From positions 53,462 through 117,461 of the forward strand of contig JAJVIP010000017.1 in NCBI GenBank assembly GCA_022072025.1: 64,000 bases of DNA. Reading direction: 5' to 3'. Origin of the DNA: Elusimicrobiota bacterium. GTDB taxonomy: Bacteria; Elusimicrobiota; Elusimicrobia; F11. Below the pieces are notes generated by a model. That model was not told the origin of the DNA. It did not search any database and worked only from the letters and a program-made list of their open reading frames with translations. The number at the start of each line of letters is the position of its first letter. The first letter of the stretch is position 1. The translations under genes were made by a program, and so were the position numbers. Of this stretch, positions 1 through 64,000 are shown piece by piece.

Positions 1-1
1 A

Positions 2-442
2 ATTGTTAGAAGATCCATCAAGGATTTTAAGGTTAACCTGGATAACCGGGGTATCAACGTGGCCATTGATATAAAATTTCCGAGCGACGTCACACTTCCC
101 GGGCATCGGGGGGATCTGGGAACTGTTTTCGATGGGTTGATCAGCAATTCATTGCGTTACGTCGAAACGGGCGGACATATTTCAATTGGTGGGCAGAGTT
201 TAAGCGGCATGTTTCGAATTATCTATGAAAACGATGGGCCTGGAATCAGTCCTGAAAATTTGGAGCGTATTTTTTTGGAGGGTGTCCAACTTGACAGTAA
301 GGAATCCGGAATGATGGGATTTGGATTGGCAAACTCCAGGAGAATTATGGATTTGCATCGCGGTAAAATTTGGGCTGAAAGTGTTGGCAAAGATAAGGGG
401 GTACGCTTTGTACTCGAATTGCCTGTCAAAGCCACAAATTAG
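2..442 (+). CDS. Sensor histidine kinase, C-terminal HATPase_c portion; the 5' end lies beyond the window edge
   Basis: The frame is open from position 2. An N-box-like GTVFDGLISNSLRY and a G-box-like GFGLANSRRIMDLHRGKIW are present. A receiver-domain gene follows 27 nt downstream. Confidence 0.7.
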   Translation: MVRRSIKDFKVNLDNRGINVAIDIKFPSDVTLPGHRGDLGTVFDGLISNSLRYVETGGHISIGGQSLSGMFRIIYENDGPGISPENLERIFLEGVQLDSKESGMMGFGLANSRRIMDLHRGKIWAESVGKDKGVRFVLELPVKATN

Positions 443-468
443 GTTCTAAAGGGAATGGAGGTGATGGT

Positions 469-966
469 ATGAGTCCAATGACGTTCAAGGTGTCGATTGT
501 TGAAGATGACCCTGATGTGGCGGATATTCTGGCCTTGTCATTTCAATCGGTTGGTTTTGAGACCCAAGTGATAAACAATGGCAAGGACGCTGTAGCCAAG
601 ATGAAAGAATTCGAACCGCAAGTCGTAATTATGGATCTGGAATTGGGTGACGGTCCCAATGGAACACAGGTATTGCAACAGATGTCATTCGATTCTCATT
701 TGAAGCATGTGATCGTTGTGGCAAACACAATTCACATGGATTCAAATGATAATTTGGGCGCTTCTTATTGGTATTACTATCAACAAACTCGGCGCGAAGA
801 TCCAGTGATGATCAATAAATCGATGACTGATTCGGAAAAAGTAGACATCAGAATCATTGTTGGGGAGTTGATAAGTCAAAAATACGGTGGAGTTCCCAAA
901 CCCCTCTATGATTGGTTGATGAAACAAAATAAAGGGCCCGCAGTTCAGAAATGGAGTCTAATATGA
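469..966 (+). CDS. Response regulator with a receiver (CheY-like) domain and an uncharacterised C-terminal extension of about 50 aa
   Basis: VSIVEDDPDVADIL...VVIMDLELGDG carries the phospho-acceptor Asp context. A Shine-Dalgarno-like GGAGGTG precedes the ATG. The gene pairs with the upstream kinase. Confidence 0.7.
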   Translation: MSPMTFKVSIVEDDPDVADILALSFQSVGFETQVINNGKDAVAKMKEFEPQVVIMDLELGDGPNGTQVLQQMSFDSHLKHVIVVANTIHMDSNDNLGASYWYYYQQTRREDPVMINKSMTDSEKVDIRIIVGELISQKYGGVPKPLYDWLMKQNKGPAVQKWSLI

Positions 967-1069
967 GCGAAATGACATAAGGAGGAGAATCGGCGATAAT
1001 CCCCTGAAATACCCCCCCCAAATCAGCGCGTTTTCGCGCCTCCCCGCTTCACCTCTGCTTCATCCCACA

Positions 1070-1107
1070 TGTTCCGGAACATGTTCCTGTTCTGGTGTTC
1101 TGGAACA
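1070..1107. promoter_or_regulatory. Array of TGTTC/GAACA half-sites (candidate operator): a perfect palindrome TGTTCCGGAACA followed by TGTTCC, TGTTCTGG and TGTTCTGGAACA
   Basis: Read directly in the 206-bp intergenic region upstream of the 1172 CDS. Confidence 0.4.
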
Positions 1108-1171
1108 CACAAAAAATCCTTACAAAAAATTTACGTTCCCTTTACACGAAATTGATGTTCTATCGTCGATA

Positions 1172-1726
1172 ATGTTGGCCGTTATGAAAACATTTCGATC
1201 TCATTTCAGCCAAATTACCGTCGGAAGCACGTTGTTGGTCAGTGTTCTTACGTTGTGTATTTGGGCCCGCGCGCATTTAACCGGGGTGGGGGGGCCTGCG
1301 GCAATAAATTCACCCTCCATTGACATTGACGTCAGCGCCCCGTCTCCAGCCATTGTCCGTTTTTCAGCTTCCGCCGAACCTGCTGATTTTATTTCGCTCT
1401 TTCATTCGCCAGCCACCATTTACGCTCACATCGATTTTGGAACAACGCTCAAAGGAGAACATCTGCTGGAGGGACGTTGGATCACGCCCCAAGGCCGCCC
1501 GCAGGAATACACGCGCGTGCCGATTCAATTGGGTGGGTTGGGCGGTCGGGCGGCGTATTTCTGGATTCGCTTTAATAACGAACCCACCATCGGCCAGGGA
1601 TTCTCCGCGCTTGAAAGCAAGGACTCTGCGAATGATTTTAACGGGGACTGGACACTCGAAACATCCCTGGACGGTCGATTGATCAACCGGTCCACGTTCA
1701 GGGTATCTGGAATTTCTCCCGCATGA
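1172..1726 (+). CDS. Hypothetical protein with an N-terminal hydrophobic segment (signal peptide or TM)
   Basis: 184-aa ORF with hydrophobic LLVSVLTLCIWA near the N-terminus. No recognisable domain. Confidence 0.35.
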   Translation: MLAVMKTFRSHFSQITVGSTLLVSVLTLCIWARAHLTGVGGPAAINSPSIDIDVSAPSPAIVRFSASAEPADFISLFHSPATIYAHIDFGTTLKGEHLLEGRWITPQGRPQEYTRVPIQLGGLGGRAAYFWIRFNNEPTIGQGFSALESKDSANDFNGDWTLETSLDGRLINRSTFRVSGISPA

Positions 1727-1762
1727 CCAATTTATGATGAATGTCTTAACCAGGAGATTAAA

Positions 1763-2965
1763 ATGAATACGACACGCACATCCGCCATCCACGCGCTCAT
1801 GCTTCTCACCCTACTGACATTGGGCGCCGGTCAAATCGGCTGCAAGAAAAAATCAAGCAACAACACCAGCTCGGGCGGGGGAACGCACCCATCACAGCAG
1901 AATCCTTACACCGGAAATCCGGGCAACTTGGCGGGAAGTTGGACGGGAAAGAACTCTTCAGGCGGCGATTTTCGATTTACAGTGAATAACGGCTTCATTG
2001 ACGGGTTTTCTAACTCATGGCTCAACTCTGCTGCCGCCCAAAACATGAACACCAGCTTCACAGCGCAGAGTTATAAATTAGGTATCCCGATCGATCCGAG
2101 CACAGGGAAATTTGATGGATATCTCGAATCGGTTCACCTTAAGGGAACATTTCTATCTGATGATTCAGCTTCAGGCGCGATAAGCGCCGTGGATTCGAGT
2201 TCAAATCTGCCCGAACTAAGTTGGACTGCAAAGCTGACCTCGGGCCGCCCAGATAACTATAAAGTGAGAATTGACATCTCTAAATTAGGTTCCATGGGTG
2301 TCATCGATACAAATACAGGCATTCGTATTTGTGAGGAAAATGAGTATCGATGCAACGCTGATTTTTCTCCCGGAGCTCAGCTGACGTTAACAGCATCGAC
2401 GCTCAGTCCCCTGTATACATTCACTGGTTGGGGTTCCAATAACGCATGTTCATCATTCGGAACATCAAGCTGCCAGCTCACATTGAATTCCAGTATTGAC
2501 TTTTCGTTATACGGTTCGTTCAACGAAATAAATGTTGACGGTACCTACACGGGCACAACAGAACAAGGCAAGGCAGTGACACTAACCATTGTTAACAACG
2601 TCGTCACCATTACGAGTCAAGTCAAGATGGGCTCTTCCAATTGTGTGTTCAATGTTGCTGAAACAGATGACTACGATCTTTTCTATGTAAGTGATAAGAA
2701 AGCTTTACTTTTTTATATGAACAAAACACCACAGCTTACCGCGTGGGGGTTCTACACCTCGCCAACCGCAATCAGCGGAACCATATTTTTTGATTCAAAC
2801 AAAGTCGCAGGTACAGCTTCTGGATGTCTCGGAAGCGGCTATATTGACTATTCGATCGGAGGAAGTGCATCTGCGGCGGCCATGTCCACTATGTCAATGC
2901 ATAATCATGAAGCGGATATCTCACGGTTGGCACAGCTTGATAGAGCAGCGCGCAGCAGAAGGTAA
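1763..2965 (+). CDS. Lipoprotein with divergent InlB B-repeat-like domains
   Basis: Shine-Dalgarno AGGAG is 8 nt upstream. Lipobox LTLGAGQIGC is present. Repeated G-I-x-C...C...F-T-G-W motifs resemble InlB B-repeats. Confidence 0.6.
   Translation: MNTTRTSAIHALMLLTLLTLGAGQIGCKKKSSNNTSSGGGTHPSQQNPYTGNPGNLAGSWTGKNSSGGDFRFTVNNGFIDGFSNSWLNSAAAQNMNTSFTAQSYKLGIPIDPSTGKFDGYLESVHLKGTFLSDDSASGAISAVDSSSNLPELSWTAKLTSGRPDNYKVRIDISKLGSMGVIDTNTGIRICEENEYRCNADFSPGAQLTLTASTLSPLYTFTGWGSNNACSSFGTSSCQLTLNSSIDFSLYGSFNEINVDGTYTGTTEQGKAVTLTIVNNVVTITSQVKMGSSNCVFNVAETDDYDLFYVSDKKALLFYMNKTPQLTAWGFYTSPTAISGTIFFDSNKVAGTASGCLGSGYIDYSIGGSASAAAMSTMSMHNHEADISRLAQLDRAARSRR
1778..1881 (+). repeat. Copy 1 of a 104-bp direct repeat encoding the shared signal peptide/lipobox of two lipoprotein genes
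   Basis: About 97% identical to 3107..3210, with 3 mismatches. Confidence 0.85.
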
Positions 2966-3106
2966 ATAAACCGGGATAACCCGCAGATTACGGCCAGCGA
3001 GCGCGAACTCCCAAGAAACACTTAAACAACGTGCTTGATCGCTTTTATCAGCCCGATCAAGGAAGCGTCATCGGGCTGACCATCGCCATAACCTGGGGCG
3101 ACCCGT

Positions 3107-3210
3107 ACATCCGCCATCCACATGCGCATGCTTCTCACCCTACTGACATTGGGCGCCGGTCAAATCGGCTGCAAGAAAAAATCAAGCAACAACACCAGCT
3201 CGGGCGGGGG
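3107..3210 (+). repeat. Copy 2 of the 104-bp lipoprotein 5' cassette
   Basis: About 97% identical to 1778..1881. The in-frame TRTSAIH remnant upstream of the ATG shows the duplication extends beyond the new start. Confidence 0.85.
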
Positions 3211-3859
3211 TGTGCCTGTAGAGCCAGCCCCAATCAATCCCAACCCAACCGCGCCCCAACAAACATTGACTGTCACAAAAAGCGGAAATGGAACGGGCAC
3301 AGTGACATCAAACCCGGCGGGTATCGATTGCGGGGGAGACTGTTCGGAAAATTACAATTACAACTCCGTGGTGACATTGGCGCAAGCCCAGCAAACCGGA
3401 TATTTCACAGGTTGGTCTGGCGCCTGCAGCGGCGATAAGCAGTGCAGCGTCACCATGAGTGAGGTTAAGAATGTCGGAGCAGCATTTGAAAATGTCAGCG
3501 TCAATGGGGATTATTGTCAATCTAGCGCGGGCTTGATCTTTTGTTTTTTTGTCCGATCCAATGCCGTGGTTCAAGTGGCCATGGGGCCGAACTCATCCAA
3601 TATATGCCGTTTATATTTCTACTCTGGAAATACGATCACCAATCGATCGTTTAATGTTGATACAGGAACCGTCAAATTTTCAGGAGATTTCTTGTCGGCA
3701 TATCGAGTCGCTGGACATTTCAACGGGAATTGTTCTTTGCTCTCAACCAATTCTTTTGATTTTGAGACCACTCGACCAACAGGAAGTGTTTCAGGCGCGT
3801 CAGCCATGAGCGAGCGGTCTATGTTTGAAGCGATACCCTACGACCCCGAAGCGAAATAG
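3122..3859 (+). CDS. Lipoprotein paralogue with an InlB B-repeat-like domain
   Basis: The first 30 aa are identical to the N-terminus of the 1763 gene. TKSGNGTGTVTSNPAGIDCGGDC...FTGWSGAC matches the InlB B-repeat pattern. Confidence 0.6.
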   Translation: MRMLLTLLTLGAGQIGCKKKSSNNTSSGGGVPVEPAPINPNPTAPQQTLTVTKSGNGTGTVTSNPAGIDCGGDCSENYNYNSVVTLAQAQQTGYFTGWSGACSGDKQCSVTMSEVKNVGAAFENVSVNGDYCQSSAGLIFCFFVRSNAVVQVAMGPNSSNICRLYFYSGNTITNRSFNVDTGTVKFSGDFLSAYRVAGHFNGNCSLLSTNSFDFETTRPTGSVSGASAMSERSMFEAIPYDPEAK

Positions 3860-3866
3860 CGGTTAA

Positions 3867-4077
3867 CCGGAATGATTCAGTTGAATCGTCGCCCCGGCAT
3901 GTTTGCTGGGCGTACCGATACATTGATTTTTATAATGCCGGTACCTACCGACCAAGATCATTATGGAACGGTACAGTCCAGAACAATAAATTATCATTGA
4001 GCTGGACGGCCAAAAGATTGCCGGGGCGACAGCGTCTCGTGCAGTACTTTAGGTGCGATTCAACTGAATCATTCCGG
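3867..4077. mobile_element. MITE-like intergenic repeat, copy A (about 211 bp), with 22-bp perfect terminal inverted repeats CCGGAATGATTCAGTTGAATCG
   Basis: TIRs sit at 3867-3888 and 4056-4077. The internal core GGCCAAAAGATTGCCGGGGCGACAG...GTGCAGTACTTTAGGT is shared with copy B. There is no coding capacity. Confidence 0.6.
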
Positions 4078-4100
4078 CTGATTTATTGTAAGTTCAGAAA

Positions 4101-5183
4101 ATGCCTGCTCCCTTAAAAAACCAACTCAACGAAGCCTTTGTGGATCGACTGGCCGGTTTGGTGTCGAAGGCGTCACCCCGGTTTTCGCCCACCGATTTCA
4201 AAAAAAGTTTATTGGGAGAGAAATGGCGCCGGTTGGAATTGAAGGAACGGGTGCGTGCCCTCTCGACTGCGCTGCACAATCACTTGAATGGATCCTATAA
4301 ACAGAAAATTTCCGTTTTGAAAAAAGTGGCCCCGCACATTTCCGGTCTGGGTGCCATGGTGTTTCCGGATTTTGTGGAAGTGTACGGCCGACATGATTTC
4401 CCTTTGTCCGTTCAAGCTATCAAGTTTTTTACTCCTTTCTTTAGTTCTGAATTCGCCGTCCGGCCTTTTATTCAGCGAGATCAGAAGAAAATGATGCGAA
4501 TCCTCCTCCAATGGTCGAAGGATAAAGACCCGCATGTGCGGAGGTTAGCGTCGGAAGGGTGCCGCCCCAGACTTCCCTGGGGGCTCAGGCTCAACGGTCT
4601 CATCGAGGATCCGTCTCCCATCCTGCCAATCCTTAAAAATTTAAAAGCGGACCCTTCACTCTACGTCCGGAAAAGCGTGGCCAACAATTTGAATGACCTA
4701 TCGAAAGACCATCCAAATCTGGTTATCTCCTTGGCTCGAGACTGGAAGGGAAAAAACATCCACACGGACTGGGTGCTCAAACAGGGGCTTCGAACGCTTT
4801 TAAAAAAAGGGCATTCCGTGGTTTTCGCCTTGTTTGATATGGAAGCGGCGGAAGACGTGGCAGTTCGGGGCTTACGGCTGAAACAATCCTCGTACGACAT
4901 CGGGGCAAGGCTGGAGTTTTCCTTTTCGCTTCTTAAGGAAGGAAAAGAAACCAAAAAACTCCGAGTGGATTACCTTATTCACTACCTCAAAAAAAACGGA
5001 ACCGCGCATAAAAAAGTTTTCAAATTAACCGAACGGTTGTTCGCTCCGGGACGACACCCGCTCTCTCGCCGACATTCGCTCAAACAAATGACCACGCGCA
5101 CCCATTACCCCGGCCAACATCAATTGGAGATCGCTGTGAACGGAGTGGTGAAAGCGAGCGCTTTCTTTCATTTAAATCCGTAA
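4101..5183 (+). CDS. DNA alkylation repair protein, HEAT-like repeat family (AlkD/YhaZ-like)
   Basis: 360 aa. The motif RRLASEGCRPRLPWG and overall length recall YhaZ-type DNA alkylation repair proteins. This is motif-level recall only. Confidence 0.45.
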   Translation: MPAPLKNQLNEAFVDRLAGLVSKASPRFSPTDFKKSLLGEKWRRLELKERVRALSTALHNHLNGSYKQKISVLKKVAPHISGLGAMVFPDFVEVYGRHDFPLSVQAIKFFTPFFSSEFAVRPFIQRDQKKMMRILLQWSKDKDPHVRRLASEGCRPRLPWGLRLNGLIEDPSPILPILKNLKADPSLYVRKSVANNLNDLSKDHPNLVISLARDWKGKNIHTDWVLKQGLRTLLKKGHSVVFALFDMEAAEDVAVRGLRLKQSSYDIGARLEFSFSLLKEGKETKKLRVDYLIHYLKKNGTAHKKVFKLTERLFAPGRHPLSRRHSLKQMTTRTHYPGQHQLEIAVNGVVKASAFFHLNP

Positions 5184-5227
5184 AGACCCTCGCCACTTGA
5201 GCCGCCGATTATTTTTGGCGACACATC

Positions 5228-5950
5228 TTATTGATATCGGCGACGGAAATGGTTGAGGCGGATTCTGACCAGATCCAAGAACATGCGGGTGGAATCTCTA
5301 AAAAAACGAACGCGGGTGAAGGGGGAATCAATCCAAGTGACGGGGGCTTCGATAATTCGAAATCCTTTTAATTGGGCGATAAACAAGACCTCGACATCGA
5401 ACCCAAACCGGGAAATGGTTTGCCTGGAAAAAATTTCTTGAGCGGCCTGAGCGGTAAAAAGTTTAAAACCGCATTGGGTATCGATAAATCCACGCAGCGT
5501 TAGGCACCGCACCAACACACTAAAGATCCGCCCCGCCGCCTCTCGAAAAAAAGGCTGACGTTTTTCAATGCGGCAACCTTTCACTCGGCGAGATCCAATC
5601 ACCACATCCGCCCTGTAGGAGAGGAATTTTTCAAGTTCTTCAATGGGGGTTGACAAATCGGCGTCGGAAAAGAGTCGGTGGTCGCCTCTCGCCACCAACA
5701 TTCCTTTTTTGACCGCCGCCCCTTTCCCCAGGTTTTCAGGTTGCATGATCAAGCGAAAACGGGGATGTTTTTGGGCAAAGGTTTGCACGATTTTGGGGGT
5801 GTGATCGCTGGAGCCATCATCCACCACGATAACCTCCGATGAATAGGACTGTTGGTTTAAATATTGGGCTATTTTCTCTAAGGTGGGCAAAATTCGCTTT
5901 TCTTCATTCAGCGCGGGAATTATGATTGAAATGAGCACCGGTCTCTCCAA
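5228..5950 (-). CDS. Family 2 glycosyltransferase (dolichyl-phosphate mannosyl/glucosyltransferase-like)
   Basis: IIIPALNEE...VIVVDDGSSDHT...DADL carries the GT2 DxD signatures. Confidence 0.8.
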   Translation of the reverse strand: MERPVLISIIIPALNEEKRILPTLEKIAQYLNQQSYSSEVIVVDDGSSDHTPKIVQTFAQKHPRFRLIMQPENLGKGAAVKKGMLVARGDHRLFSDADLSTPIEELEKFLSYRADVVIGSRRVKGCRIEKRQPFFREAAGRIFSVLVRCLTLRGFIDTQCGFKLFTAQAAQEIFSRQTISRFGFDVEVLFIAQLKGFRIIEAPVTWIDSPFTRVRFFRDSTRMFLDLVRIRLNHFRRRYQ

Positions 5951-5993
5951 TTTGGATCTTGCATGAGGGAAGCTTACCCCTTAAACTACTTTC

Positions 5994-6419
5994 ATGACAG
6001 GCTCGGATCTAAATACAAATAAAACTGTGCTTGTTGTAGACGATGACGAATCGGTTCTTTCCTTTCTGGCATTCTCTTTAAAAAATGATGGCTTTTCCGT
6101 CTTAGAAGCACGCGACGCCGAACGCGGTTTGAAGCTGCTCAAAACCCAAAAACCTGACATTATTCTTCTCGACATCATGCTTCCCAAAATGGATGGGTTT
6201 AAAATGTGCAAAACTCTCCGACAGATCCCCGGCATGGTAACCACTCCCGTTTTATTCATCACCGCCTATGCCGACCCCACCAGCTTGGACAAAACTCAAG
6301 CCGCCGGAGCCCAAGGGCTCATAGAAAAGCCCATCATGTACAGCGAACTTTTGGTCCAATTATTGGACGCCCTGGAAGGACGGTTCGCGCTTCCAACCCG
6401 CCTCCGCTTCGCCGCTTAA
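5994..6419 (+). CDS. Single-domain response regulator (CheY-like receiver)
   Basis: VLVVDDDESV...IILLDIMLPKMDG...LFITA covers the full receiver motif set. No output domain. Confidence 0.8.
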   Translation: MTGSDLNTNKTVLVVDDDESVLSFLAFSLKNDGFSVLEARDAERGLKLLKTQKPDIILLDIMLPKMDGFKMCKTLRQIPGMVTTPVLFITAYADPTSLDKTQAAGAQGLIEKPIMYSELLVQLLDALEGRFALPTRLRFAA

Positions 6420-6478
6420 ACCTCACTCGACACAATCGCTCCTCTCCCAAAATTCCTCAGATATGCTAATTAAGCCCC

Positions 6479-6856
6479 ATGCCTCTCGACAAATCACATA
6501 CCTATGTCTTCCGAATGGGATCGGATAACCAAATACGGCTTTTTTGGGACGGCTCATTTTGGCAATATGAATTCCTGGCGGGGGGAGTTCTCTTTGATCA
6601 ATTGACCTGCCATGACGAAAACGAACTTGAAGGAGCGGTGACGGTCCACGGTCTCACTCTTGAAAAATTTTCAATTGATCATGACCAAGCCAGCGCAGAG
6701 TACAGTGAAAAAATTAAAACCAAATTGGCCCAATTAACTGCGAATAACATTCACCCCTGTCCCAAACATGGGCTTATTTCAAAAAACAGCGATGGCAGTT
6801 GCGAGGCTTGCCTCAACATTGATTATCCCGATGATCACAAAGGAACAGAAGGCTGA
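6479..6856 (+). CDS. Hypothetical protein with a C-terminal Cys-rich segment (CPKHG...CEAC)
   Basis: 125-aa ORF. No recognised domain. Confidence 0.3.
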   Translation: MPLDKSHTYVFRMGSDNQIRLFWDGSFWQYEFLAGGVLFDQLTCHDENELEGAVTVHGLTLEKFSIDHDQASAEYSEKIKTKLAQLTANNIHPCPKHGLISKNSDGSCEACLNIDYPDDHKGTEG

Positions 6857-6859
6857 AGG

Positions 6860-7723
6860 ATGAAAAGAGTTCTTTTCATTTTGGCCGTCGCAATTCTGGT
6901 TATCAAAGAAACCGCGCAGGCGCGGCCCTTGCTTGTCGAAGAAGTCTCGACTGTTGGGAAAAAATCATTTGAAACCACCATCTCATTCTCACATCGGATC
7001 GATCAATTCAACACCGCCCCTCAGGTGACCTATGAAACATTTCAACTGCCCCTCACGTTGCGCCTGGGTCTTTCAAAATCTTCTGAATTTGGTTTCGATT
7101 TCCAATACATTCACCAAAAACTGAAACAAGGATCTGCAGAATATTCAGGGAGCATCAATGGCCGATTTTCACCTTTCGTTAAAATTGCTCCTTGGAAATT
7201 ATTGGCTTTAAAATTTCTTTATCATCCCAGCACTCCGGAAGAAACCGAACAGGAACTTCAAGTGGCGACCGGCGAGGATTTTGAAGCCATCGCGTTATTC
7301 CAAATCCCCACGAAGTGGCCATTAACGTTCAATATTGGGTATTTAACTCGAGGAAGGTACAACACCAAATTCGGAGTTCAAAACGGGCCCATCTATGGCG
7401 TGGATCCCGGGAATATTTTTGAGTCCAAACTGAGCCTCGAAGTTCCGCTCAAATTTAACCTGTCTTTGTTAACCGAAACCGCTTATTACAACAGCCAAGA
7501 TACCTATATTTCAAACCAGCAGGTTCCCAGTTCAGCGGCTGAAGCGATGGACGTTTTGCTGGGACTCAATTGGGCCTACAAGGGATGGAATATTGGATCG
7601 GGTGTGGCCTGGGGCTTGTTGGAAGAGAAATACACCAGCTTTAATTTGGAAAGGGGGGCGGGCGATGTCATGTATAAACTGAATATTGGCTACAAATTAT
7701 CCCCCAGGAACCCAACGAAATGA
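6860..7723 (+). CDS. Hypothetical secreted protein, possibly an outer-membrane beta-barrel
   Basis: Signal peptide MKRVLFILAVAILVIKETAQA. Alternating hydrophobic pattern. Confidence 0.4.
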   Translation: MKRVLFILAVAILVIKETAQARPLLVEEVSTVGKKSFETTISFSHRIDQFNTAPQVTYETFQLPLTLRLGLSKSSEFGFDFQYIHQKLKQGSAEYSGSINGRFSPFVKIAPWKLLALKFLYHPSTPEETEQELQVATGEDFEAIALFQIPTKWPLTFNIGYLTRGRYNTKFGVQNGPIYGVDPGNIFESKLSLEVPLKFNLSLLTETAYYNSQDTYISNQQVPSSAAEAMDVLLGLNWAYKGWNIGSGVAWGLLEEKYTSFNLERGAGDVMYKLNIGYKLSPRNPTK

Positions 7724-8493
7724 CTTTCAACAATCTCGCAAGGAATGGATTTTTTCTGGCGCTATTGGGTGGAGGTCTCCTCTCCTGCCAAAAAAAGGAC
7801 GAACCCAATAAAATTTTGGACCCTCTGCCCCTTAATTCAACTCAAACTTGCGTGCCCGGACAATTGGGGCAAGCTTGGTTTGTCATGAAACGAGATTGTT
7901 TAAAGGTTTTGATTCCGGTCATCAATCTAACCACCATCCCCAATTCCAGTTTTCCACAGGTCTCCGGCCCTGATGCAATGTCTCAATACACCTTTCAAAC
8001 CTCTGGCGATCGATATGGGACAGCGACCTATACCATTCGCTTCTATAATGAGAGCGGCGTTGTAATTGACCCTATTTTGACCAATACCTCCACTTCCACA
8101 CTCAAAAGTATAACTGTTCAAGTTGTTGGGGGGTCTTCAAAAGTCACCTACACCGAAGCTCTGACCTTGACGTTCGAAACAGCGGGTTTGCTCAGTTCCC
8201 ATTTACGGTTAACAGGAACTTCTTCGATCAGTGACAATCCAGTCACGAACACCCTTAACTTTACATTCTCCTTACCGGGCCCCAGAGTCGCCTTTGAAGG
8301 CTTAATTGACGGGGAGGTAACTGCAACTGGAACGGGGCCCAACTCACAAACCACCGCACTAAACCTCACTTTTTACGCGGATCATACCGCCAATGGAAGC
8401 ATTGCCTGGGAAGATTTAAGTGGGGGAATTCACTATCAAGACAATGGCGTGGGATATGTCGTCACCAATCTCTTTAGGCTTTTACTGGAATAA
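7720..8493 (+). CDS. Hypothetical lipoprotein
   Basis: Lipobox LLSC near the N-terminus. Start overlaps the upstream stop (ATGA). Thr/Ser-rich. Confidence 0.4.
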   Translation: MTFNNLARNGFFLALLGGGLLSCQKKDEPNKILDPLPLNSTQTCVPGQLGQAWFVMKRDCLKVLIPVINLTTIPNSSFPQVSGPDAMSQYTFQTSGDRYGTATYTIRFYNESGVVIDPILTNTSTSTLKSITVQVVGGSSKVTYTEALTLTFETAGLLSSHLRLTGTSSISDNPVTNTLNFTFSLPGPRVAFEGLIDGEVTATGTGPNSQTTALNLTFYADHTANGSIAWEDLSGGIHYQDNGVGYVVTNLFRLLLE

Positions 8494-8500
8494 TTAACCT

Positions 8501-8686
8501 GAATAATTCGGTTGAACAGCCATTACCGTCTATCAACAATGAATATTTTAGTGCCGTCATCCCGGCATGCTTTCTGGCCGGGATCCAGGTTTTCTTCATG
8601 GGGAAAACCTGGGCCCCGGCCAAAAGATTGCCGGGGCGACAGTGTCTTGTGCAGTACTTTTAGGTACGCTTCAACTGAATTATTTG
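8501..8686. mobile_element. MITE-like intergenic repeat, copy B (about 186 bp), with imperfect TIRs GAATAATTCGGTTGAAC / GCTTCAACTGAATTATT
   Basis: Shares the 70-bp core GGCCAAAAGATTGCCGGGGCGACAG(T/C)GTCT(T/C)GTGCAGTACTTT(T)AGGT with copy A. Contains a CCCCGGC-N9-GCCGGGG hairpin. Confidence 0.6.
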
Positions 8687-8709
8687 AGTTAACCTTCCTG
8701 GTCTTCTTT

Positions 8710-8738
8710 TGTGGATACTGTGGATAACTCTGTGGAGA
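8710..8738 (+). promoter_or_regulatory. Three direct repeats TGTGGATA / TGTGGATA / TGTGGAGA, directly followed 4 bp downstream by a sigma70-like -35 TTGACG, upstream of the cyclase gene
   Basis: Read directly. Spacing between repeats is 9 and 12 bp. A candidate transcription-factor binding array. Confidence 0.35.
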
Positions 8739-8842
8739 AAGGTCTTGACGGGTTTCCCTATGAAAGGTATGAATTGATGTTCCATTTTTATTTTAGCGTT
8801 TGAATTGGTGACAACTTAACCCTCAGACAGGAGACCCCCTCC

Positions 8843-10996
8843 TTGATGATGTCAGTATTAGAGATTCGCCATATCTTGACGTTTGTTATTTTGTTCACAG
8901 CGCTTGTAAACCTGGCGCTGGGTGGGCTGGTTTTTATGGACAGTCCACGACGAACGGTGAACCGTCTTTTTGCGGTATTGACCACTATTTTGTTTTTTAC
9001 AGGTTTGTCTTTTATTGGTCTCAATTACGCCAACACCCCTTTTGTTTCCCTCATATGGTCCCGGGTCTACATCGTTGGACTCCTGTTCGTTTCTCCCTTG
9101 TATTATCATCTGGTTCTCGGCAGCATTGGGGCACAACATAAGGCCCAAAATAATTTACTTTCAGGATTTTTCGAGCGAGTTAAGCAATTGGCCTATGTGT
9201 TTAGCGGGGGCTGGTTACTGTTGATATTGGGGGGACTCACACCCCATCAGTTGGCCAAATTTGCCTTCTTTTCAGTACCGAATGTGGGAAAACAATTTTG
9301 GGTGGCCGCTGTTTTGTTCGGCATTCTTGTCTTGATCGCCTTCACACTTTTGGCACGGCAAACCAAAGAGTCCAAAGACCCCACCCAGAAAAGTCGGTTG
9401 ATGTATATGTTGTTTGGTTCCGGGATTATGGCAACCTTTGTTCTAATGATCCTACCCATGGTTTTCTGGGGGGGCGTTGATGCCAGCTGGATCTTTCCTG
9501 GCGCCCACATCGCCTCGCTTCTTTGTGTCACCCTCATTGCCTACTCCCTGACCACCAGTCATCTTTATCACTTCTCTGAATTACTAAGAAAAACATTGGC
9601 CTTCCTCGTCATGACCTTCATCTTGTTGAGTGTTTTCGGAGGAACACATCTTCTTTCTAGGAATTTGTTGTTTCCATACTTGCCCAACAGTGACTTCTTT
9701 TCGCTGGGACTCTCCTCTATTTTCATGGCGCTCTTGTTTCACCCTTTGCGCTACCGTGTCCAAAACATGGTGGATCGTATATTCTTCTCTCAGAGATACG
9801 ATCAAATGCAACGCCTCCGCGGACTCTCCCGTCGCGTTCTCTCATCAGCGGATCGTGATGAACTGCTCAATATTTTTTTCTCCAGCCTTCAAAGCATTGG
9901 CTTTGGTTCCATCAGTCTCATGTTAAAAGATCCTCAAAAATCCATTTTTCAAATTAAAAAAGGTGTGGGTTTATCCGAAAGCGCGGAAGGATTTTTCCTT
10001 CGGAATGATTCGCTGCTGATTCAACATGTCCGCGAAGAGAAAGGGGAACTCATCAGGGACGAAGTCTTGCGTCGCATACTCACCGACTGGGAACGGCAAG
10101 CCATCAGTGATGAAATGGAAGTTCTCCAAGCCGAGATTGCTTTTCCTCTGTTTTCAACCAGAAGACGAGCTCTCTTTGGCGTGATCACGCTCGGCAATTC
10201 CGAATTGGGTTATTCCTCTTACAAAGGAAGAAACATTTTTTGGCTCAAGGCTCTCATCGATAACGCGGGTATCATGTTGGATAATTTTTATCATCAAGAT
10301 TTCGCGAACGCGTTGGTCCCTTACGTGGGAAAAACCTGGGCGGTCGAAATGCGGCGCAACAAAGAAGGGTTTCGAGAACGCTTGGCCGGCCACCGCACCT
10401 GGGTGACGGTTCTTATGGTTGACATACGACATTTCACCCCGCTGTCCGGCCGATTGGATCCAAGAGAAGTGGTGGAACTCCTTAAGGATTTTCGTTCGCG
10501 GGTGGCCCCGGTGGTGTATAAAAATCAAGGCACCATTGATAAGTTCATAGGAGACGCCATTATGGTCGTGTTTGGTTTGCCCATTCTCCCCAAATTGTCC
10601 AACCCTGATTTAAATGCCGTCAAATGCGCCCTGGAAATCATGAAGGAAATTGACGGACTCAATCACGTGCGACTGCAAGCCGGAAAGGAACCTATTTCAA
10701 TTGGAATCGGCGTGTCATCGGGAGAGGTGATCGCTGGAAACGTGGACTCTGGCGATCGAGTGGAATATACGGTTATTGGAGACGCGGTTAATATGGTGGC
10801 ACGAATTGAAGACCTGGCGGGCGACAACCAAATATTGCTTTCACCCGCCACTTACAACCAAGTAAAAGAAATGATTATGGCCAAAGCTTGGCAACCAAGA
10901 TTTCTAGCTGGGTTTGAACAAGCCATTATGCTTTACGAACTTTCTTCCATGCTTCAATTGGAATCTGAAACACAACCGTTGGCCTCCAACCAATAA
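8843..10996 (+). CDS. Membrane-anchored class III adenylate/guanylate cyclase with a polytopic N-terminal domain
   Basis: About 8 predicted TM helices at the N-terminus. C-terminal CYCc motifs include VTVLMVDIRHFTPLS, FIGDAIMVVFG and TVIGDAVNMVARIE. Confidence 0.8.
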   Translation: MMMSVLEIRHILTFVILFTALVNLALGGLVFMDSPRRTVNRLFAVLTTILFFTGLSFIGLNYANTPFVSLIWSRVYIVGLLFVSPLYYHLVLGSIGAQHKAQNNLLSGFFERVKQLAYVFSGGWLLLILGGLTPHQLAKFAFFSVPNVGKQFWVAAVLFGILVLIAFTLLARQTKESKDPTQKSRLMYMLFGSGIMATFVLMILPMVFWGGVDASWIFPGAHIASLLCVTLIAYSLTTSHLYHFSELLRKTLAFLVMTFILLSVFGGTHLLSRNLLFPYLPNSDFFSLGLSSIFMALLFHPLRYRVQNMVDRIFFSQRYDQMQRLRGLSRRVLSSADRDELLNIFFSSLQSIGFGSISLMLKDPQKSIFQIKKGVGLSESAEGFFLRNDSLLIQHVREEKGELIRDEVLRRILTDWERQAISDEMEVLQAEIAFPLFSTRRRALFGVITLGNSELGYSSYKGRNIFWLKALIDNAGIMLDNFYHQDFANALVPYVGKTWAVEMRRNKEGFRERLAGHRTWVTVLMVDIRHFTPLSGRLDPREVVELLKDFRSRVAPVVYKNQGTIDKFIGDAIMVVFGLPILPKLSNPDLNAVKCALEIMKEIDGLNHVRLQAGKEPISIGIGVSSGEVIAGNVDSGDRVEYTVIGDAVNMVARIEDLAGDNQILLSPATYNQVKEMIMAKAWQPRFLAGFEQAIMLYELSSMLQLESETQPLASNQ

Positions 10997-11005
10997 ATCT
11001 TTCCC

Positions 11006-11683
11006 ATGCCCCACACCAATCTCCTTGTTATTTTCGTTAAAGCTCCCATTCCCGGACAGGTCAAAACCCGCTTGATGCCTCATTTAAATGGAACCGAATG
11101 CGCAGAACTCTATACCTGTTTCGTAAAAGACATCCTTAATACCGTTTCCCAGCTCGTGAACACGAAAATCCTCGTGGCTTACCAACCCCATGCCCCATAT
11201 CCGGATCTCGCTTGGACTGGCCTCAAAAAATCTTTCGACACCCTCTCTCAACAAGGAAAAACTTTGGGAGAGCGCCTTGCCCACGCAACGGGCCTCTCCT
11301 TTGGCCGGGGAGCCAAACGGGTGGTCATCATTGGAAGCGACGCTCCCAACTTTCCGCTCGCACACGTCACGCAGGCTTTTGACCTTCTCCACAAATGTGA
11401 TGTTGTTTTGGGCCCCGCCCTTGATGGGGGATACACGCTGATCGGATTATCTCGACCAACTCTTAAACTCTTTGAAAATATCAACTGGTCCACCGATCAA
11501 GTTTATGACCAAACCCTTCAGCAGGCTGCCAACCTGGGGCTGGCATTGAAAGTTCTTCCTACGCATTATGATGTGGATACTTTTCAAGAGCTCCTTCAGC
11601 TGAAAAACGATCTTTCCACCACTCCTCACGCAGCGCCCTTGACCTTTGACTATCTCACGCATGCCCTTTCTGTTCCTTTCTAA
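11006..11683 (+). CDS. DUF2064 / TIGR04282-like putative nucleotidyl/glycosyl-transferase
   Basis: LLVIFVKAPIPGQVKTRL...VVIIGSDAPNFP...LGPALDGGYTLIGL matches the DUF2064 pattern. Confidence 0.55.
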   Translation: MPHTNLLVIFVKAPIPGQVKTRLMPHLNGTECAELYTCFVKDILNTVSQLVNTKILVAYQPHAPYPDLAWTGLKKSFDTLSQQGKTLGERLAHATGLSFGRGAKRVVIIGSDAPNFPLAHVTQAFDLLHKCDVVLGPALDGGYTLIGLSRPTLKLFENINWSTDQVYDQTLQQAANLGLALKVLPTHYDVDTFQELLQLKNDLSTTPHAAPLTFDYLTHALSVPF

Positions 11684-11701
11684 ATTCCAAAACGCTTTCC
11701 G

Positions 11702-11730
11702 TTGACAAAATGAAGCGGATGGTGTTTAAT
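11702..11730 (+). promoter_or_regulatory. Sigma70-like promoter TTGACA-17-TTTAAT upstream of feoB
   Basis: Hexamers read directly. Located 30 nt upstream of the feoB ATG. Confidence 0.45.
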
Positions 11731-11760
11731 GAAACCAAATTTCAATAAGAAACTTAACAT

Positions 11761-13686
11761 ATGCCCACAGAATCGATCTCATCATCTCCCAATACCCCCA
11801 AAATCCCACCGCCCCGAAAGCGGAAAACCGCGGCCATAGTTGGCCATCCAAACGTTGGAAAATCAGTGATATTCCATGCTTTAACAGGTAAATATGTCAC
11901 GGTTTCTAATTTTCCAGGTACCACCGTAGACCTTTCCCAAGGGGTCGGAAAAATCAACGAAAATGAGTGGGACATCACCGATACCCCTGGTGTTCTCAGT
12001 CTCTTAGCCAAAACTGAAGATGAACGCGTCGCCCGGGACTTTCTCATCAAGTGTCAACCCGATGTGGTGATCCAAGTGGCCGACGCAAAAAATCTCTCCA
12101 AAGCCTTGCATCTAACCCTAGAGCTCTCAGAATTTAATTTACCCATGGTTTTGGTGTTGAATATGTCAGACGAACGGGAGGACCGCGGACTTCATATTGA
12201 CGTGCCGCGTTTGAGCAAAATACTCGGGGTTCCGGTCATCGAAACCGTGGCCGTTGATGGAGAGGGAATACCCGCCCTCAAAAGCGCCCTTACCCAAGCA
12301 ACGCTTCCGTGTATTTCGCCACAATATGATGCCGCTTTAACAACGGCCCTCGAAAGGGTTGAAAAACAGATGATCACGCCTGGCTCCAACAGTCGAGCCA
12401 AAGCGGTGTATGAATTAACCAGAAATAAAGCTGCCCACACCCAGTTTGCCCGCCCTGTGGAAGTCCTTTTTTTTGAAGGGAAACAAAAAGTGGTGCAAGA
12501 AGCAGTGGGGGAAGTTCTCTCTCTCCAAAAACCCGGTGAAACCTCTTGGCTGGGAAAATTGGGCAATTGGTCCATGCGCCCCTTTCCCGGATACCTATTT
12601 GCTGCTTTCACCCTTTTCGCTCTCTATGAATTCGTTGGCGTGTTTGGGGCCGGGACATTGGTTGGATTTTTGGAGGAAAATATTTTTGGAGGTTGGATCA
12701 ACCCAGCTGTCACAGCAGTTGTGACCAAACTGATCTCCTTCACATGGATCCAAGATTTCCTTATCGGCGAATATGGGGTTATCACCATGGCATTGACCTA
12801 TGCCTTCGCGCTTATCTTGCCAATTGTAACCACCTTTTTCTTGTTTTTTGGACTTCTGGAGGATTCCGGTTATTTGCCCCGTCTCGCCGTTATGATGGAC
12901 CGATTCTTTAGACTCATGGGCCTTAATGGACGCGCGGTTCTCCCCATGGTGTTGGGACTCGGATGTGACACCATGGCCACCGTCACCACCCGAATCCTCG
13001 ACACAAAGCGAGAAAAGTTTATTCTCTCTTTGCTTTTGACCCTCTCAGTGCCTTGTTCCGCCCAGTTGGGAGCGGTGATGGGCATGGCTGCCGGACAATC
13101 CTGGAAAGTGCTTCTTGTTTGGTTTGTGGTGTTGGCCATCACAATGCTCTTGGTGGGTTGGGGGGCCGCCAAATTATTGCCGGGCGCGCGATCGCCTTTT
13201 CTCATGGAATTACCTCCGCTGCGCATCCCCAAAATTTCAAACATTTTCAAAAAAGTAAAAGCGCGCCTCAAATGGTACACCAAAGAAGTAATTCCTTTGT
13301 TTATTTTGGCCACGTCTATTTTATTCGTCTTGGACAAACTTAAAATTCTTGAAAAGCTTGAGAGTTTTGTGGCGCCGCTTGTGGTGTCGTTTTTAGGCCT
13401 TCCGGCCAAAGCCAGCGAAGCCTTTTTAATTGGATTCCTCAGACGGGATTATGGCGCCGCAGGCTTTTTCAAAATGGCCCAAGCAGGGCTTTTGGACACG
13501 AGGCAAATTACAGTCAGCATGGTCGTGATCACCCTTTTTATGCCGTGCGTCGCGCACCTACTCATCACGATCAAAGAACGGGGAATAAAAGCGGCCAGCG
13601 CGATCACTCTTTTCGTGATGACCTTTGCGCTTTCGGTCGGCGGCCTCTTGAATTGGGTTCTCAAATGGAGTCAACTGCTCTCATGA
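11761..13686 (+). CDS. feoB: Ferrous iron transporter FeoB
   Basis: G-domain motifs GHPNVGKS, DTPG and NMSD, followed by a polytopic membrane domain. 641 aa. Confidence 0.9.
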   Translation: MPTESISSSPNTPKIPPPRKRKTAAIVGHPNVGKSVIFHALTGKYVTVSNFPGTTVDLSQGVGKINENEWDITDTPGVLSLLAKTEDERVARDFLIKCQPDVVIQVADAKNLSKALHLTLELSEFNLPMVLVLNMSDEREDRGLHIDVPRLSKILGVPVIETVAVDGEGIPALKSALTQATLPCISPQYDAALTTALERVEKQMITPGSNSRAKAVYELTRNKAAHTQFARPVEVLFFEGKQKVVQEAVGEVLSLQKPGETSWLGKLGNWSMRPFPGYLFAAFTLFALYEFVGVFGAGTLVGFLEENIFGGWINPAVTAVVTKLISFTWIQDFLIGEYGVITMALTYAFALILPIVTTFFLFFGLLEDSGYLPRLAVMMDRFFRLMGLNGRAVLPMVLGLGCDTMATVTTRILDTKREKFILSLLLTLSVPCSAQLGAVMGMAAGQSWKVLLVWFVVLAITMLLVGWGAAKLLPGARSPFLMELPPLRIPKISNIFKKVKARLKWYTKEVIPLFILATSILFVLDKLKILEKLESFVAPLVVSFLGLPAKASEAFLIGFLRRDYGAAGFFKMAQAGLLDTRQITVSMVVITLFMPCVAHLLITIKERGIKAASAITLFVMTFALSVGGLLNWVLKWSQLLS

Positions 13687-14369
13687 ACAATCTCTCCACC
13701 CCCATGACACGCCTTCCCAATGAAAATGACGAATTATTGGAAGAGGCTTTAAGTGAAATTTTTGAGGCTCGTGAAAACGGCCAATGCTCCGCAACACAGA
13801 TCACTCAACTTCTCAACCAAAAAATTAAACCCGGCATTCTCGAAGAACTCAAACTTCGTCATTCTGTTGAAGAAAAATCAGGTGAGATTCACCTCTCCAG
13901 CACCGGCGAAAAGTTGGCTCATGAAGTGATTCGTCGCAAACGTTTGGCGGAACGATTGCTCAAGGATGTTTTAAATGTAAAAGATGAATTTATCGATCCC
14001 GCCGCTTGCCAGTGGGAACACATCCTCTCAAAAGAAGTCACAGATTCTATATGCACGCTTTTGGGTCATCCCGTTCAATCGCCTCGCCACCTTAAAATCC
14101 CCGAAGGGGAATGTTGCAAAGCCGCCGTGAAAGCGGTGGAACCGGTAATCTGTTCACTTGATCTGCTGAGTCTCGGAGCCAAGGCAAAAATCTCCTACCT
14201 TTTGGTCAAGCAAAATCCGGAACTTGGTCGACTCCTTTCACTGGGACTGGTTCCAGGGACTCTGATTCAAGTGATCCAACGCTTTCCGACATTTGTGGTT
14301 CAAGCCGGTGAAACTCAATTGGCTTTCGATGATTCAATCGCCCAATCCATATTCGTTCATCCGATTTAG
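13683..14369 (+). CDS. DtxR/IdeR-family metal-dependent transcriptional regulator with a C-terminal FeoA/SH3-like domain
   Basis: ATGA overlap with the feoB stop. HEVIRRKRLAERLL...WEHILS matches the DtxR dimerisation/metal-site region. The C-terminal LVPGTLIQVI is FeoA-like. Confidence 0.75.
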   Translation: MNNLSTPMTRLPNENDELLEEALSEIFEARENGQCSATQITQLLNQKIKPGILEELKLRHSVEEKSGEIHLSSTGEKLAHEVIRRKRLAERLLKDVLNVKDEFIDPAACQWEHILSKEVTDSICTLLGHPVQSPRHLKIPEGECCKAAVKAVEPVICSLDLLSLGAKAKISYLLVKQNPELGRLLSLGLVPGTLIQVIQRFPTFVVQAGETQLAFDDSIAQSIFVHPI

Positions 14370-14420
14370 AAATCACTCTGAAGCGAACGGGTTTCCGTCG
14401 AACAACATTCACAGCCCTCC

Positions 14421-14449
14421 TTGACATGAAGGAAGTAGGTGGTTAAACT
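14421..14449 (+). promoter_or_regulatory. Sigma70-like promoter TTGACA-17-TAAACT upstream of korA
   Basis: Read directly. Confidence 0.4.
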
Positions 14450-14497
14450 CGAAACTGTCCCAAAAACATCGTCGTTTTTCAACCAAAGGATCCATAA

Positions 14498-16219
14498 ATG
14501 CAGAGCAATTTGACTGTTCGTATCGCCGGTGAAGGTGGGGAAGGTGTTATTTCGACCGGTGAACTTTTAACCACCGCTGTCGCCCGCGCCAGACGAGACG
14601 TTTTCACTTTTCGCACCTATCCCGCTGAAATCAAAGGCGGTCCCGCGATGTTTCAACTGAGGTTCGCTGATCATCCCGTTCTCTCCGTCGGAACCAAACT
14701 GGATGTTTTATTGGCCTTCAATGAAGAAGCCGTTGACTTACACGCCGCCGAATTGAAAAACGATGGCCTGTTGGTGTATGACTCTTCCGTTTTTGACCCC
14801 GAAAAGAAAGTTCCTCCCACTGTTCAATTGTACGGAGCCCCCCTCACATCCATCGCCGCAGAAGGGGTGGGACTCAAAAAATCAAAAAACATGGTGGCAT
14901 TGGCTCTCATGGGCCAGTTGGTGGGAATCCCGCTGGAGGGCTTCAAATCGATCCTTGAAGAGAAATTCGGAAAAAAAGGAGAAGATGTTCTTGAGAAAAA
15001 CTTGAAGGCGATCGATGAAGGCTACAAATGGGGAGAAACTCACCCCGTCGGCCGAGATCTGCACGTGCCAGCCAGTGTCAGAAAAGAACGGAAATTGATC
15101 ATGTCGGGAAATGAAGCGATGTCGGCCGGGGCCATGGCTGCCGGATGCCGTTATTACGCGGGATACCCCATTACGCCAGCCTCTGATATTTTGAGTTTCA
15201 TGGAAAAACAATTACCTCGCTTTGGCGGCGTGGCGGTTCAAACCGAAGATGAAATTTCCGCTATCGCTTCTTGCGTGGGCGCCTCCTTCGCTGGAGCCAA
15301 AGCCCTGACCGCCACTTCCGGCCCCGGTCTTTCCTTGATGGCGGAAGTGCTGGGACTCTCATCTATGACCGAAACGCCGGTGGTCATTGTGGATGCGCAA
15401 CGGTCCGGCCCCTCCACTGGAATGCCAACCAAAACCGAACAGTCCGATTTGGCCTTCGCCGTAAACATGGGCCATGGCGACGCCCCGCGCGTGGTGATGG
15501 CCCCGTCCAATGTCAAAGATTGTTTCTATGGAATGGTTAAAGCTTTTTATATCGCGGAGAAGTATCAGATTCCTGTAGTCATGTTGTCTGATCAGTCGCT
15601 TTCCCACAGAACCCAAACGTTTACTCGTCCCAATCTCGAAAATCTTCAAAACTCCAACCGCTTACGTGCTTCAAAAAATGGGGAATACAAACGGTTCTTG
15701 GACACGGAAAACGGCGTCTCGCCTGTTTCTTTTCCAGGGGACGAGGGGCTTTGCTACGTGAATACCGGCTTGGAACATGACGAACTGGGCCATCCCAGTT
15801 GGTCTCCCAGCAACCATCAACGCATGTCGGCCAAACGTCACCGAAAACTTGATTTCATCGCTAAAGAAAAAGGATTTACACGGCTCTACGGAGATGAACA
15901 TGCCACGGTTGGTGTAATCTGCTGGGGGTCCACCGAAGGCCCTGTGGAGGAAGCGATCGGTATGGCCGCCAAACAAGGGCTTGAAGTGAAAGCCCTAACC
16001 ATCAAAATGATTCATCCCCTTCCAGACGAAGAAATACGCAGTTTCTTGTTGGGACTCAAACATGTGCTTGTGCCTGAAATCAATTTTACCGGGCAGCTCT
16101 GCCAAATTTTACGGGCCAAATATTTGTATCCCTTCCAGTCTTTTACCAAGTGCAATGGCATGCCCTTCGATCCCGATGAAATATTTGACCGCATTGAGGA
16201 GGTGATCCGTCGTGCCTGA
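14498..16219 (+). CDS. korA: 2-oxoacid:ferredoxin oxidoreductase, fused gamma/alpha subunit (KorA-like)
   Basis: N-terminal RIAGEGGEGVISTG gamma-domain motif followed by alpha-subunit domains. 573 aa. Confidence 0.8.
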   Translation: MQSNLTVRIAGEGGEGVISTGELLTTAVARARRDVFTFRTYPAEIKGGPAMFQLRFADHPVLSVGTKLDVLLAFNEEAVDLHAAELKNDGLLVYDSSVFDPEKKVPPTVQLYGAPLTSIAAEGVGLKKSKNMVALALMGQLVGIPLEGFKSILEEKFGKKGEDVLEKNLKAIDEGYKWGETHPVGRDLHVPASVRKERKLIMSGNEAMSAGAMAAGCRYYAGYPITPASDILSFMEKQLPRFGGVAVQTEDEISAIASCVGASFAGAKALTATSGPGLSLMAEVLGLSSMTETPVVIVDAQRSGPSTGMPTKTEQSDLAFAVNMGHGDAPRVVMAPSNVKDCFYGMVKAFYIAEKYQIPVVMLSDQSLSHRTQTFTRPNLENLQNSNRLRASKNGEYKRFLDTENGVSPVSFPGDEGLCYVNTGLEHDELGHPSWSPSNHQRMSAKRHRKLDFIAKEKGFTRLYGDEHATVGVICWGSTEGPVEEAIGMAAKQGLEVKALTIKMIHPLPDEEIRSFLLGLKHVLVPEINFTGQLCQILRAKYLYPFQSFTKCNGMPFDPDEIFDRIEEVIRRA

Positions 16220-17069
16220 GATTTCTCAAATAAAAGCAAAAACTGAAAACTATAAAAGCACGGTACCTGTCACCTGGTGTCCCGGTTGCGGCGATTTTTC
16301 TGTGCTTCATGCTGTCTATAAAGCTATGGGAATTCTATCGCTTGATCCGAAAGACACCGTGATCGCTTCTGGGATTGGGTGCTCGGGCCGACTCCCGATA
16401 TTCACCACCTGTTATGGATTTCATGGTGTTCATGGACGTGTCCTTCCCACAGCGACCGGAATCAAACTCGCCAACCCTAAACTGCATGTGTTTGCTGTTG
16501 GCGGAGATGGAGACGGATTGGCCATCGGGGGAGGACATTTTCCCCACGCCGCTAGACGCAATGTTGATATCACCTATATCATGCTCGACAACTCCATTTA
16601 TGGTTTGACAAAAGGTCAAGCCTCTCCCACCACAGGAAAAAATTCGTCTGCTCGAAGTTTGCCGTATGGAGCGGCTGAGGACAATTTGAATCCAATTGGA
16701 TTGGCGTTGGCCTACAACGCTTCCTTTGTGGCGAGAGGGTTTTCAGGACAACTGAACCAACTGATTGATTTGATCGTCCGCGCGGCTCGCCACCCGGGGT
16801 TTTCTTTCCTTCATGTCATTTCTCCCTGCGTGGTTTTTAACAACACCTACCCTTACTACTCGAAAAACGTAACCATGATCCCCGACTCGCATGACCCCAA
16901 AAACAAATTGGCAGCCCTCGATTTGTGGCAAGATCCCGACAAAACCTACATTGGTGTTTTCCACGAAGTGATTCGCGATTCTTATGCCAAAAGAACGGAA
17001 AAAATTATCGACATCGCGCAATCCAAGGGCAAGGGAGACATGAATTTTTTGCTCGATAGTTTCCGCTAA
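16212..17069 (+). CDS. korB: 2-oxoacid:ferredoxin oxidoreductase beta subunit (TPP-binding)
   Basis: WCPGCGDFSV and GIGCSGR TPP-binding motifs. Overlaps korA by 8 nt. Confidence 0.8.
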   Translation: MPEISQIKAKTENYKSTVPVTWCPGCGDFSVLHAVYKAMGILSLDPKDTVIASGIGCSGRLPIFTTCYGFHGVHGRVLPTATGIKLANPKLHVFAVGGDGDGLAIGGGHFPHAARRNVDITYIMLDNSIYGLTKGQASPTTGKNSSARSLPYGAAEDNLNPIGLALAYNASFVARGFSGQLNQLIDLIVRAARHPGFSFLHVISPCVVFNNTYPYYSKNVTMIPDSHDPKNKLAALDLWQDPDKTYIGVFHEVIRDSYAKRTEKIIDIAQSKGKGDMNFLLDSFR

Positions 17070-17077
17070 TTCCCTCA

Positions 17078-18256
17078 ATGAAATTTTACGAGTATCAAGC
17101 CAAAGCGATCTATGATCGTTTTAAAATCCCAAAACCTCAGGGAGAAGTGGCCTTTGATCTTAAATCCGTCCCCAAAGCGTTAAAAAAATTGGGGAAAGGT
17201 CCCTGGGCCATTAAAGCGCAGGTGCTGGCTGGAGGTCGAGGAAAGGCGGGCGGAGTCAAGATCGTCAAAACCCCCAAGGAAGCGGGAATCCTCGCCAAAA
17301 CTCTTTTTTCAAAACCGCTGGTCACCCATCAAACCGGACCCCAAGGGGAAAAGGTCATGGCTCTCTTGATTGAAAAATCGCTTCCCAAAATATCGAGAGA
17401 ACTTTATGTCAGCATTGTTCTGGACCGAAAAACGGCCTCCCCACTTCTCATGGCGGCCAAAGAAGGGGGAATGGATATCGAAACCTTGGCCAAAGAACGT
17501 CCCGAGGCACTCCACCGCTTTTCCATTGATCCGCTGGAAGGCTTACCTCAGTACCGTTCTCGAAAAATCGCAAAGAGTTTGGGATTAAGCGGAAAACTTC
17601 TTAATGAAGGAGCCTCCCTTTTATCCAAACTTTATGCGATTTTTGTCGCAACCGACGCCAACATGGTTGAGGTCAATCCGTTGGCTGTAACGGAGAGTGG
17701 AGAATTGATGGCGTTGGATGGAAAAATTTCAACCGATGACAACGCGCTTTTCCGCCACGAAGATCAAATGACCTGGAAAAAATTGATGCCACAACCAGTG
17801 GCCGAAAAAAGGGCGCTTAAAGCAAAAATCTCGTACATAAAATTGGACGGGAATGTGGGCTGCCTGGTCAATGGCGCAGGTCTCGCGATGGCCACCATGG
17901 ACATCATCAAACTACACGGAGGGGAACCCGCCAACTTTCTGGATGTGGGGGGCGGAGCCAATGCCGAACAAGTCACTGAAGCGTTTAAAATTATCCTCTC
18001 TGACAAACGGGTTGAGGGAATTCTCGTGAATATTTTTGGCGGAATCATGCGATGCGACGTGATTGCCGAAGGCATCATTGCCGCGGTCAAGAAAATTAAA
18101 CTCAAGGTTCCACTCGTCGTTCGCCTGGAAGGGAATAAATCAGAAGAAGGGAAAAAAATGCTGGCCGATTCCAAACTACCGCTTCAAGCCGCCACCAGTC
18201 TATCCGAAGCCGCGGAAATGATCGTTACAGCCATAAAAAACAGGAATAAGTCATGA
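17078..18256 (+). CDS. sucC: Succinyl-CoA synthetase beta subunit (ADP-forming)
   Basis: [21 protein letters not shown]-grasp N-terminus. 392 aa. Confidence 0.9.
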
Positions 18257-19158
18257 GTATCCTTCTTGACACCACATCCAGAGTTATTTGCCAAGGAATC
18301 ACCGGGGCGGCGGGATCCTTCCACACCAAACTCTGCAAAGAATATGGAACCAAGATGGTGGGAGGCGTCACCCCGGGGAAAGGGGGATCCCAATTTGAAG
18401 GAATTCCCATTTATGACACAGTGGACGAAGCCGTAATAGACACCCAAGCCAATGTGTCTATGATATTTGTTCCTGCGCCCTTGTGCGCCGAGGCTATTTT
18501 AGAGGCCATGGAAGCCGGCATTCAATTGATTGTGGCCATCACGGAAGGAATTCCCGTCATGGACATGGTCAAAGTCAAACACAAAATGACGGCGTGGAAC
18601 AAGGGGAAAAAAGCTGAAGAAAAAGTTCGGCTTATTGGTCCCAATTGCCCCGGCGTGATCACCGTGGATGCCTGCAAGGTGGGGATTATGCCGGGCTATA
18701 TTCACAAAAAAGGCCCCATCGGCATTGTGTCACGTTCCGGGACGCTCACCTATGAAGCAGTTTGGCAACTCACCAAACTGGGCATCGGTCAATCAACGGT
18801 GGTTGGTATTGGCGGAGACCCGGTCAATGGAACAGATTTTGTGGACGTCCTGGAACTATTCCAGAAAGATTCCTCTACTCAAGCGGTGGTCATGCTTGGA
18901 GAAATTGGAGGCCGCGCTGAAGAAGAGGCCGCCCATTTTTTTAAAACTCAAATGAACAAACCCCTTTTTGCCTTTGTGGCGGGAATCACGGCTCCCGCTG
19001 GAAAAAGAATGGGACATGCCGGAGCCATTGTTGAAGGAGGGTCCGGAAAGGCGGAAGATAAAATTGCGGAACTCAAACGAAATGGCGTGATTGTGGCCGA
19101 ATCCCCTGCCACCATCGGAATTACTGTGCGGGACCATTTTGTCCCAGTGAATCGGTAG
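18253..19158 (+). CDS. sucD: Succinyl-CoA synthetase alpha subunit
   Basis: [15 protein letters not shown]...[15 protein letters not shown] carries the phosphohistidine loop. ATGA overlap with sucC. Confidence 0.9.
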
Positions 19159-19199
19159 TGGTTCCTCTCCCAACCTCCCCTGTCAACTCGGATTTTGCA

Positions 19200-20117
19200 A
19201 TGGAAAAAGGTCGTCACCCGCGAATGTCTCTGTTGGGAGTCCTGTTCCTGTTTTTGTTCTCAACCCCCATCTCAGTATTTTCTGAAATCGCCACTATCCA
19301 AGAAATCCCCTACTATCTTAAGCAACTGCAGGAAACCGAACTCGAAAGTAAACGAATGGAGACCAACAAGATCATTCATGATGCTGTTGTCCATGCCGAC
19401 TTATCCAATAAGAAAACCGTTAAAACCCTCGAACCGTTTATCGCGCGGATTCGTTTGACCATTCAGGCTGGTTTTGATCGCCCCTATTTAGAAGGGACTT
19501 CATCCTGGCTTCAAAGTGCCGTAGATTATTTTGAAAGAGAAAAATATCGCCCGATTATTAATATTCCCATGGAGGAATGGACGACCACGCAAACATCGTC
19601 CCAAGACGGATCCCAAATTTCTATTTTCCCGGAAAAAATTGTTTTGATCAAAGAAGGACAAGCCAGAACCATTGCGGAATCCTCAAATATCCACGAAGCG
19701 GTGATATCGCCTGATTCCAAGAAAGTTGCTTTCTTTAGACGTTCGGAGGAGACACCAACCGCCGAGATTTGGGTTGTTCATCTCAAAAATCTTAAACGGA
19801 AAAAAATTATCACGGTCCCTTCTTGCCAAACCCTTCTATTTTCTCTGAATGGAGATCATTTGTTCATTCAAGAAAAACCTGAAAACAACACCAGCGAAAG
19901 TAAGATTCTCCGAATCTCCACTGGTGGGGGAAAAGCAAAAACAATTGGGAAAGCGCGTAGTCTCGAAGCGGTCGTCACAACGGGAAAATACCGAGGAGGT
20001 CTTGTGGTCACCCGAATGACGCCTCATCACCTCGGTGTCACTCTTCAGGACTGTCCCGTGGCGTGGGATGAAGCAGGGAAGGAATGGGGACGAATTCAGG
20101 GAGCAGCGTGCCGCTAG
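19200..20117 (+). CDS. Hypothetical secreted protein
   Basis: Signal peptide MSLLGVLFLFLFSTPISVFSE. The start could be 19158 (GTG), 19200 or 19224. No recognised domain. Confidence 0.35.
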   Translation: MEKGRHPRMSLLGVLFLFLFSTPISVFSEIATIQEIPYYLKQLQETELESKRMETNKIIHDAVVHADLSNKKTVKTLEPFIARIRLTIQAGFDRPYLEGTSSWLQSAVDYFEREKYRPIINIPMEEWTTTQTSSQDGSQISIFPEKIVLIKEGQARTIAESSNIHEAVISPDSKKVAFFRRSEETPTAEIWVVHLKNLKRKKIITVPSCQTLLFSLNGDHLFIQEKPENNTSESKILRISTGGGKAKTIGKARSLEAVVTTGKYRGGLVVTRMTPHHLGVTLQDCPVAWDEAGKEWGRIQGAACR

Positions 20118-21055
20118 CGAATCAATTCGTTGAGGATGTTCAACTGAGTGACCAAGGGAGCCAAATCAGATTCCTCCCGATTAACAATTGATCTGAGGCG
20201 GCTGTCTTTTACATCCTCCAAATTTCCCAGGGCTTTATCTTGCGCGTTTCCTGCCGGCGTTCTTCTCAATATTTTTTCCCGATCTCGCTGATATTCACTT
20301 TCTATCTGCCTGCGTGCTTCAATACTTTTCACTTTGATCTCAGAGATCCGTTTTTCGAGTTCAGGGATTGTTTTTCCCTTTCCAAGCGCCAATTGAGAAA
20401 ATTTTTCATGCAAAATTCCCATACTGTCTTCTAAGGCTCTCTGTTCGCCAAGAATCTGACTTCGCTCTTCTTGAAACTTGCGATGAGACTCTTTGCTTGA
20501 GTTCATATAATAAATTGAGGGACCTGCACCCAGGAGGAGACCAATAAAAAACATGGAAAAATAGGCCAATGCATTTCCGGTGGAACTGCCACCCGACGAC
20601 CTGGTAGGGAGATCCCCCATCGTTTTTTTCTTTTCTGAGCCTCTAATAATCTCTTTGAGTTTAATTTCAAAGCGCTTTTTTAAATCCTCCGAAAAATCCC
20701 TAAAGGCTGATTCCGCAGAACTGATCTCCGCAGGATCCCACGTGATCCGAGACATAACCGATGTCCGATCTCTCTCGATGGCCTCCACTTCGAAATCAAT
20801 GATGGATTGCATCTCCAACACAGTCGCTTCCAACTCTTTTCTCGGGTTCTCAGGAGGAGTTGTTTCCCAGGACTTTTTCTCAAACTCGAACCAAGCTTCA
20901 ATAATGCCTTCTAAACTTGCGGAACCCCCTTCGTAAAATTCTGCCGGAGTGAATGATGTGGCCTTTTCCTGAACCAATTCATCAAAAGCAGCTTGTCTTT
21001 TCTTTCTCAGCGCACCTAATTTATCAGACCACTCTTGATATGAAACATCGTCCAT
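20114..21055 (-). CDS. Hypothetical coiled-coil protein with a single central TM helix
   Basis: 313 aa with a central FSMFFIGLLLGAGPSIYY segment and charged, heptad-rich flanks. Confidence 0.35.
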   Translation of the reverse strand: MDDVSYQEWSDKLGALRKKRQAAFDELVQEKATSFTPAEFYEGGSASLEGIIEAWFEFEKKSWETTPPENPRKELEATVLEMQSIIDFEVEAIERDRTSVMSRITWDPAEISSAESAFRDFSEDLKKRFEIKLKEIIRGSEKKKTMGDLPTRSSGGSSTGNALAYFSMFFIGLLLGAGPSIYYMNSSKESHRKFQEERSQILGEQRALEDSMGILHEKFSQLALGKGKTIPELEKRISEIKVKSIEARRQIESEYQRDREKILRRTPAGNAQDKALGNLEDVKDSRLRSIVNREESDLAPLVTQLNILNELIR

Positions 21056-21786
21056 TAAAATTTCACCCCAAATCCACCATGATAGAGTTCCTCTCCATTG
21101 GCCAAACCAGCACCTAAATTCAAATAGGTAAATGGAATTAGACTGATGTTGATGCCTGCTTCAACGCGATATCCCGATTCACTGGAATCCAAATTACGAG
21201 CGCCAACAGGAACGATCGGGTCATCAGTGAGCTCGAGTTCGGTGACGTCATATCCAGCCCCGATGTAGGGGTGGATAAAAGGGATATCAAATGAAAGCAC
21301 CGCATTGGCCGAAAGGGTATTGGCGTCAAAAAGATCATGAGAGGCCTGGTTGTATAAAGCTGTAAGTGAAACTGCAGGAAGACCGGGAACGGAGGGGGTA
21401 AACAAACCTATTCTCAATCCACCCCCGATCACATCAGCATCTTCAATTTGGCCATAACGTCCAATAACGTTTATCCTGGCCGGAAGGCCCACTTCCACTT
21501 GAGCCCATTTGGAGAGAAGGCTTGATCCATCGTCTTTGAGAATGGCGTTTTCATCCTTAACTCCCACAGCCGCCACATGAACACCCACATCGAAACCCAA
21601 AGGAAAACCCAATGATTTTCCATTGTGAAAACTTCCGGCACCCACCGCCGCCCCAAAATCTTTGGTGAGAGCGTCCAAGTTTGTTTGGTTCACGATTGAG
21701 AAATTATTAGAAAAGTCATCGGCGCTCAGTGGCATCGCGATAAAAAGCAGGGGCATTAAGGCCATTGACGTGAATCGATTTTTCAT
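21055..21786 (-). CDS. Outer-membrane beta-barrel protein (OmpA-less small OMP)
   Basis: Signal peptide MKNRFTSMALMPLLFIAMPLSA. C-terminal ...GFGVKF with terminal Phe. Alternating amphipathic strands. Confidence 0.5.
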   Translation of the reverse strand: MKNRFTSMALMPLLFIAMPLSADDFSNNFSIVNQTNLDALTKDFGAAVGAGSFHNGKSLGFPLGFDVGVHVAAVGVKDENAILKDDGSSLLSKWAQVEVGLPARINVIGRYGQIEDADVIGGGLRIGLFTPSVPGLPAVSLTALYNQASHDLFDANTLSANAVLSFDIPFIHPYIGAGYDVTELELTDDPIVPVGARNLDSSESGYRVEAGINISLIPFTYLNLGAGLANGEELYHGGFGVKF

Positions 21787-21831
21787 ACAGTCTCCTCTTT
21801 GATTATCCTTGATTTTGTACATAAAAATAGT

Positions 21832-22650
21832 TCAAGTGATCAGCTGGGCATCGGTCTTCTGACTATCCTGCCAAAGGTGATAGAGTCCCAGCAAGGTCAA
21901 GTGGGGCACCATCCGATCGACGCAACCCACACCTTTTAATATCCAATGGGCTTGACCGCCAGTGGCGAACACATGCGTTGCGGGTCCCATCCTCCGTTTC
22001 AAATTCAATACGATTTCTTTTACCAAACCTCGGTATCCATGATATAGACCCGCTCGAATAGATTCAAGAGTATTTCTACCTAAAATGCCTGCTGATTTTT
22101 TCAGAATCACGTGAGGAAGTTTGGCCGTCCGCTCGTAAAGAGCCTCCGCAGAAATCACGGGACCCGGCGCAATGACCCCACCCAAATAAACACCCTTGGC
22201 TGTGACGCAATCGAAGGTCGTGGCGGTCCCAAAATCAATCACAATGGAGGGCCCCTTCCAGAGAGCCAATGCCGCCCGTGAATTGACCAATCGATCAGCA
22301 CCAACCTCTTTTGGATTTTTATATCCAATTTTAATTTTTGATGGACTTCGATAACTGACAAACAATGGATTTTTTCCAATCACAAGGCGAACTTCTCTCA
22401 TCAAATAAGAATTCACGGACGGGACCACACTCGAAACGATCCCGCCTTTAATTAAATTTGCGGAAATTTTATTTCGATTTAATTGTTGGCGGATAAAACG
22501 AGAAACGCCACGCCGTTTTTTTAACTGATCGGTTCCAATCGTCCAAACAAAACGCGGGTGAGGATTCAATTCCCGATTGCCCAACGCAAACAATCCAAAA
22601 GAGGTGGCCGTGTTTCCAACATCGATAACCAGGAGAGGTGGAGTCTTCAA
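21832..22650 (-). CDS. coaX: Type III pantothenate kinase
   Basis: LLVIDVGNTATSFGLF N-terminal motif. 272 aa. Confidence 0.85.
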   Translation of the reverse strand: MKTPPLLVIDVGNTATSFGLFALGNRELNPHPRFVWTIGTDQLKKRRGVSRFIRQQLNRNKISANLIKGGIVSSVVPSVNSYLMREVRLVIGKNPLFVSYRSPSKIKIGYKNPKEVGADRLVNSRAALALWKGPSIVIDFGTATTFDCVTAKGVYLGGVIAPGPVISAEALYERTAKLPHVILKKSAGILGRNTLESIRAGLYHGYRGLVKEIVLNLKRRMGPATHVFATGGQAHWILKGVGCVDRMVPHLTLLGLYHLWQDSQKTDAQLIT

Positions 22651-24764
22651 TTTGAGACGGTCACCCCTGAAGCTTGAAGCTTTGAAAAATCCGCCACTGA
22701 ATCAAAAAGATTTTTTACCAAGAGAAGAACTCCCAGCCGATCCAATCGAAGTTTCGGATCATCGACCATAACCATGACCTCTTTAAAGAAAAGATCGATG
22801 GGGGATTTTAATTCTGACAAACACAAAAGCGCTTCATTAAATTCCTCATTTTTGAGATGGTCCTTAACCAGATCGCTGATCTTCTGGACCGACTCGCAAA
22901 GTTTTTTCTCTTGATCTCCCAACTCTTGAACGTTCAGCGCCAAGGCCGTTTCATCAGCTAAAAATCCAGAGGACCGCGCCTGTTTGAGCAGGTTCCCCGC
23001 TCGTTTGATGGCGACAGTAAGGGAATCAAATTCCGGTTTTCCGCGCACAGACTTGACTGCCTGAAGTTTGGACGCTATGCGCCCCATACTCTGATCGCGG
23101 TTTGTGAGAACCGCCTCGATTTCGTCAGTACGGAAACCCTGTTGAGTAAAAAGGGTCATCATTCTCGATTTGAAAAAATCCGACAAATCTTCTTTCACTT
23201 TGGGAGGTACCGCATTGTTTAATCCTTCAAGAGCAAGATCCATCAAGTGGTCCAATGACACCTGCCACTTCCGCTGCAAAAGGATGCGAATGACGCCCGC
23301 TGACATTCGCCGCAAACCATAGGGATCCGCGGAACCAGAGGGAATCAAACCCACTGAAAAATTGGCGGCCAAGGTATCCATCTTGTCCGCCACCGCCACG
23401 AGAGCTCCCTCCACAGATATCGGTAAATCCCCTTCCGTTGTAAGCGGCCAATAATGTTGTTCGATGGCATGAGCCACCTCAGTGTTTTCCTGCTTTTCGG
23501 CATAGAATCGGCCGGCCACTCCCTGCAATTCCGGAAACTCGCCCACCAAATGAGTCAACAGATCTGCTTTTGAAAGAAAGGCCGCTCGATCGGCATTGGC
23601 GAGTGTGGTTCCGTCCAGCTCAAAATATTCTCCCAATCGACACGTGAAGGCGCGAACTCGAACAGTTTTATCCCACATGGATCCCAATTTCGCATGAAAT
23701 CCAACACCGGATAGGCGGGGAGCCATATCCGCCAAAGGAACTTGAGAATCTTTTTCATAAAAAAACTGCGCGTCCGCGAAGCGGGCGTTCACCACGCGCT
23801 CATATCCTTCCCGCACCGCCTCTTGCGCCTCTGAGGGACCGTTACGAACGCCGATGAAACTGTTCACCAACTGTCCCTTTGAGGATTCCAGAGGAAAAAA
23901 CTTCTGATGTTTTTTAAGGACACTGATTAAAACTTCTCGTGGTAATTTCAGGTACCCTTCAGGAAAATGACCCAAAATTCCGACGGGATATTCCGTTAAA
24001 TGGACCACCTCCTGGAGATGTTCCTCCGTCATCACCACCTGGGCTTTGGCTTTTTTTGCCAAAGCGTCATTCTGGTTTAAGATGTTCGTCCTTCGATCTT
24101 CCGGATCCACCAAAATACAACGCCCTTGAAGAACGGTTTTGTATTTTTCGGGGCTGGGCACATTAATTTTGGATCCCCCAAGCGCCAACAAGGCCAGCGT
24201 GGACTTGTCCGACGTCACCCCCGCCAATTTAAAGCGAATCACCTGAGAATTATAGAGGGCCACCAACCATCGAATGGGACGAACAAATGGGAAATTTTGA
24301 TCGTTCCAAATCATGGATTTTGGAAATGTGAGTTTTTTTATGACCGTTGGAAAAATTTCTTTGAGCAAAATTTCGGTCTTTTGCCCTTTGTGATGTTGAA
24401 GTGCCACATACCGCTCTCCTTTCGGCGTATTCTTAATGACCAACGCCTCAACGGATACTTTCTGTGCTTTGGCAAAGCCCAACGCGGCGGTGGTCCATTG
24501 CCCACTCTGATCTTTCGCGGCCTTGGGCGGGGGCCCCAGCACCTCTTCGGTCCGGTCCAAGGTTCGTGGGGCCACGCCTTCAATGGCAATCGCCAAACGA
24601 CGAGGAGATCCATAAACTTTTATTTTTTCAAAAGGTATCCGATGATCTGACAACTCCACCTTCATCAACTGTTCCAATTGCGCGAGAGCATCGGTAATAA
24701 ACCGAGCTGGAATTTCTTCAGTACCGATTTCTAAAAGAGCGCTGAACCGTTTCTTTTCCTTCAT
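22647..24764 (-). CDS. glyS: Glycine--tRNA ligase beta subunit
   Basis: 705 aa. N-terminal [13 protein letters not shown] matches the GlyS signature. Confidence 0.9.
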
Positions 24765-25630
24765 GAATTCACCTTTGTGTCCTCACGGACCGGCGCTGCC
24801 ACCATGGATTCGGCCACGCGCTTGGCCAAATTTCGGATACGCGTGATAAACCCCGTTCGTTCGGATACCGAAATGGCGCCACGGGCATCCAGAAGATTGA
24901 ACAGGTGGGAACATTTCATTGTGGCATCATAGGCAGGCAGCGGAAACTTTTCGTTGAGCAGATTGACCGCCAGTGTTTCATAATCTGAAAAATGTTGACG
25001 AAGCATGGCGGGGTCACTCAGGGAAAAATTGAACGTAGAGAACTGACGTTCATCTTCCTTATGAACATCACCGTAAGTCACTCCCTTGCACCATTCCACA
25101 TCAAATACGCTGTTCTTTTTTTGGGAAAACATGGCCAACCGCTCCAACCCATAGGTAATTTCAACGGTGATGGGGAATAAATTTAAGCCCCCCATTTGCT
25201 GAAAATAGGTGAACTGTGTGATTTCCATGGAATCCAGCCAAACTTCCCATCCCAATCCCCAAGCTCCCAGAGTGGGAGATTCCCAATCATCCTCGACAAA
25301 TCGAATGTCATGTTTCCTTGGTTTGATGCCAATGGCCTCAAGCGAATCCAAATAAAGTTTTTGAATATTATCAGGAGCCGGTTTGATAACAACTTGGAAT
25401 TGATAGTAGCGTTGCAGCCGGTTGGGGTTTTCACCGTATCGGCCATCGGTGGGGCGGCGAGAAGGTTCCACATAGGCGGCGGCCCAGGGATGGGGGCCCA
25501 AAGAACGCAAAAAAGTGGCCGGGTTAAATGTTCCCGCGCCTTTTTCCAAGTCGTAGGGTTGAAATATCAAGCAACCCCGTTTCGACCAAAATTTTTCGAG
25601 AGAAAAAATGATTTCCTGAAGATACATCAA
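24761..25630 (-). CDS. glyQ: Glycine--tRNA ligase alpha subunit
   Basis: [42 protein letters not shown] is highly conserved GlyQ sequence. Confidence 0.9.
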
Positions 25631-26211
25631 ACAACCTCAACATCGGATTTTAAACGCCACGGCAATACACGGCTGAGTTCCCCTTCAACAAACGTCACAC
25701 ATTGGTCCAACGGCGCTCTCGACAACAATTCGCTGGCCTGGTCTGACATGTCTCCATGTCCCAACACTTTAAGCAATCGAACCACGAACAACACCCATTG
25801 ACGGTGGGGGGAAAGTTCAAGATTGAGCGATCCTTGAAGAGCCTGAAAAGACTGGCGGAGAATATCATAAACCTCGGGAGAAGGCGCGCGAAACGGCAAC
25901 AACATCTCGACTGTTTCAGCGCAACGACAGGCCATTTGGAAAGCGTCGAGATGAGAGCTCAATCGCTCATGGGAAGAGATCAAACGTCCACTGGCCAGGC
26001 GACCATGAACCCCGTGGGGGGGAAGAAACAAATGAAAATCCGCCTCAACAAAAGGCTGCTGCACCGCTTTGAGTTTCGAGGCCATCCTTTGTCCACCTTT
26101 GGAAATGGCCAACACCTTCCCCACGTCCCGCAGAAAAAGCGTTAACCTTAAATCGTTATCCAAATGCCGCACCCGTCGAAGAACAAGCCCCCGACTTAGA
26201 AGAGATTCCAT
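25627..26211 (-). CDS. recO: DNA repair protein RecO
   Basis: OB-fold N-terminus [19 protein letters not shown]. Start trimmed to MESLL to avoid overlap with ybeY. Confidence 0.7.
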
Positions 26212-26239
26212 GGGCCAACCATAGCAAAAGATTTTTTTT

Positions 26240-26662
26240 TCATCTTTTTGAATAAAGCAGATTAACCAATCGTTCTTGCACCTTCCACATTCTCTCTCGA
26301 TCCTTTCGAGGCCAATCGGTATATCCCAAAAGATGAAGTGTCCCATGAATCACCAATCGAACCAACTCCCGTCCATAAGGTTCACGAAAACGTTTGGCGT
26401 TGTCTTTTGCAACCGGCCCACAAATATAGACATCGCCTCCACCCGATGGATGGGGAAAAGCAATCACATCAGTTTCGCCACTTTCTTTTAGAAATTGGAG
26501 GTTCAGCTCTCGTATTTTTTTCCGACCAACAAAAATAAAGTTGACCTCGCCTTTCACTTTCTTTTTTTCCGACTGAAGAGTTTTCTTAACCAAACGCGGA
26601 AAACGAGCGCGCAACTCTTTTGGGATATGGGCGGGCAGGAGCGCGTGAGAAGAAATGATCAC
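26240..26662 (-). CDS. ybeY: Endoribonuclease YbeY (16S rRNA maturation)
   Basis: HGTLHLLGYTD zinc-binding motif. Confidence 0.85.
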   Translation of the reverse strand: MIISSHALLPAHIPKELRARFPRLVKKTLQSEKKKVKGEVNFIFVGRKKIRELNLQFLKESGETDVIAFPHPSGGGDVYICGPVAKDNAKRFREPYGRELVRLVIHGTLHLLGYTDWPRKDRERMWKVQERLVNLLYSKR

Positions 26663-28179
26663 TGAACGGATATTTTATTATCGTCTGATTCCGGATAGGG
26701 AATCCGCGCGTGGTGAATGGAAAGGAGGGTGTTGGTAAAGCGTTCCGCGACAATCCTCAAGTCGTTTAACGTGAGCGGAGTTTCATCCAACTGCCCATCA
26801 AACAGCTTTTTCTGAATAATTTTATTGACCAAATCCTTGTAGCGCTGGTGATTGGGGTCTTCCAACGTTCGGCTCGAAGCCTCCACCGAATCAGCCAACA
26901 TGACAAGCCCTGCTTCTTTGGTTTGAGGTTTGGGTCCCGGATAACGGTAGGATTCTTCCTCAATTTCCTCTTTGGTGATGTCTTCTTCGCTTTCCTCAAG
27001 TTTAAGCGCTTTGCGGTAGAAATATTCGATCTGGGAGGTACCGTGATGCTGAGGAATAAAAGCAGCGATTTGCGGGTCCAATTTATGCGATTTAGCCAAG
27101 GCCAACCCTTCTTTTACATGGGAGGTAATAATCAGCTTAGACAAAGAAGGACTCACTTGATCGTGGGGGTTTCCAAAGGTTCCTTGATTTTCAATAAAAT
27201 ATTCAGCCTTCACCATTTTCCCAATATCATGAAAATAGGCGCCCACACGGCACAAAAGACCGTTGGCCCCAATTCCAAGGGCCGCGTCTTCCGCCAAAGA
27301 AGCCACGCTGAGTGAATGATGATACGTTCCCGGGGCCTCCATGCTCATTTTTTTTAAAAGCGGGTGATCCACTCCAGCCAACTCCAACAAACTTAAATTG
27401 GAAAGTCGCGAGAATAAACTCTCCAAATAAGGCCGAACTCCCAAACAAAAGATGGCCGAGAAAAACCCGCTCGCAAGCGACCAAGCCATCGATTTGAACG
27501 TTAGAAATCTGCCCCATTCAAGAATAATCCCCAAGGATAAAACCACCAGAGCCTGAACCAATCCCACAAGAAGTCCGGCCCTAGCCACCTGTTGTGAGGA
27601 CCGCGCTTGTGACACCATGGCCACCGCGGTCGCGCTTCCCAAAGCGGCCACCATGGCGGGAGGAAGCGAAAACCCATTTACGATTCCAAACACCAAGGCC
27701 ACCACAAAACCCACAATCATGCCCAGGCGGGCATTGAGCAATAGAGCGGTTAAAATGGGAGCGATGGCAATAGGAGTGGCGTAAAGCGACAACCAATCAA
27801 ACATATACGTCAAGACGGCAATCAGTTTGATCCAAATAAGTGTTATGAAAAATATCACGGCCAAAAGCGCCATCGCATCATCACTTTCAACCAGATCCTT
27901 CTGATCACGATGAAGATAAACGGTAAAAAGTGAAACAACAATCATGATGAATAACGCCAACACCAAGGATTGAGCCAAAGTCATCTGTGTGTTGACAAGA
28001 AGAACCCCATATAAAAGAACGGCGGACGACAAACCAATCACCAAAGGGGGAATGTGGAACTCTTTTTGATGCCAAGTTTCTCTCTGAGCCCGCGGTAGAG
28101 TCTGGTTAATATCTTCGAGACGCTCCAGCCAACTTCGTAAAACACCCTGTAAAAAACCAATCAATGACTGCTTGATCAT
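26659..28179 (-). CDS. 7TM receptor fused to an HD phosphohydrolase domain (PgpH/YqfF-like)
   Basis: Polytopic N-terminus. YHHSLSVASLAEDAA and GAYFHDIGK match the HD motif. Confidence 0.8.
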   Translation of the reverse strand: MIKQSLIGFLQGVLRSWLERLEDINQTLPRAQRETWHQKEFHIPPLVIGLSSAVLLYGVLLVNTQMTLAQSLVLALFIMIVVSLFTVYLHRDQKDLVESDDAMALLAVIFFITLIWIKLIAVLTYMFDWLSLYATPIAIAPILTALLLNARLGMIVGFVVALVFGIVNGFSLPPAMVAALGSATAVAMVSQARSSQQVARAGLLVGLVQALVVLSLGIILEWGRFLTFKSMAWSLASGFFSAIFCLGVRPYLESLFSRLSNLSLLELAGVDHPLLKKMSMEAPGTYHHSLSVASLAEDAALGIGANGLLCRVGAYFHDIGKMVKAEYFIENQGTFGNPHDQVSPSLSKLIITSHVKEGLALAKSHKLDPQIAAFIPQHHGTSQIEYFYRKALKLEESEEDITKEEIEEESYRYPGPKPQTKEAGLVMLADSVEASSRTLEDPNHQRYKDLVNKIIQKKLFDGQLDETPLTLNDLRIVAERFTNTLLSIHHARIPYPESDDNKISVQ

Positions 28180-28184
28180 GAATC

Positions 28185-29162
28185 CTATCCGCCTGTCGCT
28201 TGGCGAGCTTGCCCACTCTCTTCGCGTTCAAACTCTTCATAAGCTTGGATAATTTTCTGAACCAATTGATGACGCACCACATCTTCACTTGAAAAGCGAA
28301 CCATTCCGACCCCCTCAATTCCATGGAGAATGCGTTCTATTTTCAATAGCCCCGATCGTCGTTTATTTTCCAAATCTATCTGCGTCAAATCACCATTGAT
28401 GATGACCTTGGAATGTTGGCCCATGCGGGTCAAAAACATTTTCATTTGTTCAGGTGTGGTATTTTGGGCTTCGTCCAAAATAATCAATGCGTCATCCAAC
28501 GTGCGACCCCGCATGTACGCCAAAGGAACAATTTCGATGACCTCGTCTTCTTTTAAAAGCCGGAAGCGGTCCGGGCCGACAATGGTGAAAAAGGCATCAT
28601 AGAGAGGCCGCAAATAGGGATGAACTTTATCGTAAAAATCTCCCGGCAAAAACCCCAATTTTTCTCCGGCCTCGACCACTGGTCGTGTCAGTACAATGCG
28701 GGTGACCCGGCCTGCTTGAAGTTCAGAAACGGCATAGGCGACAGCAAGAAAAGTTTTTCCGGTTCCCGCGGGCCCCAATCCCAAAACCATATCGTACTCA
28801 CGCATGGCTTGAATATATTCTTTTTGATGGGAGGTTCTCGGAACAATGGCCCCACCCGTTACGGTTCGAACCACAATTTCTCGGCTGGCTGTTTCAGCGG
28901 CGCTCACCTGCAAAGAATCCGGCATTTTGGCCGGAAGGCCCGGCGTCATACGTCTCGCCTCAAGCGCCGCAATGACCTTGTCAATATCAGGAGCACGGCC
29001 CCTCATGGCCAATGTCAAGCCTTCGCCGGAAGGCAGTGAGGAAGGACGAATAAAAAACTGAACGTGGTAACGCCGCTCAAGATCGCGCAAATATTGGTCG
29101 TTTTGTCCGAAGAGAACCAACGCCTCTTCTTGGCTCTTTAGGTGAATTCGCTTGGTCGCCAT
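28185..29162 (-). CDS. phoH: PhoH-like ATPase (PhoH/YbeZ)
   Basis: Walker A GPAGTGKTFLAVA. About 320 aa. Part of a conserved cluster with ybeY. Confidence 0.85.
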   Translation of the reverse strand: MATKRIHLKSQEEALVLFGQNDQYLRDLERRYHVQFFIRPSSLPSGEGLTLAMRGRAPDIDKVIAALEARRMTPGLPAKMPDSLQVSAAETASREIVVRTVTGGAIVPRTSHQKEYIQAMREYDMVLGLGPAGTGKTFLAVAYAVSELQAGRVTRIVLTRPVVEAGEKLGFLPGDFYDKVHPYLRPLYDAFFTIVGPDRFRLLKEDEVIEIVPLAYMRGRTLDDALIILDEAQNTTPEQMKMFLTRMGQHSKVIINGDLTQIDLENKRRSGLLKIERILHGIEGVGMVRFSSEDVVRHQLVQKIIQAYEEFEREESGQARQATGG

Positions 29163-31013
29163 TTACGAAGTTGAACCCACGGGTTTCTCAGTGGAAATGG
29201 GGTTCTGAGGCAAATGGACTTGGATGTTGAGGTCTTTTAGTTGGCGTGGCTCCGGTTGACCCGGCGCGCCACTGACCAAGCAGGTACCCTTGGCGGTTTT
29301 CGGGAATGCAATTACGTCTCGGATGGAATCCTCTCCCACCAAAAGGGCCACCAACCGGTCGAGTCCCAACGCAATTCCACCGTGGGGAGGAGCACCGGAT
29401 TCCAGCGCGTCCAGGAGAAATCCAAATTTGTCTTGCATTTCTTCAGCGGAAAGCCCCAACAAAGAAAGAATGATGCGTTGAATGTGCGCGTTGTGGATAC
29501 GAATGCTACCTCCACCCAACTCAGTGCCATTCAAAACCAAATCATAGGCACGCGCGCGAAAGGTTCCCAAAATAGAATGGGGATTTTGAACTTCCGCGCG
29601 TGCATCCAGTTTGGTCAACGCCTCAATATCTTCAGGGCGAGGTGTGGTGAAGGGATGATGCACACTGACCCATCTTTTGTCCTCATCACTCCATTCAAAA
29701 AGTGGAAAATCAGTGACCCACAACATTTCGGTTTTTTCTTTTAAAGAAGGGGGGGTCTGTTTCACCACGTACTTGTGCCATAAATGAAGCCGGAGGGCTC
29801 CCAAAATGGCCTCGGCATTTTTTGTTTTGTCCGAGACCAAGAAAACAATATCTCCTTTCTTGGCTTGGGCAAGAGAGGGAACAGCGGACTTCTCTTCCGC
29901 TGTTAGAAACTTGGCAATCGGTGATTCTATTTCCCCGCTTTCAAGAACTTTCAACCATGCAAGCCCTTGCGCTCCAACGGATTGTGCAAACTTGGTCAAA
30001 TCGTCGATCTCCTTTCTGGAAAAAGCCGCGCCCCCCGCATGAAGCAACCCTTTGACCGAACCGCCTGACTTTAAATTGTTCTTAATGCGCTCGAAACCTG
30101 TGGCGGAGAAAATGGAGGTGAAATCAAAAATTTCAGGGGAAATTCGGAGATCTGGTTTATCAGATCCAAATCTTCGATGGGCCTCAGCGTAAGAAAGTTT
30201 GGGAAGAGGAAGTTTGATATCAATCCCCAACGCTTGTTTGAAACAGAGCGCTATCAGTTTTTCGATGAGGTGCATGATGTCGGCCTCATCCGCGAACGAC
30301 AATTCCAAATCAACCTGGGTAAATTCAGGTTGGCGATCGGCCCTCAAATCTTCATCTCGAAAACAACGTGCGATTTGATAATAGCGATCAAAACCGCTCA
30401 CCATCAACACCTGTTTAAAAAGTTGAGGCGATTGGGGCAAAGCATAGAAAGCGCCGGGAGTGAGGCGAGAAGGAACCAAAAAGTCGCGGGCCCCTTCTGG
30501 AGTGGAGCGCGTCAACATCGGCGTTTCGATTTCAAGAAATCCCTCTTGGTGAAGGAAATTGCGGATGGTGTGGCTCATGGCGTCTCGAAGTAACATGTTT
30601 CTTTGAAGTGTCGGCCGACGCAAATCCAAATAGCGGTATTTCAAGCGAACATCTTCGGAAGATTCATTGTGTTCAGAAATCTCAAAGGGTGGAGTTTTTG
30701 CCTTATTGAACACCACCAGCGATTCTGCCAAGACTTCGACATTGCCGGTGGCCAAATTTGGATTTCGCGTTCCTTCAGGTCGTTGGCGAACCTTTCCTTT
30801 GACTTGAATGACGAACTCGGAACGCAACTGCTCCGCTTCCCCGAACAAAGCCGCCGGTTCCGGATTGAAAACCACTTGAATAAGGCCAGTGCGGTCTCGT
30901 AGGTCAATGAACAACACGCCGCCATGATCTCGACGGGAATGAACCCACCCCGACAAAGTAACAGACTGCCCCAATTCCTTCTCGGAAACAGCCGCACAAT
31001 AGACAGTTCGCAT
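29163..31013 (-). CDS. aspS: Aspartate--tRNA ligase
   Basis: N-terminal [26 protein letters not shown] anticodon-binding motif, followed by class II catalytic motifs. Confidence 0.9.
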
Positions 31014-31552
31014 CATGAGGGTTTCTTTTCCAAAAGAATTCGAATATCCTTGAGACGGTTTCGAAGGTTCCCGACATTTTCAGAGGTGGAGTTGGCCAGC
31101 AATTGATCCAATTCTTTGACAAGCACCTGGGCTGTTTTCTCATGGGATTCGATACGCAGTTGAATTTGTTTCTTCATCTCTTCAAAAGCTTGTATCACCT
31201 CACCCAATTGATCGGATTCGCGAATACGGGTCATATTCGAGAAATCTCCACTCGCCAAACGTTTGATGCCCTTCTCAAGAGAATAAAGCGGCCCCGCGAT
31301 CGTATGAAAGAAAAAATAATTTTCGATGCCGATGCCCGCCAACAACAAAAAAAGTGTAACGCCAAAACCCATCCTTAAACCGCTCCTCAATTGGATCCAA
31401 GAAAATTCATCAAGAATTCCGCTGGCAACAGCGCGGGATACTTGGGTTTCAAACAAAAGGTAGCAAAACACAAAGGCCACCAAGACCACCACCAAGGTCA
31501 ATAGGAGGTGTTTGAGTTGTAACGCCGGTTTAACAAGGAATTTTTTTCTCAT
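31013..31552 (-). CDS. Small 2TM membrane protein with a HAMP-like domain (paralogue 1 of 3)
   Basis: Two TM helices flank a short loop. A HAMP-like [21 protein letters not shown]...[11 protein letters not shown] segment and a coiled-coil tail follow. Confidence 0.45.
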
Positions 31553-32403
31553 GGTTTAATCAAAATATTATCAATGAGTCGTGTCCGTCCCATGAACACA
31601 GCCGCCGCCAACAAAGCGGGGCGACGTCGAACTTTCATGGGCTCAAGCGTCGCAGGATCAACCATTTCAATGTAATCGATTTTGAATGACGGGTGAACTG
31701 AGAGGAGATGAGAGATTTTTTTGCATATCGCCCGAGGGCTCATGTGTGCGCGGGATGTTAAGAGTTTTCTCCCCTGCTGTAAAGCTTGGAACAATCGCGG
31801 CGCTTGCCGACGTTCTCGGGGAGATAAGAACACATTACGACTGGAACGGGCCAAACCGTCAGCCTCACGAAGGGTCGGGCACCGTATGATTTTGACGTCC
31901 CAGTTGAGATCTTCGGTCATCTGTTCGATCATGCGGAGCTGTTGAAAATCTTTCATTCCAAAATAGGCCTTATGGGGACGGACAATATTGAAAAGTTTTG
32001 CCACAACTGTGGCCACGCCCACAAAGTGTTGTGGCCCTCTGGAGCGGGGAGCCCCGCACAAAGTATTGGTTAATTTCTTCACTCTCACCTCAGTCACATG
32101 ATTGGAACCGTACATAACATCCTGAGAGGGAGCAAAAAGCACGTCCACCCCCACAGAATTCAAAAGCCGCACATCCGCTTTAAAGGGACGAGGGTAGCGT
32201 TTAAAATCTTCCCTGGGACCAAATTGCGTGGGGTTCACGAATATCGAAACCACCGTAAATTTGTTTTCACGTTTGGATCGTTTGATCAATGACAAATGCG
32301 CTTCATGCAGCGCCCCCATCGTTGGCACAAAACCAATGGATGCTTTAATAGGGAGACTGGAACGCCACCTTTGGAAGGAGGAAGGGGAATACAAGATTTT
32401 CAT
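31549..32403 (-). CDS. panC: Pantoate--beta-alanine ligase
   Basis: VPTMGALHEAHLSL signature. Start set at MKILY. Confidence 0.85.
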   Translation of the reverse strand: MKILYSPSSFQRWRSSLPIKASIGFVPTMGALHEAHLSLIKRSKRENKFTVVSIFVNPTQFGPREDFKRYPRPFKADVRLLNSVGVDVLFAPSQDVMYGSNHVTEVRVKKLTNTLCGAPRSRGPQHFVGVATVVAKLFNIVRPHKAYFGMKDFQQLRMIEQMTEDLNWDVKIIRCPTLREADGLARSSRNVFLSPRERRQAPRLFQALQQGRKLLTSRAHMSPRAICKKISHLLSVHPSFKIDYIEMVDPATLEPMKVRRRPALLAAAVFMGRTRLIDNILIKP

Positions 32404-32416
32404 ATTGGATAACTTT

Positions 32417-33217
32417 TTAATGATAGCTGTGCCTTGCACTCGGGAAACGGCGCGCGCGGACATCCGCTGAAAATCGTTTAAGAGCGGCCTTCATAAGGGG
32501 GCGAACCTGGGCATAGGCGGCCACAAATTTGGGACTTGGACCTTCTGAAAATCCAAGGACATCGTCCAACACGAGAATTTGACCATCACATCCCGCTCCG
32601 GCACCGATGCCAATCGTTGGAATTTTTAGGGCCTTCGTGACGCGGTTGGCCAAACTTTCTGGAACTCCTTCTAAGACAAGCGCAAACACACCTGTATTTT
32701 CAAGCAACTTGGCTTCCTTTAGTAATTGCGCCGCGGCTTTCATCGTCCGCCCCTGAACCCGATAGCCCCCCTGTTGATGAAAAGATTGAGGAGTCAGTCC
32801 CAAATGTCCCATGACCGGCACATTCGCGTTCAGAATAGCTCGAACGGATACAATCACGCGCTCTCCTCCTTCCACTTTGACCGCCTGAGCGCCGGCTTCT
32901 TTAACAAAGCGGCCGGCCGCTTGGGCCGCCATCCATGGCGCATATTCGTAGGATTGAAAGGGCATATCCGCAACAAGAAGGGATTGGCGAATTCCTCGGC
33001 TCGCCGCTTTGGTGTGATGGATCATTTCATCCAAAGTCACCGGAAGCGTGTTGGGATATCCAAGCCGTGTATTCGCGAGCGAGTCTCCGACCAAGGCCAC
33101 ATCGACTCCTATTTCATCAATCAAGCGAGCCGAAGCCGCGTCATAACAGGTCAACGCAACTATAGGGCTTTTGGTTTTCTTTTTAGATTGCAGGGTAAGA
33201 ATTGTGTTCCGTTCCAC
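32417..33217 (-). CDS. panB: 3-methyl-2-oxobutanoate hydroxymethyltransferase
   Basis: LTCYDAASARL...VGDSLANT motif. Confidence 0.85.
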   Translation of the reverse strand: MERNTILTLQSKKKTKSPIVALTCYDAASARLIDEIGVDVALVGDSLANTRLGYPNTLPVTLDEMIHHTKAASRGIRQSLLVADMPFQSYEYAPWMAAQAAGRFVKEAGAQAVKVEGGERVIVSVRAILNANVPVMGHLGLTPQSFHQQGGYRVQGRTMKAAAQLLKEAKLLENTGVFALVLEGVPESLANRVTKALKIPTIGIGAGAGCDGQILVLDDVLGFSEGPSPKFVAAYAQVRPLMKAALKRFSADVRARRFPSARHSYH

Positions 33218-33714
33218 AGAGCAAAGATCGTAACTCTTTGACCCAGAGGCGTCAATTTTCTCAACAATGTCCTATTTTGGAGACCCAAAACTGGATGAAC
33301 GAATCGGGGGGCCACATCACAAAAAGGAACCAATACAAATCGCCTTAGGTGATAACGCGGGTGAGGTAATAATAAGGCTCTACTACGAACCACCCGCTGA
33401 CCCACGGCCAACAGGTCAAGATCAATCGAACGAGGCCCCCATTTTGTTCGCCGCACACGCCCCAGCTTTCTCTCAATATCAAGAAGTTTCAACATCAACT
33501 GTTGAGGAGCGAATGAAGTTTGAACCATCAACACTCCATTCAAATAGTCAGCCTGAGGGGGCCCTCCCACCGCTTGTGTTACATAAAGAGATGAAACACC
33601 CAACAATTTTACTCCAACCAAATGACGAATGAAATGCACAGCGTTGGATAGAAATGAAACGGAGTTTCCCTGGTTCGATCCCATGGCAATATAGGCTTTC
33701 ACGGCCAGAATCAT
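33160..33714 (-). CDS. folK: 2-amino-4-hydroxy-6-hydroxymethyldihydropteridine pyrophosphokinase (HPPK)
   Basis: AYIAMGSNQGN...GPRSIDLDLL signature. Start trimmed to MILAV. Confidence 0.8.
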   Translation of the reverse strand: MILAVKAYIAMGSNQGNSVSFLSNAVHFIRHLVGVKLLGVSSLYVTQAVGGPPQADYLNGVLMVQTSFAPQQLMLKLLDIERKLGRVRRTKWGPRSIDLDLLAVGQRVVRSRALLLPHPRYHLRRFVLVPFCDVAPRFVHPVLGLQNRTLLRKLTPLGQRVTIFALWNGTQFLPCNLKRKPKAL

Positions 33715-33766
33715 AGCAATCGACGGAATCCAACAGCGTATCCGTCGGCAAAATAAAAAATATTTC

Positions 33767-33795
33767 TTGACTACAAATTTCCTCTCATGTACTCT
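33767..33795 (+). promoter_or_regulatory. Sigma70-like promoter TTGACT-17-TACTCT for the small repeat-protein gene
   Basis: Read directly. A strong Shine-Dalgarno AGGAGGA lies 7 nt before the ATG at 33847. Confidence 0.4.
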
Positions 33796-33846
33796 CACCG
33801 TCGCAACAATGAATCATATCGACGAAAAAATTCAGGAGGACCTAAC

Positions 33847-34068
33847 ATGGCTCAAAAAGTAGCGAAAGCTGGCGTAAAGAGAGAAGATGGGTTTCTATAT
33901 TTCATCGACAAACAAGGCGACATTTCTCGTGCGAAAATGGCGCGCGGCGGAAAGAAAGGCGGCAAGCCCCAGAAAGTAACCAAGCTCGGACTCAAAAAAG
34001 AAAAAGGGTTCCTTTATTTCCTCGATAAGCAAGGCGACGTTTCTCGCGCAAAAATGGTGAGAAGGTAA
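33847..34068 (+). CDS. Small basic protein (73 aa) built from two tandem 30-aa repeats (K-x-E-x-G-F-L-Y-F-x-D-K-Q-G-D-x-S-R-A-K-M)
   Basis: Strong RBS, its own promoter, an internal perfect duplication, and a rho-independent terminator immediately downstream. Confidence 0.5.
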   Translation: MAQKVAKAGVKREDGFLYFIDKQGDISRAKMARGGKKGGKPQKVTKLGLKKEKGFLYFLDKQGDVSRAKMVRR

Positions 34069-34095
34069 GTACTCCTCAAAATTTCGCAATAAAAA

Positions 34096-34128
34096 GCCCC
34101 CGCCAAGAACTTTGGCGGGGGCTTTTTT
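34096..34128. terminator. Bidirectional rho-independent terminator (GCCCCCGCCAA-GAAC-TTGGCGGGGGC flanked by an A-run and a T-run)
   Basis: Perfect 11-bp stem with a 4-nt loop, followed by TTTTTT. Sits between convergent genes. Confidence 0.8.
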
Positions 34129-34149
34129 ATGTCCAGAAATGGGCGCTGA

Positions 34150-34761
34150 TTAAGAAATTTTTATTTGATTGGATTGTGACTTGAGCTCGGCAACGGCCTG
34201 ATCGAGTTTATCGGCTTGGGCAATATTTCCTGAAGATCGTAATTCCTTAGAAATCCCTTCGACTTTATTCAAGGTACCCTCTCGCGCCTCTCGTTCTTTT
34301 TTTATTTTACTTCGGAGCCCCGCCAAACCTTGATTGAATTCATCGGCGAGATCCTGCATTTGATCATGTTTTCTCAAACGAACAAAAATAGACAAATTCC
34401 CTTCCTTCATTTCTTTGAATATCTTTTCAAAACGGTAAATGGGTCCCGCTAAAAAATGAGTCAAAAATAGAACAAGCCCAAATGTGAGTGCCATAATCAA
34501 AAATCCCGTTTGTCCAATAATGGAGGTAAGAGATTGAAGTTGAAGCACAGCATCCTCACCAGTGACAAATCCCGCCTCAATCATTTTATTCACCGCAACA
34601 CGGCTTTCCAGCCAAATAATCAGTGTCGACACCGAAAGGATGGCCAGCAATATAAAACTCAACTTAAATTGAAAGTGATGCTTAATAATATATTGCCCAA
34701 AAAAGCGGTTGACTCTTTTGGGCTGGCTGGATGAACTCACGCTGAGTTGTTCATTTGACAT
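34150..34761 (-). CDS. Small 2TM membrane protein with a HAMP-like domain (paralogue 2 of 3)
   Basis: FGQYIIKHHFQFK...AGPIYRFEKIFKEMKEGNLSIFVRLRKHDQM...KKEREA. Same architecture as the 34975 gene. Confidence 0.45.
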   Translation of the reverse strand: MSNEQLSVSSSSQPKRVNRFFGQYIIKHHFQFKLSFILLAILSVSTLIIWLESRVAVNKMIEAGFVTGEDAVLQLQSLTSIIGQTGFLIMALTFGLVLFLTHFLAGPIYRFEKIFKEMKEGNLSIFVRLRKHDQMQDLADEFNQGLAGLRSKIKKEREAREGTLNKVEGISKELRSSGNIAQADKLDQAVAELKSQSNQIKIS

Positions 34762-34974
34762 ATTGATTTCTCCAGATCATTTGATTGAGGTTGATTGACA
34801 AAATACCCCTTGTCAAGACTTTGATGACTATGGGAGGAGAAAAGTGAATAAAGCATTCTACCTTTCGAGAAAATGCCACTCTATCAAGCTCTACGGAAAT
34901 TTCACTGCAAAATCAAATAGTCGATTCACAAAAACACTTGATATTCAGATCTTAATATTCAGGCAGTAGTGGTT

Positions 34975-35580
34975 TTAAATATTGATTTGAGGAAGGTGGT
35001 CTTTGGATTTCCGGAACAATTTATCAAGTTGGTTGGCTTGCTCTGAAAATCCAAGATCTCGCCATTCCTTTACGAGACTGTTTGCTTTTATCCACAAAAC
35101 GTCATTGGCTTCACGTTCTTTTTTTAATTTGTTTCGAATGCTGGAAAGAGCCTGATTCAGGAGATCGGCGCTTTCCTTGAACTCATCATGTCCTCGCAAC
35201 CGAACATGGCCTCCTAAATTCCCATCGCGCATCTGTTCAAATGTCTTCTCAAAGCGAAAGATAGGACCTGCCACAAAATGAGAAAGAAAAAGAGTTAATG
35301 CAAAAATAACCACCGCTGCCAAAAAACCGGTTTTTCCTGTAATGCCCACAAGCAATTCAAGTTGTTCCTTTACGTCTCCTTGGACGGCGTTGGTATCAAT
35401 CAAGCGGCCTACAATCCAGTGACATTCGAGCCAGACAATACCGAGGAAAACCGCCATGACGCCGGACAGAACCAACGCACATTTGAATTGAAACCCATGC
35501 TTGATAATGTATTGCCCAAAAATCCGATGGGTTTTGCTCGGTTGAATAACGTGACTGTGTAATGTTCCTTCTTTTAACAT
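34975..35580 (-). CDS. Small 2TM membrane protein with a HAMP-like domain (paralogue 3 of 3)
   Basis: FGQYIIKHGFQFK...AGPIFRFEKTFEQMRDGNLGGHVRLRGHDEF...KKEREA. Collinear with paralogue 2. Confidence 0.45.
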   Translation of the reverse strand: MLKEGTLHSHVIQPSKTHRIFGQYIIKHGFQFKCALVLSGVMAVFLGIVWLECHWIVGRLIDTNAVQGDVKEQLELLVGITGKTGFLAAVVIFALTLFLSHFVAGPIFRFEKTFEQMRDGNLGGHVRLRGHDEFKESADLLNQALSSIRNKLKKEREANDVLWIKANSLVKEWRDLGFSEQANQLDKLFRKSKDHLPQINI

Positions 35581-35738
35581 TCACACCTCCTTTGAAGTCC
35601 GTTTGAATCTACATCCGATAGCCTATAAATTCCATTGTTTTTGAAGGAACTTTCACCACATCAAATGTGCAAAACGTCACGTCCCAAATATACAAGAATA
35701 TTCTGGAAAGCTATGAAATTCACATATATATTCATTTC

Positions 35739-38297
35739 ATGCGCCAAGTCTCGGAAATTAATCAGTCAACATCTGGAACGACATTAGTCGAACTGATGGT
35801 AGCCGTTGCGATACTTGGCATCGTTAGCATTGGACTCGTGGGTGTATTTGGCAACCTCGGCAAAGCAACACAAACTTCAAAAAACCGAACCCTTGCCGCA
35901 AATCTCGCTCAAGAGAAGATGCAAATCTTAAAAGAGCAAATTTTCGACAAAGTCCTTGTTACCACCTCCACGGCCTATCTGTACGATTTTGACCCTCCCA
36001 TTCCCTATGATACAGGCTATTATCCGCCGGAGCCAATTTTGGAGGGTGGCATACGATTCACGCGCTATACGTTCGTTGAGGTGACAGACGAAAACAGCGG
36101 GGGCTTGGTTTATTTAGGAGCTGTACCCGATTCAGGAATGAAGGCCATTACGGTGACCGCTGTTTGGACCCAGGGAACAGAAATTAAAAAGATCCAAATC
36201 AACAACATTCTTGGGAACATCAATATGAGAATGAACAATGCCATCGTGAGTGGCCAGGTCACCAATTCAGCCACTTCAACTGGGATCCAAGGCGCACTAA
36301 TAACCATGGCAGAAAACGTCGGTTATCAGGATTTCAGCGATGCCAGCGGTAACTATCTCATTAACTTGCTTCCAGGAACCTATACGATGAGCGTGACTGC
36401 AAGTGGCTATTTTCCGTCCTATTTGACGGTTTCCGTTCCCCCTACGTCCCTCACTCAACCTATCTCTTTGGTCGCCATGGGTTCGGGAACAGTACAAGGA
36501 ACAGCCTGGATCAACAACCATTTGGTTATAAGCCAGGTTGTTGGGAGTTCAATCAGTGCAACGGGCTTTAATCAAGAATGGGTGGAGGTTTTCAACCCAA
36601 CGACTTGGACATGGACCGCTTCGGGTGTAGGCCTTAAATTTCAGCGATCAACCGCCCTCGATCTGTCGCCGGTGAATATTTCAATAAATTATGTTTCTCC
36701 TTCCATCGCGCCTGGTGGTTTCTATCTCTTTGCGAACACAACTACGATTACCGCTGCCGGAACCGTACTGAACGCGGACGCCACATGGAATCTGACCGCA
36801 GGAACAAATGACACTGCCTTCAGCCCGCGATTTAACTCATCGGATCCGAACATTATCACGACATACGAAGATACGAATACTTGGGGAAGGGGGAGTGTTC
36901 AACTGTACAACGTTTCCGATGGAACACCTCTTGACACAGTCGGATGGACAGGCGATGGGTCCCAGTCGCCTCCACTTTATGAGGGAAACGCTATAAGTCA
37001 GTTTGAAGGTTTGAACGACAACGAACAATTTTATCGTTACTCTAGTACCAGCGGTTACAACCCGGCTTACGGACCCGCTTATGATTCGGGAGATAACAAT
37101 ACTGACTTGAGTATACTGAGCTCTGTTGGGTGGGTTCCAAAGAACACGGCCAGTGCGACTGTTCCTGTGGTTGCGGGTGTCCCCGCCATCGGTGCGTTTG
37201 TAACGGCGACGGATGGCCTTTCGCAGACGGTGAATGCAAGCTCATTCGGCTCTCCTCCCTGCGCCCAATTTCAGCTGACTTCGGTAGCCACAGGCACCTG
37301 GACTGTGTATATCGCAAGCTCCAGTCTTTATATGGAGATATCGTCAGTTACTGTTTCGCCAAATACAACCACATTGGTACCCAATGCCAACACTTCGCCT
37401 TCATGGCCATCAAGCGGGTACAGCTCAGTTATTTTGTCATCGGTCGCGACTCAGGGATACGTTTCGGGATGGGTGAAAAACGCTTTAGGAGTCGCGATCA
37501 GTCCAGCCATCACCGTCAGCGCGGGTTCTCTCACGGCTCAAGCCAATACTTCGAATGGGACGTATATATTGCCGGTATCCCCAGGTACTTATGACATTAT
37601 GGCGAATGTTCTTAACCCTAATTCTCTTTATGTGTGGCAGGCATCGCAATCCGTTGTGGTTAACCTCGGAGAGGTCACCTCAAATGTTAATTTCAACTTA
37701 ACTCAGGGCGGAAAGGTCAGAGGATTTTGTACGCGCGATGGGACCAATGCTCTACCTGGGATTGTGTTTACGGCCGTTGATGCTGGTGGGGCCACGGTGG
37801 ATCAAGAAGTATCGGGAACCGATGGCATCTATATTTTGCAGAACTTGTCCACCGGCACTTACACCATTTCTCCAAGTTTAGGATCAGGAGAAATCGCGAG
37901 TCCCACCAATACATCTGTGACGGTAATTGCTGGAACCACAGTCAATGCGGCCACATTCACGATTTCCGGCGCGTTCGGCAGCATTGCAGGCAGTGTTACG
38001 GAGTCCGGCCAGGGCATAAAGACGGGCGTTATCATTGTGTGTTCGACAATGACTTTGTCGAGCGGCCCGCCACAGCTCAGCACCAGCACATTAACCTCCG
38101 CCTCCGTTTACGTGACCAACAGTTACGAAGACGGGACCTATATCGTCGACGTTCGTGGAAGCACAACGACGACTTATGTCCTTTACGCTTATTACCCAAA
38201 ATTCAGCGGTTCTGCTCCTGTGATTAGCTCAAGGACCGTGACCAACGTGTCTGTCACGCCGGGTTACCGCACATCAGGAGTTAACTTTGCTTTTTAA
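35739..38297 (+). CDS. Large pilin-like surface protein (about 850 aa): type IV prepilin N-terminus fused to a lamin-tail-like domain and CarbopepD-regulatory-like Ig domains
   Basis: Prepilin cleavage/methylation motif SG|TTLVELMVAVAILGIV with E at +5. LTD-like NQEWVEVFNPT...APGGFYLFAN. Three or more SGQVTN...GxYxxxxxPGTY units. Confidence 0.65.
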   Translation: MRQVSEINQSTSGTTLVELMVAVAILGIVSIGLVGVFGNLGKATQTSKNRTLAANLAQEKMQILKEQIFDKVLVTTSTAYLYDFDPPIPYDTGYYPPEPILEGGIRFTRYTFVEVTDENSGGLVYLGAVPDSGMKAITVTAVWTQGTEIKKIQINNILGNINMRMNNAIVSGQVTNSATSTGIQGALITMAENVGYQDFSDASGNYLINLLPGTYTMSVTASGYFPSYLTVSVPPTSLTQPISLVAMGSGTVQGTAWINNHLVISQVVGSSISATGFNQEWVEVFNPTTWTWTASGVGLKFQRSTALDLSPVNISINYVSPSIAPGGFYLFANTTTITAAGTVLNADATWNLTAGTNDTAFSPRFNSSDPNIITTYEDTNTWGRGSVQLYNVSDGTPLDTVGWTGDGSQSPPLYEGNAISQFEGLNDNEQFYRYSSTSGYNPAYGPAYDSGDNNTDLSILSSVGWVPKNTASATVPVVAGVPAIGAFVTATDGLSQTVNASSFGSPPCAQFQLTSVATGTWTVYIASSSLYMEISSVTVSPNTTTLVPNANTSPSWPSSGYSSVILSSVATQGYVSGWVKNALGVAISPAITVSAGSLTAQANTSNGTYILPVSPGTYDIMANVLNPNSLYVWQASQSVVVNLGEVTSNVNFNLTQGGKVRGFCTRDGTNALPGIVFTAVDAGGATVDQEVSGTDGIYILQNLSTGTYTISPSLGSGEIASPTNTSVTVIAGTTVNAATFTISGAFGSIAGSVTESGQGIKTGVIIVCSTMTLSSGPPQLSTSTLTSASVYVTNSYEDGTYIVDVRGSTTTTYVLYAYYPKFSGSAPVISSRTVTNVSVTPGYRTSGVNFAF

Positions 38298-38790
38298 ATC
38301 CAACAAAGGACAAAAGGGCACAACTCTTATCGAATTGATGATTGTCGTATCGATATTGGGAGTTATCGTCATGCTAGCCCCCAATTTATACAAGCAGGTC
38401 CGGCGTTTCTTTTTTTTGAATAGCGCGAAAGTTGAACTTCAGCGGGAAGCGCGTTCTGTGATGGAGCTGGTTACACGGCGATTGCGGCAAGCGAGTTCGA
38501 CAACGTTGGTGATGGATCAAGCAAGCGGTCAACCCTATTATTCAAGGATTAGGTTTACCGACATCGACTCAAATACGAACGTTTATTATCAGAGTGGGAA
38601 GAATCTCGTAATGAGCGTCAATGGTTCGACAAGAACCCTAACATCCAATTTGCGATATCTCGCTTTTGCATTGCCACGCTCGGATGATATGAACATTGTT
38701 TCAGTGGCTTTGACACTTGAAAAATCAACATACGAAGGCCAAACCAAAGCGCTCCATATGGCCTCGGAAAAGGTTAGGTTAATCAATTAA
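38287..38790 (+). CDS. Prepilin-type minor pilin/pseudopilin
   Basis: KG|TTLIELMIVVSILGVIV N-terminal methylation motif. 167 aa. Overlaps the upstream gene by 11 nt. Confidence 0.65.
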   Translation: MLFKSNKGQKGTTLIELMIVVSILGVIVMLAPNLYKQVRRFFFLNSAKVELQREARSVMELVTRRLRQASSTTLVMDQASGQPYYSRIRFTDIDSNTNVYYQSGKNLVMSVNGSTRTLTSNLRYLAFALPRSDDMNIVSVALTLEKSTYEGQTKALHMASEKVRLIN

Positions 38791-40196
38791 TGAAAAACAA
38801 ATCGAAAGGATTCGCGTTACCAGCCGTCTTGGCGATCATGCTCGTGTGCATGGTTTTATTGCCAGCTCTTGTTATGTGGATGCAACAGGACATGAAGATG
38901 GCAGTGAAAACCCAGAAGACCAGTCTTGCTTTTAATCTGGCAGAAGCAGCGGTTGATCGGGGCATGTGGAAACTAAAAAGCTCGAGCTCGACATTTGCGC
39001 AGGCAGCCGCTGGAACGGTTATTACCGGTTATAACTTTGACACAACCTATGTTGATGTCGCGGGCGGCACTTACCGGATTAAATTTTCGTCCGGCCCGGC
39101 CGCGCGGCAAGTCACTATTTGGGGTGAGGGACGTGACGCGGCAAACAATGCGACTCGTTCGGTCCAAATGGTGGTTCAAAATCAGACTATTTACAGTGCT
39201 TTGATGGCGGGAGGAAACACCACATGGGCCAAAGGACTTATTATTTTTTGGGGGCCGATTATCTCGCAAGGCAACATCGCAATCCAAGATGATATTGTTG
39301 GAGGAATCTACTACCCTCAAAAGTACGCAAAAGGCACGGTGATCGGAACTGCTACCAATCCAAGAGATACAAATGGACCGACCCCACCGAACACAGACAA
39401 CACAGAGTGGTGGTCTCAATATGAGGGTGTGCCCGATGTTCCTGTATTGGATTTCGCCTCATTACGGTCCTCAGCGGCGGCAACAGGCACGTTAAACGTT
39501 TATGGATGCCGATCTACCCAAGGAGGGGCTGGCACCAACAACAGCGCGACTGCGTGGGACACTCGCGCATCATGTACCGCCTCCGGAGCGCATGCCACCC
39601 ATTTTGGCAATCCATGGTGCCATCCGAAATCAGCCCGAAATCAACCCAACAACAGCTATGTATGGTATTGGGACGGAGACGTCACTTTAAGTGGTGGAAG
39701 CAGCGCCAATCAAAGTTGCGGACTCCGTGGCATGGTGATAGTCCGAGGGAATTTAACCATCAACACCCCTGGCGAATATAAGTACACGGGCCCGGTTCCG
39801 ACAAACGCATGGCAACAACACAAGAAATTCACAAAGACTACTTATGATACATCGTCATCAAGTCAATACCCTGCTGATACTGGTCTTAACTCCTCCGCGT
39901 CCACTTTTTCTTTTGGCACGACTGGGTTCGGCGTTCCAGGATTGGGAACTGGTCCTTACCAATGTACGGTTGGTATCAGGGGTTTTACGTATGTAGGCGG
40001 AAACTTAAGCATCCTCAATTATATGGACTTCAATGGAGCCGTGTGGGTCAATGGAACGGTTTCGTCCAGTGGCGGCACCTTATCAACTTCTTGTGGAATA
40101 TTTTACGATGAAACATTAGATGTCCCGGCCCTGAACGTAATTCTCGTCCGTTCGTCGTGGAATGAAGTCACTCCGAGCTCTTCCCCATGGTTATAA
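38790..40196 (+). CDS. PilX-like minor pilin (N-terminal PilX domain) with a large variable C-terminal region
   Basis: The KGFALPAVLAIMLVCMVLL hydrophobic N-terminus resembles PilX_N. Start overlaps the upstream stop. Confidence 0.5.
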   Translation: MKNKSKGFALPAVLAIMLVCMVLLPALVMWMQQDMKMAVKTQKTSLAFNLAEAAVDRGMWKLKSSSSTFAQAAAGTVITGYNFDTTYVDVAGGTYRIKFSSGPAARQVTIWGEGRDAANNATRSVQMVVQNQTIYSALMAGGNTTWAKGLIIFWGPIISQGNIAIQDDIVGGIYYPQKYAKGTVIGTATNPRDTNGPTPPNTDNTEWWSQYEGVPDVPVLDFASLRSSAAATGTLNVYGCRSTQGGAGTNNSATAWDTRASCTASGAHATHFGNPWCHPKSARNQPNNSYVWYWDGDVTLSGGSSANQSCGLRGMVIVRGNLTINTPGEYKYTGPVPTNAWQQHKKFTKTTYDTSSSSQYPADTGLNSSASTFSFGTTGFGVPGLGTGPYQCTVGIRGFTYVGGNLSILNYMDFNGAVWVNGTVSSSGGTLSTSCGIFYDETLDVPALNVILVRSSWNEVTPSSSPWL

Positions 40197-40653
40197 GTGA
40201 TAAGTGTTCTTTTCCATTTCCGCTATCTTCTAAAAGGAGCTTTTTTGATCCAACATTTTTTCCTGTTTTTCTTCGGAAAATGGGCAAGATGCTTACAGTT
40301 TTCGCCATCACGTCAGCGTTGGGTTATACGATGAGTTCGAGTTGGTATAAGGCGGCAATTCGTGAAAATGGTTACGATGATCCAGAGGTCACCGCGAGAG
40401 AAATGGTGAATCACAAAAAAAGTCAGATGGGCTTCTCTCGGCGTTTTTTACTCCACGAGCTCGCTCCAGTCCTGATCTCCTGGTGGAACTTCAGGTCTGG
40501 AAGCAGGATTGCTCGGCAAATTGTTCAAATCCCATTGCGGCGATTCAAAGGGATTTCGATATAGGACAGATGCGTATGGCCAAACGATTTGAAAAGGTCG
40601 CCGTTGGGGAAACCACTCAATTGAAGCGCGGTTAAATAGAGGAACAATTCGAC

Positions 40654-41580
40654 ATGCTCGGAACCTACCACATGCAAGCTTTACTCGAAGCCCTTGCGGA
40701 TCTTCATCACATTCACAATGCCTCGCAACTTTATGCATTTGTATTGAACCGGTGTGGCGATGTGTTAAAAGCCCAAGGAGGCACCTTCTATAGCGTGTTT
40801 CAAAGTACCGGCGAACTTTATCCGGAAGCATCCAGAGGAGTTCCGCTTGTATCGTTGCAGGAAATGCCATTCAAAATGTCTTTGGGAATCGCAGGTTGGG
40901 TCGCCACAAATAGAAGCGCTGCTCTTGTGGAAAATGCGCAGTTAGATGAAAGGTTCAACCGGGCGGTTGATGTTCTCACAGGGGTTAAAACGCGCTCTGT
41001 CATTTGTGTCCCGATTGTTCGCCAAGATAAGATTTTGGGGGTCGTCGAATTGGTTAATCGGACGGATGGTATTTTCCGCCCGGCAGACCTCGAGTTTTTA
41101 CAACACCTGAGTAATCAAGTGGGAATTGCTTGGGAAAGTTGCAAATTGTACGAGAAAACCGAAAATTTACTGGCTTATACCGACAGCGTCATTAATAGTT
41201 TGACAGGCGGCTTCATATCCACAGATGTGCAAGGTGTCGTTACTCGTTGCAATCCATCCGCATGCCGTATTCTGGAGATTGATGAAAAGGATGTCTTGGA
41301 CAAACCCCTCCTTAAATCGATTCCCCAATATTCTGCTTTCAGTGCAATTTTAGATGCGACTCAAAAAAATCAATCACCCGTGTTGCGTCAAGAAATTGAA
41401 CTGAAAAAAACAAACGGCTCGACAATAAAGATCGGCTACAGCACTTTTATAATTCGTAGAGGACCCGAAATTCTCGGCGCTGGCATGATCTTTCAGGATT
41501 TGACCCGATTCGTTGCCTCTTCTGTGAACCCAGAAAAAACGGTCTCCGCGAAGTTTCCTGTTGATAACTTGAATACGTAA
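40654..41580 (+). CDS. GAF-PAS domain regulatory protein
   Basis: GAF-like block RSVICVPIVRQDKILGVVELVNR, followed by PAS-like ...GFISTDVQGVVTRCNPSACRILEI. Confidence 0.55.
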   Translation: MLGTYHMQALLEALADLHHIHNASQLYAFVLNRCGDVLKAQGGTFYSVFQSTGELYPEASRGVPLVSLQEMPFKMSLGIAGWVATNRSAALVENAQLDERFNRAVDVLTGVKTRSVICVPIVRQDKILGVVELVNRTDGIFRPADLEFLQHLSNQVGIAWESCKLYEKTENLLAYTDSVINSLTGGFISTDVQGVVTRCNPSACRILEIDEKDVLDKPLLKSIPQYSAFSAILDATQKNQSPVLRQEIELKKTNGSTIKIGYSTFIIRRGPEILGAGMIFQDLTRFVASSVNPEKTVSAKFPVDNLNT

Positions 41581-41895
41581 CCGTTAGCCACCAGTAGTCG
41601 TGTCCGATTCCGCTGCATCACTACTGTCCGGATGTTGGCATGAAAGGATTCCTTTATGTCGGTCAAGATATGGAAAATGCAGGGGGAGGAGCCACGCTGA
41701 TCGGGGCTCTGTTCCTAGTTGGCGAGATGAAAGTGAACACTTTTACAATCTATTATGACAGTGATGTTGCGGCCTCTATCGAGACCGCTGGAACAGGACA
41801 AGTTTATCGATCTTCCTGGGACGAAGTTCTTACCACCTGGTAAACCCTCTCTCCCTATAAAAAAAATTCAAGAATTGATTTGCTACGATTCCATC

Positions 41896-42573
41896 ATGAA
41901 AAATCGTGGACTTTTTTTAACCTTTGAAGGGACTGATGGAGTTGGCAAATCAACCCAAATCAAACTGTTGGCCTCCTGGCTCAAACAAAAGGGCCATTCA
42001 GTCGTATTAACCCGCGAACCTGGCGGCGGCCCCTTGGCGGAAAAAATCCGAGAACTCTTGCTCAACCCCCGCCTCTCCATCGAACCTTTAACCGAACTCT
42101 TTTTGTACGAAGCCGCACGTGTGGAACATGTAAAAAAAGTTATTCAACCCGCCTTAAAAAAAGGAAAAGTGGTGTTGTGTGACCGGTTCACGGATGCCAC
42201 GCTCGCCTATCAAGGACATGCCCGAGGCCTCATGATTCATGCCTTACGGTTAAACGAAATTGCCGCTGGAAACGTCGCACCCAACCTCACATTTCTATTG
42301 GATTTGGCCCCGCATAAAGGGCTTCACCGAGCCAAAGCAAGAAACAAAAACAACCGGGGGGACCGCCTAGAAAATGAAGGATTGGCCTTTCAAAAGAAAG
42401 TTCGCCAAGGATATCGTCTTTTAGCGAAACAGCACCCGGGGCGCATCAAAATTATTCCGGTTCAGGCCAGCCTTCACCAAACACAAGAAATCATACGGGC
42501 GATTCTCGCAAGGAGTCTTCATGGAAATATTGGGACAACCCTTCGTTCTCCATTATTTAAACGAAGGCCTTAG
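41896..42573 (+). CDS. tmk: Thymidylate kinase
   Basis: P-loop FEGTDGVGKSTQ. LID region RGDRLE. Confidence 0.85.
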   Translation: MKNRGLFLTFEGTDGVGKSTQIKLLASWLKQKGHSVVLTREPGGGPLAEKIRELLLNPRLSIEPLTELFLYEAARVEHVKKVIQPALKKGKVVLCDRFTDATLAYQGHARGLMIHALRLNEIAAGNVAPNLTFLLDLAPHKGLHRAKARNKNNRGDRLENEGLAFQKKVRQGYRLLAKQHPGRIKIIPVQASLHQTQEIIRAILARSLHGNIGTTLRSPLFKRRP

Positions 42574-43492
42574 GCAGGGCCGGCTCAGTCCGAGCCTTTT
42601 TTTTGTGGGACCCGATGGCGTGGGCAAGCGCCTTTGCGCCATTGAGCTTGCCAAATGTTTTGCCTGTGAAGAGCTTGCAGACCGAAAGATTGCCAGGGCG
42701 ACGAAAAAAATAAACGAATGGGTTAACAATGAATCTCTGCCGCGTTGCGGCAACTGCCAGGCATGCCGAAAAATTTCAGAAAACAACCACGCCGACGTGC
42801 TTCTCATCAACCGCGACCTACAGGCAACCATCCTCAAGGAAAAACTCGGAAGTCAAACTGCTATCAAGATTGATTCCATTCGTTATCTGAACAAATTTTT
42901 AAGTTTGAAACCCATCGAAAGTCAAAGACGCGTGGTGATTGTTGATGAGGCCCACCTCATGAACACCGAAGCCGCCAATGCCTTGCTGAAAATTTTGGAG
43001 GAACCCCCACAACAGGCTCAACTTATTTTATTGGCAAACAACGAACAGGCCCTGCCCTCCACCGTGCGTTCTCGTTGTGCCATCGTCAGATTTCGTTCCA
43101 TCCCCGTTAAAATTATGTCCGATTGGCTTGAAAGGGAACACGCGGTGTCAGAATCCAAGGCCATTGAACTGGCGGACCGGTCCGGAGGATCGTTTGAAAA
43201 GGCTCTGGCCTTCAAAGATGAAGACCGCCCCAGCACCGATTTATCGGATTACACGCTTGACGAATTTTTTACCCTTTTGGCTTCCACCAATTGGAAAAAA
43301 GAAGGGAGAAAAAGAGCCGAAACGGCTGTAACCCAGTTAATTGAGTCCAGTCAAAAAAAATTGGAGGAGGGAGACTTAAACCAAAGAGTTCGTCTTCAAA
43401 CTCTGCTCGACGCCCGGAAACATCTCGACAACAACGTGCCAGCCAAACTTGTGTTGGAAAATTTATACATCAAACTAGAAGGAGTCCGATGA
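42521..43492 (+). CDS. holB: DNA polymerase III delta-prime subunit
   Basis: FVGPDGVGK, zinc module CGNCQACRK, VVIVDEAHLMN and SRC arginine-finger motif. Confidence 0.8.
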   Translation: MEILGQPFVLHYLNEGLRQGRLSPSLFFVGPDGVGKRLCAIELAKCFACEELADRKIARATKKINEWVNNESLPRCGNCQACRKISENNHADVLLINRDLQATILKEKLGSQTAIKIDSIRYLNKFLSLKPIESQRRVVIVDEAHLMNTEAANALLKILEEPPQQAQLILLANNEQALPSTVRSRCAIVRFRSIPVKIMSDWLEREHAVSESKAIELADRSGGSFEKALAFKDEDRPSTDLSDYTLDEFFTLLASTNWKKEGRKRAETAVTQLIESSQKKLEEGDLNQRVRLQTLLDARKHLDNNVPAKLVLENLYIKLEGVR

Positions 43493-45000
43493 AAACCATC
43501 TATTTAACAACACCTCTTTATTATGTGAATGATGTGCCCCACATCGGGCACGCCTATACCACCATCGCCGCTGACATCTTGGCACGATGGAATCGATTGA
43601 ATGGGAAAAAGGTTTTCTTCCTCACAGGGACCGATGAACATGGCGCAAAAATCGCCGCCGCCGCGGAAAAAACGGGGGAGTCTCCCCAAGACTTCGTAAA
43701 CCGCATAGCCAGCGAGTACAAAAAAACTTGGACTGTTCTCAATATTTCCTACGACGACTTTATTCAAACATCAGAACCTCGTCACAAAAAAGCGGTTCAA
43801 CAGGTTTTTGAAAAACTCAAATCCTCGGGGGATATCACCAAAGGTATTTATGAGGATTGGTATTGCCTTCACGATGAATCCTACTTCTCCGAAAGTGAAT
43901 TGATCGATAAAAAATGCCCGAGTTGTGGACGAGACGTTCAAAAACTAAAAGAAGAGAGCTACTTCTTTAAACTATCTAAATACCAACAATCCCTGCTTGA
44001 TCATTATGAGAAACACCCTGAATTTCTTTCTCCACCCCAACGGGCGGGAGAAATTATTAATTTTGTTAGGTCAGGACTGAGAGATCTCTCCGTTTCGCGA
44101 ACTCGGGTGTCGTGGGGAGTTCCAATTGAATCAGATCCTTCTCACACGGTGTATGTTTGGTTTGACGCGCTCCTCAATTACATTTCTGCTCCCCCCGAAA
44201 ACGTCTGGCCCGCGGATGTTCATTTGGTCGGGAAAGAGATTTTCCGATTCCATACCGTCATTTGGCCGGCCATGTTGATGGCGCTTGGAAAACCGCTTCC
44301 AAAAAAAGTGTTTGCTCATGGATGGTGGACGGTGGAAGGGACCAAAATGTCCAAATCTTTGGGCAATGTGGTTGACCCAATTAAAATGTCCGAAGAATAT
44401 GGCGTGGACGCCTTTCGCTATTTCTTGTTTCGAGAAGTTCCCTTTGGAGCCGATGGGGATTTTTCAGAAAAATCGCTGCTCACCCGTTACAACGCTGAGC
44501 TCGCCAACAACCTGGGGAATTTGGTGCAGCGCACCACAACTCTCATAACAAAAAACTTCAACGGATTGATCCCTCCGGCGCAACCCTCAAGTGAATTGCT
44601 GGCCAATGTCGCTAAATTGGCCCAAACCCTTCAAAATCAATATGAGAATTTGGCTTTGGGGGGGGTGCTCGAATCCCTTTTTGGGTTAATGATAAGAACC
44701 AACAAATACATTGATGACCAAGCCCCGTGGAAATTGACTGTGGATCAAAAAGCCCAGCTTGAAAAAATCCTTTGGGAATGTCTCTTGGTCATTAAAGTCT
44801 TGGCGGTATATCTGCATCCCTTCATGCCAAAAAAAACCCAAGAGATTTGGGAAAGAATGGGAGAAATCAATAAGCTGGAAAATGATGCGCCACTTATTTT
44901 GGCCCAATTTTCGGAAGGAAAACTGCCTCTTTTTTCCAAAGGCCAGACCATTCTAAAAGCAGACCCGCTCTTCATGCGAAAAGGCGGTCGATGGAAATAA
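43489..45000 (+). CDS. metG: Methionine--tRNA ligase (short form without the C-terminal tRNA-binding domain)
   Basis: HIGH motif PHIGHAYT, KMSKS motif, and one zinc knuckle CPSCGR. Confidence 0.9.
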   Translation: MKTIYLTTPLYYVNDVPHIGHAYTTIAADILARWNRLNGKKVFFLTGTDEHGAKIAAAAEKTGESPQDFVNRIASEYKKTWTVLNISYDDFIQTSEPRHKKAVQQVFEKLKSSGDITKGIYEDWYCLHDESYFSESELIDKKCPSCGRDVQKLKEESYFFKLSKYQQSLLDHYEKHPEFLSPPQRAGEIINFVRSGLRDLSVSRTRVSWGVPIESDPSHTVYVWFDALLNYISAPPENVWPADVHLVGKEIFRFHTVIWPAMLMALGKPLPKKVFAHGWWTVEGTKMSKSLGNVVDPIKMSEEYGVDAFRYFLFREVPFGADGDFSEKSLLTRYNAELANNLGNLVQRTTTLITKNFNGLIPPAQPSSELLANVAKLAQTLQNQYENLALGGVLESLFGLMIRTNKYIDDQAPWKLTVDQKAQLEKILWECLLVIKVLAVYLHPFMPKKTQEIWERMGEINKLENDAPLILAQFSEGKLPLFSKGQTILKADPLFMRKGGRWK

Positions 45001-45046
45001 TAAATGAGGGGTTGACAAAAACGGCTCAACCAGATAAAAAATATCC

Positions 45047-45433
45047 ATGAAAAAACGGCACAAAATTCTCATTGTGGATGATGAAGAAAACATCGCCTCT
45101 TCTATGAGTGATCTTCTGGAAATGAAGGGATACGAAGTCAAAAGCGCCAACAATGGCGTCGAGGGGCTCAAAATTTTGGCAGATGAACCCATCGACTTGG
45201 TTCTTTTGGATCTCAAAATGCCCCGCATGGACGGTTATATGTTCATGGAACATTTAAAGGAACGCTGGGAAAATGGAGACAAACGATTTCCGCTTCCCCA
45301 AATTATTGTGATGACGGCCGTAGACAAAAAAAATGATCTGGGTTTGGCCAATAATCTCGGGGCCGTTGAATATTTAAATAAACCTTATAAATCTGACGAT
45401 TTGTTGTCCCTTCTTAAAAAACTACTGAAATAA
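45047..45433 (+). CDS. Single-domain response regulator (CheY-like)
   Basis: ILIVDDEENIA...LVLLDLKMPRMDG receiver motifs. Confidence 0.8.
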   Translation: MKKRHKILIVDDEENIASSMSDLLEMKGYEVKSANNGVEGLKILADEPIDLVLLDLKMPRMDGYMFMEHLKERWENGDKRFPLPQIIVMTAVDKKNDLGLANNLGAVEYLNKPYKSDDLLSLLKKLLK

Positions 45434-45504
45434 TCCTCCTCTCGCCTTCATAAGATCACTTGGCTGTCATCGGTTTGTCGATGATTCCCTGCTATTTTGA
45501 CCCC

Positions 45505-45996
45505 ATGGAAAGACGAAAATACAAACGGTTCTCCGCGACAGCATTTTTAAACCGGCCGGTCACGCTAACTCCCGTTCCGCCTTTTTTTGGGAAACCCATC
45601 AAGGGTAAGTTGATCGATTTGTCTGCTGGAGGACTCTCCATGCTGATTCATCAAATTATTCCTCAGGGGACGCACTTGCAATTGACCCTCGTATTTCCAG
45701 ATCAAACCCGCTTAGAATGCGAAACTCAAGTGAAGCACATGCTTCCCCGGGACCGGAATTATCTACACGGATTTGAATTCCTCAACATCGATCCATCATG
45801 GGTTACGCGAATCAATGATATGTCCTCCCACTTCATTGACTGTGAGCGCCGTATTCAATCGGCTGACATCAATCCCTGCATTGGAAGCCAATGCGCTTTT
45901 TTTAACATGTGCAACAAACAAGAACGAGTCAACCTCCTTGTCAACATCGATGACGAATTGCTGCTGAACTTGGCTGTTTTAGAATTTCACCGTTAA
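45505..45996 (+). CDS. PilZ-domain protein (putative c-di-GMP receptor)
   Basis: RRKYKRF...DLSAGGLS matches the PilZ RxxxR / D-x-S-x-x-G pattern. Confidence 0.55.
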   Translation: MERRKYKRFSATAFLNRPVTLTPVPPFFGKPIKGKLIDLSAGGLSMLIHQIIPQGTHLQLTLVFPDQTRLECETQVKHMLPRDRNYLHGFEFLNIDPSWVTRINDMSSHFIDCERRIQSADINPCIGSQCAFFNMCNKQERVNLLVNIDDELLLNLAVLEFHR

Positions 45997-46071
45997 CACC
46001 CTCTCCGCTGTCAAAGCTCTTGATTATTTCCTATGTTTCACCCGCTTTTTCAATTCATTTTCGGAGGCCAC

Positions 46072-46542
46072 ATGAATAAATACGTTCTGGTCATTTTGTT
46101 GACGTGCGCTGCCAACGCGGGATGCGCCCTTAAACAAGGGAATCCCGCACCCACGACGACCAATACAACCAAGGAATCACCAAAGGAGTCATCATCTGTG
46201 AAAACAATTAAAACGTCATCGGGTCTTCAATACGTCGATATCAAAGAAGGAACTGGGGAAAGTCCCAAAAACGGACAGAGGGTCACAGTCCACTACACCG
46301 GAAAATTAAAAGATGGAACCAAATTTGACAGCTCCGTGGACCGTGGAGAACCCTTCACCTTTATCATCGGTGTAGGACAAGTCATCAAAGGTTGGGACGA
46401 AGGCGTGGCCACCATGAAAGTGGGGGGACAACGAACTCTGATTATTCCATCCCAATTGGGATATGGAGAACGGGGCGCCGGCAATGTTATTCCACCGAAC
46501 GCTGAACTGCATTTTGACGTGGAGCTTCTTGGAATAAAATAA
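46072..46542 (+). CDS. FKBP-type peptidyl-prolyl cis-trans isomerase (lipoprotein)
   Basis: Lipobox NAGC. FKBP core [18 protein letters not shown]...[12 protein letters not shown]. Confidence 0.8.
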
Positions 46543-47342
46543 TGCAACGTGGTGAAGAGGGCTGGTTTGAAACCCATGCTCACCTCAGCGATGCGAAATT
46601 TGATTCGGACCGAGACCAAGTCATTGAGAGAGCATTTTCAGCCGGTATTGGGGCCATTGTTGAAATCGCTGACGGGCCTACCGAATGGCCCAAAGCGAAA
46701 CAACTTGCGGAGCGCTATTCTGGAAAACTATGGTGGGCGGCGGGACTTCATCCGTATTACGCTGACCAATCTGCACCCCCTCTTTGGCGGGAATTAAAAG
46801 GCCTGACCCAACATCCTCAATTTGTGGCCATTGGTGAAATTGGTCTCGACTATGCCAAATGTCCGATCCCACAGGATGTTCAAAAAGAGGCCTTCATCAA
46901 CGGCATCGAACTCGCCTTGCAGACTCATAAACCCATGATCATTCACTGCCGGGAAGCCTATACAGACCTCATGCCCCTCTTGAGATCGTATATTTCAAAT
47001 GCATCGAACCCTGGTGTCATCCATTGCTTTTCTGGCAATCGAGAAAATGCAGAAGAACTCATTCACATGGGTTTTTATCTGGGAGTCGATGGCCCTCTTA
47101 CCTACCCCAGTGCGACCGCCCTGAGAGAAGCTCTTCAAACTATTCCAAACGATAAACTGGTTCTCGAAACCGACAGTCCCTACCTTCCACCTCAAACCCA
47201 CCGCGGCCAAAGAAATGAGCCAAGCCTCTTACCAGAAATCGGAAATCACCTGGCCTGGTTGCGTAACATTTCGCCTAAAGAAATGACCAAGATCACTTAT
47301 CTCAACAGCAAAAAACTCTTCCGCCTAAATCCGCTCGAATAA
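46542..47342 (+). CDS. tatD: TatD-family metal-dependent hydrolase
   Basis: ETHAHL...GEIGLDY...HCREA..D.. TatD motifs. Confidence 0.85.
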   Translation: MQRGEEGWFETHAHLSDAKFDSDRDQVIERAFSAGIGAIVEIADGPTEWPKAKQLAERYSGKLWWAAGLHPYYADQSAPPLWRELKGLTQHPQFVAIGEIGLDYAKCPIPQDVQKEAFINGIELALQTHKPMIIHCREAYTDLMPLLRSYISNASNPGVIHCFSGNRENAEELIHMGFYLGVDGPLTYPSATALREALQTIPNDKLVLETDSPYLPPQTHRGQRNEPSLLPEIGNHLAWLRNISPKEMTKITYLNSKKLFRLNPLE

Positions 47343-47463
47343 TCAACTGGATTGTTTTCCTCTAGGATTCAGATAAAGTACTTGCGCTGAATCTCAAGTC
47401 CACTTAAGTTTGAGACGTATGCACCTCCGTCACAAACCTAACCCGCCGTTCTTGGGAAAAGTG

Positions 47464-49143
47464 ATGGCCAGTTTGGCTGTTATGACCATTTCTTTTTCTC
47501 TTCTCTCCCCATCTCAAGCCGCCCCGGTTAAAAAAAACAAAACATCTGATGCCGCTAAAGTGTCCGAGAAAACAGAAGCAGGTGAGACAAAAGTTCCGGG
47601 GAAAATTGAATCCGTTACCCGCAAAGTCGAGGTCTTTAGAGCAGGATCAAACGGATGGAAAAAAGCCCAAAGCAGCACACCTCTTTCTCCGGCCGACAAA
47701 ATAAAAACCGGCACCCGATCTGTGGCCCGAGTCAAATTGGCTGATGGGACAAAAATTTTACTGCTCCAAAATTCCCAAGCGGAAGTGGAGAAACTTTCCA
47801 GCGTTCAAAAAAGCATCAAACTCCTCAAAGGACGTATTCGCGCCATCGTTTCAAAGATGAAAGGCGGTAACAATTTCCAGATAAACACCCCCGTGGGCGT
47901 GGCCAGTGTTCGCGGGACTGATTTCGAAGTAAGCGTCGAAGGAGATGAAAAATCACCTCAAATGCAGGTCTCGGTGAATGAAGGGCAAGTGGGGGTTTCT
48001 AAATTGGGGGATATGTCCCAGGAAGTGGTGTTGAACGCAGGGGAAAGCATTAAATTTGGGTTTGAAGGAGATATGGGAACCCCCATCCGATCAGGTTCTC
48101 TCCCTGGGGACCGAGACACGGTGAGAACGGAGATTCAAATCGCCAAATCCAAAGAGGCGATGCTGGCCATGGCCGCCGAAGAATCCCGCCAAGCGGATTA
48201 CCAAACCGGAAAATCATTGATGGATGTGGACGGACAACGGGTTCGAGTTGAGGAATACATTATGCGTCCCCGCGCCGATCAATTTAAATTGGTGGTTCTC
48301 AATGAGCGCCCTGAACGATTTGACTACTTCACTTACAAAGGAACCTTCAACACCGACCTCCCTGAAGATCTCTCCATTGCGCTTGGACAAGTGGCTGGAA
48401 AAGTGGGAGCCACCGCTCCTGATTATTATTTGAGGGAATATGAAACCGTCGCCTCCAACACAGTGGATACCGTTTCCGATTCCGCTTCGGGCGGACATTT
48501 GGTGAAGATAGATTTCGATGGAACCAATTACACCCTGACCGATAACGAAGATGCCACCAACACGCGGGTCGTTGAAGCGGCCGCCTTACAGCCTGACGGT
48601 TCGTATAAAATTTACAACCCCATTCGCGATTCATTTTCTCTTGTTTCCGCCGCCAATAAAACAGAGGCCTTAAAAGTTGGGGTGGTCGATGGCGGAAACT
48701 ATCGCAATCTCACGGGGGGCGACACCTACTGGAAAACCCGGTTTAACACGTACGCAATGTTCGTGAACAGCACGGGAAAAACCGCCTATGAAAAGAAAGG
48801 CAGTGTCACCAACACGCTCGCCGTCGATTTGGACGCGAACTTCTCCAATGCCCCCATCACCTCCATAACGGAATTTCCCGATGGAACCAGTCAACTCCAC
48901 AATAAATTGAGCCTCTTCTACGCGGACGGATCAAAATTGGTCTATGACAATTACATCATCGATGACGAAGGGAATATGGTTCCTGCGTCCACTTTCAACG
49001 GGATATCAACAAGCGCTGAATATAAAAACATTTTGGACACTTTAAACTACCAACAAAACATCACTGCCACCGAAATGGGATCTCGGTCCATTCGATTGGT
49101 CATCGATCCGCGAATTGGAACCAAATCGGGGTTGATCCAATAA
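47464..49143 (+). CDS. Secreted FecR-domain protein
   Basis: Signal peptide MASLAVMTISFSLLSPSQA. FecR-like block ADGTKILLL...GVASVRGTDFEVSV. Confidence 0.5.
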   Translation: MASLAVMTISFSLLSPSQAAPVKKNKTSDAAKVSEKTEAGETKVPGKIESVTRKVEVFRAGSNGWKKAQSSTPLSPADKIKTGTRSVARVKLADGTKILLLQNSQAEVEKLSSVQKSIKLLKGRIRAIVSKMKGGNNFQINTPVGVASVRGTDFEVSVEGDEKSPQMQVSVNEGQVGVSKLGDMSQEVVLNAGESIKFGFEGDMGTPIRSGSLPGDRDTVRTEIQIAKSKEAMLAMAAEESRQADYQTGKSLMDVDGQRVRVEEYIMRPRADQFKLVVLNERPERFDYFTYKGTFNTDLPEDLSIALGQVAGKVGATAPDYYLREYETVASNTVDTVSDSASGGHLVKIDFDGTNYTLTDNEDATNTRVVEAAALQPDGSYKIYNPIRDSFSLVSAANKTEALKVGVVDGGNYRNLTGGDTYWKTRFNTYAMFVNSTGKTAYEKKGSVTNTLAVDLDANFSNAPITSITEFPDGTSQLHNKLSLFYADGSKLVYDNYIIDDEGNMVPASTFNGISTSAEYKNILDTLNYQQNITATEMGSRSIRLVIDPRIGTKSGLIQ

Positions 49144-49161
49144 TTTGACAGAGGGGTCTTC

Positions 49162-50376
49162 ATGAAATCTCGTGTTCTCTTGTTTATCTTAGCTTCAATG
49201 CTGAGCCATATATCCATGGCTGGCCCTCAATACATTCCAGTCATCAACGGTCTTTTCACAACGGGACAATGGTATTTTGAAGGCGATAAAAGTGAGTTGG
49301 GTGGAAATGCCGCGATCACGTTCGTTCCTGCCCTCAAGTACTCCGATAAATTCACACTGATTCCTACTGTACAAAGCTATTACCATGGCACACGCACCGC
49401 GGAAGAGTTGGCGGGGGGAAATACTTTATTTCAAGATACCTGGGACAATGGCATCGGAGTCAAAGCTGTCCATTCATTGAATGAAAAATGGAACATCAAG
49501 GAAAATATAGGCGCTCGTTTTAAATGGTTCCGTGAGACCACCGATGAACGATGGACCCATGGACTCTATGATTACCGAATTCTTAATGCGGGCTTGGAAG
49601 CGGAACGAAAGTGGGGGAAAAAAACCAGCATCGCGGCGGGGTATGATATTTCTCTTCTCCAATTTCCCAACTATGTTTCCTTGGAGTCCAGTCAAAGCGA
49701 GGATCGTTCCAGAGAATATGCGGGTGAAAATGTTCTCGATACCCGCAGCCATCTTTTTTCCCTTCGGATCAAGGCCCCGCTTTTTTGGGGACTCTCCACC
49801 TCACTGAACTCATTTTTAACCCCTCGATATTACACCGATCAACATGTGGTTCAATTAACAGGTCTTTTGTCAGCCACAACACGAGATGACCTTTTTTCCA
49901 GCAACACCCTCTCGATCGATCGGGTATTTACCCTCTTTCGAAAAACGAAACTCATCTCGACCGTTATCGTTGGACACAACAGCCTCGATTCCAATCAAAA
50001 CCATTATGACGCCAAGCAAACTTACTTCGCGGCCAACTATTACGACTACGATCAAAATATCGCTGGTCTCCAAATGAACTACGCCTTTGGCAGCAAAATG
50101 CAAAGTCCCATGCTGATCAACTTGGGATACAACTATTCTCATCGCAACTACCGTTCTAGAACCATCCAAGACGCGGATGGAGCCTATTTGAATGAAAAAC
50201 TCTATTTGATCGAACAAGCCATTAATCTTGGTTTTAGTTATCCGCTTGCAAAAAATTTCAGAGTCAAAATGTCCACCACTTTTGCCCAAAGCAAATCCAA
50301 CAACAATTTTGAATCACTCTATCGATACAACTATCACAACTCGGAATATCAATTTGGATTCACTTATGATTATTAA
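49162..50376 (+). CDS. Outer-membrane beta-barrel protein of unknown function
   Basis: Signal peptide. Tyr/Gly-rich alternating strands. C-terminal aromatic ...FGFTYDY. Good RBS GAGGGG. Confidence 0.45.
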   Translation: MKSRVLLFILASMLSHISMAGPQYIPVINGLFTTGQWYFEGDKSELGGNAAITFVPALKYSDKFTLIPTVQSYYHGTRTAEELAGGNTLFQDTWDNGIGVKAVHSLNEKWNIKENIGARFKWFRETTDERWTHGLYDYRILNAGLEAERKWGKKTSIAAGYDISLLQFPNYVSLESSQSEDRSREYAGENVLDTRSHLFSLRIKAPLFWGLSTSLNSFLTPRYYTDQHVVQLTGLLSATTRDDLFSSNTLSIDRVFTLFRKTKLISTVIVGHNSLDSNQNHYDAKQTYFAANYYDYDQNIAGLQMNYAFGSKMQSPMLINLGYNYSHRNYRSRTIQDADGAYLNEKLYLIEQAINLGFSYPLAKNFRVKMSTTFAQSKSNNNFESLYRYNYHNSEYQFGFTYDY

Positions 50377-53300
50377 TAAACGGAGTTTAACCGGTTTAAT
50401 TTTAAATTTATCCCTACTCGCTGTGATGGCTCATGCAACTCCCTCTGACATTGCCGATTTAACAGCCACGACGGGTTCAAACCCCGGCACAGTGACTCTC
50501 AATTGGTCCGCCCCCAACGGCGGAGCCACTCGGTACATCATCAAATACGCTCCAAGTTCCTCTTTAATTTCAACGGAGTCCCAATTTTTATCCGCCTCTC
50601 ACATTGAGGCGCCCCCCATTAATGCACAAGCGCCAACGCCAGCCAGTGGGGGTTCACCCGAAACGCTGACGATATCAGGATTACAGAACGGGGTCGTGTA
50701 TTCATTCTCTATTAAATCGGAGGACAGCAGTTTGATTCGCTCCAATCTCTCCAATGGGGCCACCGCCATGGCCGCTGTTCCTTGCGCTGCGAACGCCAAT
50801 GACGGAAAAGGAAGCGGCGCCATTCTTCCAGCTTCTATCCCCAAAGGACAAGTCGTTCTAACCACCGTCACTTTCACGGTGGACCCGGCCGGAATCGGGA
50901 CCGGAGGAAAAATCTCTCTCCAAGTCCCAGATTTTTTCCCTTTTTTGAGCACCGCCACTTCGAACCAAGAATCCTCTGGATATATTTCTTACACCCACAC
51001 GGGAGGAGCCAACTTGGTTGTTTCCTCTCTCAGTGAACAAGTCATCACATTAAAAGTCGACTCGGGAAGTATGAGCAGCGGTGACCTTGTGAAATTCTTC
51101 ATCTATGCTCACATCTGTTATACCGGGAACAATTCATCCCTTCAATTTCGATTGGCCTCTCAACAAGGAAGTTGCGGAATCCTCAGAGAAATTGCCAGTC
51201 AACCCGTTGTCTCAATTACAAATGGGGGCCCCGCCTTTATTGCGTTTGACCCTTATGAGATTGTGGCGAAGGTCGATGCCATCACCTCTTTCAAAGTCGT
51301 TTCTTTTGATGGATGTGGATATCCAGTCAACTTGTCTCAAACAACAGCCTTTACATTGGAAACCTATCGATATGATTCGAATTCCTCCAATTATATTGTG
51401 GATAGTAACGCATCTCTTTCACTCTCTTCAGATATGTCCTCTTCAAACACCAACATTGGATCTGACATAACCAGCGGGCAATCGGAGAGAACCGCTTACT
51501 ATCGGATCACAACGGCCTCGGCCAAACCCAACTATATTGTATTGACCTACGATGATTTAACTCCACCTCACAACTCCATCTCCTATATCGCTTCAATTGT
51601 TCCACTCACTGTTGGAATTGCGTCAAGTTCAGTCGATAAAGGAACTCTCAATCAAACTCAAAAAACAGTCACCTTTGATCCAGGTAAAAATGAACGTGTT
51701 TATTTCAACTTTTCACTTCCCGAAAATCTTTCCTGGAAAATCATGATATCGAGCAATGGTTTTTCCTCTTTCACCTATATTATTTATGGGAATGGAAAAA
51801 ATGTTCGCACCTCCTGGGATGGGTATGCGGATCCGTCCCCGGGGGAACCTCCGCAAATTGCTCCAGCAGGAACCTATTCCATACGGATACAAATTGGGCC
51901 GGACATAAAAGATGAAACCTGTTCCGTGACTCTCCAATCAGCCGGCATTCAAGGGACGTTGGTAAAAGCGGGGACAGCAACCGCATTGGAAAACGTCGAT
52001 ATCGAATTTTTTGGACCCACGCCCCGCTACACCCGCTCTCGGACGAATGGAACCTTTGAAACGGGAGGGCTCAACTCAGGATCTTATAAGGTTCGGTTCT
52101 TTAAACCTGGTTATATTTTCAAGGAGGTTAATGCGACCGTAACTTCCGGCAACTCAACCAATTTGGGAACCGTTGAACTGACCGAAGCGGCTATTTTAAG
52201 GCTTTATTTCAGCCGTTCAGCTTCTGGCAGTCTGCCGGATATCAATGGATCAGTGCGTGCCTACAACTCTGATTATTCCAAACAATCCTTTGGGTCCGTT
52301 CGGTTTAGATCGGGAAGCACCACTTCAGATGCCGGCGATGATTGGAACTCGACTCCCACTCCTTATACCGACTTATATCTCGAACAAAATGTGGCCTATT
52401 CAGTCCAGGTTGAAATTCCCGGGTTTGCTCCCCTTACCTTCAGTAACACATTAACCTCCGCGGGTGTTACCACCAGCACTCCAACGTTGACGACAAAACC
52501 CACAATAGAGGGGACCGTAACCATTCCAGCGGGGGGGAATGCCCAAGGTCTTTGGATCTCTGTTGAAGCCGCAATTGATGCAAACGGAGATTTAAGTCCG
52601 GACTCTACGGATCCCTCCAACCGTTTATACGGTGGCAGCTATCTTCCACCCAATGAAACCACGGGAATTTACCGTGTTTTCGGATCGACCAATGCCAAAT
52701 ATGTGCTAACGGCATTTGCGCCGGGCTTCGTCCAGAGAAAAATCAATGTCACCGTCAATGGAAGCGATGTCAACAATGCCAATTTCCCCATTTTCAGCGA
52801 GGGGGGAAATATCTCAGGAACAATCACAGTGAATGGAGACTCCACCATTCTTGATGGCGATGACAACGATGGAAAATTTGAAATCCCCATCAATGCCTAC
52901 TCACCTTCAACCGGACGAGGTAGTTTCGCACAGATTGAGCTAAATGAAAATGCGTCCTCCACCAGCGGCGCATACCAATTAAAAGGACTGGAGGATGGAA
53001 TTTATAACGTCTCGGTTTACCAGTCGGGGTTTGGGTTGGTCCCCCCTGGACCCAAAAGCGTAACGGTATCCGGAGGAACCGGGACACTCAATCTCACTTT
53101 GGAACGCTTCAGCGGACAATTCACTGGGACCCTGACCTTGCCGACAGGCCAATCCAATTATGGCACTGTCGAAGTCGATGCCCTGTCGTTTAATCACTTT
53201 GGACAAGGAAGTCTGACTGGCGTCATTTCAGGGAACACCTATACCATCAGCAATCTCGGAACAGATTTTTACACCATTCGCGCTCGCTACCCCACGACAG

Positions 53301-56300
53301 GTTTGGTGGTCACCACCCAAGGGCAAGTTAAAAATGGAAGTACCACAACAAAGAATTTAGATTTATCAGGCGCCACCTATTCGGTCTCCGGCCGCGTCAC
53401 CTCATCAGCCAGCGCGCCGTACACACTTTCCTTTATTGTGAACAGATCCACTCCCACCCAAGCCTATACACCTTCGGGACCAAGCACCCTTAATGCCAAT
53501 CGAATAACGGCTCAAAGACTTCGCAACCGAGACTTTAATGATGGGGGCGGTGGCCCCAGTGGTGGGATTTTCTATGACCCCAAAGAATCATTCATTGGGT
53601 TCTACAACGCCAATGGAGATTACAGCATCAATGGACTCGCGGAGGGTTCGTATCGCCTGACCACAAACGGGGAAATGGATGGCGATCTTTCCAATGGGAA
53701 TGAAATCAGCAAATTGAACAAGGTTTTGTACGTGGGTCAAAATATGACCGGACAAAATTTCAACCTGACCGATGGATACAAAATCAGCGGTACGATTCGC
53801 GTTGCCAGTGGCCAATCAGAATCAGGCCGGAGCTTGAATGTTCAGGCGAGAGATAGTGAAGGGTCAACGGTCGCCCAACAATTTATTTATCTCTCGGGGA
53901 CTTCCGCTGAATTCTCTTTGACCCACATTCCACCAGGACAATATGTGGTAACGGTTTCAGATACCTATCCGAGAAAATATTCCTCTAAGGATCTCCAAGT
54001 TGAAATTATTTCCTCCGATATTTCCAACAAAGAGATCAGCTTGCTTAATTCGGGAATTATCCGAGGAAAATTACAAGTTAAGAAGTCCGGTATTGTTATC
54101 TCGGCCGCCAACTACTCTCAATATCTTTCCGAATCTTTTCGAATTGAAGCGAGAAGCAACCCTTACATTCCAGGTGGTTTTGGCCGAGCTGAAAACCCGA
54201 TCATTGACGCGAATGGATATTTCAATATCGCGGTCAATCCAGGGACTTACGACGTGGTATTGGGATTGGATGGAGGGATATCGGATTCCGATATCGCGCA
54301 AGGAAAAAAAGCCTTCGTTAATGTGACCAAAAGCGCCATTTCAGTCTCAGGAGGAGAAATCAAGGATTTGGGCGTGATTCCCCTTGATGAAGGAATTGAA
54401 ATGACCGGGACGGTGGTGGACGCCTCCGGCACGCCGCTCTCCAATATTCGGGTCGAAGCTGAAAAATCAAACCAATCCGGTCACAACGATGAACTTTTGG
54501 AAACCTTCACTGATTCAAACGGAAAATATGTGATGAGAGGAATCGATTCAACGGGAGCGCGTTATTATCATTTCTTTGCCGCGCCTCGTCCTGATCCATT
54601 TGATCAACGTTTCAGTGGGGATACAACAGCCTCCCGCTATGCGGAATCGATCAAAGGGCCGATAGATACTCAGAGCGTAACCGAAGTCAATTTCACACTT
54701 TCTTTGGCCAATAGCGGGATCACTGCCACCATTACCACCGCCGACTCAGGCGTTCCCCAGGTTCCCTTTGGTGAATCGGGGTCTCTACCTGGGGCCATCG
54801 CGATCCTCAACAAACAACCTGAGATTCCCGTCGATAACCCACTGGGAAATATTGAAGAATTTGTGAGTCCCAGCGGCACCCTCGATGTTAAAGGGCTGGC
54901 AGCGGGTGTTTATGATCTCTACATCCTGGCCAAGGGATACGGCAGCTACTCAAAGAAAAACATTTCAGTTTCGGAAGGGGAAACCGTTGATTTGGGGACC
55001 ATTGTTCTTCCCACGGGATACACCCTTTCAGGAAAATTGACAAAACCCAATGGAGACCCGGTGACCACCTCTGATGTTGAGGACATCATCGCGGCCAGAA
55101 ATAATTTCAACGAAATAGCCATTGCCCAGTTGGATCAAGATGCCTCCAACAACATCATCAAATACTCCATATCGGGCATTCAACCCAACAAGGCCTACTC
55201 GATTATTGGATTTGGTCGATCGAATTCCGTGAGCAATTTGGCCTCCGATATCACGTTAACATCGGACACGGAATTGGATCTTACTTTTGAAGCACCCGCC
55301 CCGGGTGTACTCAACCAAATTGTCAAAAATAACGATGGTAGTTTCACCTTGTTATTCAAATTTGAAGAAACGTTGAGGAATTCGGACATCGACATTTCCG
55401 GAACAATTGGAATTAAAGACGACAATGAAATTCTTTCATTGACATCAGGAAACAGCGCTCTTGGAGAAACCACCATTTCATCGGACAGAAAGGAAGTATC
55501 GACCACCTACACACCTGCTGGAGGAGAAACTTCTTTCACCCTTCGTGTAACCGCCACATTTGTTTCCCAAGACAGCGAAACCGGCGCGAATCAAACCATC
55601 GACACCACCTTCACCTTTTATGCCGGCGTGTCCAAACAAAACAGCGCCACGGTGAGCAATGCCAGCGGAGGCGAGGTGGATTTGTCACAGGCCAACGATT
55701 CCACGAGTTTCACGGCTCCGGCCGGATGGCAAGGAGAAGATGAAGACAGCGCTCCGCAAGTCACCTTGAAGGCCGCAGCAACCCAAAGCGAGTTGGAGAC
55801 CTCGGCCTCCATGGTGGGATCCAAACTGGGCGCGTTGAGGGTGGCTGAGAAATTGGGGCTTCATGCCTACCCAAGTGAGATGGCCAAAGCCATGTCCAAA
55901 CTCAAAAAATTGGACGTTTCACCTCTCAGCTCGTTCTATGACATCTTTTTACCGGCGGGCGTCAGTCACTTTTTCCCTGAAGGAAAAGAAGCGCGACTCT
56001 GTTTGAGTTACGACTCCAGCGCCACTGATCCCTATTCGCTGAACGTTTATTATTACAACTCAACCACCGATGAATATTTATTGGAGAGCGAAAACAAATC
56101 GGTGGATACGGTTAACGAAAAAATTTGCGTCAGCATATCCCACGCGTCCATCTTCACTGTTTTAAATTCAAGCGTTTCCATCATCACCGGAGATGGTTAT
56201 TCCGGAGAGTTATCGATAATTAATTTCCCCAATCCGTTCAATTTAAAATCGAAAACCGTGACCCTTCAAAACCCCGGTTCCGCCAGCGCGTCACAGGTGA

Positions 56301-56548
56301 TCGATGGAACCATGATCAAACTGAGCGTTCCCACCACCATTTCCGGGACGGCTGAAATCAGCATTTTCGATGTCACCGGCGCCCTGGTAAGAACAATAAG
56401 ACACAACGTCACCGGCGGTTCTCATTATTATCTGGAATGGGATGGACTCAACGAGCGAGGGCAAAAGGTCGCCTCCGGCACGTACATTGCGCGCTTAACT
56501 GTTGGTGGCGGGAACGAAAAATTCTTTAAGATGGCGGTGCTCAAGTGA
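50366..56548 (+). CDS. Giant cell-surface protein (about 2060 aa): Fn3, multiple CarbopepD-regulatory-like/Ig-like domains, and a C-terminal T9SS type-A-like sorting domain (Por_Secre_tail-like)
   Basis: Signal peptide LAVMAHA|T. Fn3-like TVTLNWSAPNGGATRYIIKYA. Repeated GxV.D..G.PL....V.. units. C-terminal NFPNPFN...ISIFDVTGALVRTI...WDGLNERGQKVASGTYIARL...KMAVLK. Confidence 0.7.
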   Translation: MIINKRSLTGLILNLSLLAVMAHATPSDIADLTATTGSNPGTVTLNWSAPNGGATRYIIKYAPSSSLISTESQFLSASHIEAPPINAQAPTPASGGSPETLTISGLQNGVVYSFSIKSEDSSLIRSNLSNGATAMAAVPCAANANDGKGSGAILPASIPKGQVVLTTVTFTVDPAGIGTGGKISLQVPDFFPFLSTATSNQESSGYISYTHTGGANLVVSSLSEQVITLKVDSGSMSSGDLVKFFIYAHICYTGNNSSLQFRLASQQGSCGILREIASQPVVSITNGGPAFIAFDPYEIVAKVDAITSFKVVSFDGCGYPVNLSQTTAFTLETYRYDSNSSNYIVDSNASLSLSSDMSSSNTNIGSDITSGQSERTAYYRITTASAKPNYIVLTYDDLTPPHNSISYIASIVPLTVGIASSSVDKGTLNQTQKTVTFDPGKNERVYFNFSLPENLSWKIMISSNGFSSFTYIIYGNGKNVRTSWDGYADPSPGEPPQIAPAGTYSIRIQIGPDIKDETCSVTLQSAGIQGTLVKAGTATALENVDIEFFGPTPRYTRSRTNGTFETGGLNSGSYKVRFFKPGYIFKEVNATVTSGNSTNLGTVELTEAAILRLYFSRSASGSLPDINGSVRAYNSDYSKQSFGSVRFRSGSTTSDAGDDWNSTPTPYTDLYLEQNVAYSVQVEIPGFAPLTFSNTLTSAGVTTSTPTLTTKPTIEGTVTIPAGGNAQGLWISVEAAIDANGDLSPDSTDPSNRLYGGSYLPPNETTGIYRVFGSTNAKYVLTAFAPGFVQRKINVTVNGSDVNNANFPIFSEGGNISGTITVNGDSTILDGDDNDGKFEIPINAYSPSTGRGSFAQIELNENASSTSGAYQLKGLEDGIYNVSVYQSGFGLVPPGPKSVTVSGGTGTLNLTLERFSGQFTGTLTLPTGQSNYGTVEVDALSFNHFGQGSLTGVISGNTYTISNLGTDFYTIRARYPTTGLVVTTQGQVKNGSTTTKNLDLSGATYSVSGRVTSSASAPYTLSFIVNRSTPTQAYTPSGPSTLNANRITAQRLRNRDFNDGGGGPSGGIFYDPKESFIGFYNANGDYSINGLAEGSYRLTTNGEMDGDLSNGNEISKLNKVLYVGQNMTGQNFNLTDGYKISGTIRVASGQSESGRSLNVQARDSEGSTVAQQFIYLSGTSAEFSLTHIPPGQYVVTVSDTYPRKYSSKDLQVEIISSDISNKEISLLNSGIIRGKLQVKKSGIVISAANYSQYLSESFRIEARSNPYIPGGFGRAENPIIDANGYFNIAVNPGTYDVVLGLDGGISDSDIAQGKKAFVNVTKSAISVSGGEIKDLGVIPLDEGIEMTGTVVDASGTPLSNIRVEAEKSNQSGHNDELLETFTDSNGKYVMRGIDSTGARYYHFFAAPRPDPFDQRFSGDTTASRYAESIKGPIDTQSVTEVNFTLSLANSGITATITTADSGVPQVPFGESGSLPGAIAILNKQPEIPVDNPLGNIEEFVSPSGTLDVKGLAAGVYDLYILAKGYGSYSKKNISVSEGETVDLGTIVLPTGYTLSGKLTKPNGDPVTTSDVEDIIAARNNFNEIAIAQLDQDASNNIIKYSISGIQPNKAYSIIGFGRSNSVSNLASDITLTSDTELDLTFEAPAPGVLNQIVKNNDGSFTLLFKFEETLRNSDIDISGTIGIKDDNEILSLTSGNSALGETTISSDRKEVSTTYTPAGGETSFTLRVTATFVSQDSETGANQTIDTTFTFYAGVSKQNSATVSNASGGEVDLSQANDSTSFTAPAGWQGEDEDSAPQVTLKAAATQSELETSASMVGSKLGALRVAEKLGLHAYPSEMAKAMSKLKKLDVSPLSSFYDIFLPAGVSHFFPEGKEARLCLSYDSSATDPYSLNVYYYNSTTDEYLLESENKSVDTVNEKICVSISHASIFTVLNSSVSIITGDGYSGELSIINFPNPFNLKSKTVTLQNPGSASASQVIDGTMIKLSVPTTISGTAEISIFDVTGALVRTIRHNVTGGSHYYLEWDGLNERGQKVASGTYIARLTVGGGNEKFFKMAVLK

Positions 56549-57459
56549 AGCGCTCCACATGGGGATTGATCCTGCTGCTTTTTTCTGCCCCATGTTTTGC
56601 GGTGGACAACAACGCGGGAACCAGTGGAGCGGCCTTCTTGAAAATCGGAGCGGGAGCCCGACCCACCGCCATGGGAGACGCCTTCGTGGCCATTGCCGAT
56701 GACGTGAACGCCCTTTATTTCAATCCAGGCGGACTGGCCCTCCAAGAGCAAAAAGAATTCACTGCGCTGCATACCCAATATCTTCAAGGACTCAATTACA
56801 ATTTTGCGGCGCTAAGCATCCCCACTAAAAATGGAGGTTGGGGAATTTCAGGTGCCACTCTTCAGACTGATGATATTGACCGTCGAGGCTCGGATGAATC
56901 GCTTACCGGATCTTTTCAAAATCAGGACGCTGGTTATGGACTCACTTATGCCCACAAAATAGGGGAACACAGTGGATGGGGGGGAACTCTCCGTTGGGTC
57001 AGGTCTGAAATTGACAATGCCTCTGCCTCTTCTTGGTCGGCCGACCTTGGAATCTTTAAACGATTTGAAAACAATCCATTAACCTTGGGGCTGGCCGTCA
57101 AACATATGGGGCAAAAATTAAAGTTCATAGAAGAAAGCGATCCGCTTCCGCTGACTATTGACGGTGGGGTGGGATATCGCCTTTTCAATGATAGATTCAC
57201 CATGGCCACCAATCTCAAAAAATCCCGCGATCGTAACTTAGAATTCGGACTGGGCTTTGAATGGCAAGACGCGGTCGCTGACAAGGTCCGTTATGCCACG
57301 CGCGTGGGTTTTAATGGAGCCAACACCGACGCTGAGGGGGCCAATGGAATCACATTGGGAGCAGGATTGGGCTATCGACAAATGGATTTTGACTTTGCCT
57401 GGGTCCCCTTTGGAGATCTTGGAAACACCTTCCGATACGCCGCCCACTTCAAGTTTTAA
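56545..57459 (+). CDS. FadL/TodX-like outer-membrane beta-barrel protein (possible PorV/PorQ-type partner)
   Basis: GTGA start/stop overlap with the giant gene. Signal peptide. The N-terminal GAGARPTAMGDAFVAIADDVNALYFNPGGLA matches the FadL-family GRAxSGEGAIADDAxNVSRNPA pattern. C-terminal F. Confidence 0.5.
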   Translation: MKRSTWGLILLLFSAPCFAVDNNAGTSGAAFLKIGAGARPTAMGDAFVAIADDVNALYFNPGGLALQEQKEFTALHTQYLQGLNYNFAALSIPTKNGGWGISGATLQTDDIDRRGSDESLTGSFQNQDAGYGLTYAHKIGEHSGWGGTLRWVRSEIDNASASSWSADLGIFKRFENNPLTLGLAVKHMGQKLKFIEESDPLPLTIDGGVGYRLFNDRFTMATNLKKSRDRNLEFGLGFEWQDAVADKVRYATRVGFNGANTDAEGANGITLGAGLGYRQMDFDFAWVPFGDLGNTFRYAAHFKF

Positions 57460-57491
57460 GGCCAAGTTGAAGTGGTATACTCCGGAGCCTT

Positions 57492-59522
57492 ATGGCCCTG
57501 GGGAAACCGATAAAAATATCCATTGCTCTTCCTTTGTTGATGCTCTTTGGTTTCACTGTTTGGGCCTCCTCCCGGCGCCCAGCACCCAAGCCATCTGATC
57601 ATAAAGAACAGCAAACTCCCAAATTAAGCTCGGAGGAGTCCGCTTCCGCTTCCACCTCTATGCAGGGGCCTCCTTCCGCCTACACCTCTCCTGTGATGCC
57701 CACGGGCGGATGGCCGGAATTGGCGATTTTTATTGCGGTCCACCCGGAAGGAAGCGCGGGAGATATCCTCGAATTTCTTGAAAACCAACCCAACCTCAAC
57801 CTCACCCTTATTTTTCCGCCTTCTTATTTCAACAACGAAACAAACCGCGATTTGTTAGGCGAATTTTCTCTTCGCCAAAGTTCAAAAACCCTAGAGGTGG
57901 CCCTTACTTTAGAGAACGAACCCAATTTGCCCCTATTGGACAATTTGAGTAACGCTGGAAACACCGTTCAAAAATGGGGTTTCAACTATGCCTGGCCTGA
58001 AGACGTGGCGGCGCAAATCGCCCGGGGAAGCGCTCGATATCAAAAAAGATGGGGGCATCTGCCTTCCGGTCTAACCCCACCCTATCTCAGTCTCACCGAA
58101 TCCGTGGTGAATACGGTAAAGAAATTTAGATTGAATTGGGTTTTGGGACGTCCCCAGGATCGGTGGGGAATTCGATTTTATGGAGGGACGACGCTGGTGA
58201 TTCCGCCGAAACCTCCCACCATTGATGAATTGACGCTGGGTGGAAAAGTATGGGCAGAAAAAATGGCGGATTGGACCTTGGGTTATCCATTTGTGTTCAT
58301 TGACACCACACAACTCGAAGATCCCAAAGCGGAAATTTATTACCTAGAAGAGGTCGTAAAAAAAATCACCCCCAAAAAACCTCAGCGGTTGTTCTTAACT
58401 GCAGAAACCTGGACTCAATCTCTGGGAGATGCTTTTGATCTTCCAAAAGATATCACCCCCTTTGAAAATGATTTTTCTTCTTGGGTCACATCCTCCCAAC
58501 AAAGACGCGCGTGGGCGGCTATTGCTGATGCGAGATTGGCCATCGAAACCTATCAAAAATCAGGACGAGCCAATCTGCAGAGACTGGACGCGGCCATAGA
58601 AGAAATGGCCAACGCTCAATCAGGCGAATTTTTACTCCGTTTGGGATCGATCGCTCCTCCCACAGGGCCTCTTTCAGACCGTCCGGTTGATGAACGAAAT
58701 TTCCTGGCAACACTGGGCAATGTTTACCGTCTTTGTGAAACGGCTGTTCCATCCAATCTCAACACCTGGTTTGCCACTCGATCCGCCATAAAGTCAACTC
58801 CCAAATCGGATTCAATGGAGGGCCCTTTTTTCATTGAAGGCCCCAACAGCCTCACCTGGAATGATTCCAAAAACGACGACGATGGAAATGGCAGTTACAC
58901 CTATCCCGTGGGCCCCTATCCCAAAGGAATGTTTGACTTAAAAGAATTAACTCTTTCTTGGAACGATGAAGAAATTAATATCACGGCCAGTGTTCAAGAA
59001 CCTTTTCTCGGAAAACCCCTTTCCGTTCTTCCGGCCATCGATCTCTATATCGATGTCAATCGCCTCCCAAACGCCGGCAGCACCAATGGACTGGGAGGTC
59101 GGGGAAAAACAAATACCGCTCGAGAGGCGGCCTGGGAATATGCCGTGGCGTTTTCGCCTCGCTCCGCGACGATCTATCAGTCCATCCCAGGAGAGTCGCC
59201 ACGAACGCTGGGTAAAAAATCGGTCGACGCCAGCGGGAAAAGTTTTTCAACCACTTTCCCGCGATCCCTTTTAAGAGGAGACCCAAGACAATGGAGATTC
59301 TCAGCTGGGCTCATGGGCATTGAGAACAGTCAAAAACAAGAAACACCGACTCCTGTTTCAATTGTCTACAACGCCACAGAAAAAAATTTTGGGGGCGCTC
59401 AAATCAAACAATCGGCGCCTTATATCGACATCCTCTCACCCTCAATTGAGGATCAAACAGATCGAATGAAGAGTCATTTTGAGGGGGGGCCCCTCAGCCT
59501 GCCGTTCGTTGAGGCTCAGTAG
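57492..59522 (+). CDS. Secreted protein with a glucodextranase-like C-terminal domain (likely a polysaccharide deacetylase/GH57-type enzyme)
   Basis: The C-terminal DDDGNGSYTYPVGPYPKGMFDLKELTL...IDLYIDVN resembles the glucodextranase C-terminal binding module. The N-terminal catalytic part is not identified. Confidence 0.4.
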   Translation: MALGKPIKISIALPLLMLFGFTVWASSRRPAPKPSDHKEQQTPKLSSEESASASTSMQGPPSAYTSPVMPTGGWPELAIFIAVHPEGSAGDILEFLENQPNLNLTLIFPPSYFNNETNRDLLGEFSLRQSSKTLEVALTLENEPNLPLLDNLSNAGNTVQKWGFNYAWPEDVAAQIARGSARYQKRWGHLPSGLTPPYLSLTESVVNTVKKFRLNWVLGRPQDRWGIRFYGGTTLVIPPKPPTIDELTLGGKVWAEKMADWTLGYPFVFIDTTQLEDPKAEIYYLEEVVKKITPKKPQRLFLTAETWTQSLGDAFDLPKDITPFENDFSSWVTSSQQRRAWAAIADARLAIETYQKSGRANLQRLDAAIEEMANAQSGEFLLRLGSIAPPTGPLSDRPVDERNFLATLGNVYRLCETAVPSNLNTWFATRSAIKSTPKSDSMEGPFFIEGPNSLTWNDSKNDDDGNGSYTYPVGPYPKGMFDLKELTLSWNDEEINITASVQEPFLGKPLSVLPAIDLYIDVNRLPNAGSTNGLGGRGKTNTAREAAWEYAVAFSPRSATIYQSIPGESPRTLGKKSVDASGKSFSTTFPRSLLRGDPRQWRFSAGLMGIENSQKQETPTPVSIVYNATEKNFGGAQIKQSAPYIDILSPSIEDQTDRMKSHFEGGPLSLPFVEAQ

Positions 59523-59555
59523 GCGAAAAGGTGGGATTTTAAAGATGGAATTGTT

Positions 59556-59628
59556 TGGAGCTGATCGGGATCGAACCGACGACCTCCTGCATGCCATGCA
59601 GGCGCTCTCCCAGCTGAGCTACAGCCCC
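59556..59628 (-). tRNA. tRNA-Ala (anticodon GGC), 73 nt, with the G3:U70 identity pair. No encoded CCA.
   Basis: Manual fold of the reverse complement GGGGCUGUAGCUCAGCUGGGAGAGCGCCUGCAUGGCAUGCAGGAGGUCGUCGGUUCGAUCCCGAUCAGCUCCA gives canonical D, anticodon (loop AUGGCAU) and T arms. Confidence 0.85.
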
Positions 59629-59680
59629 TCGAAGGCGGCGGAGAGTAACATATTTTGTGGAGAGCGTCCGCCGTGGCGGA

Positions 59681-59710
59681 AGGTCGTCGGTTCGATCCCG
59701 ATCAGCTCCA
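59681..59710 (+). repeat. Perfect 30-nt inverted copy of the tRNA-Ala 3' end (T-arm plus acceptor strand), followed by ACC
   Basis: 59681-59710 is the exact reverse complement of 59556-59585. There is no matching 5' half, so it is not a complete tRNA. Confidence 0.7.
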
Positions 59711-59756
59711 CCTTTCGCCTTTCATCCCGCCTCATTAAATCGGGACATCTTCCATC

Positions 59757-60323
59757 ATGAAAATTCTCAGCGGCACCGCACGGGGACGAACCGTGCGAAC
59801 CCTTCCCAACAATCCGCTTGTTCGACCGATCCTTGCGCGAATCAAAAAATCTGTCTTTGACATCATCCGGCCTCGAATAGTGGGAAGTCATTTTTTGGAC
59901 CTCTATGCTGGAACGGGTTCGGTGGGACTTGAAGCCTTATCGGAGGGAGCCAGTCATGCCACCTTCGTTGAACAAGAGCCGAAATGCGTTCGATTAATCC
60001 ATGAAAACATCACGCTGTTTAAATTCGACAGCCAAGCTTCGGTCTTCCGAATGAGTGCCGTTGGGGACCTCTCCTTTTTACCGAAAAATTTCGATTTGAT
60101 CTTTATGGGGCCTCCTTACAAAGACGCCCAAAAAAATCCCCTGGCTTTGGTGACACCCACTCTCGAAAACATCTCGAAATATTCCTTGTTAAATCCAAAA
60201 GGTTTGGTTATTGCCCAGCACCACAAAAATGAAAAGGTGACCTCCTTCGGCCCTTGGAACTTGAAGCGGCAAGAGAAATACGGGGACACCTTGGTCACTT
60301 TTTTTACCCTGACTCCCGCATGA
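59757..60323 (+). CDS. rsmD: 16S rRNA (guanine966-N2)-methyltransferase RsmD
   Basis: LDLYAGTGSVGLEALSEGA SAM motif and FMGPPY DPPY-like motif. Confidence 0.8.
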   Translation: MKILSGTARGRTVRTLPNNPLVRPILARIKKSVFDIIRPRIVGSHFLDLYAGTGSVGLEALSEGASHATFVEQEPKCVRLIHENITLFKFDSQASVFRMSAVGDLSFLPKNFDLIFMGPPYKDAQKNPLALVTPTLENISKYSLLNPKGLVIAQHHKNEKVTSFGPWNLKRQEKYGDTLVTFFTLTPA

Positions 60324-61048
60324 CAAATGCCGTCGAAATATCCCACTCTCGGATGCAGGCTTACGAACGGTGTCCTTGGATGTACCATCTTATATTTGAT
60401 GAAGGCTGGCGCTCTGGCCCCAGCGCCAAAGCAGCTTTGGGGCAATCGATCCATCGAACGTTAGACAAGTACTTGTCCCCTGAGAACACCGAAAAATCCT
60501 TGCCTCGTCTTTTGGAAATTTTCGATGAACAATGGGTCAATGAAGGATTTGACTCTCCTCAAGCGACAATGGAGGCCTATCAATCCGGCCAAACCATTTT
60601 GGAGAAATTTTTTGAATTGGATAAAGACCGAACCTCCGAAGTTGTTTCGACGGAAAAAGAGTTTAATATTGAACTTCCCGGACCCGTTCAATTAAGAGGA
60701 ACCATTGACCGCCTGGATATCCACAAAGATGGCACCTACGAAATCATCGAGTACAAGACCCAATCGCCGCCATGGAATGAATCGCGCATCGCACAGGACC
60801 AACAAATGACGCTTTATGCCCTTGGAATGACTGAAACCCTTAAAGGAGCCCCTCTTAAACTCACCTATTATTTTCTATCTTCCGGTACATCCATTGAAAC
60901 AATCCGAACCCAACAACAACTGGAGGAGGCGCGCGCGCGTATTTTATCTGTGGCTGAAAAAATCAAACAACATCAATTCAACCCCAACCACAACTACTGT
61001 TCCCACTGCGAATTCGGAAAACGTTGCGTCCATTTTAAATCAACATGA
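60320..61048 (+). CDS. PD-(D/E)XK nuclease with a four-Cys cluster (Cas4/RecB-like)
   Basis: ATGA overlap with rsmD. N-terminal C (ERCPWMY). D...EIIEYK motif II/III. C-terminal C-x2-C-x5-C (CSHCEFGKRC). Confidence 0.55.
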   Translation: MTNAVEISHSRMQAYERCPWMYHLIFDEGWRSGPSAKAALGQSIHRTLDKYLSPENTEKSLPRLLEIFDEQWVNEGFDSPQATMEAYQSGQTILEKFFELDKDRTSEVVSTEKEFNIELPGPVQLRGTIDRLDIHKDGTYEIIEYKTQSPPWNESRIAQDQQMTLYALGMTETLKGAPLKLTYYFLSSGTSIETIRTQQQLEEARARILSVAEKIKQHQFNPNHNYCSHCEFGKRCVHFKST

Positions 61049-61794
61049 AAAGACCACTTGTTATTAAAGCGGGGGGAGAATTGATGATCCCCGGCCCCAT
61101 TCGAAAAAAAATAATTTTAGCCCTCGCTCGAATAGGTAAAAAATATCCGGTGGTATTTGTTCATGGGGGAGGACCCCAAATTGAAGAAGAACTCAATCGG
61201 AATAAGATACCGACCCGATTCGTTAAAGGACGAAGGTTTACCTCTCCCGAAGCCATCGTGCATGTGGAACGGGTGCTCAGTGGGCAAATCAATAAAAGTA
61301 TTGCCGCTGACCTTGCCGCCTTGGGTCGCCCAGCGGTGGGACTCTCCTGCCGGGATGGACAAACCCTCACAGCCCAACCAATCCCCGGACTGGGCCGGGC
61401 CGGAAAACCCTTGCAGACACGTCCCGCCCTTTTATCAGTACTCCTAAAAGCAGGTTTTCTCCCGGTGGTTTCTTCTGTGGGTTCTGACAAAAAAGGCCAT
61501 CCCATCAACATCAACGCGGACGACGTCGCCAGTGCTTTGGCCATCAGCCTCAAAGCCGCGAATCTCATTTTCCTGACCAACATTTCAGGAGTGCTCGACA
61601 AAGAAAAGAACCGCATTCCGGTTCTCAAAACAGAAAAAATTGACAAACTCATTTCCTCTGGCGTCATCACAGGGGGAATGATCCCCAAAGTTCAATCCGC
61701 AAGATCCGCTATTCACCAAGGAATTGGGGAAGTTGACATCCTCAATGGAAAAATGGGAATTGACTTTGAACATGGAACAAGGATCCGCCAATAA
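61045..61794 (+). CDS. argB: Acetylglutamate kinase
   Basis: VIKAGGELM...VFVHGGGPQI amino-acid kinase motifs. Confidence 0.85.
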   Translation: MKRPLVIKAGGELMIPGPIRKKIILALARIGKKYPVVFVHGGGPQIEEELNRNKIPTRFVKGRRFTSPEAIVHVERVLSGQINKSIAADLAALGRPAVGLSCRDGQTLTAQPIPGLGRAGKPLQTRPALLSVLLKAGFLPVVSSVGSDKKGHPININADDVASALAISLKAANLIFLTNISGVLDKEKNRIPVLKTEKIDKLISSGVITGGMIPKVQSARSAIHQGIGEVDILNGKMGIDFEHGTRIRQ

Positions 61795-61796
61795 CA

Positions 61797-64000
<2,204 letters not shown>

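Follow-up and report, generated by a model that had tools for sequence, protein, structure and literature searches.

Gene organization at the locus

The DNA analysed here, a 64-kb stretch that we call the window, comes from an Elusimicrobia MAG (locus-tag prefix KCHDKBKB). It contains a run of closely spaced genes (Table 1), in which a FecR-domain protein, an orphan outer-membrane β-barrel of 404 aa, a giant protein and a second outer-membrane barrel of 304 aa follow each other with spacings of 18, −11 and −4 nt, the start of the giant gene overlapping the end of the 404-aa gene. Operon structure was read from this gene spacing only. A promoter and terminator scan of 46.5–60.5 kb was uninformative, because sites were rarer there than in shuffled sequence. 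The start of the FecR-domain protein was adopted from the L001 gene call, while the likely start of the giant ORF is the ATG at 50366, which yields a protein with the signal peptide MIINKRSLTGLILNLSLLAVMAHA. The domains of the giant protein are listed in Table 1 from N- to C-terminus; its CarboxypepD_reg repeats are of the β-sandwich type, and a domain search detected no enzyme domain.

Table 1. Features of the gene cluster, with positions in the window.
Feature	Position	Strand	Characteristics
FecR-domain protein, 574–577 aa	47419..49143	+	N-terminal signal or anchor; heads the tightly packed cluster; Pfam FecR 65.8 bits
Orphan outer-membrane β-barrel, 404 aa	49162..50376	+	~16 strands, no plug; signal peptide; terminal ...FGFTYDY
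Giant, putatively secreted protein, 2,060 aa	50366..56548	+	Signal peptide; fn3; at least six CarboxypepD_reg repeats; C-terminal sorting domain
C-terminal domain of the giant, 108 aa	56222..56545	+	Predicted T9SS type-A / FlgD-Ig class, long PorZ/PorU-like subtype
PorV/PorQ-family outer-membrane barrel, 304 aa	56545..57459	+	Signal peptide aa 1–19; predicted plug ~aa 25–70 and barrel aa 71–303
676-aa protein	57492..59522	+	Weak GH57-like region (Pfam GH57 19 bits); Glucodextran_C module (61.7 bits)

The FecR-domain protein resembles the Leptospira FecR-domain lipoproteins LipL45/Lsa33/Lsa19. Sequence searches with the 404-aa barrel gave neither a family nor a solved relative, and we assign it no function because fold searches matched generic barrels. 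The order of the four genes is conserved in L002, L004 and L006, and only in these close Elusimicrobia relatives does a FecR protein lie upstream of the giant. The gene of the 676-aa protein begins 32 nt downstream of the 304-aa barrel gene. It is syntenic in close relatives, and in L085 and L086 comes after the final barrel; in distant genomes it shows no linkage to the pair formed by the giant and the 304-aa barrel. The 676-aa protein is an uncertain member of the same system.

The C-terminal domain of the giant protein

A first-pass annotation of this DNA had described the last 90 aa of the giant protein as a canonical T9SS type-A C-terminal sorting domain (CTD). Our results support the class, but neither the length nor the word canonical. 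The domain extends over 108 aa (residues 1953–2060), from NFPNPF to the terminal lysine. The complete type-A motif set (PNP, hydrophobic-x-I-x-D-x-x-G, G-x-Y and a C-terminal lysine) is present and can be read directly from FPNPF, ISIFDVTGALV, ASGTYIARL and KFFKMAVLK. Among 73 CTD tails of the same class, P15, P17, G65, G98 and Y100 are nearly invariant. Scores on the generic models were borderline. TIGR04183 (cut-off 23) gave 26–28 bits on the isolated tail and only 16.9 bits on the whole protein, and Pfam Por_Secre_tail (PF18962) gave 13.7–23.1 bits, below its cut-off of 27. Pfam FlgD_ig (PF13860) passed its gathering cut-off, also 27, with 31.3–32.9 bits. Within the class, TIGR04183 matches 67 of the 73 tails at E ≤ 0.01. 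The type-B CTD model (TIGR04131) did not match the giant tail at this threshold, and matched 10 of the 73 related tails weakly.

Compared with solved structures, the profile of the 73 tails matches the CTDs of PorZ (5m11, E = 1.2e-14) and PorU (6za2, E = 1.9e-13), over a region that takes in the W-D/N-x-x-x-x-G-x-x-V/I-x-x-G-x-Y segment. It also matches FlgD structures (E ~1e-7), whereas the cleaved CTD of RgpB was reached at only E = 0.14. PorU and PorZ C-termini were likewise among the best NCBIfam matches of the giant tail itself. Non-cleaved PorZ/PorU CTDs are 96–108 aa long and CTDs processed by PorU 67–88 aa (PMC11285876); the 108 aa found here fit the former range and not the latter. 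Judged by its sequence, the tail is predicted to be an Ig-like domain of the T9SS type-A class, which is borderline on generic models and most resembles the long, uncleaved CTDs of the PorZ/PorU/FlgD-Ig subtype.

By analogy with PorU and PorZ, the CTD of the giant protein may be retained after secretion. CTDs of the non-cleaved PorU/PorZ type have an extra hairpin after strand 5 (PMC11285876). In P. gingivalis this hairpin is reported to be functionally irrelevant (PMC11285876), and likeness to the PorU/PorZ subtype is therefore no proof of retention. A lysine of the class close to the C-terminus (consensus GKxAxxK) corresponds to the near-invariant CTD lysine that contacts PorV (PMC10994853).

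Family and fold of the 304-aa barrel

The 304-aa ORF has the signal peptide VKRSTWGLILLLFSAPCFA and ends in a ...HFKF β-signal. The FadL-type N-terminal plug signature noted in the first-pass annotation is indeed there (GAGARPTAMGDAFVAIADD...NPGGL), and constitutes the most conserved region of the barrel family (consensus GTSGAQFLKIGAGARPTAMGEAFVGVADDVNAVYxNPAGL). The PorV/PorQ-family model NF033709 matched with 155.5 bits (cut-off 90), residues 26–304 covering model positions 1–326 of 326. On the equivalog models, the protein stayed below the cut-offs of both PorV (NF033710, 66 bits with a cut-off of 250, over just the N-terminal two thirds) and PorQ (NF033711, 91.8 bits against 220), a point that counts against the cognate pairing considered below; its score is closer to PorQ than to PorV. 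Pfam UPF0164 was also matched (23.9 bits, cut-off 21.4). The PorP/SprF model TIGR03519 gave E = 0.11 and 11.9 bits against a cut-off of 90.55. A profile of the barrel family matches F. johnsoniae PorV (6h3i_F) at E = 6e-20.

The AF2 model of the barrel (pLDDT 88.9, pTM 0.84) has 14 strands, counted from the DSSP string, which follow a helical N-terminal segment at residues 25–70. In the model this segment, which carries an NP(A/G) motif, would plug the lumen. The predicted fold bears out the FadL-type barrel with N-terminal plug of the first-pass annotation. In the barrel, the R114/D117 tip of the S3–S4 hairpin is conserved and the D199-P200-x-P202 segment is invariant. Foldseek found PorV (8gl6_F and 6h3i_F, TM 0.74) as the best matches, followed by FadL and TodX. 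The extracellular loops of the model are very short (2–11 residues), whereas PorV grips CTDs by long loops inside SprA, which likewise counts against cognate pairing.

The protein had been considered a shortened FadL-type barrel, about 100 aa shorter than FadL or PorV. The length difference holds in comparison with F. johnsoniae PorV (402 aa), but not within its own subfamily of roughly 29,000 cluster representatives, where ~300 aa is usual and the relatives of the barrel mostly measure 300–320 aa. A truncated FadL was rejected, since the protein is full length for the PorV/PorQ family. Furthermore, the Pfam FadL model (Toluene_X, PF03349) did not match it at E ≤ 1; one barrel homologue, P0007, carries this domain. 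Sequence and structure model together identify the 304-aa protein as a full-length PorV/PorQ-family member, with a predicted 14-strand barrel of the FadL/PorV fold.

Pairing of CTD proteins and barrels across genomes

The GTG start of the barrel overlaps the TGA stop of the giant by 4 nt (GTGA; ctcaaGTGAagc). This bears out the translational coupling that had been proposed from the window. Among 51 adjacent CTD–barrel pairs of other genomes, 10 show the same 4-nt overlap, and 24 of the 51 junctions measure ≤30 nt. Of the 95 barrel homologues in the fetched loci, which come from many phyla, 62 are preceded on their own strand by a CTD-bearing ORF ending ≤1.5 kb away, and hence the adjacency is not due to chance. 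All 78 detected CTDs form the extreme C-terminus of their proteins. The distribution of CTDs was obtained by a local jackhmmer search of all ORFs of the fetched loci; a word-indexed search that used the 119-aa tail as query yielded just 13 fragmentary close relatives, and carries no information on distribution. No further CTD proteins were found within the 64-kb window.

Giant and barrel genes are also duplicated as a unit. Paralogous pairs were examined in the closest relatives of the window genome, where they form giant1–barrel1–giant2–barrel2 tandem cassettes at the same chromosomal site. One Obscuribacterium contig holds two CTD–barrel pairs, and a paralogue, P0074 (KCHDKBKB_00092), occurs in the same genome as the window. 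The alternative outlined in the first-pass annotation, a generic porin without hatch together with a CTD-like tail absent elsewhere, is not what we found. Distances between CTDs co-vary with distances between barrels (Mantel r = 0.67, permutation maximum 0.17), a correlation that is confounded by shared descent.

The adjacent pairs include a canonical porU–porV (L066, PorU 636 bits). PorU-like bodies were found in the fetched loci only in L066, L080, L083 and part of L045, none of them labelled Elusimicrobia, and we rejected the idea that the upstream partners are generally PorU, as a PorU-like partner occurs in only 3–4 loci.

The barrel had been suggested to be dedicated to its neighbour, and this looks to be so. 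Such dedication to a single cargo had been thought unusual, however, and here our results point the other way. In many phyla, most relatives show a barrel paired with a single CTD protein; the arrangement is hence common, and has precedents in PorU–PorV, PorZ–PorQ and the type-B CTD proteins with PorP/SprF.

Function of the pair

With moderate confidence, we interpret the giant protein and the 304-aa barrel as a cognate cargo–barrel pair of the T9SS sorting type. The β-sandwich-repeat protein would be exported by Sec, and its 108-residue Ig-like CTD would then be recognised by the compact, plugged 14-strand barrel encoded directly downstream. Owing to the GTGA overlap, the two proteins would be made in step. 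The barrel would serve as dedicated carrier and, most likely, as permanent outer-membrane anchor that keeps the giant on the cell surface. This anchoring is modelled on PorQ–PorZ and PorV–PorU, with their uncleaved CTDs, and on type-B CTD proteins with adjacent PorP/SprF-like barrels. It implies that the CTD physically binds the barrel and that the giant protein is surface-exposed, both of which we infer. The giant could cross the outer membrane through a SprA-type translocon encoded elsewhere, or by another route. This step is missing from the cognate-pair interpretation, because T9SS is reported only in Bacteroidota/FCB phyla and no T9SS core component was present among the ~50 larger ORFs scanned in the window (64 kb of the genome). 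For Elusimicrobia, searches of the open-access literature found no description of a T9SS.

Possibly, the combination of a type-A-like CTD and an adjacent PorV/PorQ-like barrel is a stand-alone display module, older than or independent of the T9SS of Bacteroidota. Such a module would need neither SprA nor the GldKLMN motor and would work in phyla outside FCB, among them Elusimicrobiota and Nitrospirota; the T9SS attachment complex (PorU–PorV, PorZ–PorQ) would be a derived use of it, and the 16-strand barrel and FecR protein would supply the export step in the clade of the window. We offer this broader idea as speculation.

A related explanation, which we consider unlikely, is that the cluster encodes a self-contained, T9SS-free system for export and anchoring, in which the 16-strand barrel and the FecR protein provide passage across the outer membrane and the PorV-like barrel acts as receptor or anchor. 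The close packing of the four genes, their conserved order in three relatives and the lack of a described T9SS in the phylum would all agree with this. Yet, the 404-aa barrel and FecR protein are limited to a narrow Elusimicrobia clade, whereas the CTD–barrel pair spans many phyla. Moreover, the system would be without POTRA domain or energy source, and unless the 2,060-aa protein is unfolded, 16 strands make a small barrel for its passage.

It seems quite improbable that the barrel instead acts as general PorV shuttle within a complete but unreported T9SS of this Elusimicrobia genome, serving many CTD cargos, and stands beside the giant incidentally. The barrel is homologous to PorV, the isolated giant tail passes the type-A model, and canonical porU and porV are likewise adjacent in L066. 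However, a general shuttle is difficult to reconcile with the low score on the PorV equivalog model, and with several paralogous barrels per genome that each lie behind their own CTD giant. The scarcity of PorU-like bodies, none of them in a locus labelled Elusimicrobia, the lack of a T9SS core gene in the window and the restriction of reported T9SS to FCB phyla also argue against it.

Least probable is that the barrel takes up hydrophobic small molecules as a FadL-like channel, with no functional relation to the giant: FadL and TodX are the second-best structural matches, the plug has its NP(A/G) motif and spirochaete homologues have been interpreted in this way (Brachyspira preprint), but Toluene_X does not match, PorV matches better in sequence as well as in structure, and the frequent, often overlapping adjacency to CTD genes and the joint duplication would be left unexplained.

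Implications for type IX secretion

Both parts of the pair fall in named families, and their family membership is ordinary. Their host is the unusual element: T9SS is known in the FCB superphylum, to which this Elusimicrobia MAG does not belong. In the prevailing view, T9SS does not extend beyond Bacteroidota and the related FCB phyla, and type-A CTDs are clients of one general shuttle; in Bacteroidota, a single PorV is said to serve all of them (PMC12618676). In contrast, we find type-A-class CTDs with private PorV/PorQ-like barrels, coupled and duplicated as cassettes, in many phyla, including some without a described T9SS. If the genomes that carry them have the T9SS core, T9SS has a broader distribution than has been stated. 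If they lack translocon and motor, the CTD–barrel interaction would be an ancient core, and a second display route for very large proteins awaits discovery. The pair also offers a compact model for CTD recognition by PorV-family barrels.

Comparison with known systems

In the T9SS attachment complex of P. gingivalis (PorZ–PorQ, PorU–PorV), a surface protein sits on a FadL-fold barrel of the PorV/PorQ family via its long type-A CTD, which stays on the protein. The pair described here would be alike, and the CTD class of the giant matches the CTDs of PorZ and PorU best. It differs in that the partner is a 2,060-aa repeat protein without sortase or LPS-delivery domain, in that the barrel, with loops that are much shorter, reaches neither of the equivalog cut-offs, and in that there are several pairs per genome. 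The host differs as well, because in Elusimicrobia no SprA, PorK/L/M/N or PorU has been demonstrated.

Type-B CTD proteins and their cognate PorP/SprF-like barrels (SprB–SprF, PG1035–PorP) are encoded by linked genes with one barrel per cargo, and the barrel is required to secrete and anchor a large adhesin (PMC9143113; PMC12618676). Gene linkage and the one-cargo-one-barrel arrangement are shared with the window pair. The CTD class is different, however, being type A / FlgD-Ig in the window, and so is the barrel family, as judged from the PorP/SprF model.

FadL and TodX, channels for long-chain fatty acids and hydrocarbons, have, like the modelled window barrel, 14 strands, an N-terminal hatch and an NP(A/G)-type motif. 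In contrast to these channels, the window barrel has no match to their sequence family and is ~100 aa shorter by loop loss, and its gene is linked to that of a CTD protein. The Treponema UPF0164 and Brachyspira BP951000_RS08455 barrels belong to the same named families (UPF0164, NF033709) and occur in phyla without T9SS. The window barrel has an explicit, conserved CTD partner, whereas we found no linked partner reported for theirs.

Two-partner secretion (TpsA–TpsB) likewise places a giant exoprotein beside a dedicated outer-membrane barrel. The secretion signal of TpsA is an N-terminal TPS domain, and TpsB is an Omp85-type barrel with POTRA domains. In the window pair, the signal would be the C-terminal CTD and the barrel has the predicted FadL fold. 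The two arrangements are not homologous.

C-terminal domain of the giant protein

The first-pass annotation had described a type IX secretion system (T9SS) sorting domain on the giant protein and a FadL-like barrel encoded next to it. This observation holds, and the assignment of both parts was right in essence. The tail, from NFPNPF to the last lysine, comprises 108 residues rather than the 90 given earlier. In isolation it scores above the cut-offs of NCBIfam TIGR04183, the T9SS type-A sorting domain (26–28 bits versus 23), in line with the type-A-like domain proposed, and of Pfam FlgD_ig (31–33 bits versus 27); with the whole giant protein, the TIGR04183 score falls to 16.9 bits. TIGR04183 also matches 67 of 73 related tails. 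The C-termini of PorU and PorZ are among the tail's best single matches in NCBIfam. A profile built from 73 such tails out of related loci and searched against solved structures matched the C-terminal domains (CTDs) of PorZ (5m11; E=1.2e-14) and PorU (6za2; E=1.9e-13), followed by FlgD (E about 1e-7), F. johnsoniae cargo CTDs (8glk, 8glj; E about 1e-5) and the cleaved RgpB CTD (E=0.14).

In the T9SS, it is PorU and PorZ that keep uncleaved CTDs; these CTDs measure 108 and 96 residues, respectively, compared with 67–88 in processed cargo, and have an extra hairpin (PMC11285876). Judging by the profile matches and its length, the tail is a genuine CTD of the type-A class and lies closest to the long PorU/PorZ/FlgD-Ig subtype. 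It is not "canonical", as had been stated, and scores under the cut-off of Pfam Por_Secre_tail.

Gene cluster and junction

An exact sequence match assigns the window to an Elusimicrobia metagenome-assembled genome (locus tag KCHDKBKB_02210). The giant gene belongs to five closely packed genes on the same strand. Its junction with the barrel gene reads ctcaaGTGAagc, in which the GTG start of the latter and the TGA stop of the former have two bases in common, as expected from the translational coupling proposed earlier. Both proteins carry signal peptides. The giant protein outside its tail consists of fn3 and CarboxypepD_reg beta-sandwich repeats, and no enzyme domain was found in it.

Coordinates of the genes and loci discussed (window positions unless a locus is named)
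Feature	Position	Strand	Remark
Pilin-like gene set	35667-40561		about 10 kb upstream of cluster
PilZ-domain gene	45047-45996		adjoins stand-alone response regulator
FecR-domain protein	about 47419-49143	+	18-nt gap to next gene
404-aa protein	49162-50376	+	11-nt overlap with next gene
Giant protein, 2,060 aa	50366-56548	+	4-nt overlap with next gene
Tail of giant protein	56222-56545	+	
304-aa protein (barrel)	56545-57459	+	32-nt gap to next gene
676-aa protein	57492-59522	+	fifth gene of cluster
L002	1-20921		two-cassette relative
L085 (GCA_044221725.1 JBGAON010000003.1)	1-20924		two-cassette relative
L086 (ERZ26871208 contig_60284)			two-cassette relative
L086, 13,046-aa called gene	19537-20924		extends past locus end
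L004 (Candidatus Obscuribacterium), PilZ gene	9736-10341		directly after barrel

The FecR-domain protein, first in the cluster, has an uncharacterised C-terminal region of ~380 aa, and its FecR domain most resembles the Leptospira surface lipoproteins LipL45, Lsa33 and Lsa19. In two other loci (L010, L011) a homologue lies after the barrel rather than ahead of the giant, and in a third (L067) a FecR-domain ORF lies directly upstream of the barrel. The PilZ gene near the cluster in the window and the one behind the barrel in Candidatus Obscuribacterium hint at c-di-GMP control, or may be coincidental.

The PorV/PorQ-type barrel

The 304-aa protein matches NCBIfam NF033709 ("PorV/PorQ family protein") over model positions 1–326 of 326 (155.5 bits, cut-off 90). 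It falls below the cut-offs of the PorQ (91.8 bits versus 220) and PorV (66 bits versus 250) equivalogs and exceeds that of the Treponema family UPF0164 in Pfam (23.9 bits versus 21.4). A profile of 45 barrel sequences matches F. johnsoniae PorV (E=6e-20). Structure prediction, which the first-pass annotation had proposed, gave a confident AlphaFold2 model (pLDDT 88.9, pTM 0.84) with 14 strands by count after a helical N-terminal segment (residues 25–70), and very short loops. The nearest solved structures are PorV chains 8gl6_F and 6h3i_F (TM 0.74), then FadL and TodX. "FadL-like" is correct for the fold; Pfam FadL itself has no match. The N-terminal motif quoted earlier is present and is the family's most conserved stretch, with an NP(A/G) element within it; the end, ...HFKF, is typical of barrels.

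Short loops account for the protein having ~100 residues fewer than PorV. "Shortened FadL" is nevertheless wrong, since the protein is full length for its own family. An exhaustive profile search yielded 29,450 cluster representatives at E<=1e-3; at E<=1e-30 there were 4,779. The best matches are mostly 300–320 aa. Truncation was rejected, given the full-length NF033709 match and the usual family length of ~300 aa. A minority of representatives (e.g., P0211, P0257, P0277, P0316, P0326) reach 440–665 aa, with an N-terminal barrel and a C-terminal extension of 150–350 residues.

Recurrence of the pair

With one genome scanned per species, 556 barrel relatives were detected, of which the best 80 loci were fetched. 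About 32 of these 80 are from Elusimicrobiota; others are from Nitrospirota, Firestonebacteria, Desantisbacteria, Sumerlaeota and Armatimonadota, and from the FCB-type phyla Cloacimonadota, Zixibacteria, Calditrichota, Krumholzibacteriota, Latescibacterota, KSB1 and Ignavibacteriales. An iterative search of all their ORFs, seeded with the window's tail, found the CTD in 78 ORFs, at the extreme C-terminus in every case. Of 95 barrel ORFs, 62 have a CTD ORF on their strand whose end lies <=1.5 kb upstream, in most cases <=150 nt. A dedicated barrel is not unusual, contrary to the earlier suggestion: this gene order is widespread, and annotation pipelines already have names for both families. Of 51 junctions placed by heuristic start calls, 10 show the exact 4-nt overlap and 24 lie within 30 nt. 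CTD and barrel distances correlate over 52 pairs (Mantel r=0.67, permutation maximum 0.17), to which shared descent contributes.

The upstream partners vary, from PorU and M6-like metalloprotease relatives to unassigned proteins of 200 to >3,300 aa. One Latescibacterota genome has a true PorU (636 bits), i.e., a canonical porU-porV pair. In several FCB-type genomes the partner is related to the "T9SS-dependent M6-like inactivated metalloprotease"; in L052, L064, L069 and L073 (Krumholzibacteriota and unclassified MAGs) such relatives span roughly 1,065–1,095 aa and score 205–231 bits, below the NCBIfam cut-off of 600. Together with their barrels, these M6-like relatives represent a second type of putative cognate pair that recurs.

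The window's closest relatives have two tandem cassettes where the window has one, in the order FecR, 405-aa barrel, giant1, barrel1, giant2, barrel2. Giant2 is about 3,460–3,490 aa, barrel2 is 307 aa, and their junction again overlaps by 4 nt. In a single genome, identity is 63% between the two CTDs and 48% between the two barrels. Downstream synteny is identical to the window (GH57/Glucodextran_C, Cons_hypoth95, PDDEXK, AA_kinase, aminotransferase).

A proposed cognate carrier or anchor pair

The evidence best supports a cognate pair in which the barrel serves as carrier or anchor. It would bind the CTD of the upstream gene's product and hold that protein on the outer membrane; the CTD would be retained and the giant exposed at the surface. 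Known systems offer parallels: PorV and PorQ anchor PorU and PorZ (PMC12365241), and adjacent PorP/SprF-like barrels hold type-B CTD adhesins (PMC9143113; PMC12618676). PorV holds CTDs by its extracellular loops and makes contact with a near-invariant C-terminal lysine (PMC10994853). This lysine is conserved in the tails studied here. The very short loops of the modelled barrel count against a PorV-like grip.

Reports of T9SS are confined to Bacteroidota and their FCB relatives (PMC4793230; PMC11285876), and our search of open-access literature found no paper tying it to Elusimicrobia. A scan of about 50 of the larger ORFs in the window detected no T9SS core component; no secretion-system core genes were seen in positions 1-34000, and no route for the giant across the outer membrane is evident within the window. 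The remaining interest lies in type-A-class CTDs with private PorV/PorQ-like barrels, in duplicable cassettes, in phyla without a described T9SS.

Elsewhere in the window, the pilin-like gene set is unusually large. It comprises an 876-aa protein with a prepilin N-terminal methylation signal and a CarboxypepD_reg domain, then a 167-aa pseudopilin-like protein and 468-aa and 125-aa proteins without assignment. Positions 1-34000 mostly hold housekeeping genes (FeoB, 2-oxoacid:ferredoxin oxidoreductase alpha and beta subunits, succinyl-CoA ligase, GlyQS, AspS, PanC, CoaX, RecO, PhoH), together with two arsenosugar-type glycosyltransferases (families TIGR04282/04283).

Follow-up and report, generated by a model that had tools for sequence, protein, structure and literature searches.

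The stretch of DNA analyzed here, to which we refer at its full length of 64,000 nt as the window, carries a tRNA-Ala(GGC) gene on the minus strand. It is located between a gene for a GH57-like/Glucodextran_C protein, with which the tRNA is convergent, and a gene for an rsmD-type methyltransferase (Cons_hypoth95). The first-pass annotation had called the tRNA gene complete, and this is supported by ARAGORN as well as by the Rfam tRNA model. On its 5' side, and on the opposite strand, resides a partial copy of the same tRNA. The features of the locus are as follows.

57492-59522, plus strand: gene for the GH57-like/Glucodextran_C protein, convergent with the tRNA (Pfam PF09985, 9.6e-17)
59556-59628, minus strand: intact tRNA-Ala(GGC) gene (ARAGORN; Rfam tRNA model, 62.4 bits)
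59556-59590, no strand assigned: left arm of an inverted repeat, formed by the 3' portion of the tRNA (repeat search)
59629-59656, minus strand: upstream leader of the tRNA, a promoter-like block, reading ACAAAATATGTTACTCTCCGCCGCCTTCGA on the minus strand
59659-59666, plus strand: D-arm remnant GGAGAGCG, 8/8 bases matching tRNA positions about 19-26
59667-59680, plus strand: 14-nt palindrome TCCGCCGTGGCGGA in place of the 17-nt anticodon arm (pattern search)
59676-59710, no strand assigned: right arm of the same repeat, formed by the 3' portion of the partial copy (repeat search)
59681-59710, plus strand: remainder of the copy from the variable loop through the T arm to the 3' acceptor strand and the discriminator base, with 30/30 bases as in the minus-strand tRNA
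59711-59712, plus strand: CC following the discriminator A of the copy (sequence)
59757-60323, plus strand: gene for the rsmD-type methyltransferase (Pfam PF03602, 6e-44)

The best match of the GH57-like protein is MCG3205490.1, a protein of a metagenome-assembled genome (MAG) named 'Elusimicrobia bacterium'. The rsmD-type gene begins 46 nt past the partial copy on the same strand. The order of genes, which is GH57-like gene, tRNA-Ala, rsmD, PD-(D/E)XK gene and amino-acid kinase gene, is kept in relatives. Neither an island nor an integrase was found at the tRNA-Ala junction, and the flanking genes are conserved in relatives; the idea of an island boundary, which had been raised before, thus fails at this locus. 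The sequence of the tRNA gene is 100% identical to that of tRNA-Ala(GGC) in three relatives (L003, L005 and L006). It is directly followed by AAC and, accordingly, CCA is not encoded.

Structure of the inverted repeat and the partial copy

A single inverted repeat was returned by the repeat search, 59556-59590 versus 59676-59710 (35 nt, 94%, arms 85 nt apart). The 30 nt previously described as an exact inverted duplicate of the tRNA 3' end are indeed identical (59556-59585 versus 59681-59710). Exactly two occurrences of its 22-nt core were counted in the 64 kb window, and none in 100 shuffles. The 95 nt in between the exact arms consist of antisense tRNA sequence, the upstream block of the tRNA with the promoter region, and the D-arm remnant and palindrome of the copy. 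The block at 59629-59656 has homologues in two relatives, namely AAATATGTTAGTCTCCGCCACCTT in L006, located 5' of the tRNA-like copy there, and AATATGTTATATCCG in L003. A scan for consensus promoters returned none around the repeat, this block included; judging from its position and conservation, the block might act as the promoter of the tRNA. A further, outer inverted match is formed by GGCGAAAAGGTGG at 59522-59534 and CCACCTTTCGCC at 59707-59718. With a score of 20 against a background of 10-16 it is barely higher, and we do not rely on it.

The copy on the plus strand is longer than the 30-mer and extends from the D-arm remnant to the discriminator base. The terminal ACC that had been noted is made up of this A and of the CC at 59711-59712, which may be what is left of a CCA encoded by a donor, or else due to chance; at other loci, the bases flanking the copies on the 3' side are those that follow their own tRNA. 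The statement that there is no matching 5' half holds for the 5' acceptor strand: in the window, GGGGCTGTAGCTCAGCTGG is found only in the tRNA itself, and the missing piece GGGGCUG..., for which a search had been proposed, is not found elsewhere in the window. However, the D-arm remnant at 59659-59666 and the palindrome at 59667-59680 had been overlooked. Positions 59663-59685 fit the pattern TCCGCC-NN-GGCGGA between GAGCG and AGGTC, the anticodon arm being replaced. With one mismatch allowed, TCCGCCRYGGCGGA has one match in the 64 kb window, at 59667-59680, with 0.03 expected; a general repeat family in the source genome was therefore rejected, the palindrome being present just once in 64 kb.

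The plus-strand copy is not a functional tRNA gene, as its cloverleaf is incomplete, the 5' acceptor strand is absent and the anticodon arm is a palindrome. ARAGORN made no plus-strand tRNA call on the copy, and the Rfam list at E<=10 holds no plus-strand tRNA match, one lower-scoring match of the same clan having been left off this list. At a permissive threshold Rfam returned only the tRNA and chance-level matches, and at gathering scores the tRNA alone in the whole window. The copy alone folds no better than shuffled sequences (z = -0.5).

It might be argued that the inverted repeat is an artefact of assembly, caused by a fold-back or by a mis-join at the repeated 31-mer. Two Logan contigs enter the repeat, L002 from the left, ending at window position 59585, and L001 from the right, beginning at 59683; both end at the repeat, and the middle, 59586-59682, is outside their cover. 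However, both would be expected to stop there because a k=31 graph would break at the repeat, and since they reach into it, the assemblies of two runs independently reproduce both outer junctions. Also, the 30-nt repeat is shorter than an Illumina read, and the tagged module recurs in unrelated assemblies, which mis-joining of two true tRNA genes cannot create. We therefore regard an artefact as very improbable. For the window, the 30-bp inverted repeat is flagged as a possible assembler confounder.

Related copies at other tRNA genes

For this analysis we defined a working class of palindrome-tagged tRNA copies. The search pattern AGCG-TCCGCCNNGGCGGA-AGGTC retrieved 13 other loci, three of them in stretches of GTDB genomes, all Elusimicrobia MAGs, and ten in metagenome contigs, with the same palindrome in the same place. 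In all of these matches a tRNA gene is no more than about 300 nt away, and it is Pro, Thr, Ala(GGC/UGC/CGC), Met or Val; L015 additionally has a tRNA-Ser gene just upstream. In the MAG fen_1177, the palindrome occurs at a tRNA-Pro locus and at a tRNA-Ala locus. A similar palindrome, which replaces the anticodon arm only partly, adjoins genes for tRNA-Asn and, in a MAG of the Acidobacteriota, for tRNA-Arg(ACG). Copies upstream of a tRNA retain its 5' half (26-28 of 26-28 bases identical), and downstream copies retain its 3' part, mostly with 29-40 identical bases and with less in L008, L010 and L023. Many of the tagged copies are just 9-30 nt away from their tRNA, with no open reading frame (ORF).

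Throughout the 16 related loci examined, all copies are in direct orientation to their tRNA, and no inverted copy was found among them besides that of the window. Thus, the first-pass annotation correctly regarded the inverted orientation as atypical. The window copy is, furthermore, positioned on the 5' side of its tRNA, unlike the same-orientation, downstream copies of the 3' type elsewhere.

Across loci the palindrome measures 12-15 nt and is, at the loci examined, almost exclusively located within redundant tRNA copies. Its place and number differ by locus, as it resides in the T loop in L020 and is present twice in L023 and three times in L018. The contigs that carry it range from 33% to 64% G+C, and it stays G+C-rich in those of 33-35%. 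Between L014 and L017 the palindrome is identical at 14/14 positions while the spacer and the downstream flank have diverged. The latter two observations argue for constraint, and the term 'relic' may therefore understate the role of the copy. As tRNAs whose anticodon arms are unrelated have this same 14-mer in their copies, we rejected a local origin of the palindrome from the anticodon arm, be it through quasipalindrome correction or through hairpin-end repair. A phage origin was rejected as well: IMG/VR gave 0 matches to the palindrome pattern and no confirmed GIY-YIG relative.

The range of tRNAs also bears on the proposed resemblance to tmRNA, according to which the fragment would be part of a tmRNA or of another tRNA-Ala-mimicking RNA, be it miniature or two-piece. 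The 3' end of the copy reads ...GGUUCGAUCCCGAUCAGCUCCACC, and a weak alignment to the Rfam tmRNA model (RF00023) spans 59557-59713. The latter scores 21.2 bits, below the gathering score of 47, and the permuted model (RF04321) scores 14.2, again below 47; ARAGORN detected no tmRNA in the window. The Rfam match depends entirely on the antisense of the tRNA, which serves as the '5' acceptor strand'. A helix with this antisense 5' strand (GGAGCUG) would contain A3:U70 instead of G3:U70, and a G:U at 3:70 is the defining identity pair of alanine. Also, the 95 nt separating the exact arms contain no tag frame or pseudoknot region, and homologous copies stem from non-Ala tRNAs, i.e. tRNA-Pro, Val, Met, Thr, Asn and Arg. 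Based on the scores, the A3:U70 pair and the homologues from other tRNAs, we rejected a tmRNA, whether one-piece, two-piece or miniature, and assign next to no probability to it.

Association with a small GIY-YIG gene

At 5 of the 13 loci (L006, L009, L013, L018 and, in degraded form, L015) a GIY-YIG ORF of 79-88 aa matching PF01541 (E about 1e-16) is located between the copy and the tRNA. Six contexts of GIY-YIG homologues were sampled without reference to the palindrome, and five of them (L020, L022, L023, L024 and L027) contain tagged tRNA copies; the sixth, L021, stops 80 nt past the ORF. The ORF family comprises 3,624 members at E<=1e-10, and the catalytic-type residues are invariant in the 13 members compared. 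For 58 of the 120 best homologues, the C-terminal end is an in-frame translation of a tRNA 5' half. The elements are always arranged in the order tRNA 3' part, GIY-YIG ORF, tRNA 5' part. One subfamily (about 60% amino-acid identity, common tail TTCGATCCCCTCCAAGGGATC) is found at tRNA-Ala(GGC), (UGC) and (CGC) genes, which have only the 5' half in common, and this distribution might be taken to support a homology-directed entry. In the window, tblastn of the ORFs detected neither a GIY-YIG ORF nor a remnant, and its link to a GIY-YIG element is therefore one of analogy. A full-text search of the literature on GIY-YIG with tRNA genes, pseudo-tRNA, Elusimicrobia, Acidobacteria and partial duplication returned no description of this arrangement.

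Orthologous sites in related genomes

The orthologous GH57-like/rsmD site displays a presence/absence polymorphism with empty, occupied and solo states. It is empty and without copy in L003, and occupied by a copy and a GIY-YIG ORF in L006. L012 has a solo direct copy with tRNA-Ala(GGC) on one side and rsmD on the other. An inverted tRNA cassette is found both in L005, where the site is empty, and in the window, where the copy is solo. The cassette is thus on the plus strand in L003, L006 and L012, and on the minus strand in L005 and the window. GH57-like proteins of the window, L003, L005 and L006 are 54-61% identical, i.e. about equally distant; the inversion history is ambiguous for this reason, and these relatives do not polarize it. 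The same inverted fragment in relatives, which, along with a canonical tmRNA elsewhere and no island boundary, the first-pass annotation would have read as a sign of a terminator-like structure only, was not seen; the relatives either lack a copy or have a direct one, or else have a copy together with a GIY-YIG gene.

The arms of the repeat are able to pair as had been suggested: a read-through plus-strand RNA of 59540-59730 is predicted to form a hairpin at -108.9 kcal/mol (z = -9.9). Based on this stability, and on cassette orientations that differ among equally related genomes, it might be speculated that the inverted repeat is itself functional. It could mediate a flip-flop of the segment with tRNA and promoter, which, judging from the sequence, would keep the tRNA intact in both states, or the hairpin could terminate the surface-protein/GH57 operon or insulate it from rsmD. 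However, L005 with an inverted and L003 with a direct cassette both lack the inverted repeat, which is therefore unnecessary for either state, and the inverted copy was found at no other locus examined. A flip would have no obvious effect on expression. Furthermore, the hairpin is followed by CCTTTCGCC and not by a U tract, and scanning of 59300-59900 revealed no intrinsic terminator. We consequently give little credence to a function of the repeat.

Similarly, we consider it quite improbable that the fragment is the attachment-site scar of a tyrosine-integrase element in the tRNA 3' end which was later reoriented by inversion. Integration into a tRNA gene classically leaves a partial 3' copy, and one of the GIY-YIG units, that of L027, is adjoined by an integrase gene and by a bare 3' fragment of tRNA-Arg. 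However, gene order at the window locus is conserved on both sides, with no island and no integrase. Also, the copies of relatives are 9-30 nt from the tRNA, a distance that leaves no space for an integrase element. Unlike attachment-site scars, the copy is homologous to the D arm and contains a substitute palindrome in the part that precedes the identity block, and the same 14-mer adjoins seven or more tRNA species.

A further alternative is that the tagged copy is not a relic at all and represents a functional RNA or DNA site of the host or the element. It could be an anticodon-less decoy RNA, a processing signal or a 3'-end protector, or the palindrome could be a selected site for protein binding or cleavage. 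Situated 46 nt 5' of rsmD on the same strand, the window copy would act in the rsmD leader. This is in line with the palindrome being identical in L014 and L017 despite the diverged spacer and flank, with a G+C-rich 14-mer being retained at 33-35% G+C, with a 3' part identical to the neighboring tRNA at most loci, and with a copy just 5' of rsmD in both L012 and the window. In addition, the two GIY-YIG restriction enzymes Eco29kI and Cfr42I have CCGCGG, the core of the palindrome, as their site. Against a functional site, the copy cannot form a tRNA-like acceptor helix for want of a 5' acceptor strand, its fold is no better than that of shuffles, and neither an Rfam match nor a promoter consensus was found. 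As it is absent from L003 and L005 at the same rsmD locus, it is dispensable there. Gene conversion with the tRNA, at a distance of 60-100 nt, would explain the 3' identity equally well, and position and number of the palindrome vary. Taken together, a functional site appears unlikely to us, albeit worth bearing in mind.

Discussion

On balance, we favor, with moderate confidence, the interpretation that the fragment is a dead partial copy of tRNA-Ala(GGC), namely the solo relic of a tRNA-homing GIY-YIG element, which became one arm of an inverted repeat when the cassette of promoter and tRNA was inverted. The recurrent tagged copies, often beside a tiny GIY-YIG gene, suggest an apparently undescribed small mobile element at tRNA genes. 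Observed are the make-up of the copy, its recurrence, the company of the ORF, the polymorphism of orthologous sites and the rule on orientation, while homing, the disappearance of the ORF, the course of the inversion and the part played by the palindrome are inferred. The mobile unit would be composed of a tRNA-like module, in which the palindrome stands for the anticodon arm, and the putative nuclease ORF. It would enter a tRNA gene by means of the common 5' half through homology-directed repair or recombination, resulting in the order upstream copy, ORF, tRNA. Alternatively, entry by the common 3' part would result in tRNA, ORF and downstream copy. Either way, the host tRNA would always be reconstituted, and the tagged copy would be unable to decode. 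For the window, we infer that the ORF was lost, leaving a solo copy, and that the cassette of promoter and tRNA was inverted relative to the formerly downstream copy, which would yield the inverted repeat of 30-35 bp as a by-product. The repeat could still allow flipping of the 85-bp inter-arm segment, or give rise to a long hairpin in read-through RNA. Tagged copies without ORF at 9-30 nt from their tRNA may be non-autonomous or of other origin, which we consider because there is no demonstrated route for such a clean loss of the ORF.

More tentatively, and with somewhat greater doubt, it might be hypothesized that the tagged copies and the 79-88 aa GIY-YIG genes constitute an undescribed and widespread family of minimal mobile elements. 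These would use the 5' or 3' half of a tRNA as homology arm, with the palindrome as an active component and the window as a solo, inverted derivative. The ORF family has at least 3,624 members, in Elusimicrobiota, Acidobacteriota and probably a wider range. The palindrome could then stand in for the anticodon arm in a nuclease-resistant form, be the site of the nuclease, or act as a dimerization module for expressed tRNA halves that lack an anticodon.

tRNA genes are classic landing pads for integrase-borne islands. Our analysis indicates a second, far smaller class of tenant, consisting of a bare GIY-YIG catalytic domain and a disarmed tRNA copy. If this is true, it would account for many 'tRNA fragments' that have so far lacked an explanation, and for short contig breaks next to tRNA genes in MAGs. 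It would also be a natural case of homology arms made from the most conserved parts of tRNA, and would provide a minimal predicted nuclease with a defined 14-nt palindrome for biochemistry. For the window itself, a false lead to a tmRNA or an island boundary is removed.

Comparison with known systems

With the scars left by tyrosine integrases, the arrangement shares a partial copy of the tRNA 3' part beside the intact gene. Unlike these scars, which are direct repeats, the window copy is inverted and accompanied by neither island nor integrase. It also reaches into the D arm and has a palindrome for the anticodon arm, and the copies of relatives are too close to the tRNA (9-30 nt). With the tRNA-like domain of tmRNA (RF00023, RF04321) the copy shares a T arm and 3' acceptor strand of the tRNA-Ala type, followed by CC. 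It differs in its sub-threshold scores on both models, in the lack of G3:U70, tag frame and pseudoknots, and in an architecture shared with Pro, Val, Met, Thr, Asn and Arg tRNAs.

Short G+C-rich palindromic mobile sequences include the GC clusters of yeast mitochondria, the double-hairpin elements of Allomyces and the Rickettsia palindromic elements. As in these, a short G+C-rich palindrome is present at many sites, including RNA-gene-like sequence, and remains G+C-rich in A+T-rich genomes. In contrast to them, it measures only 12-15 nt here, is almost confined to redundant tRNA copies at the loci examined, occurs once in the whole 64 kb of the window, and replaces a tRNA arm instead of being simply inserted.

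The last group consists of homing endonuclease genes of the GIY-YIG type that are free-standing and carry along part of the host gene as a duplicate, among them the mobile GIY-YIG ORF in mitochondrial atp6 of Allomyces and SegB, which resides in the tRNA gene cluster of phage T4. The targets here differ in that they are bacterial chromosomal tRNA genes, and the ORF of 79-88 aa, the stop codon of which lies within the tRNA-like 5' half, amounts to the catalytic domain alone and lacks a DNA-binding domain. Further differences are the signature 14-nt G+C-rich palindrome that the copy has for a tRNA arm, and solo copies, which are common here, the window being among those with no ORF. As in the free-standing homing genes, however, a small GIY-YIG ORF adjoins an essential gene, the functional gene is intact with a displaced or carried partial copy beside it, presence and absence differ at orthologous sites, and homology-directed repair would be the natural mechanism of spread.

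The inverted tRNA repeat and its partial copy

The only tRNA detected by ARAGORN in the 64-kb window is tRNA-Ala(GGC) (59556-59628, minus strand; 62.4 bits against the Rfam tRNA model), which lacks an encoded CCA. A repeat search identified a single inverted repeat, 59556-59590 versus 59676-59710, of 35 nt and 94% complementarity (30 nt of it exact), with the arms 85 nt apart. As the window contains exactly two occurrences of the 22-nt core and none of 100 shuffles contains it, and the outer junctions were recovered in two independent Logan assemblies (contig L002 ends at window position 59585, L001 starts at 59683), the inverted 3' duplicate described in the first-pass annotation is genuine and beyond chance. 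Both contigs (runs SRR10609165 and SRR10609169) terminate within the repeat, L001 with its first bases and L002 with its last, as expected of a k=31 graph. The plus-strand copy starts with the D arm, not the T arm, and reads 5' to 3':

59659-59666, plus: GGAGAGCG, 3' side of the D arm
59667-59680, plus: TCCGCCGTGGCGGA, 14-nt palindrome, between the D-arm piece and AGGTC
within the arm 59676-59710, plus: AGGTC, T arm, 3' acceptor strand, then A

Thus, the copy is an exact duplicate over the T arm and 3' acceptor strand, the extent initially assigned to it, but reaches further 5' into the D arm and the palindrome; it covers tRNA positions of about 19-73, with the 14-nt palindrome in place of the 17-nt anticodon arm. 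It is directly followed by CC. A search of the whole window for the 5' acceptor strand returned only tRNA-Ala(GGC) itself, in agreement with the earlier statement that a matching 5' half is missing. A tmRNA identity was rejected: the score is 21.2 bits versus 47, the pair would be A3:U70, a tag frame is lacking, and homologous copies stem from tRNAs other than Ala. Outside the main arms there is a second, weaker inverted match between GGCGAAAAGGTGG (59522-59534) and CCACCTTTCGCC (59707-59718), with one indel and a local score of 20 against a background of 10-16; it might represent an older inverted duplication including the tRNA 3' flank, or chance. A weak Trp_leader match within the GH57-like coding region (59106-59210, minus strand; 21.3 bits versus 41, E = 0.16) was judged to be due to chance.

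The orthologous locus in related genomes

The window's GH57-like/Glucodextran_C protein, encoded upstream of the tRNA, is 100% identical to the Elusimicrobia MAG protein MCG3205490.1. In relatives (51-56% identity) the order surface protein, PorV-like, GH57-like, tRNA-Ala(GGC), rsmD, PD-(D/E)XK, amino-acid kinase is conserved, so that this junction is no island boundary. The window's surface protein (50228-57459) has 2,106 aa with fibronectin-type, CarboxypepD_reg and FlgD_ig/Por_Secre_tail-type domains and is followed, with a 4-nt overlap, by a 304-aa PorV/UPF0164-like protein; this T9SS-style pair of cargo and shuttle is kept in relatives, there with a 3,457-aa version. The region between the GH57-like gene and rsmD differs among the genomes, in which a cassette of promoter-like block and tRNA-Ala(GGC) is arranged as follows:

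L003, tRNA plus: promoter and tRNA, no copy
L005, tRNA minus: entire cassette inverted, no copy
L006, tRNA plus: promoter, tagged copy (positions 1-61, palindrome TCCGCCACGGCGGA), 80-aa ORF, intact tRNA
L012, direct orientation: tRNA-Ala(GGC), 27 nt, 3'-type copy (TCCGCCGCGGCGGA), rsmD
Window, tRNA minus: copy like that of L012, cassette oriented as in L005

One and the same orthologous site is empty in L003 and occupied in L006, showing gain or loss. L012 is a more distant relative (rsmD 52% identical); its GH57-like gene ends about 4.8 kb before the tRNA, and this interval (5300-10070), which holds several ORFs, one of them 514 aa long, may have been inserted there. In the window and in the nearer relatives the two genes are adjacent. 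The repeat might serve as a switch or terminator, as its read-through RNA is predicted to form a hairpin of -108.9 kcal/mol. This is possible but unsupported: relatives carry either cassette orientation without any repeat, and a scan around the repeat for consensus promoters and terminators found neither. The copy by itself is not unusually structured (z = -0.5 versus shuffles).

Palindrome-tagged copies form a recurrent class

The pattern AGCG-TCCGCCNNGGCGGA-AGGTC was scanned for in GTDB species genomes, a metagenome collection and IMG/VR. Three stretches matched in GTDB, all in Elusimicrobia MAGs: the L006 contig (same as L007) and, from one MAG, tRNA-Pro and tRNA-Ala(UGC) loci. Ten metagenome contigs carried the pattern, and IMG/VR gave no match. 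All matches, on contigs of 33% to 64% G+C, adjoin a tRNA gene, namely Pro(UGG), Pro(CGG), Thr(GGU), Ala(GGC, UGC, CGC), Met or Val(GAC), with an additional tRNA-Ser just upstream in L015. An assembly artefact is an unlikely source of the inverted repeat, given that its junctions recur in independent assemblies and that the tagged module exists at other loci.

Copies upstream of the tRNA have a complete, identical 5' half (26-28/26-28) and a broken 3' part, while most downstream copies are truncated in the 5' part and retain the whole 3' part, with 29-40 nt identical; in L008, L010 and L023 less is retained. Both kinds are present in L010, L013 and L015, and units are repeated in tandem in L011 and L015. 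All tagged copies at related loci share the orientation of their tRNA, and many lie, without an ORF, 9-30 nt from a tRNA. The palindrome is nearly restricted to such contexts (core about 30 occurrences versus 3.7 expected in 172 kb), and the same type is found in other tRNA arms of some copies:

L010 and L018: D loop and T arm
L020: T loop
L023: D/anticodon stem and T loop

In L010 (150-235) CCCGCC...GGCGGG hairpins take the place of the D loop and T arm as well, as though each loop of the tRNA copy were to be closed; L018 (1100-1180, minus strand) has several such palindromes surrounded by short tandem duplications, CAGGCTGGGAGAGCG-TCCGCCGCGGCGGG being repeated.

A mini GIY-YIG gene accompanies some of the copies

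Between copy and intact tRNA, L006, L009, L013 and L018 harbor an ORF of about 80 aa, degraded in L015, whose product consists of nothing but a GIY-YIG catalytic domain (PF01541, E about 1e-16). The conserved catalytic-type residues argue for an active enzyme. The tRNA 3' part always precedes the ORF and the 5' part always follows, the stop codon being a TAG within the tRNA-like 5' sequence. In the reverse direction, GIY-YIG homologues were picked by protein similarity alone and their flanks inspected:

L020: ORF, tRNA-Pro-like copy with the T-loop palindrome
L021: contig stops 80 nt past the ORF
L022: tRNA-Asn, ORF, copy with TCCGCCCAGGCGGA
L023: tRNA-Arg(CCG), ORF, copy bearing two palindromes
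L024 (Candidatus Acidoferrum MAG): tRNA-Arg(ACG), ORF, copy with TCCGCCTGCGGCGGA
L027: unit of ORF and tagged tRNA-Arg copy adjoining an integrase gene

A profile search placed 3,624 members in the family (E<=1e-10), with source names from Elusimicrobiota and several Acidobacteriota; relatives in viral contigs were not confirmed. Most members reside on very short contigs (under 2 kb), which, together with the ends of L001 and L002 in the repeat, suggests that these elements are a routine cause of breaks in short-read assemblies at tRNA genes. In 58 of the 120 best homologues the protein ends in the in-frame translated tRNA 5' half (...SSxG*, ...RP* or ...GL*). Public gene calls for the homologues P0017, P0018, P0031, P0038, P0053, P0071 and P0085 continue across the neighbouring tRNA or tagged copy, and the resulting spurious N- or C-terminal extensions, such as ...VVGSIPISST..., ...EFPAAAGQ... 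and ...GRRGDPPE..., are translated T arms and palindrome.

A small conserved hairpin, GATCCC-CTCCAA-GGGATC, is located just upstream of the GIY-YIG start in L006 (7084-7107), L009 (about 330-352) and L018 (about 1067-1100; both minus strand). It overlaps the likely ribosome-binding site (AAGGGA), which hints at possible translational control of the nuclease. On the Acidobacteria-type contig L027 (1000-1520; also L025, L026, L028 and L029) the ORF is immediately preceded by a tyrosine integrase gene and a bare partial tRNA-Arg(ACG) 3' piece starting in the anticodon loop; within 1.2 kb no intact tRNA was found, and the palindrome-tagged tRNA-Arg copy is positioned 3' of the ORF. This site thus seems to combine tRNA-targeting elements of two kinds, one stacked on the other.

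Discussion

We assign the window feature, as a solo and inverted member, to a recurrent class: palindrome-tagged tRNA copies that are linked to mini GIY-YIG elements. The unit consists of a tRNA-like module with one arm swapped for a palindrome, plus the ORF, and the two layouts in which it occurs are circularly permuted relative to one another. The unit would integrate through homology-directed repair or through recombination. Crossing over in the common 5' half would yield copy, ORF and tRNA, and crossing over in the common 3' part tRNA, ORF and copy. Either way, the host tRNA would be restored, and the tagged copy would be unable to decode. Homology-directed entry is directly supported by one element subfamily (protein about 60% identical, common tail TTCGATCCCCTCCAAGGGATC) at tRNA-Ala(GGC), (UGC) and (CGC) genes, which have the 5' half in common and differ in the anticodon arm and 3' part. 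A scar left by an integrase at a tRNA att site would likewise place a partial copy beside the gene, but is unlikely given that the locus harbors no island, the copy has D-arm homology and a palindrome, and spacers are tiny in relatives.

The window copy is of the 3' type, without ORF, and located just upstream of rsmD in the position of the direct copy in L012, and the cassette is reversed as in L005. In the simplest history, a downstream solo copy would have come first, followed by inversion of the cassette, upon which the identical 3' parts automatically become a 30-35 bp inverted repeat; with relatives about equally distant, this history is not polarisable. The 85-bp segment between the arms could flip by repeat-mediated recombination, the tRNA being intact in either state. 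In itself, this locus is probably inert.

The palindrome is no neutral scar, as it is 14/14 identical between L014 and L017 amid diverged spacer and flank and stays G+C-rich in A+T-rich contigs. Candidate roles are a nuclease-resistant substitute for the tRNA arm, a homology interruption stabilising the insertion, an RNA module, or the nuclease's own site, the last being conceivable from the core CCGCGG, at which two restriction enzymes of the GIY-YIG type, Eco29kI and Cfr42I, act. The main live alternative to the copy as a relic of such elements is a functional tRNA-like RNA or DNA site.

A full-text literature search found no paper describing tagged tRNA copies with mini GIY-YIG genes, and we found no earlier description of the class, which can be tested. 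The nearest precedents of which we are aware come from free-standing GIY-YIG homing endonuclease genes by which part of the host gene is carried along or displaced as a copy, for example at fungal mitochondrial atp6 and, among tRNA genes, in the case of T4 segB.
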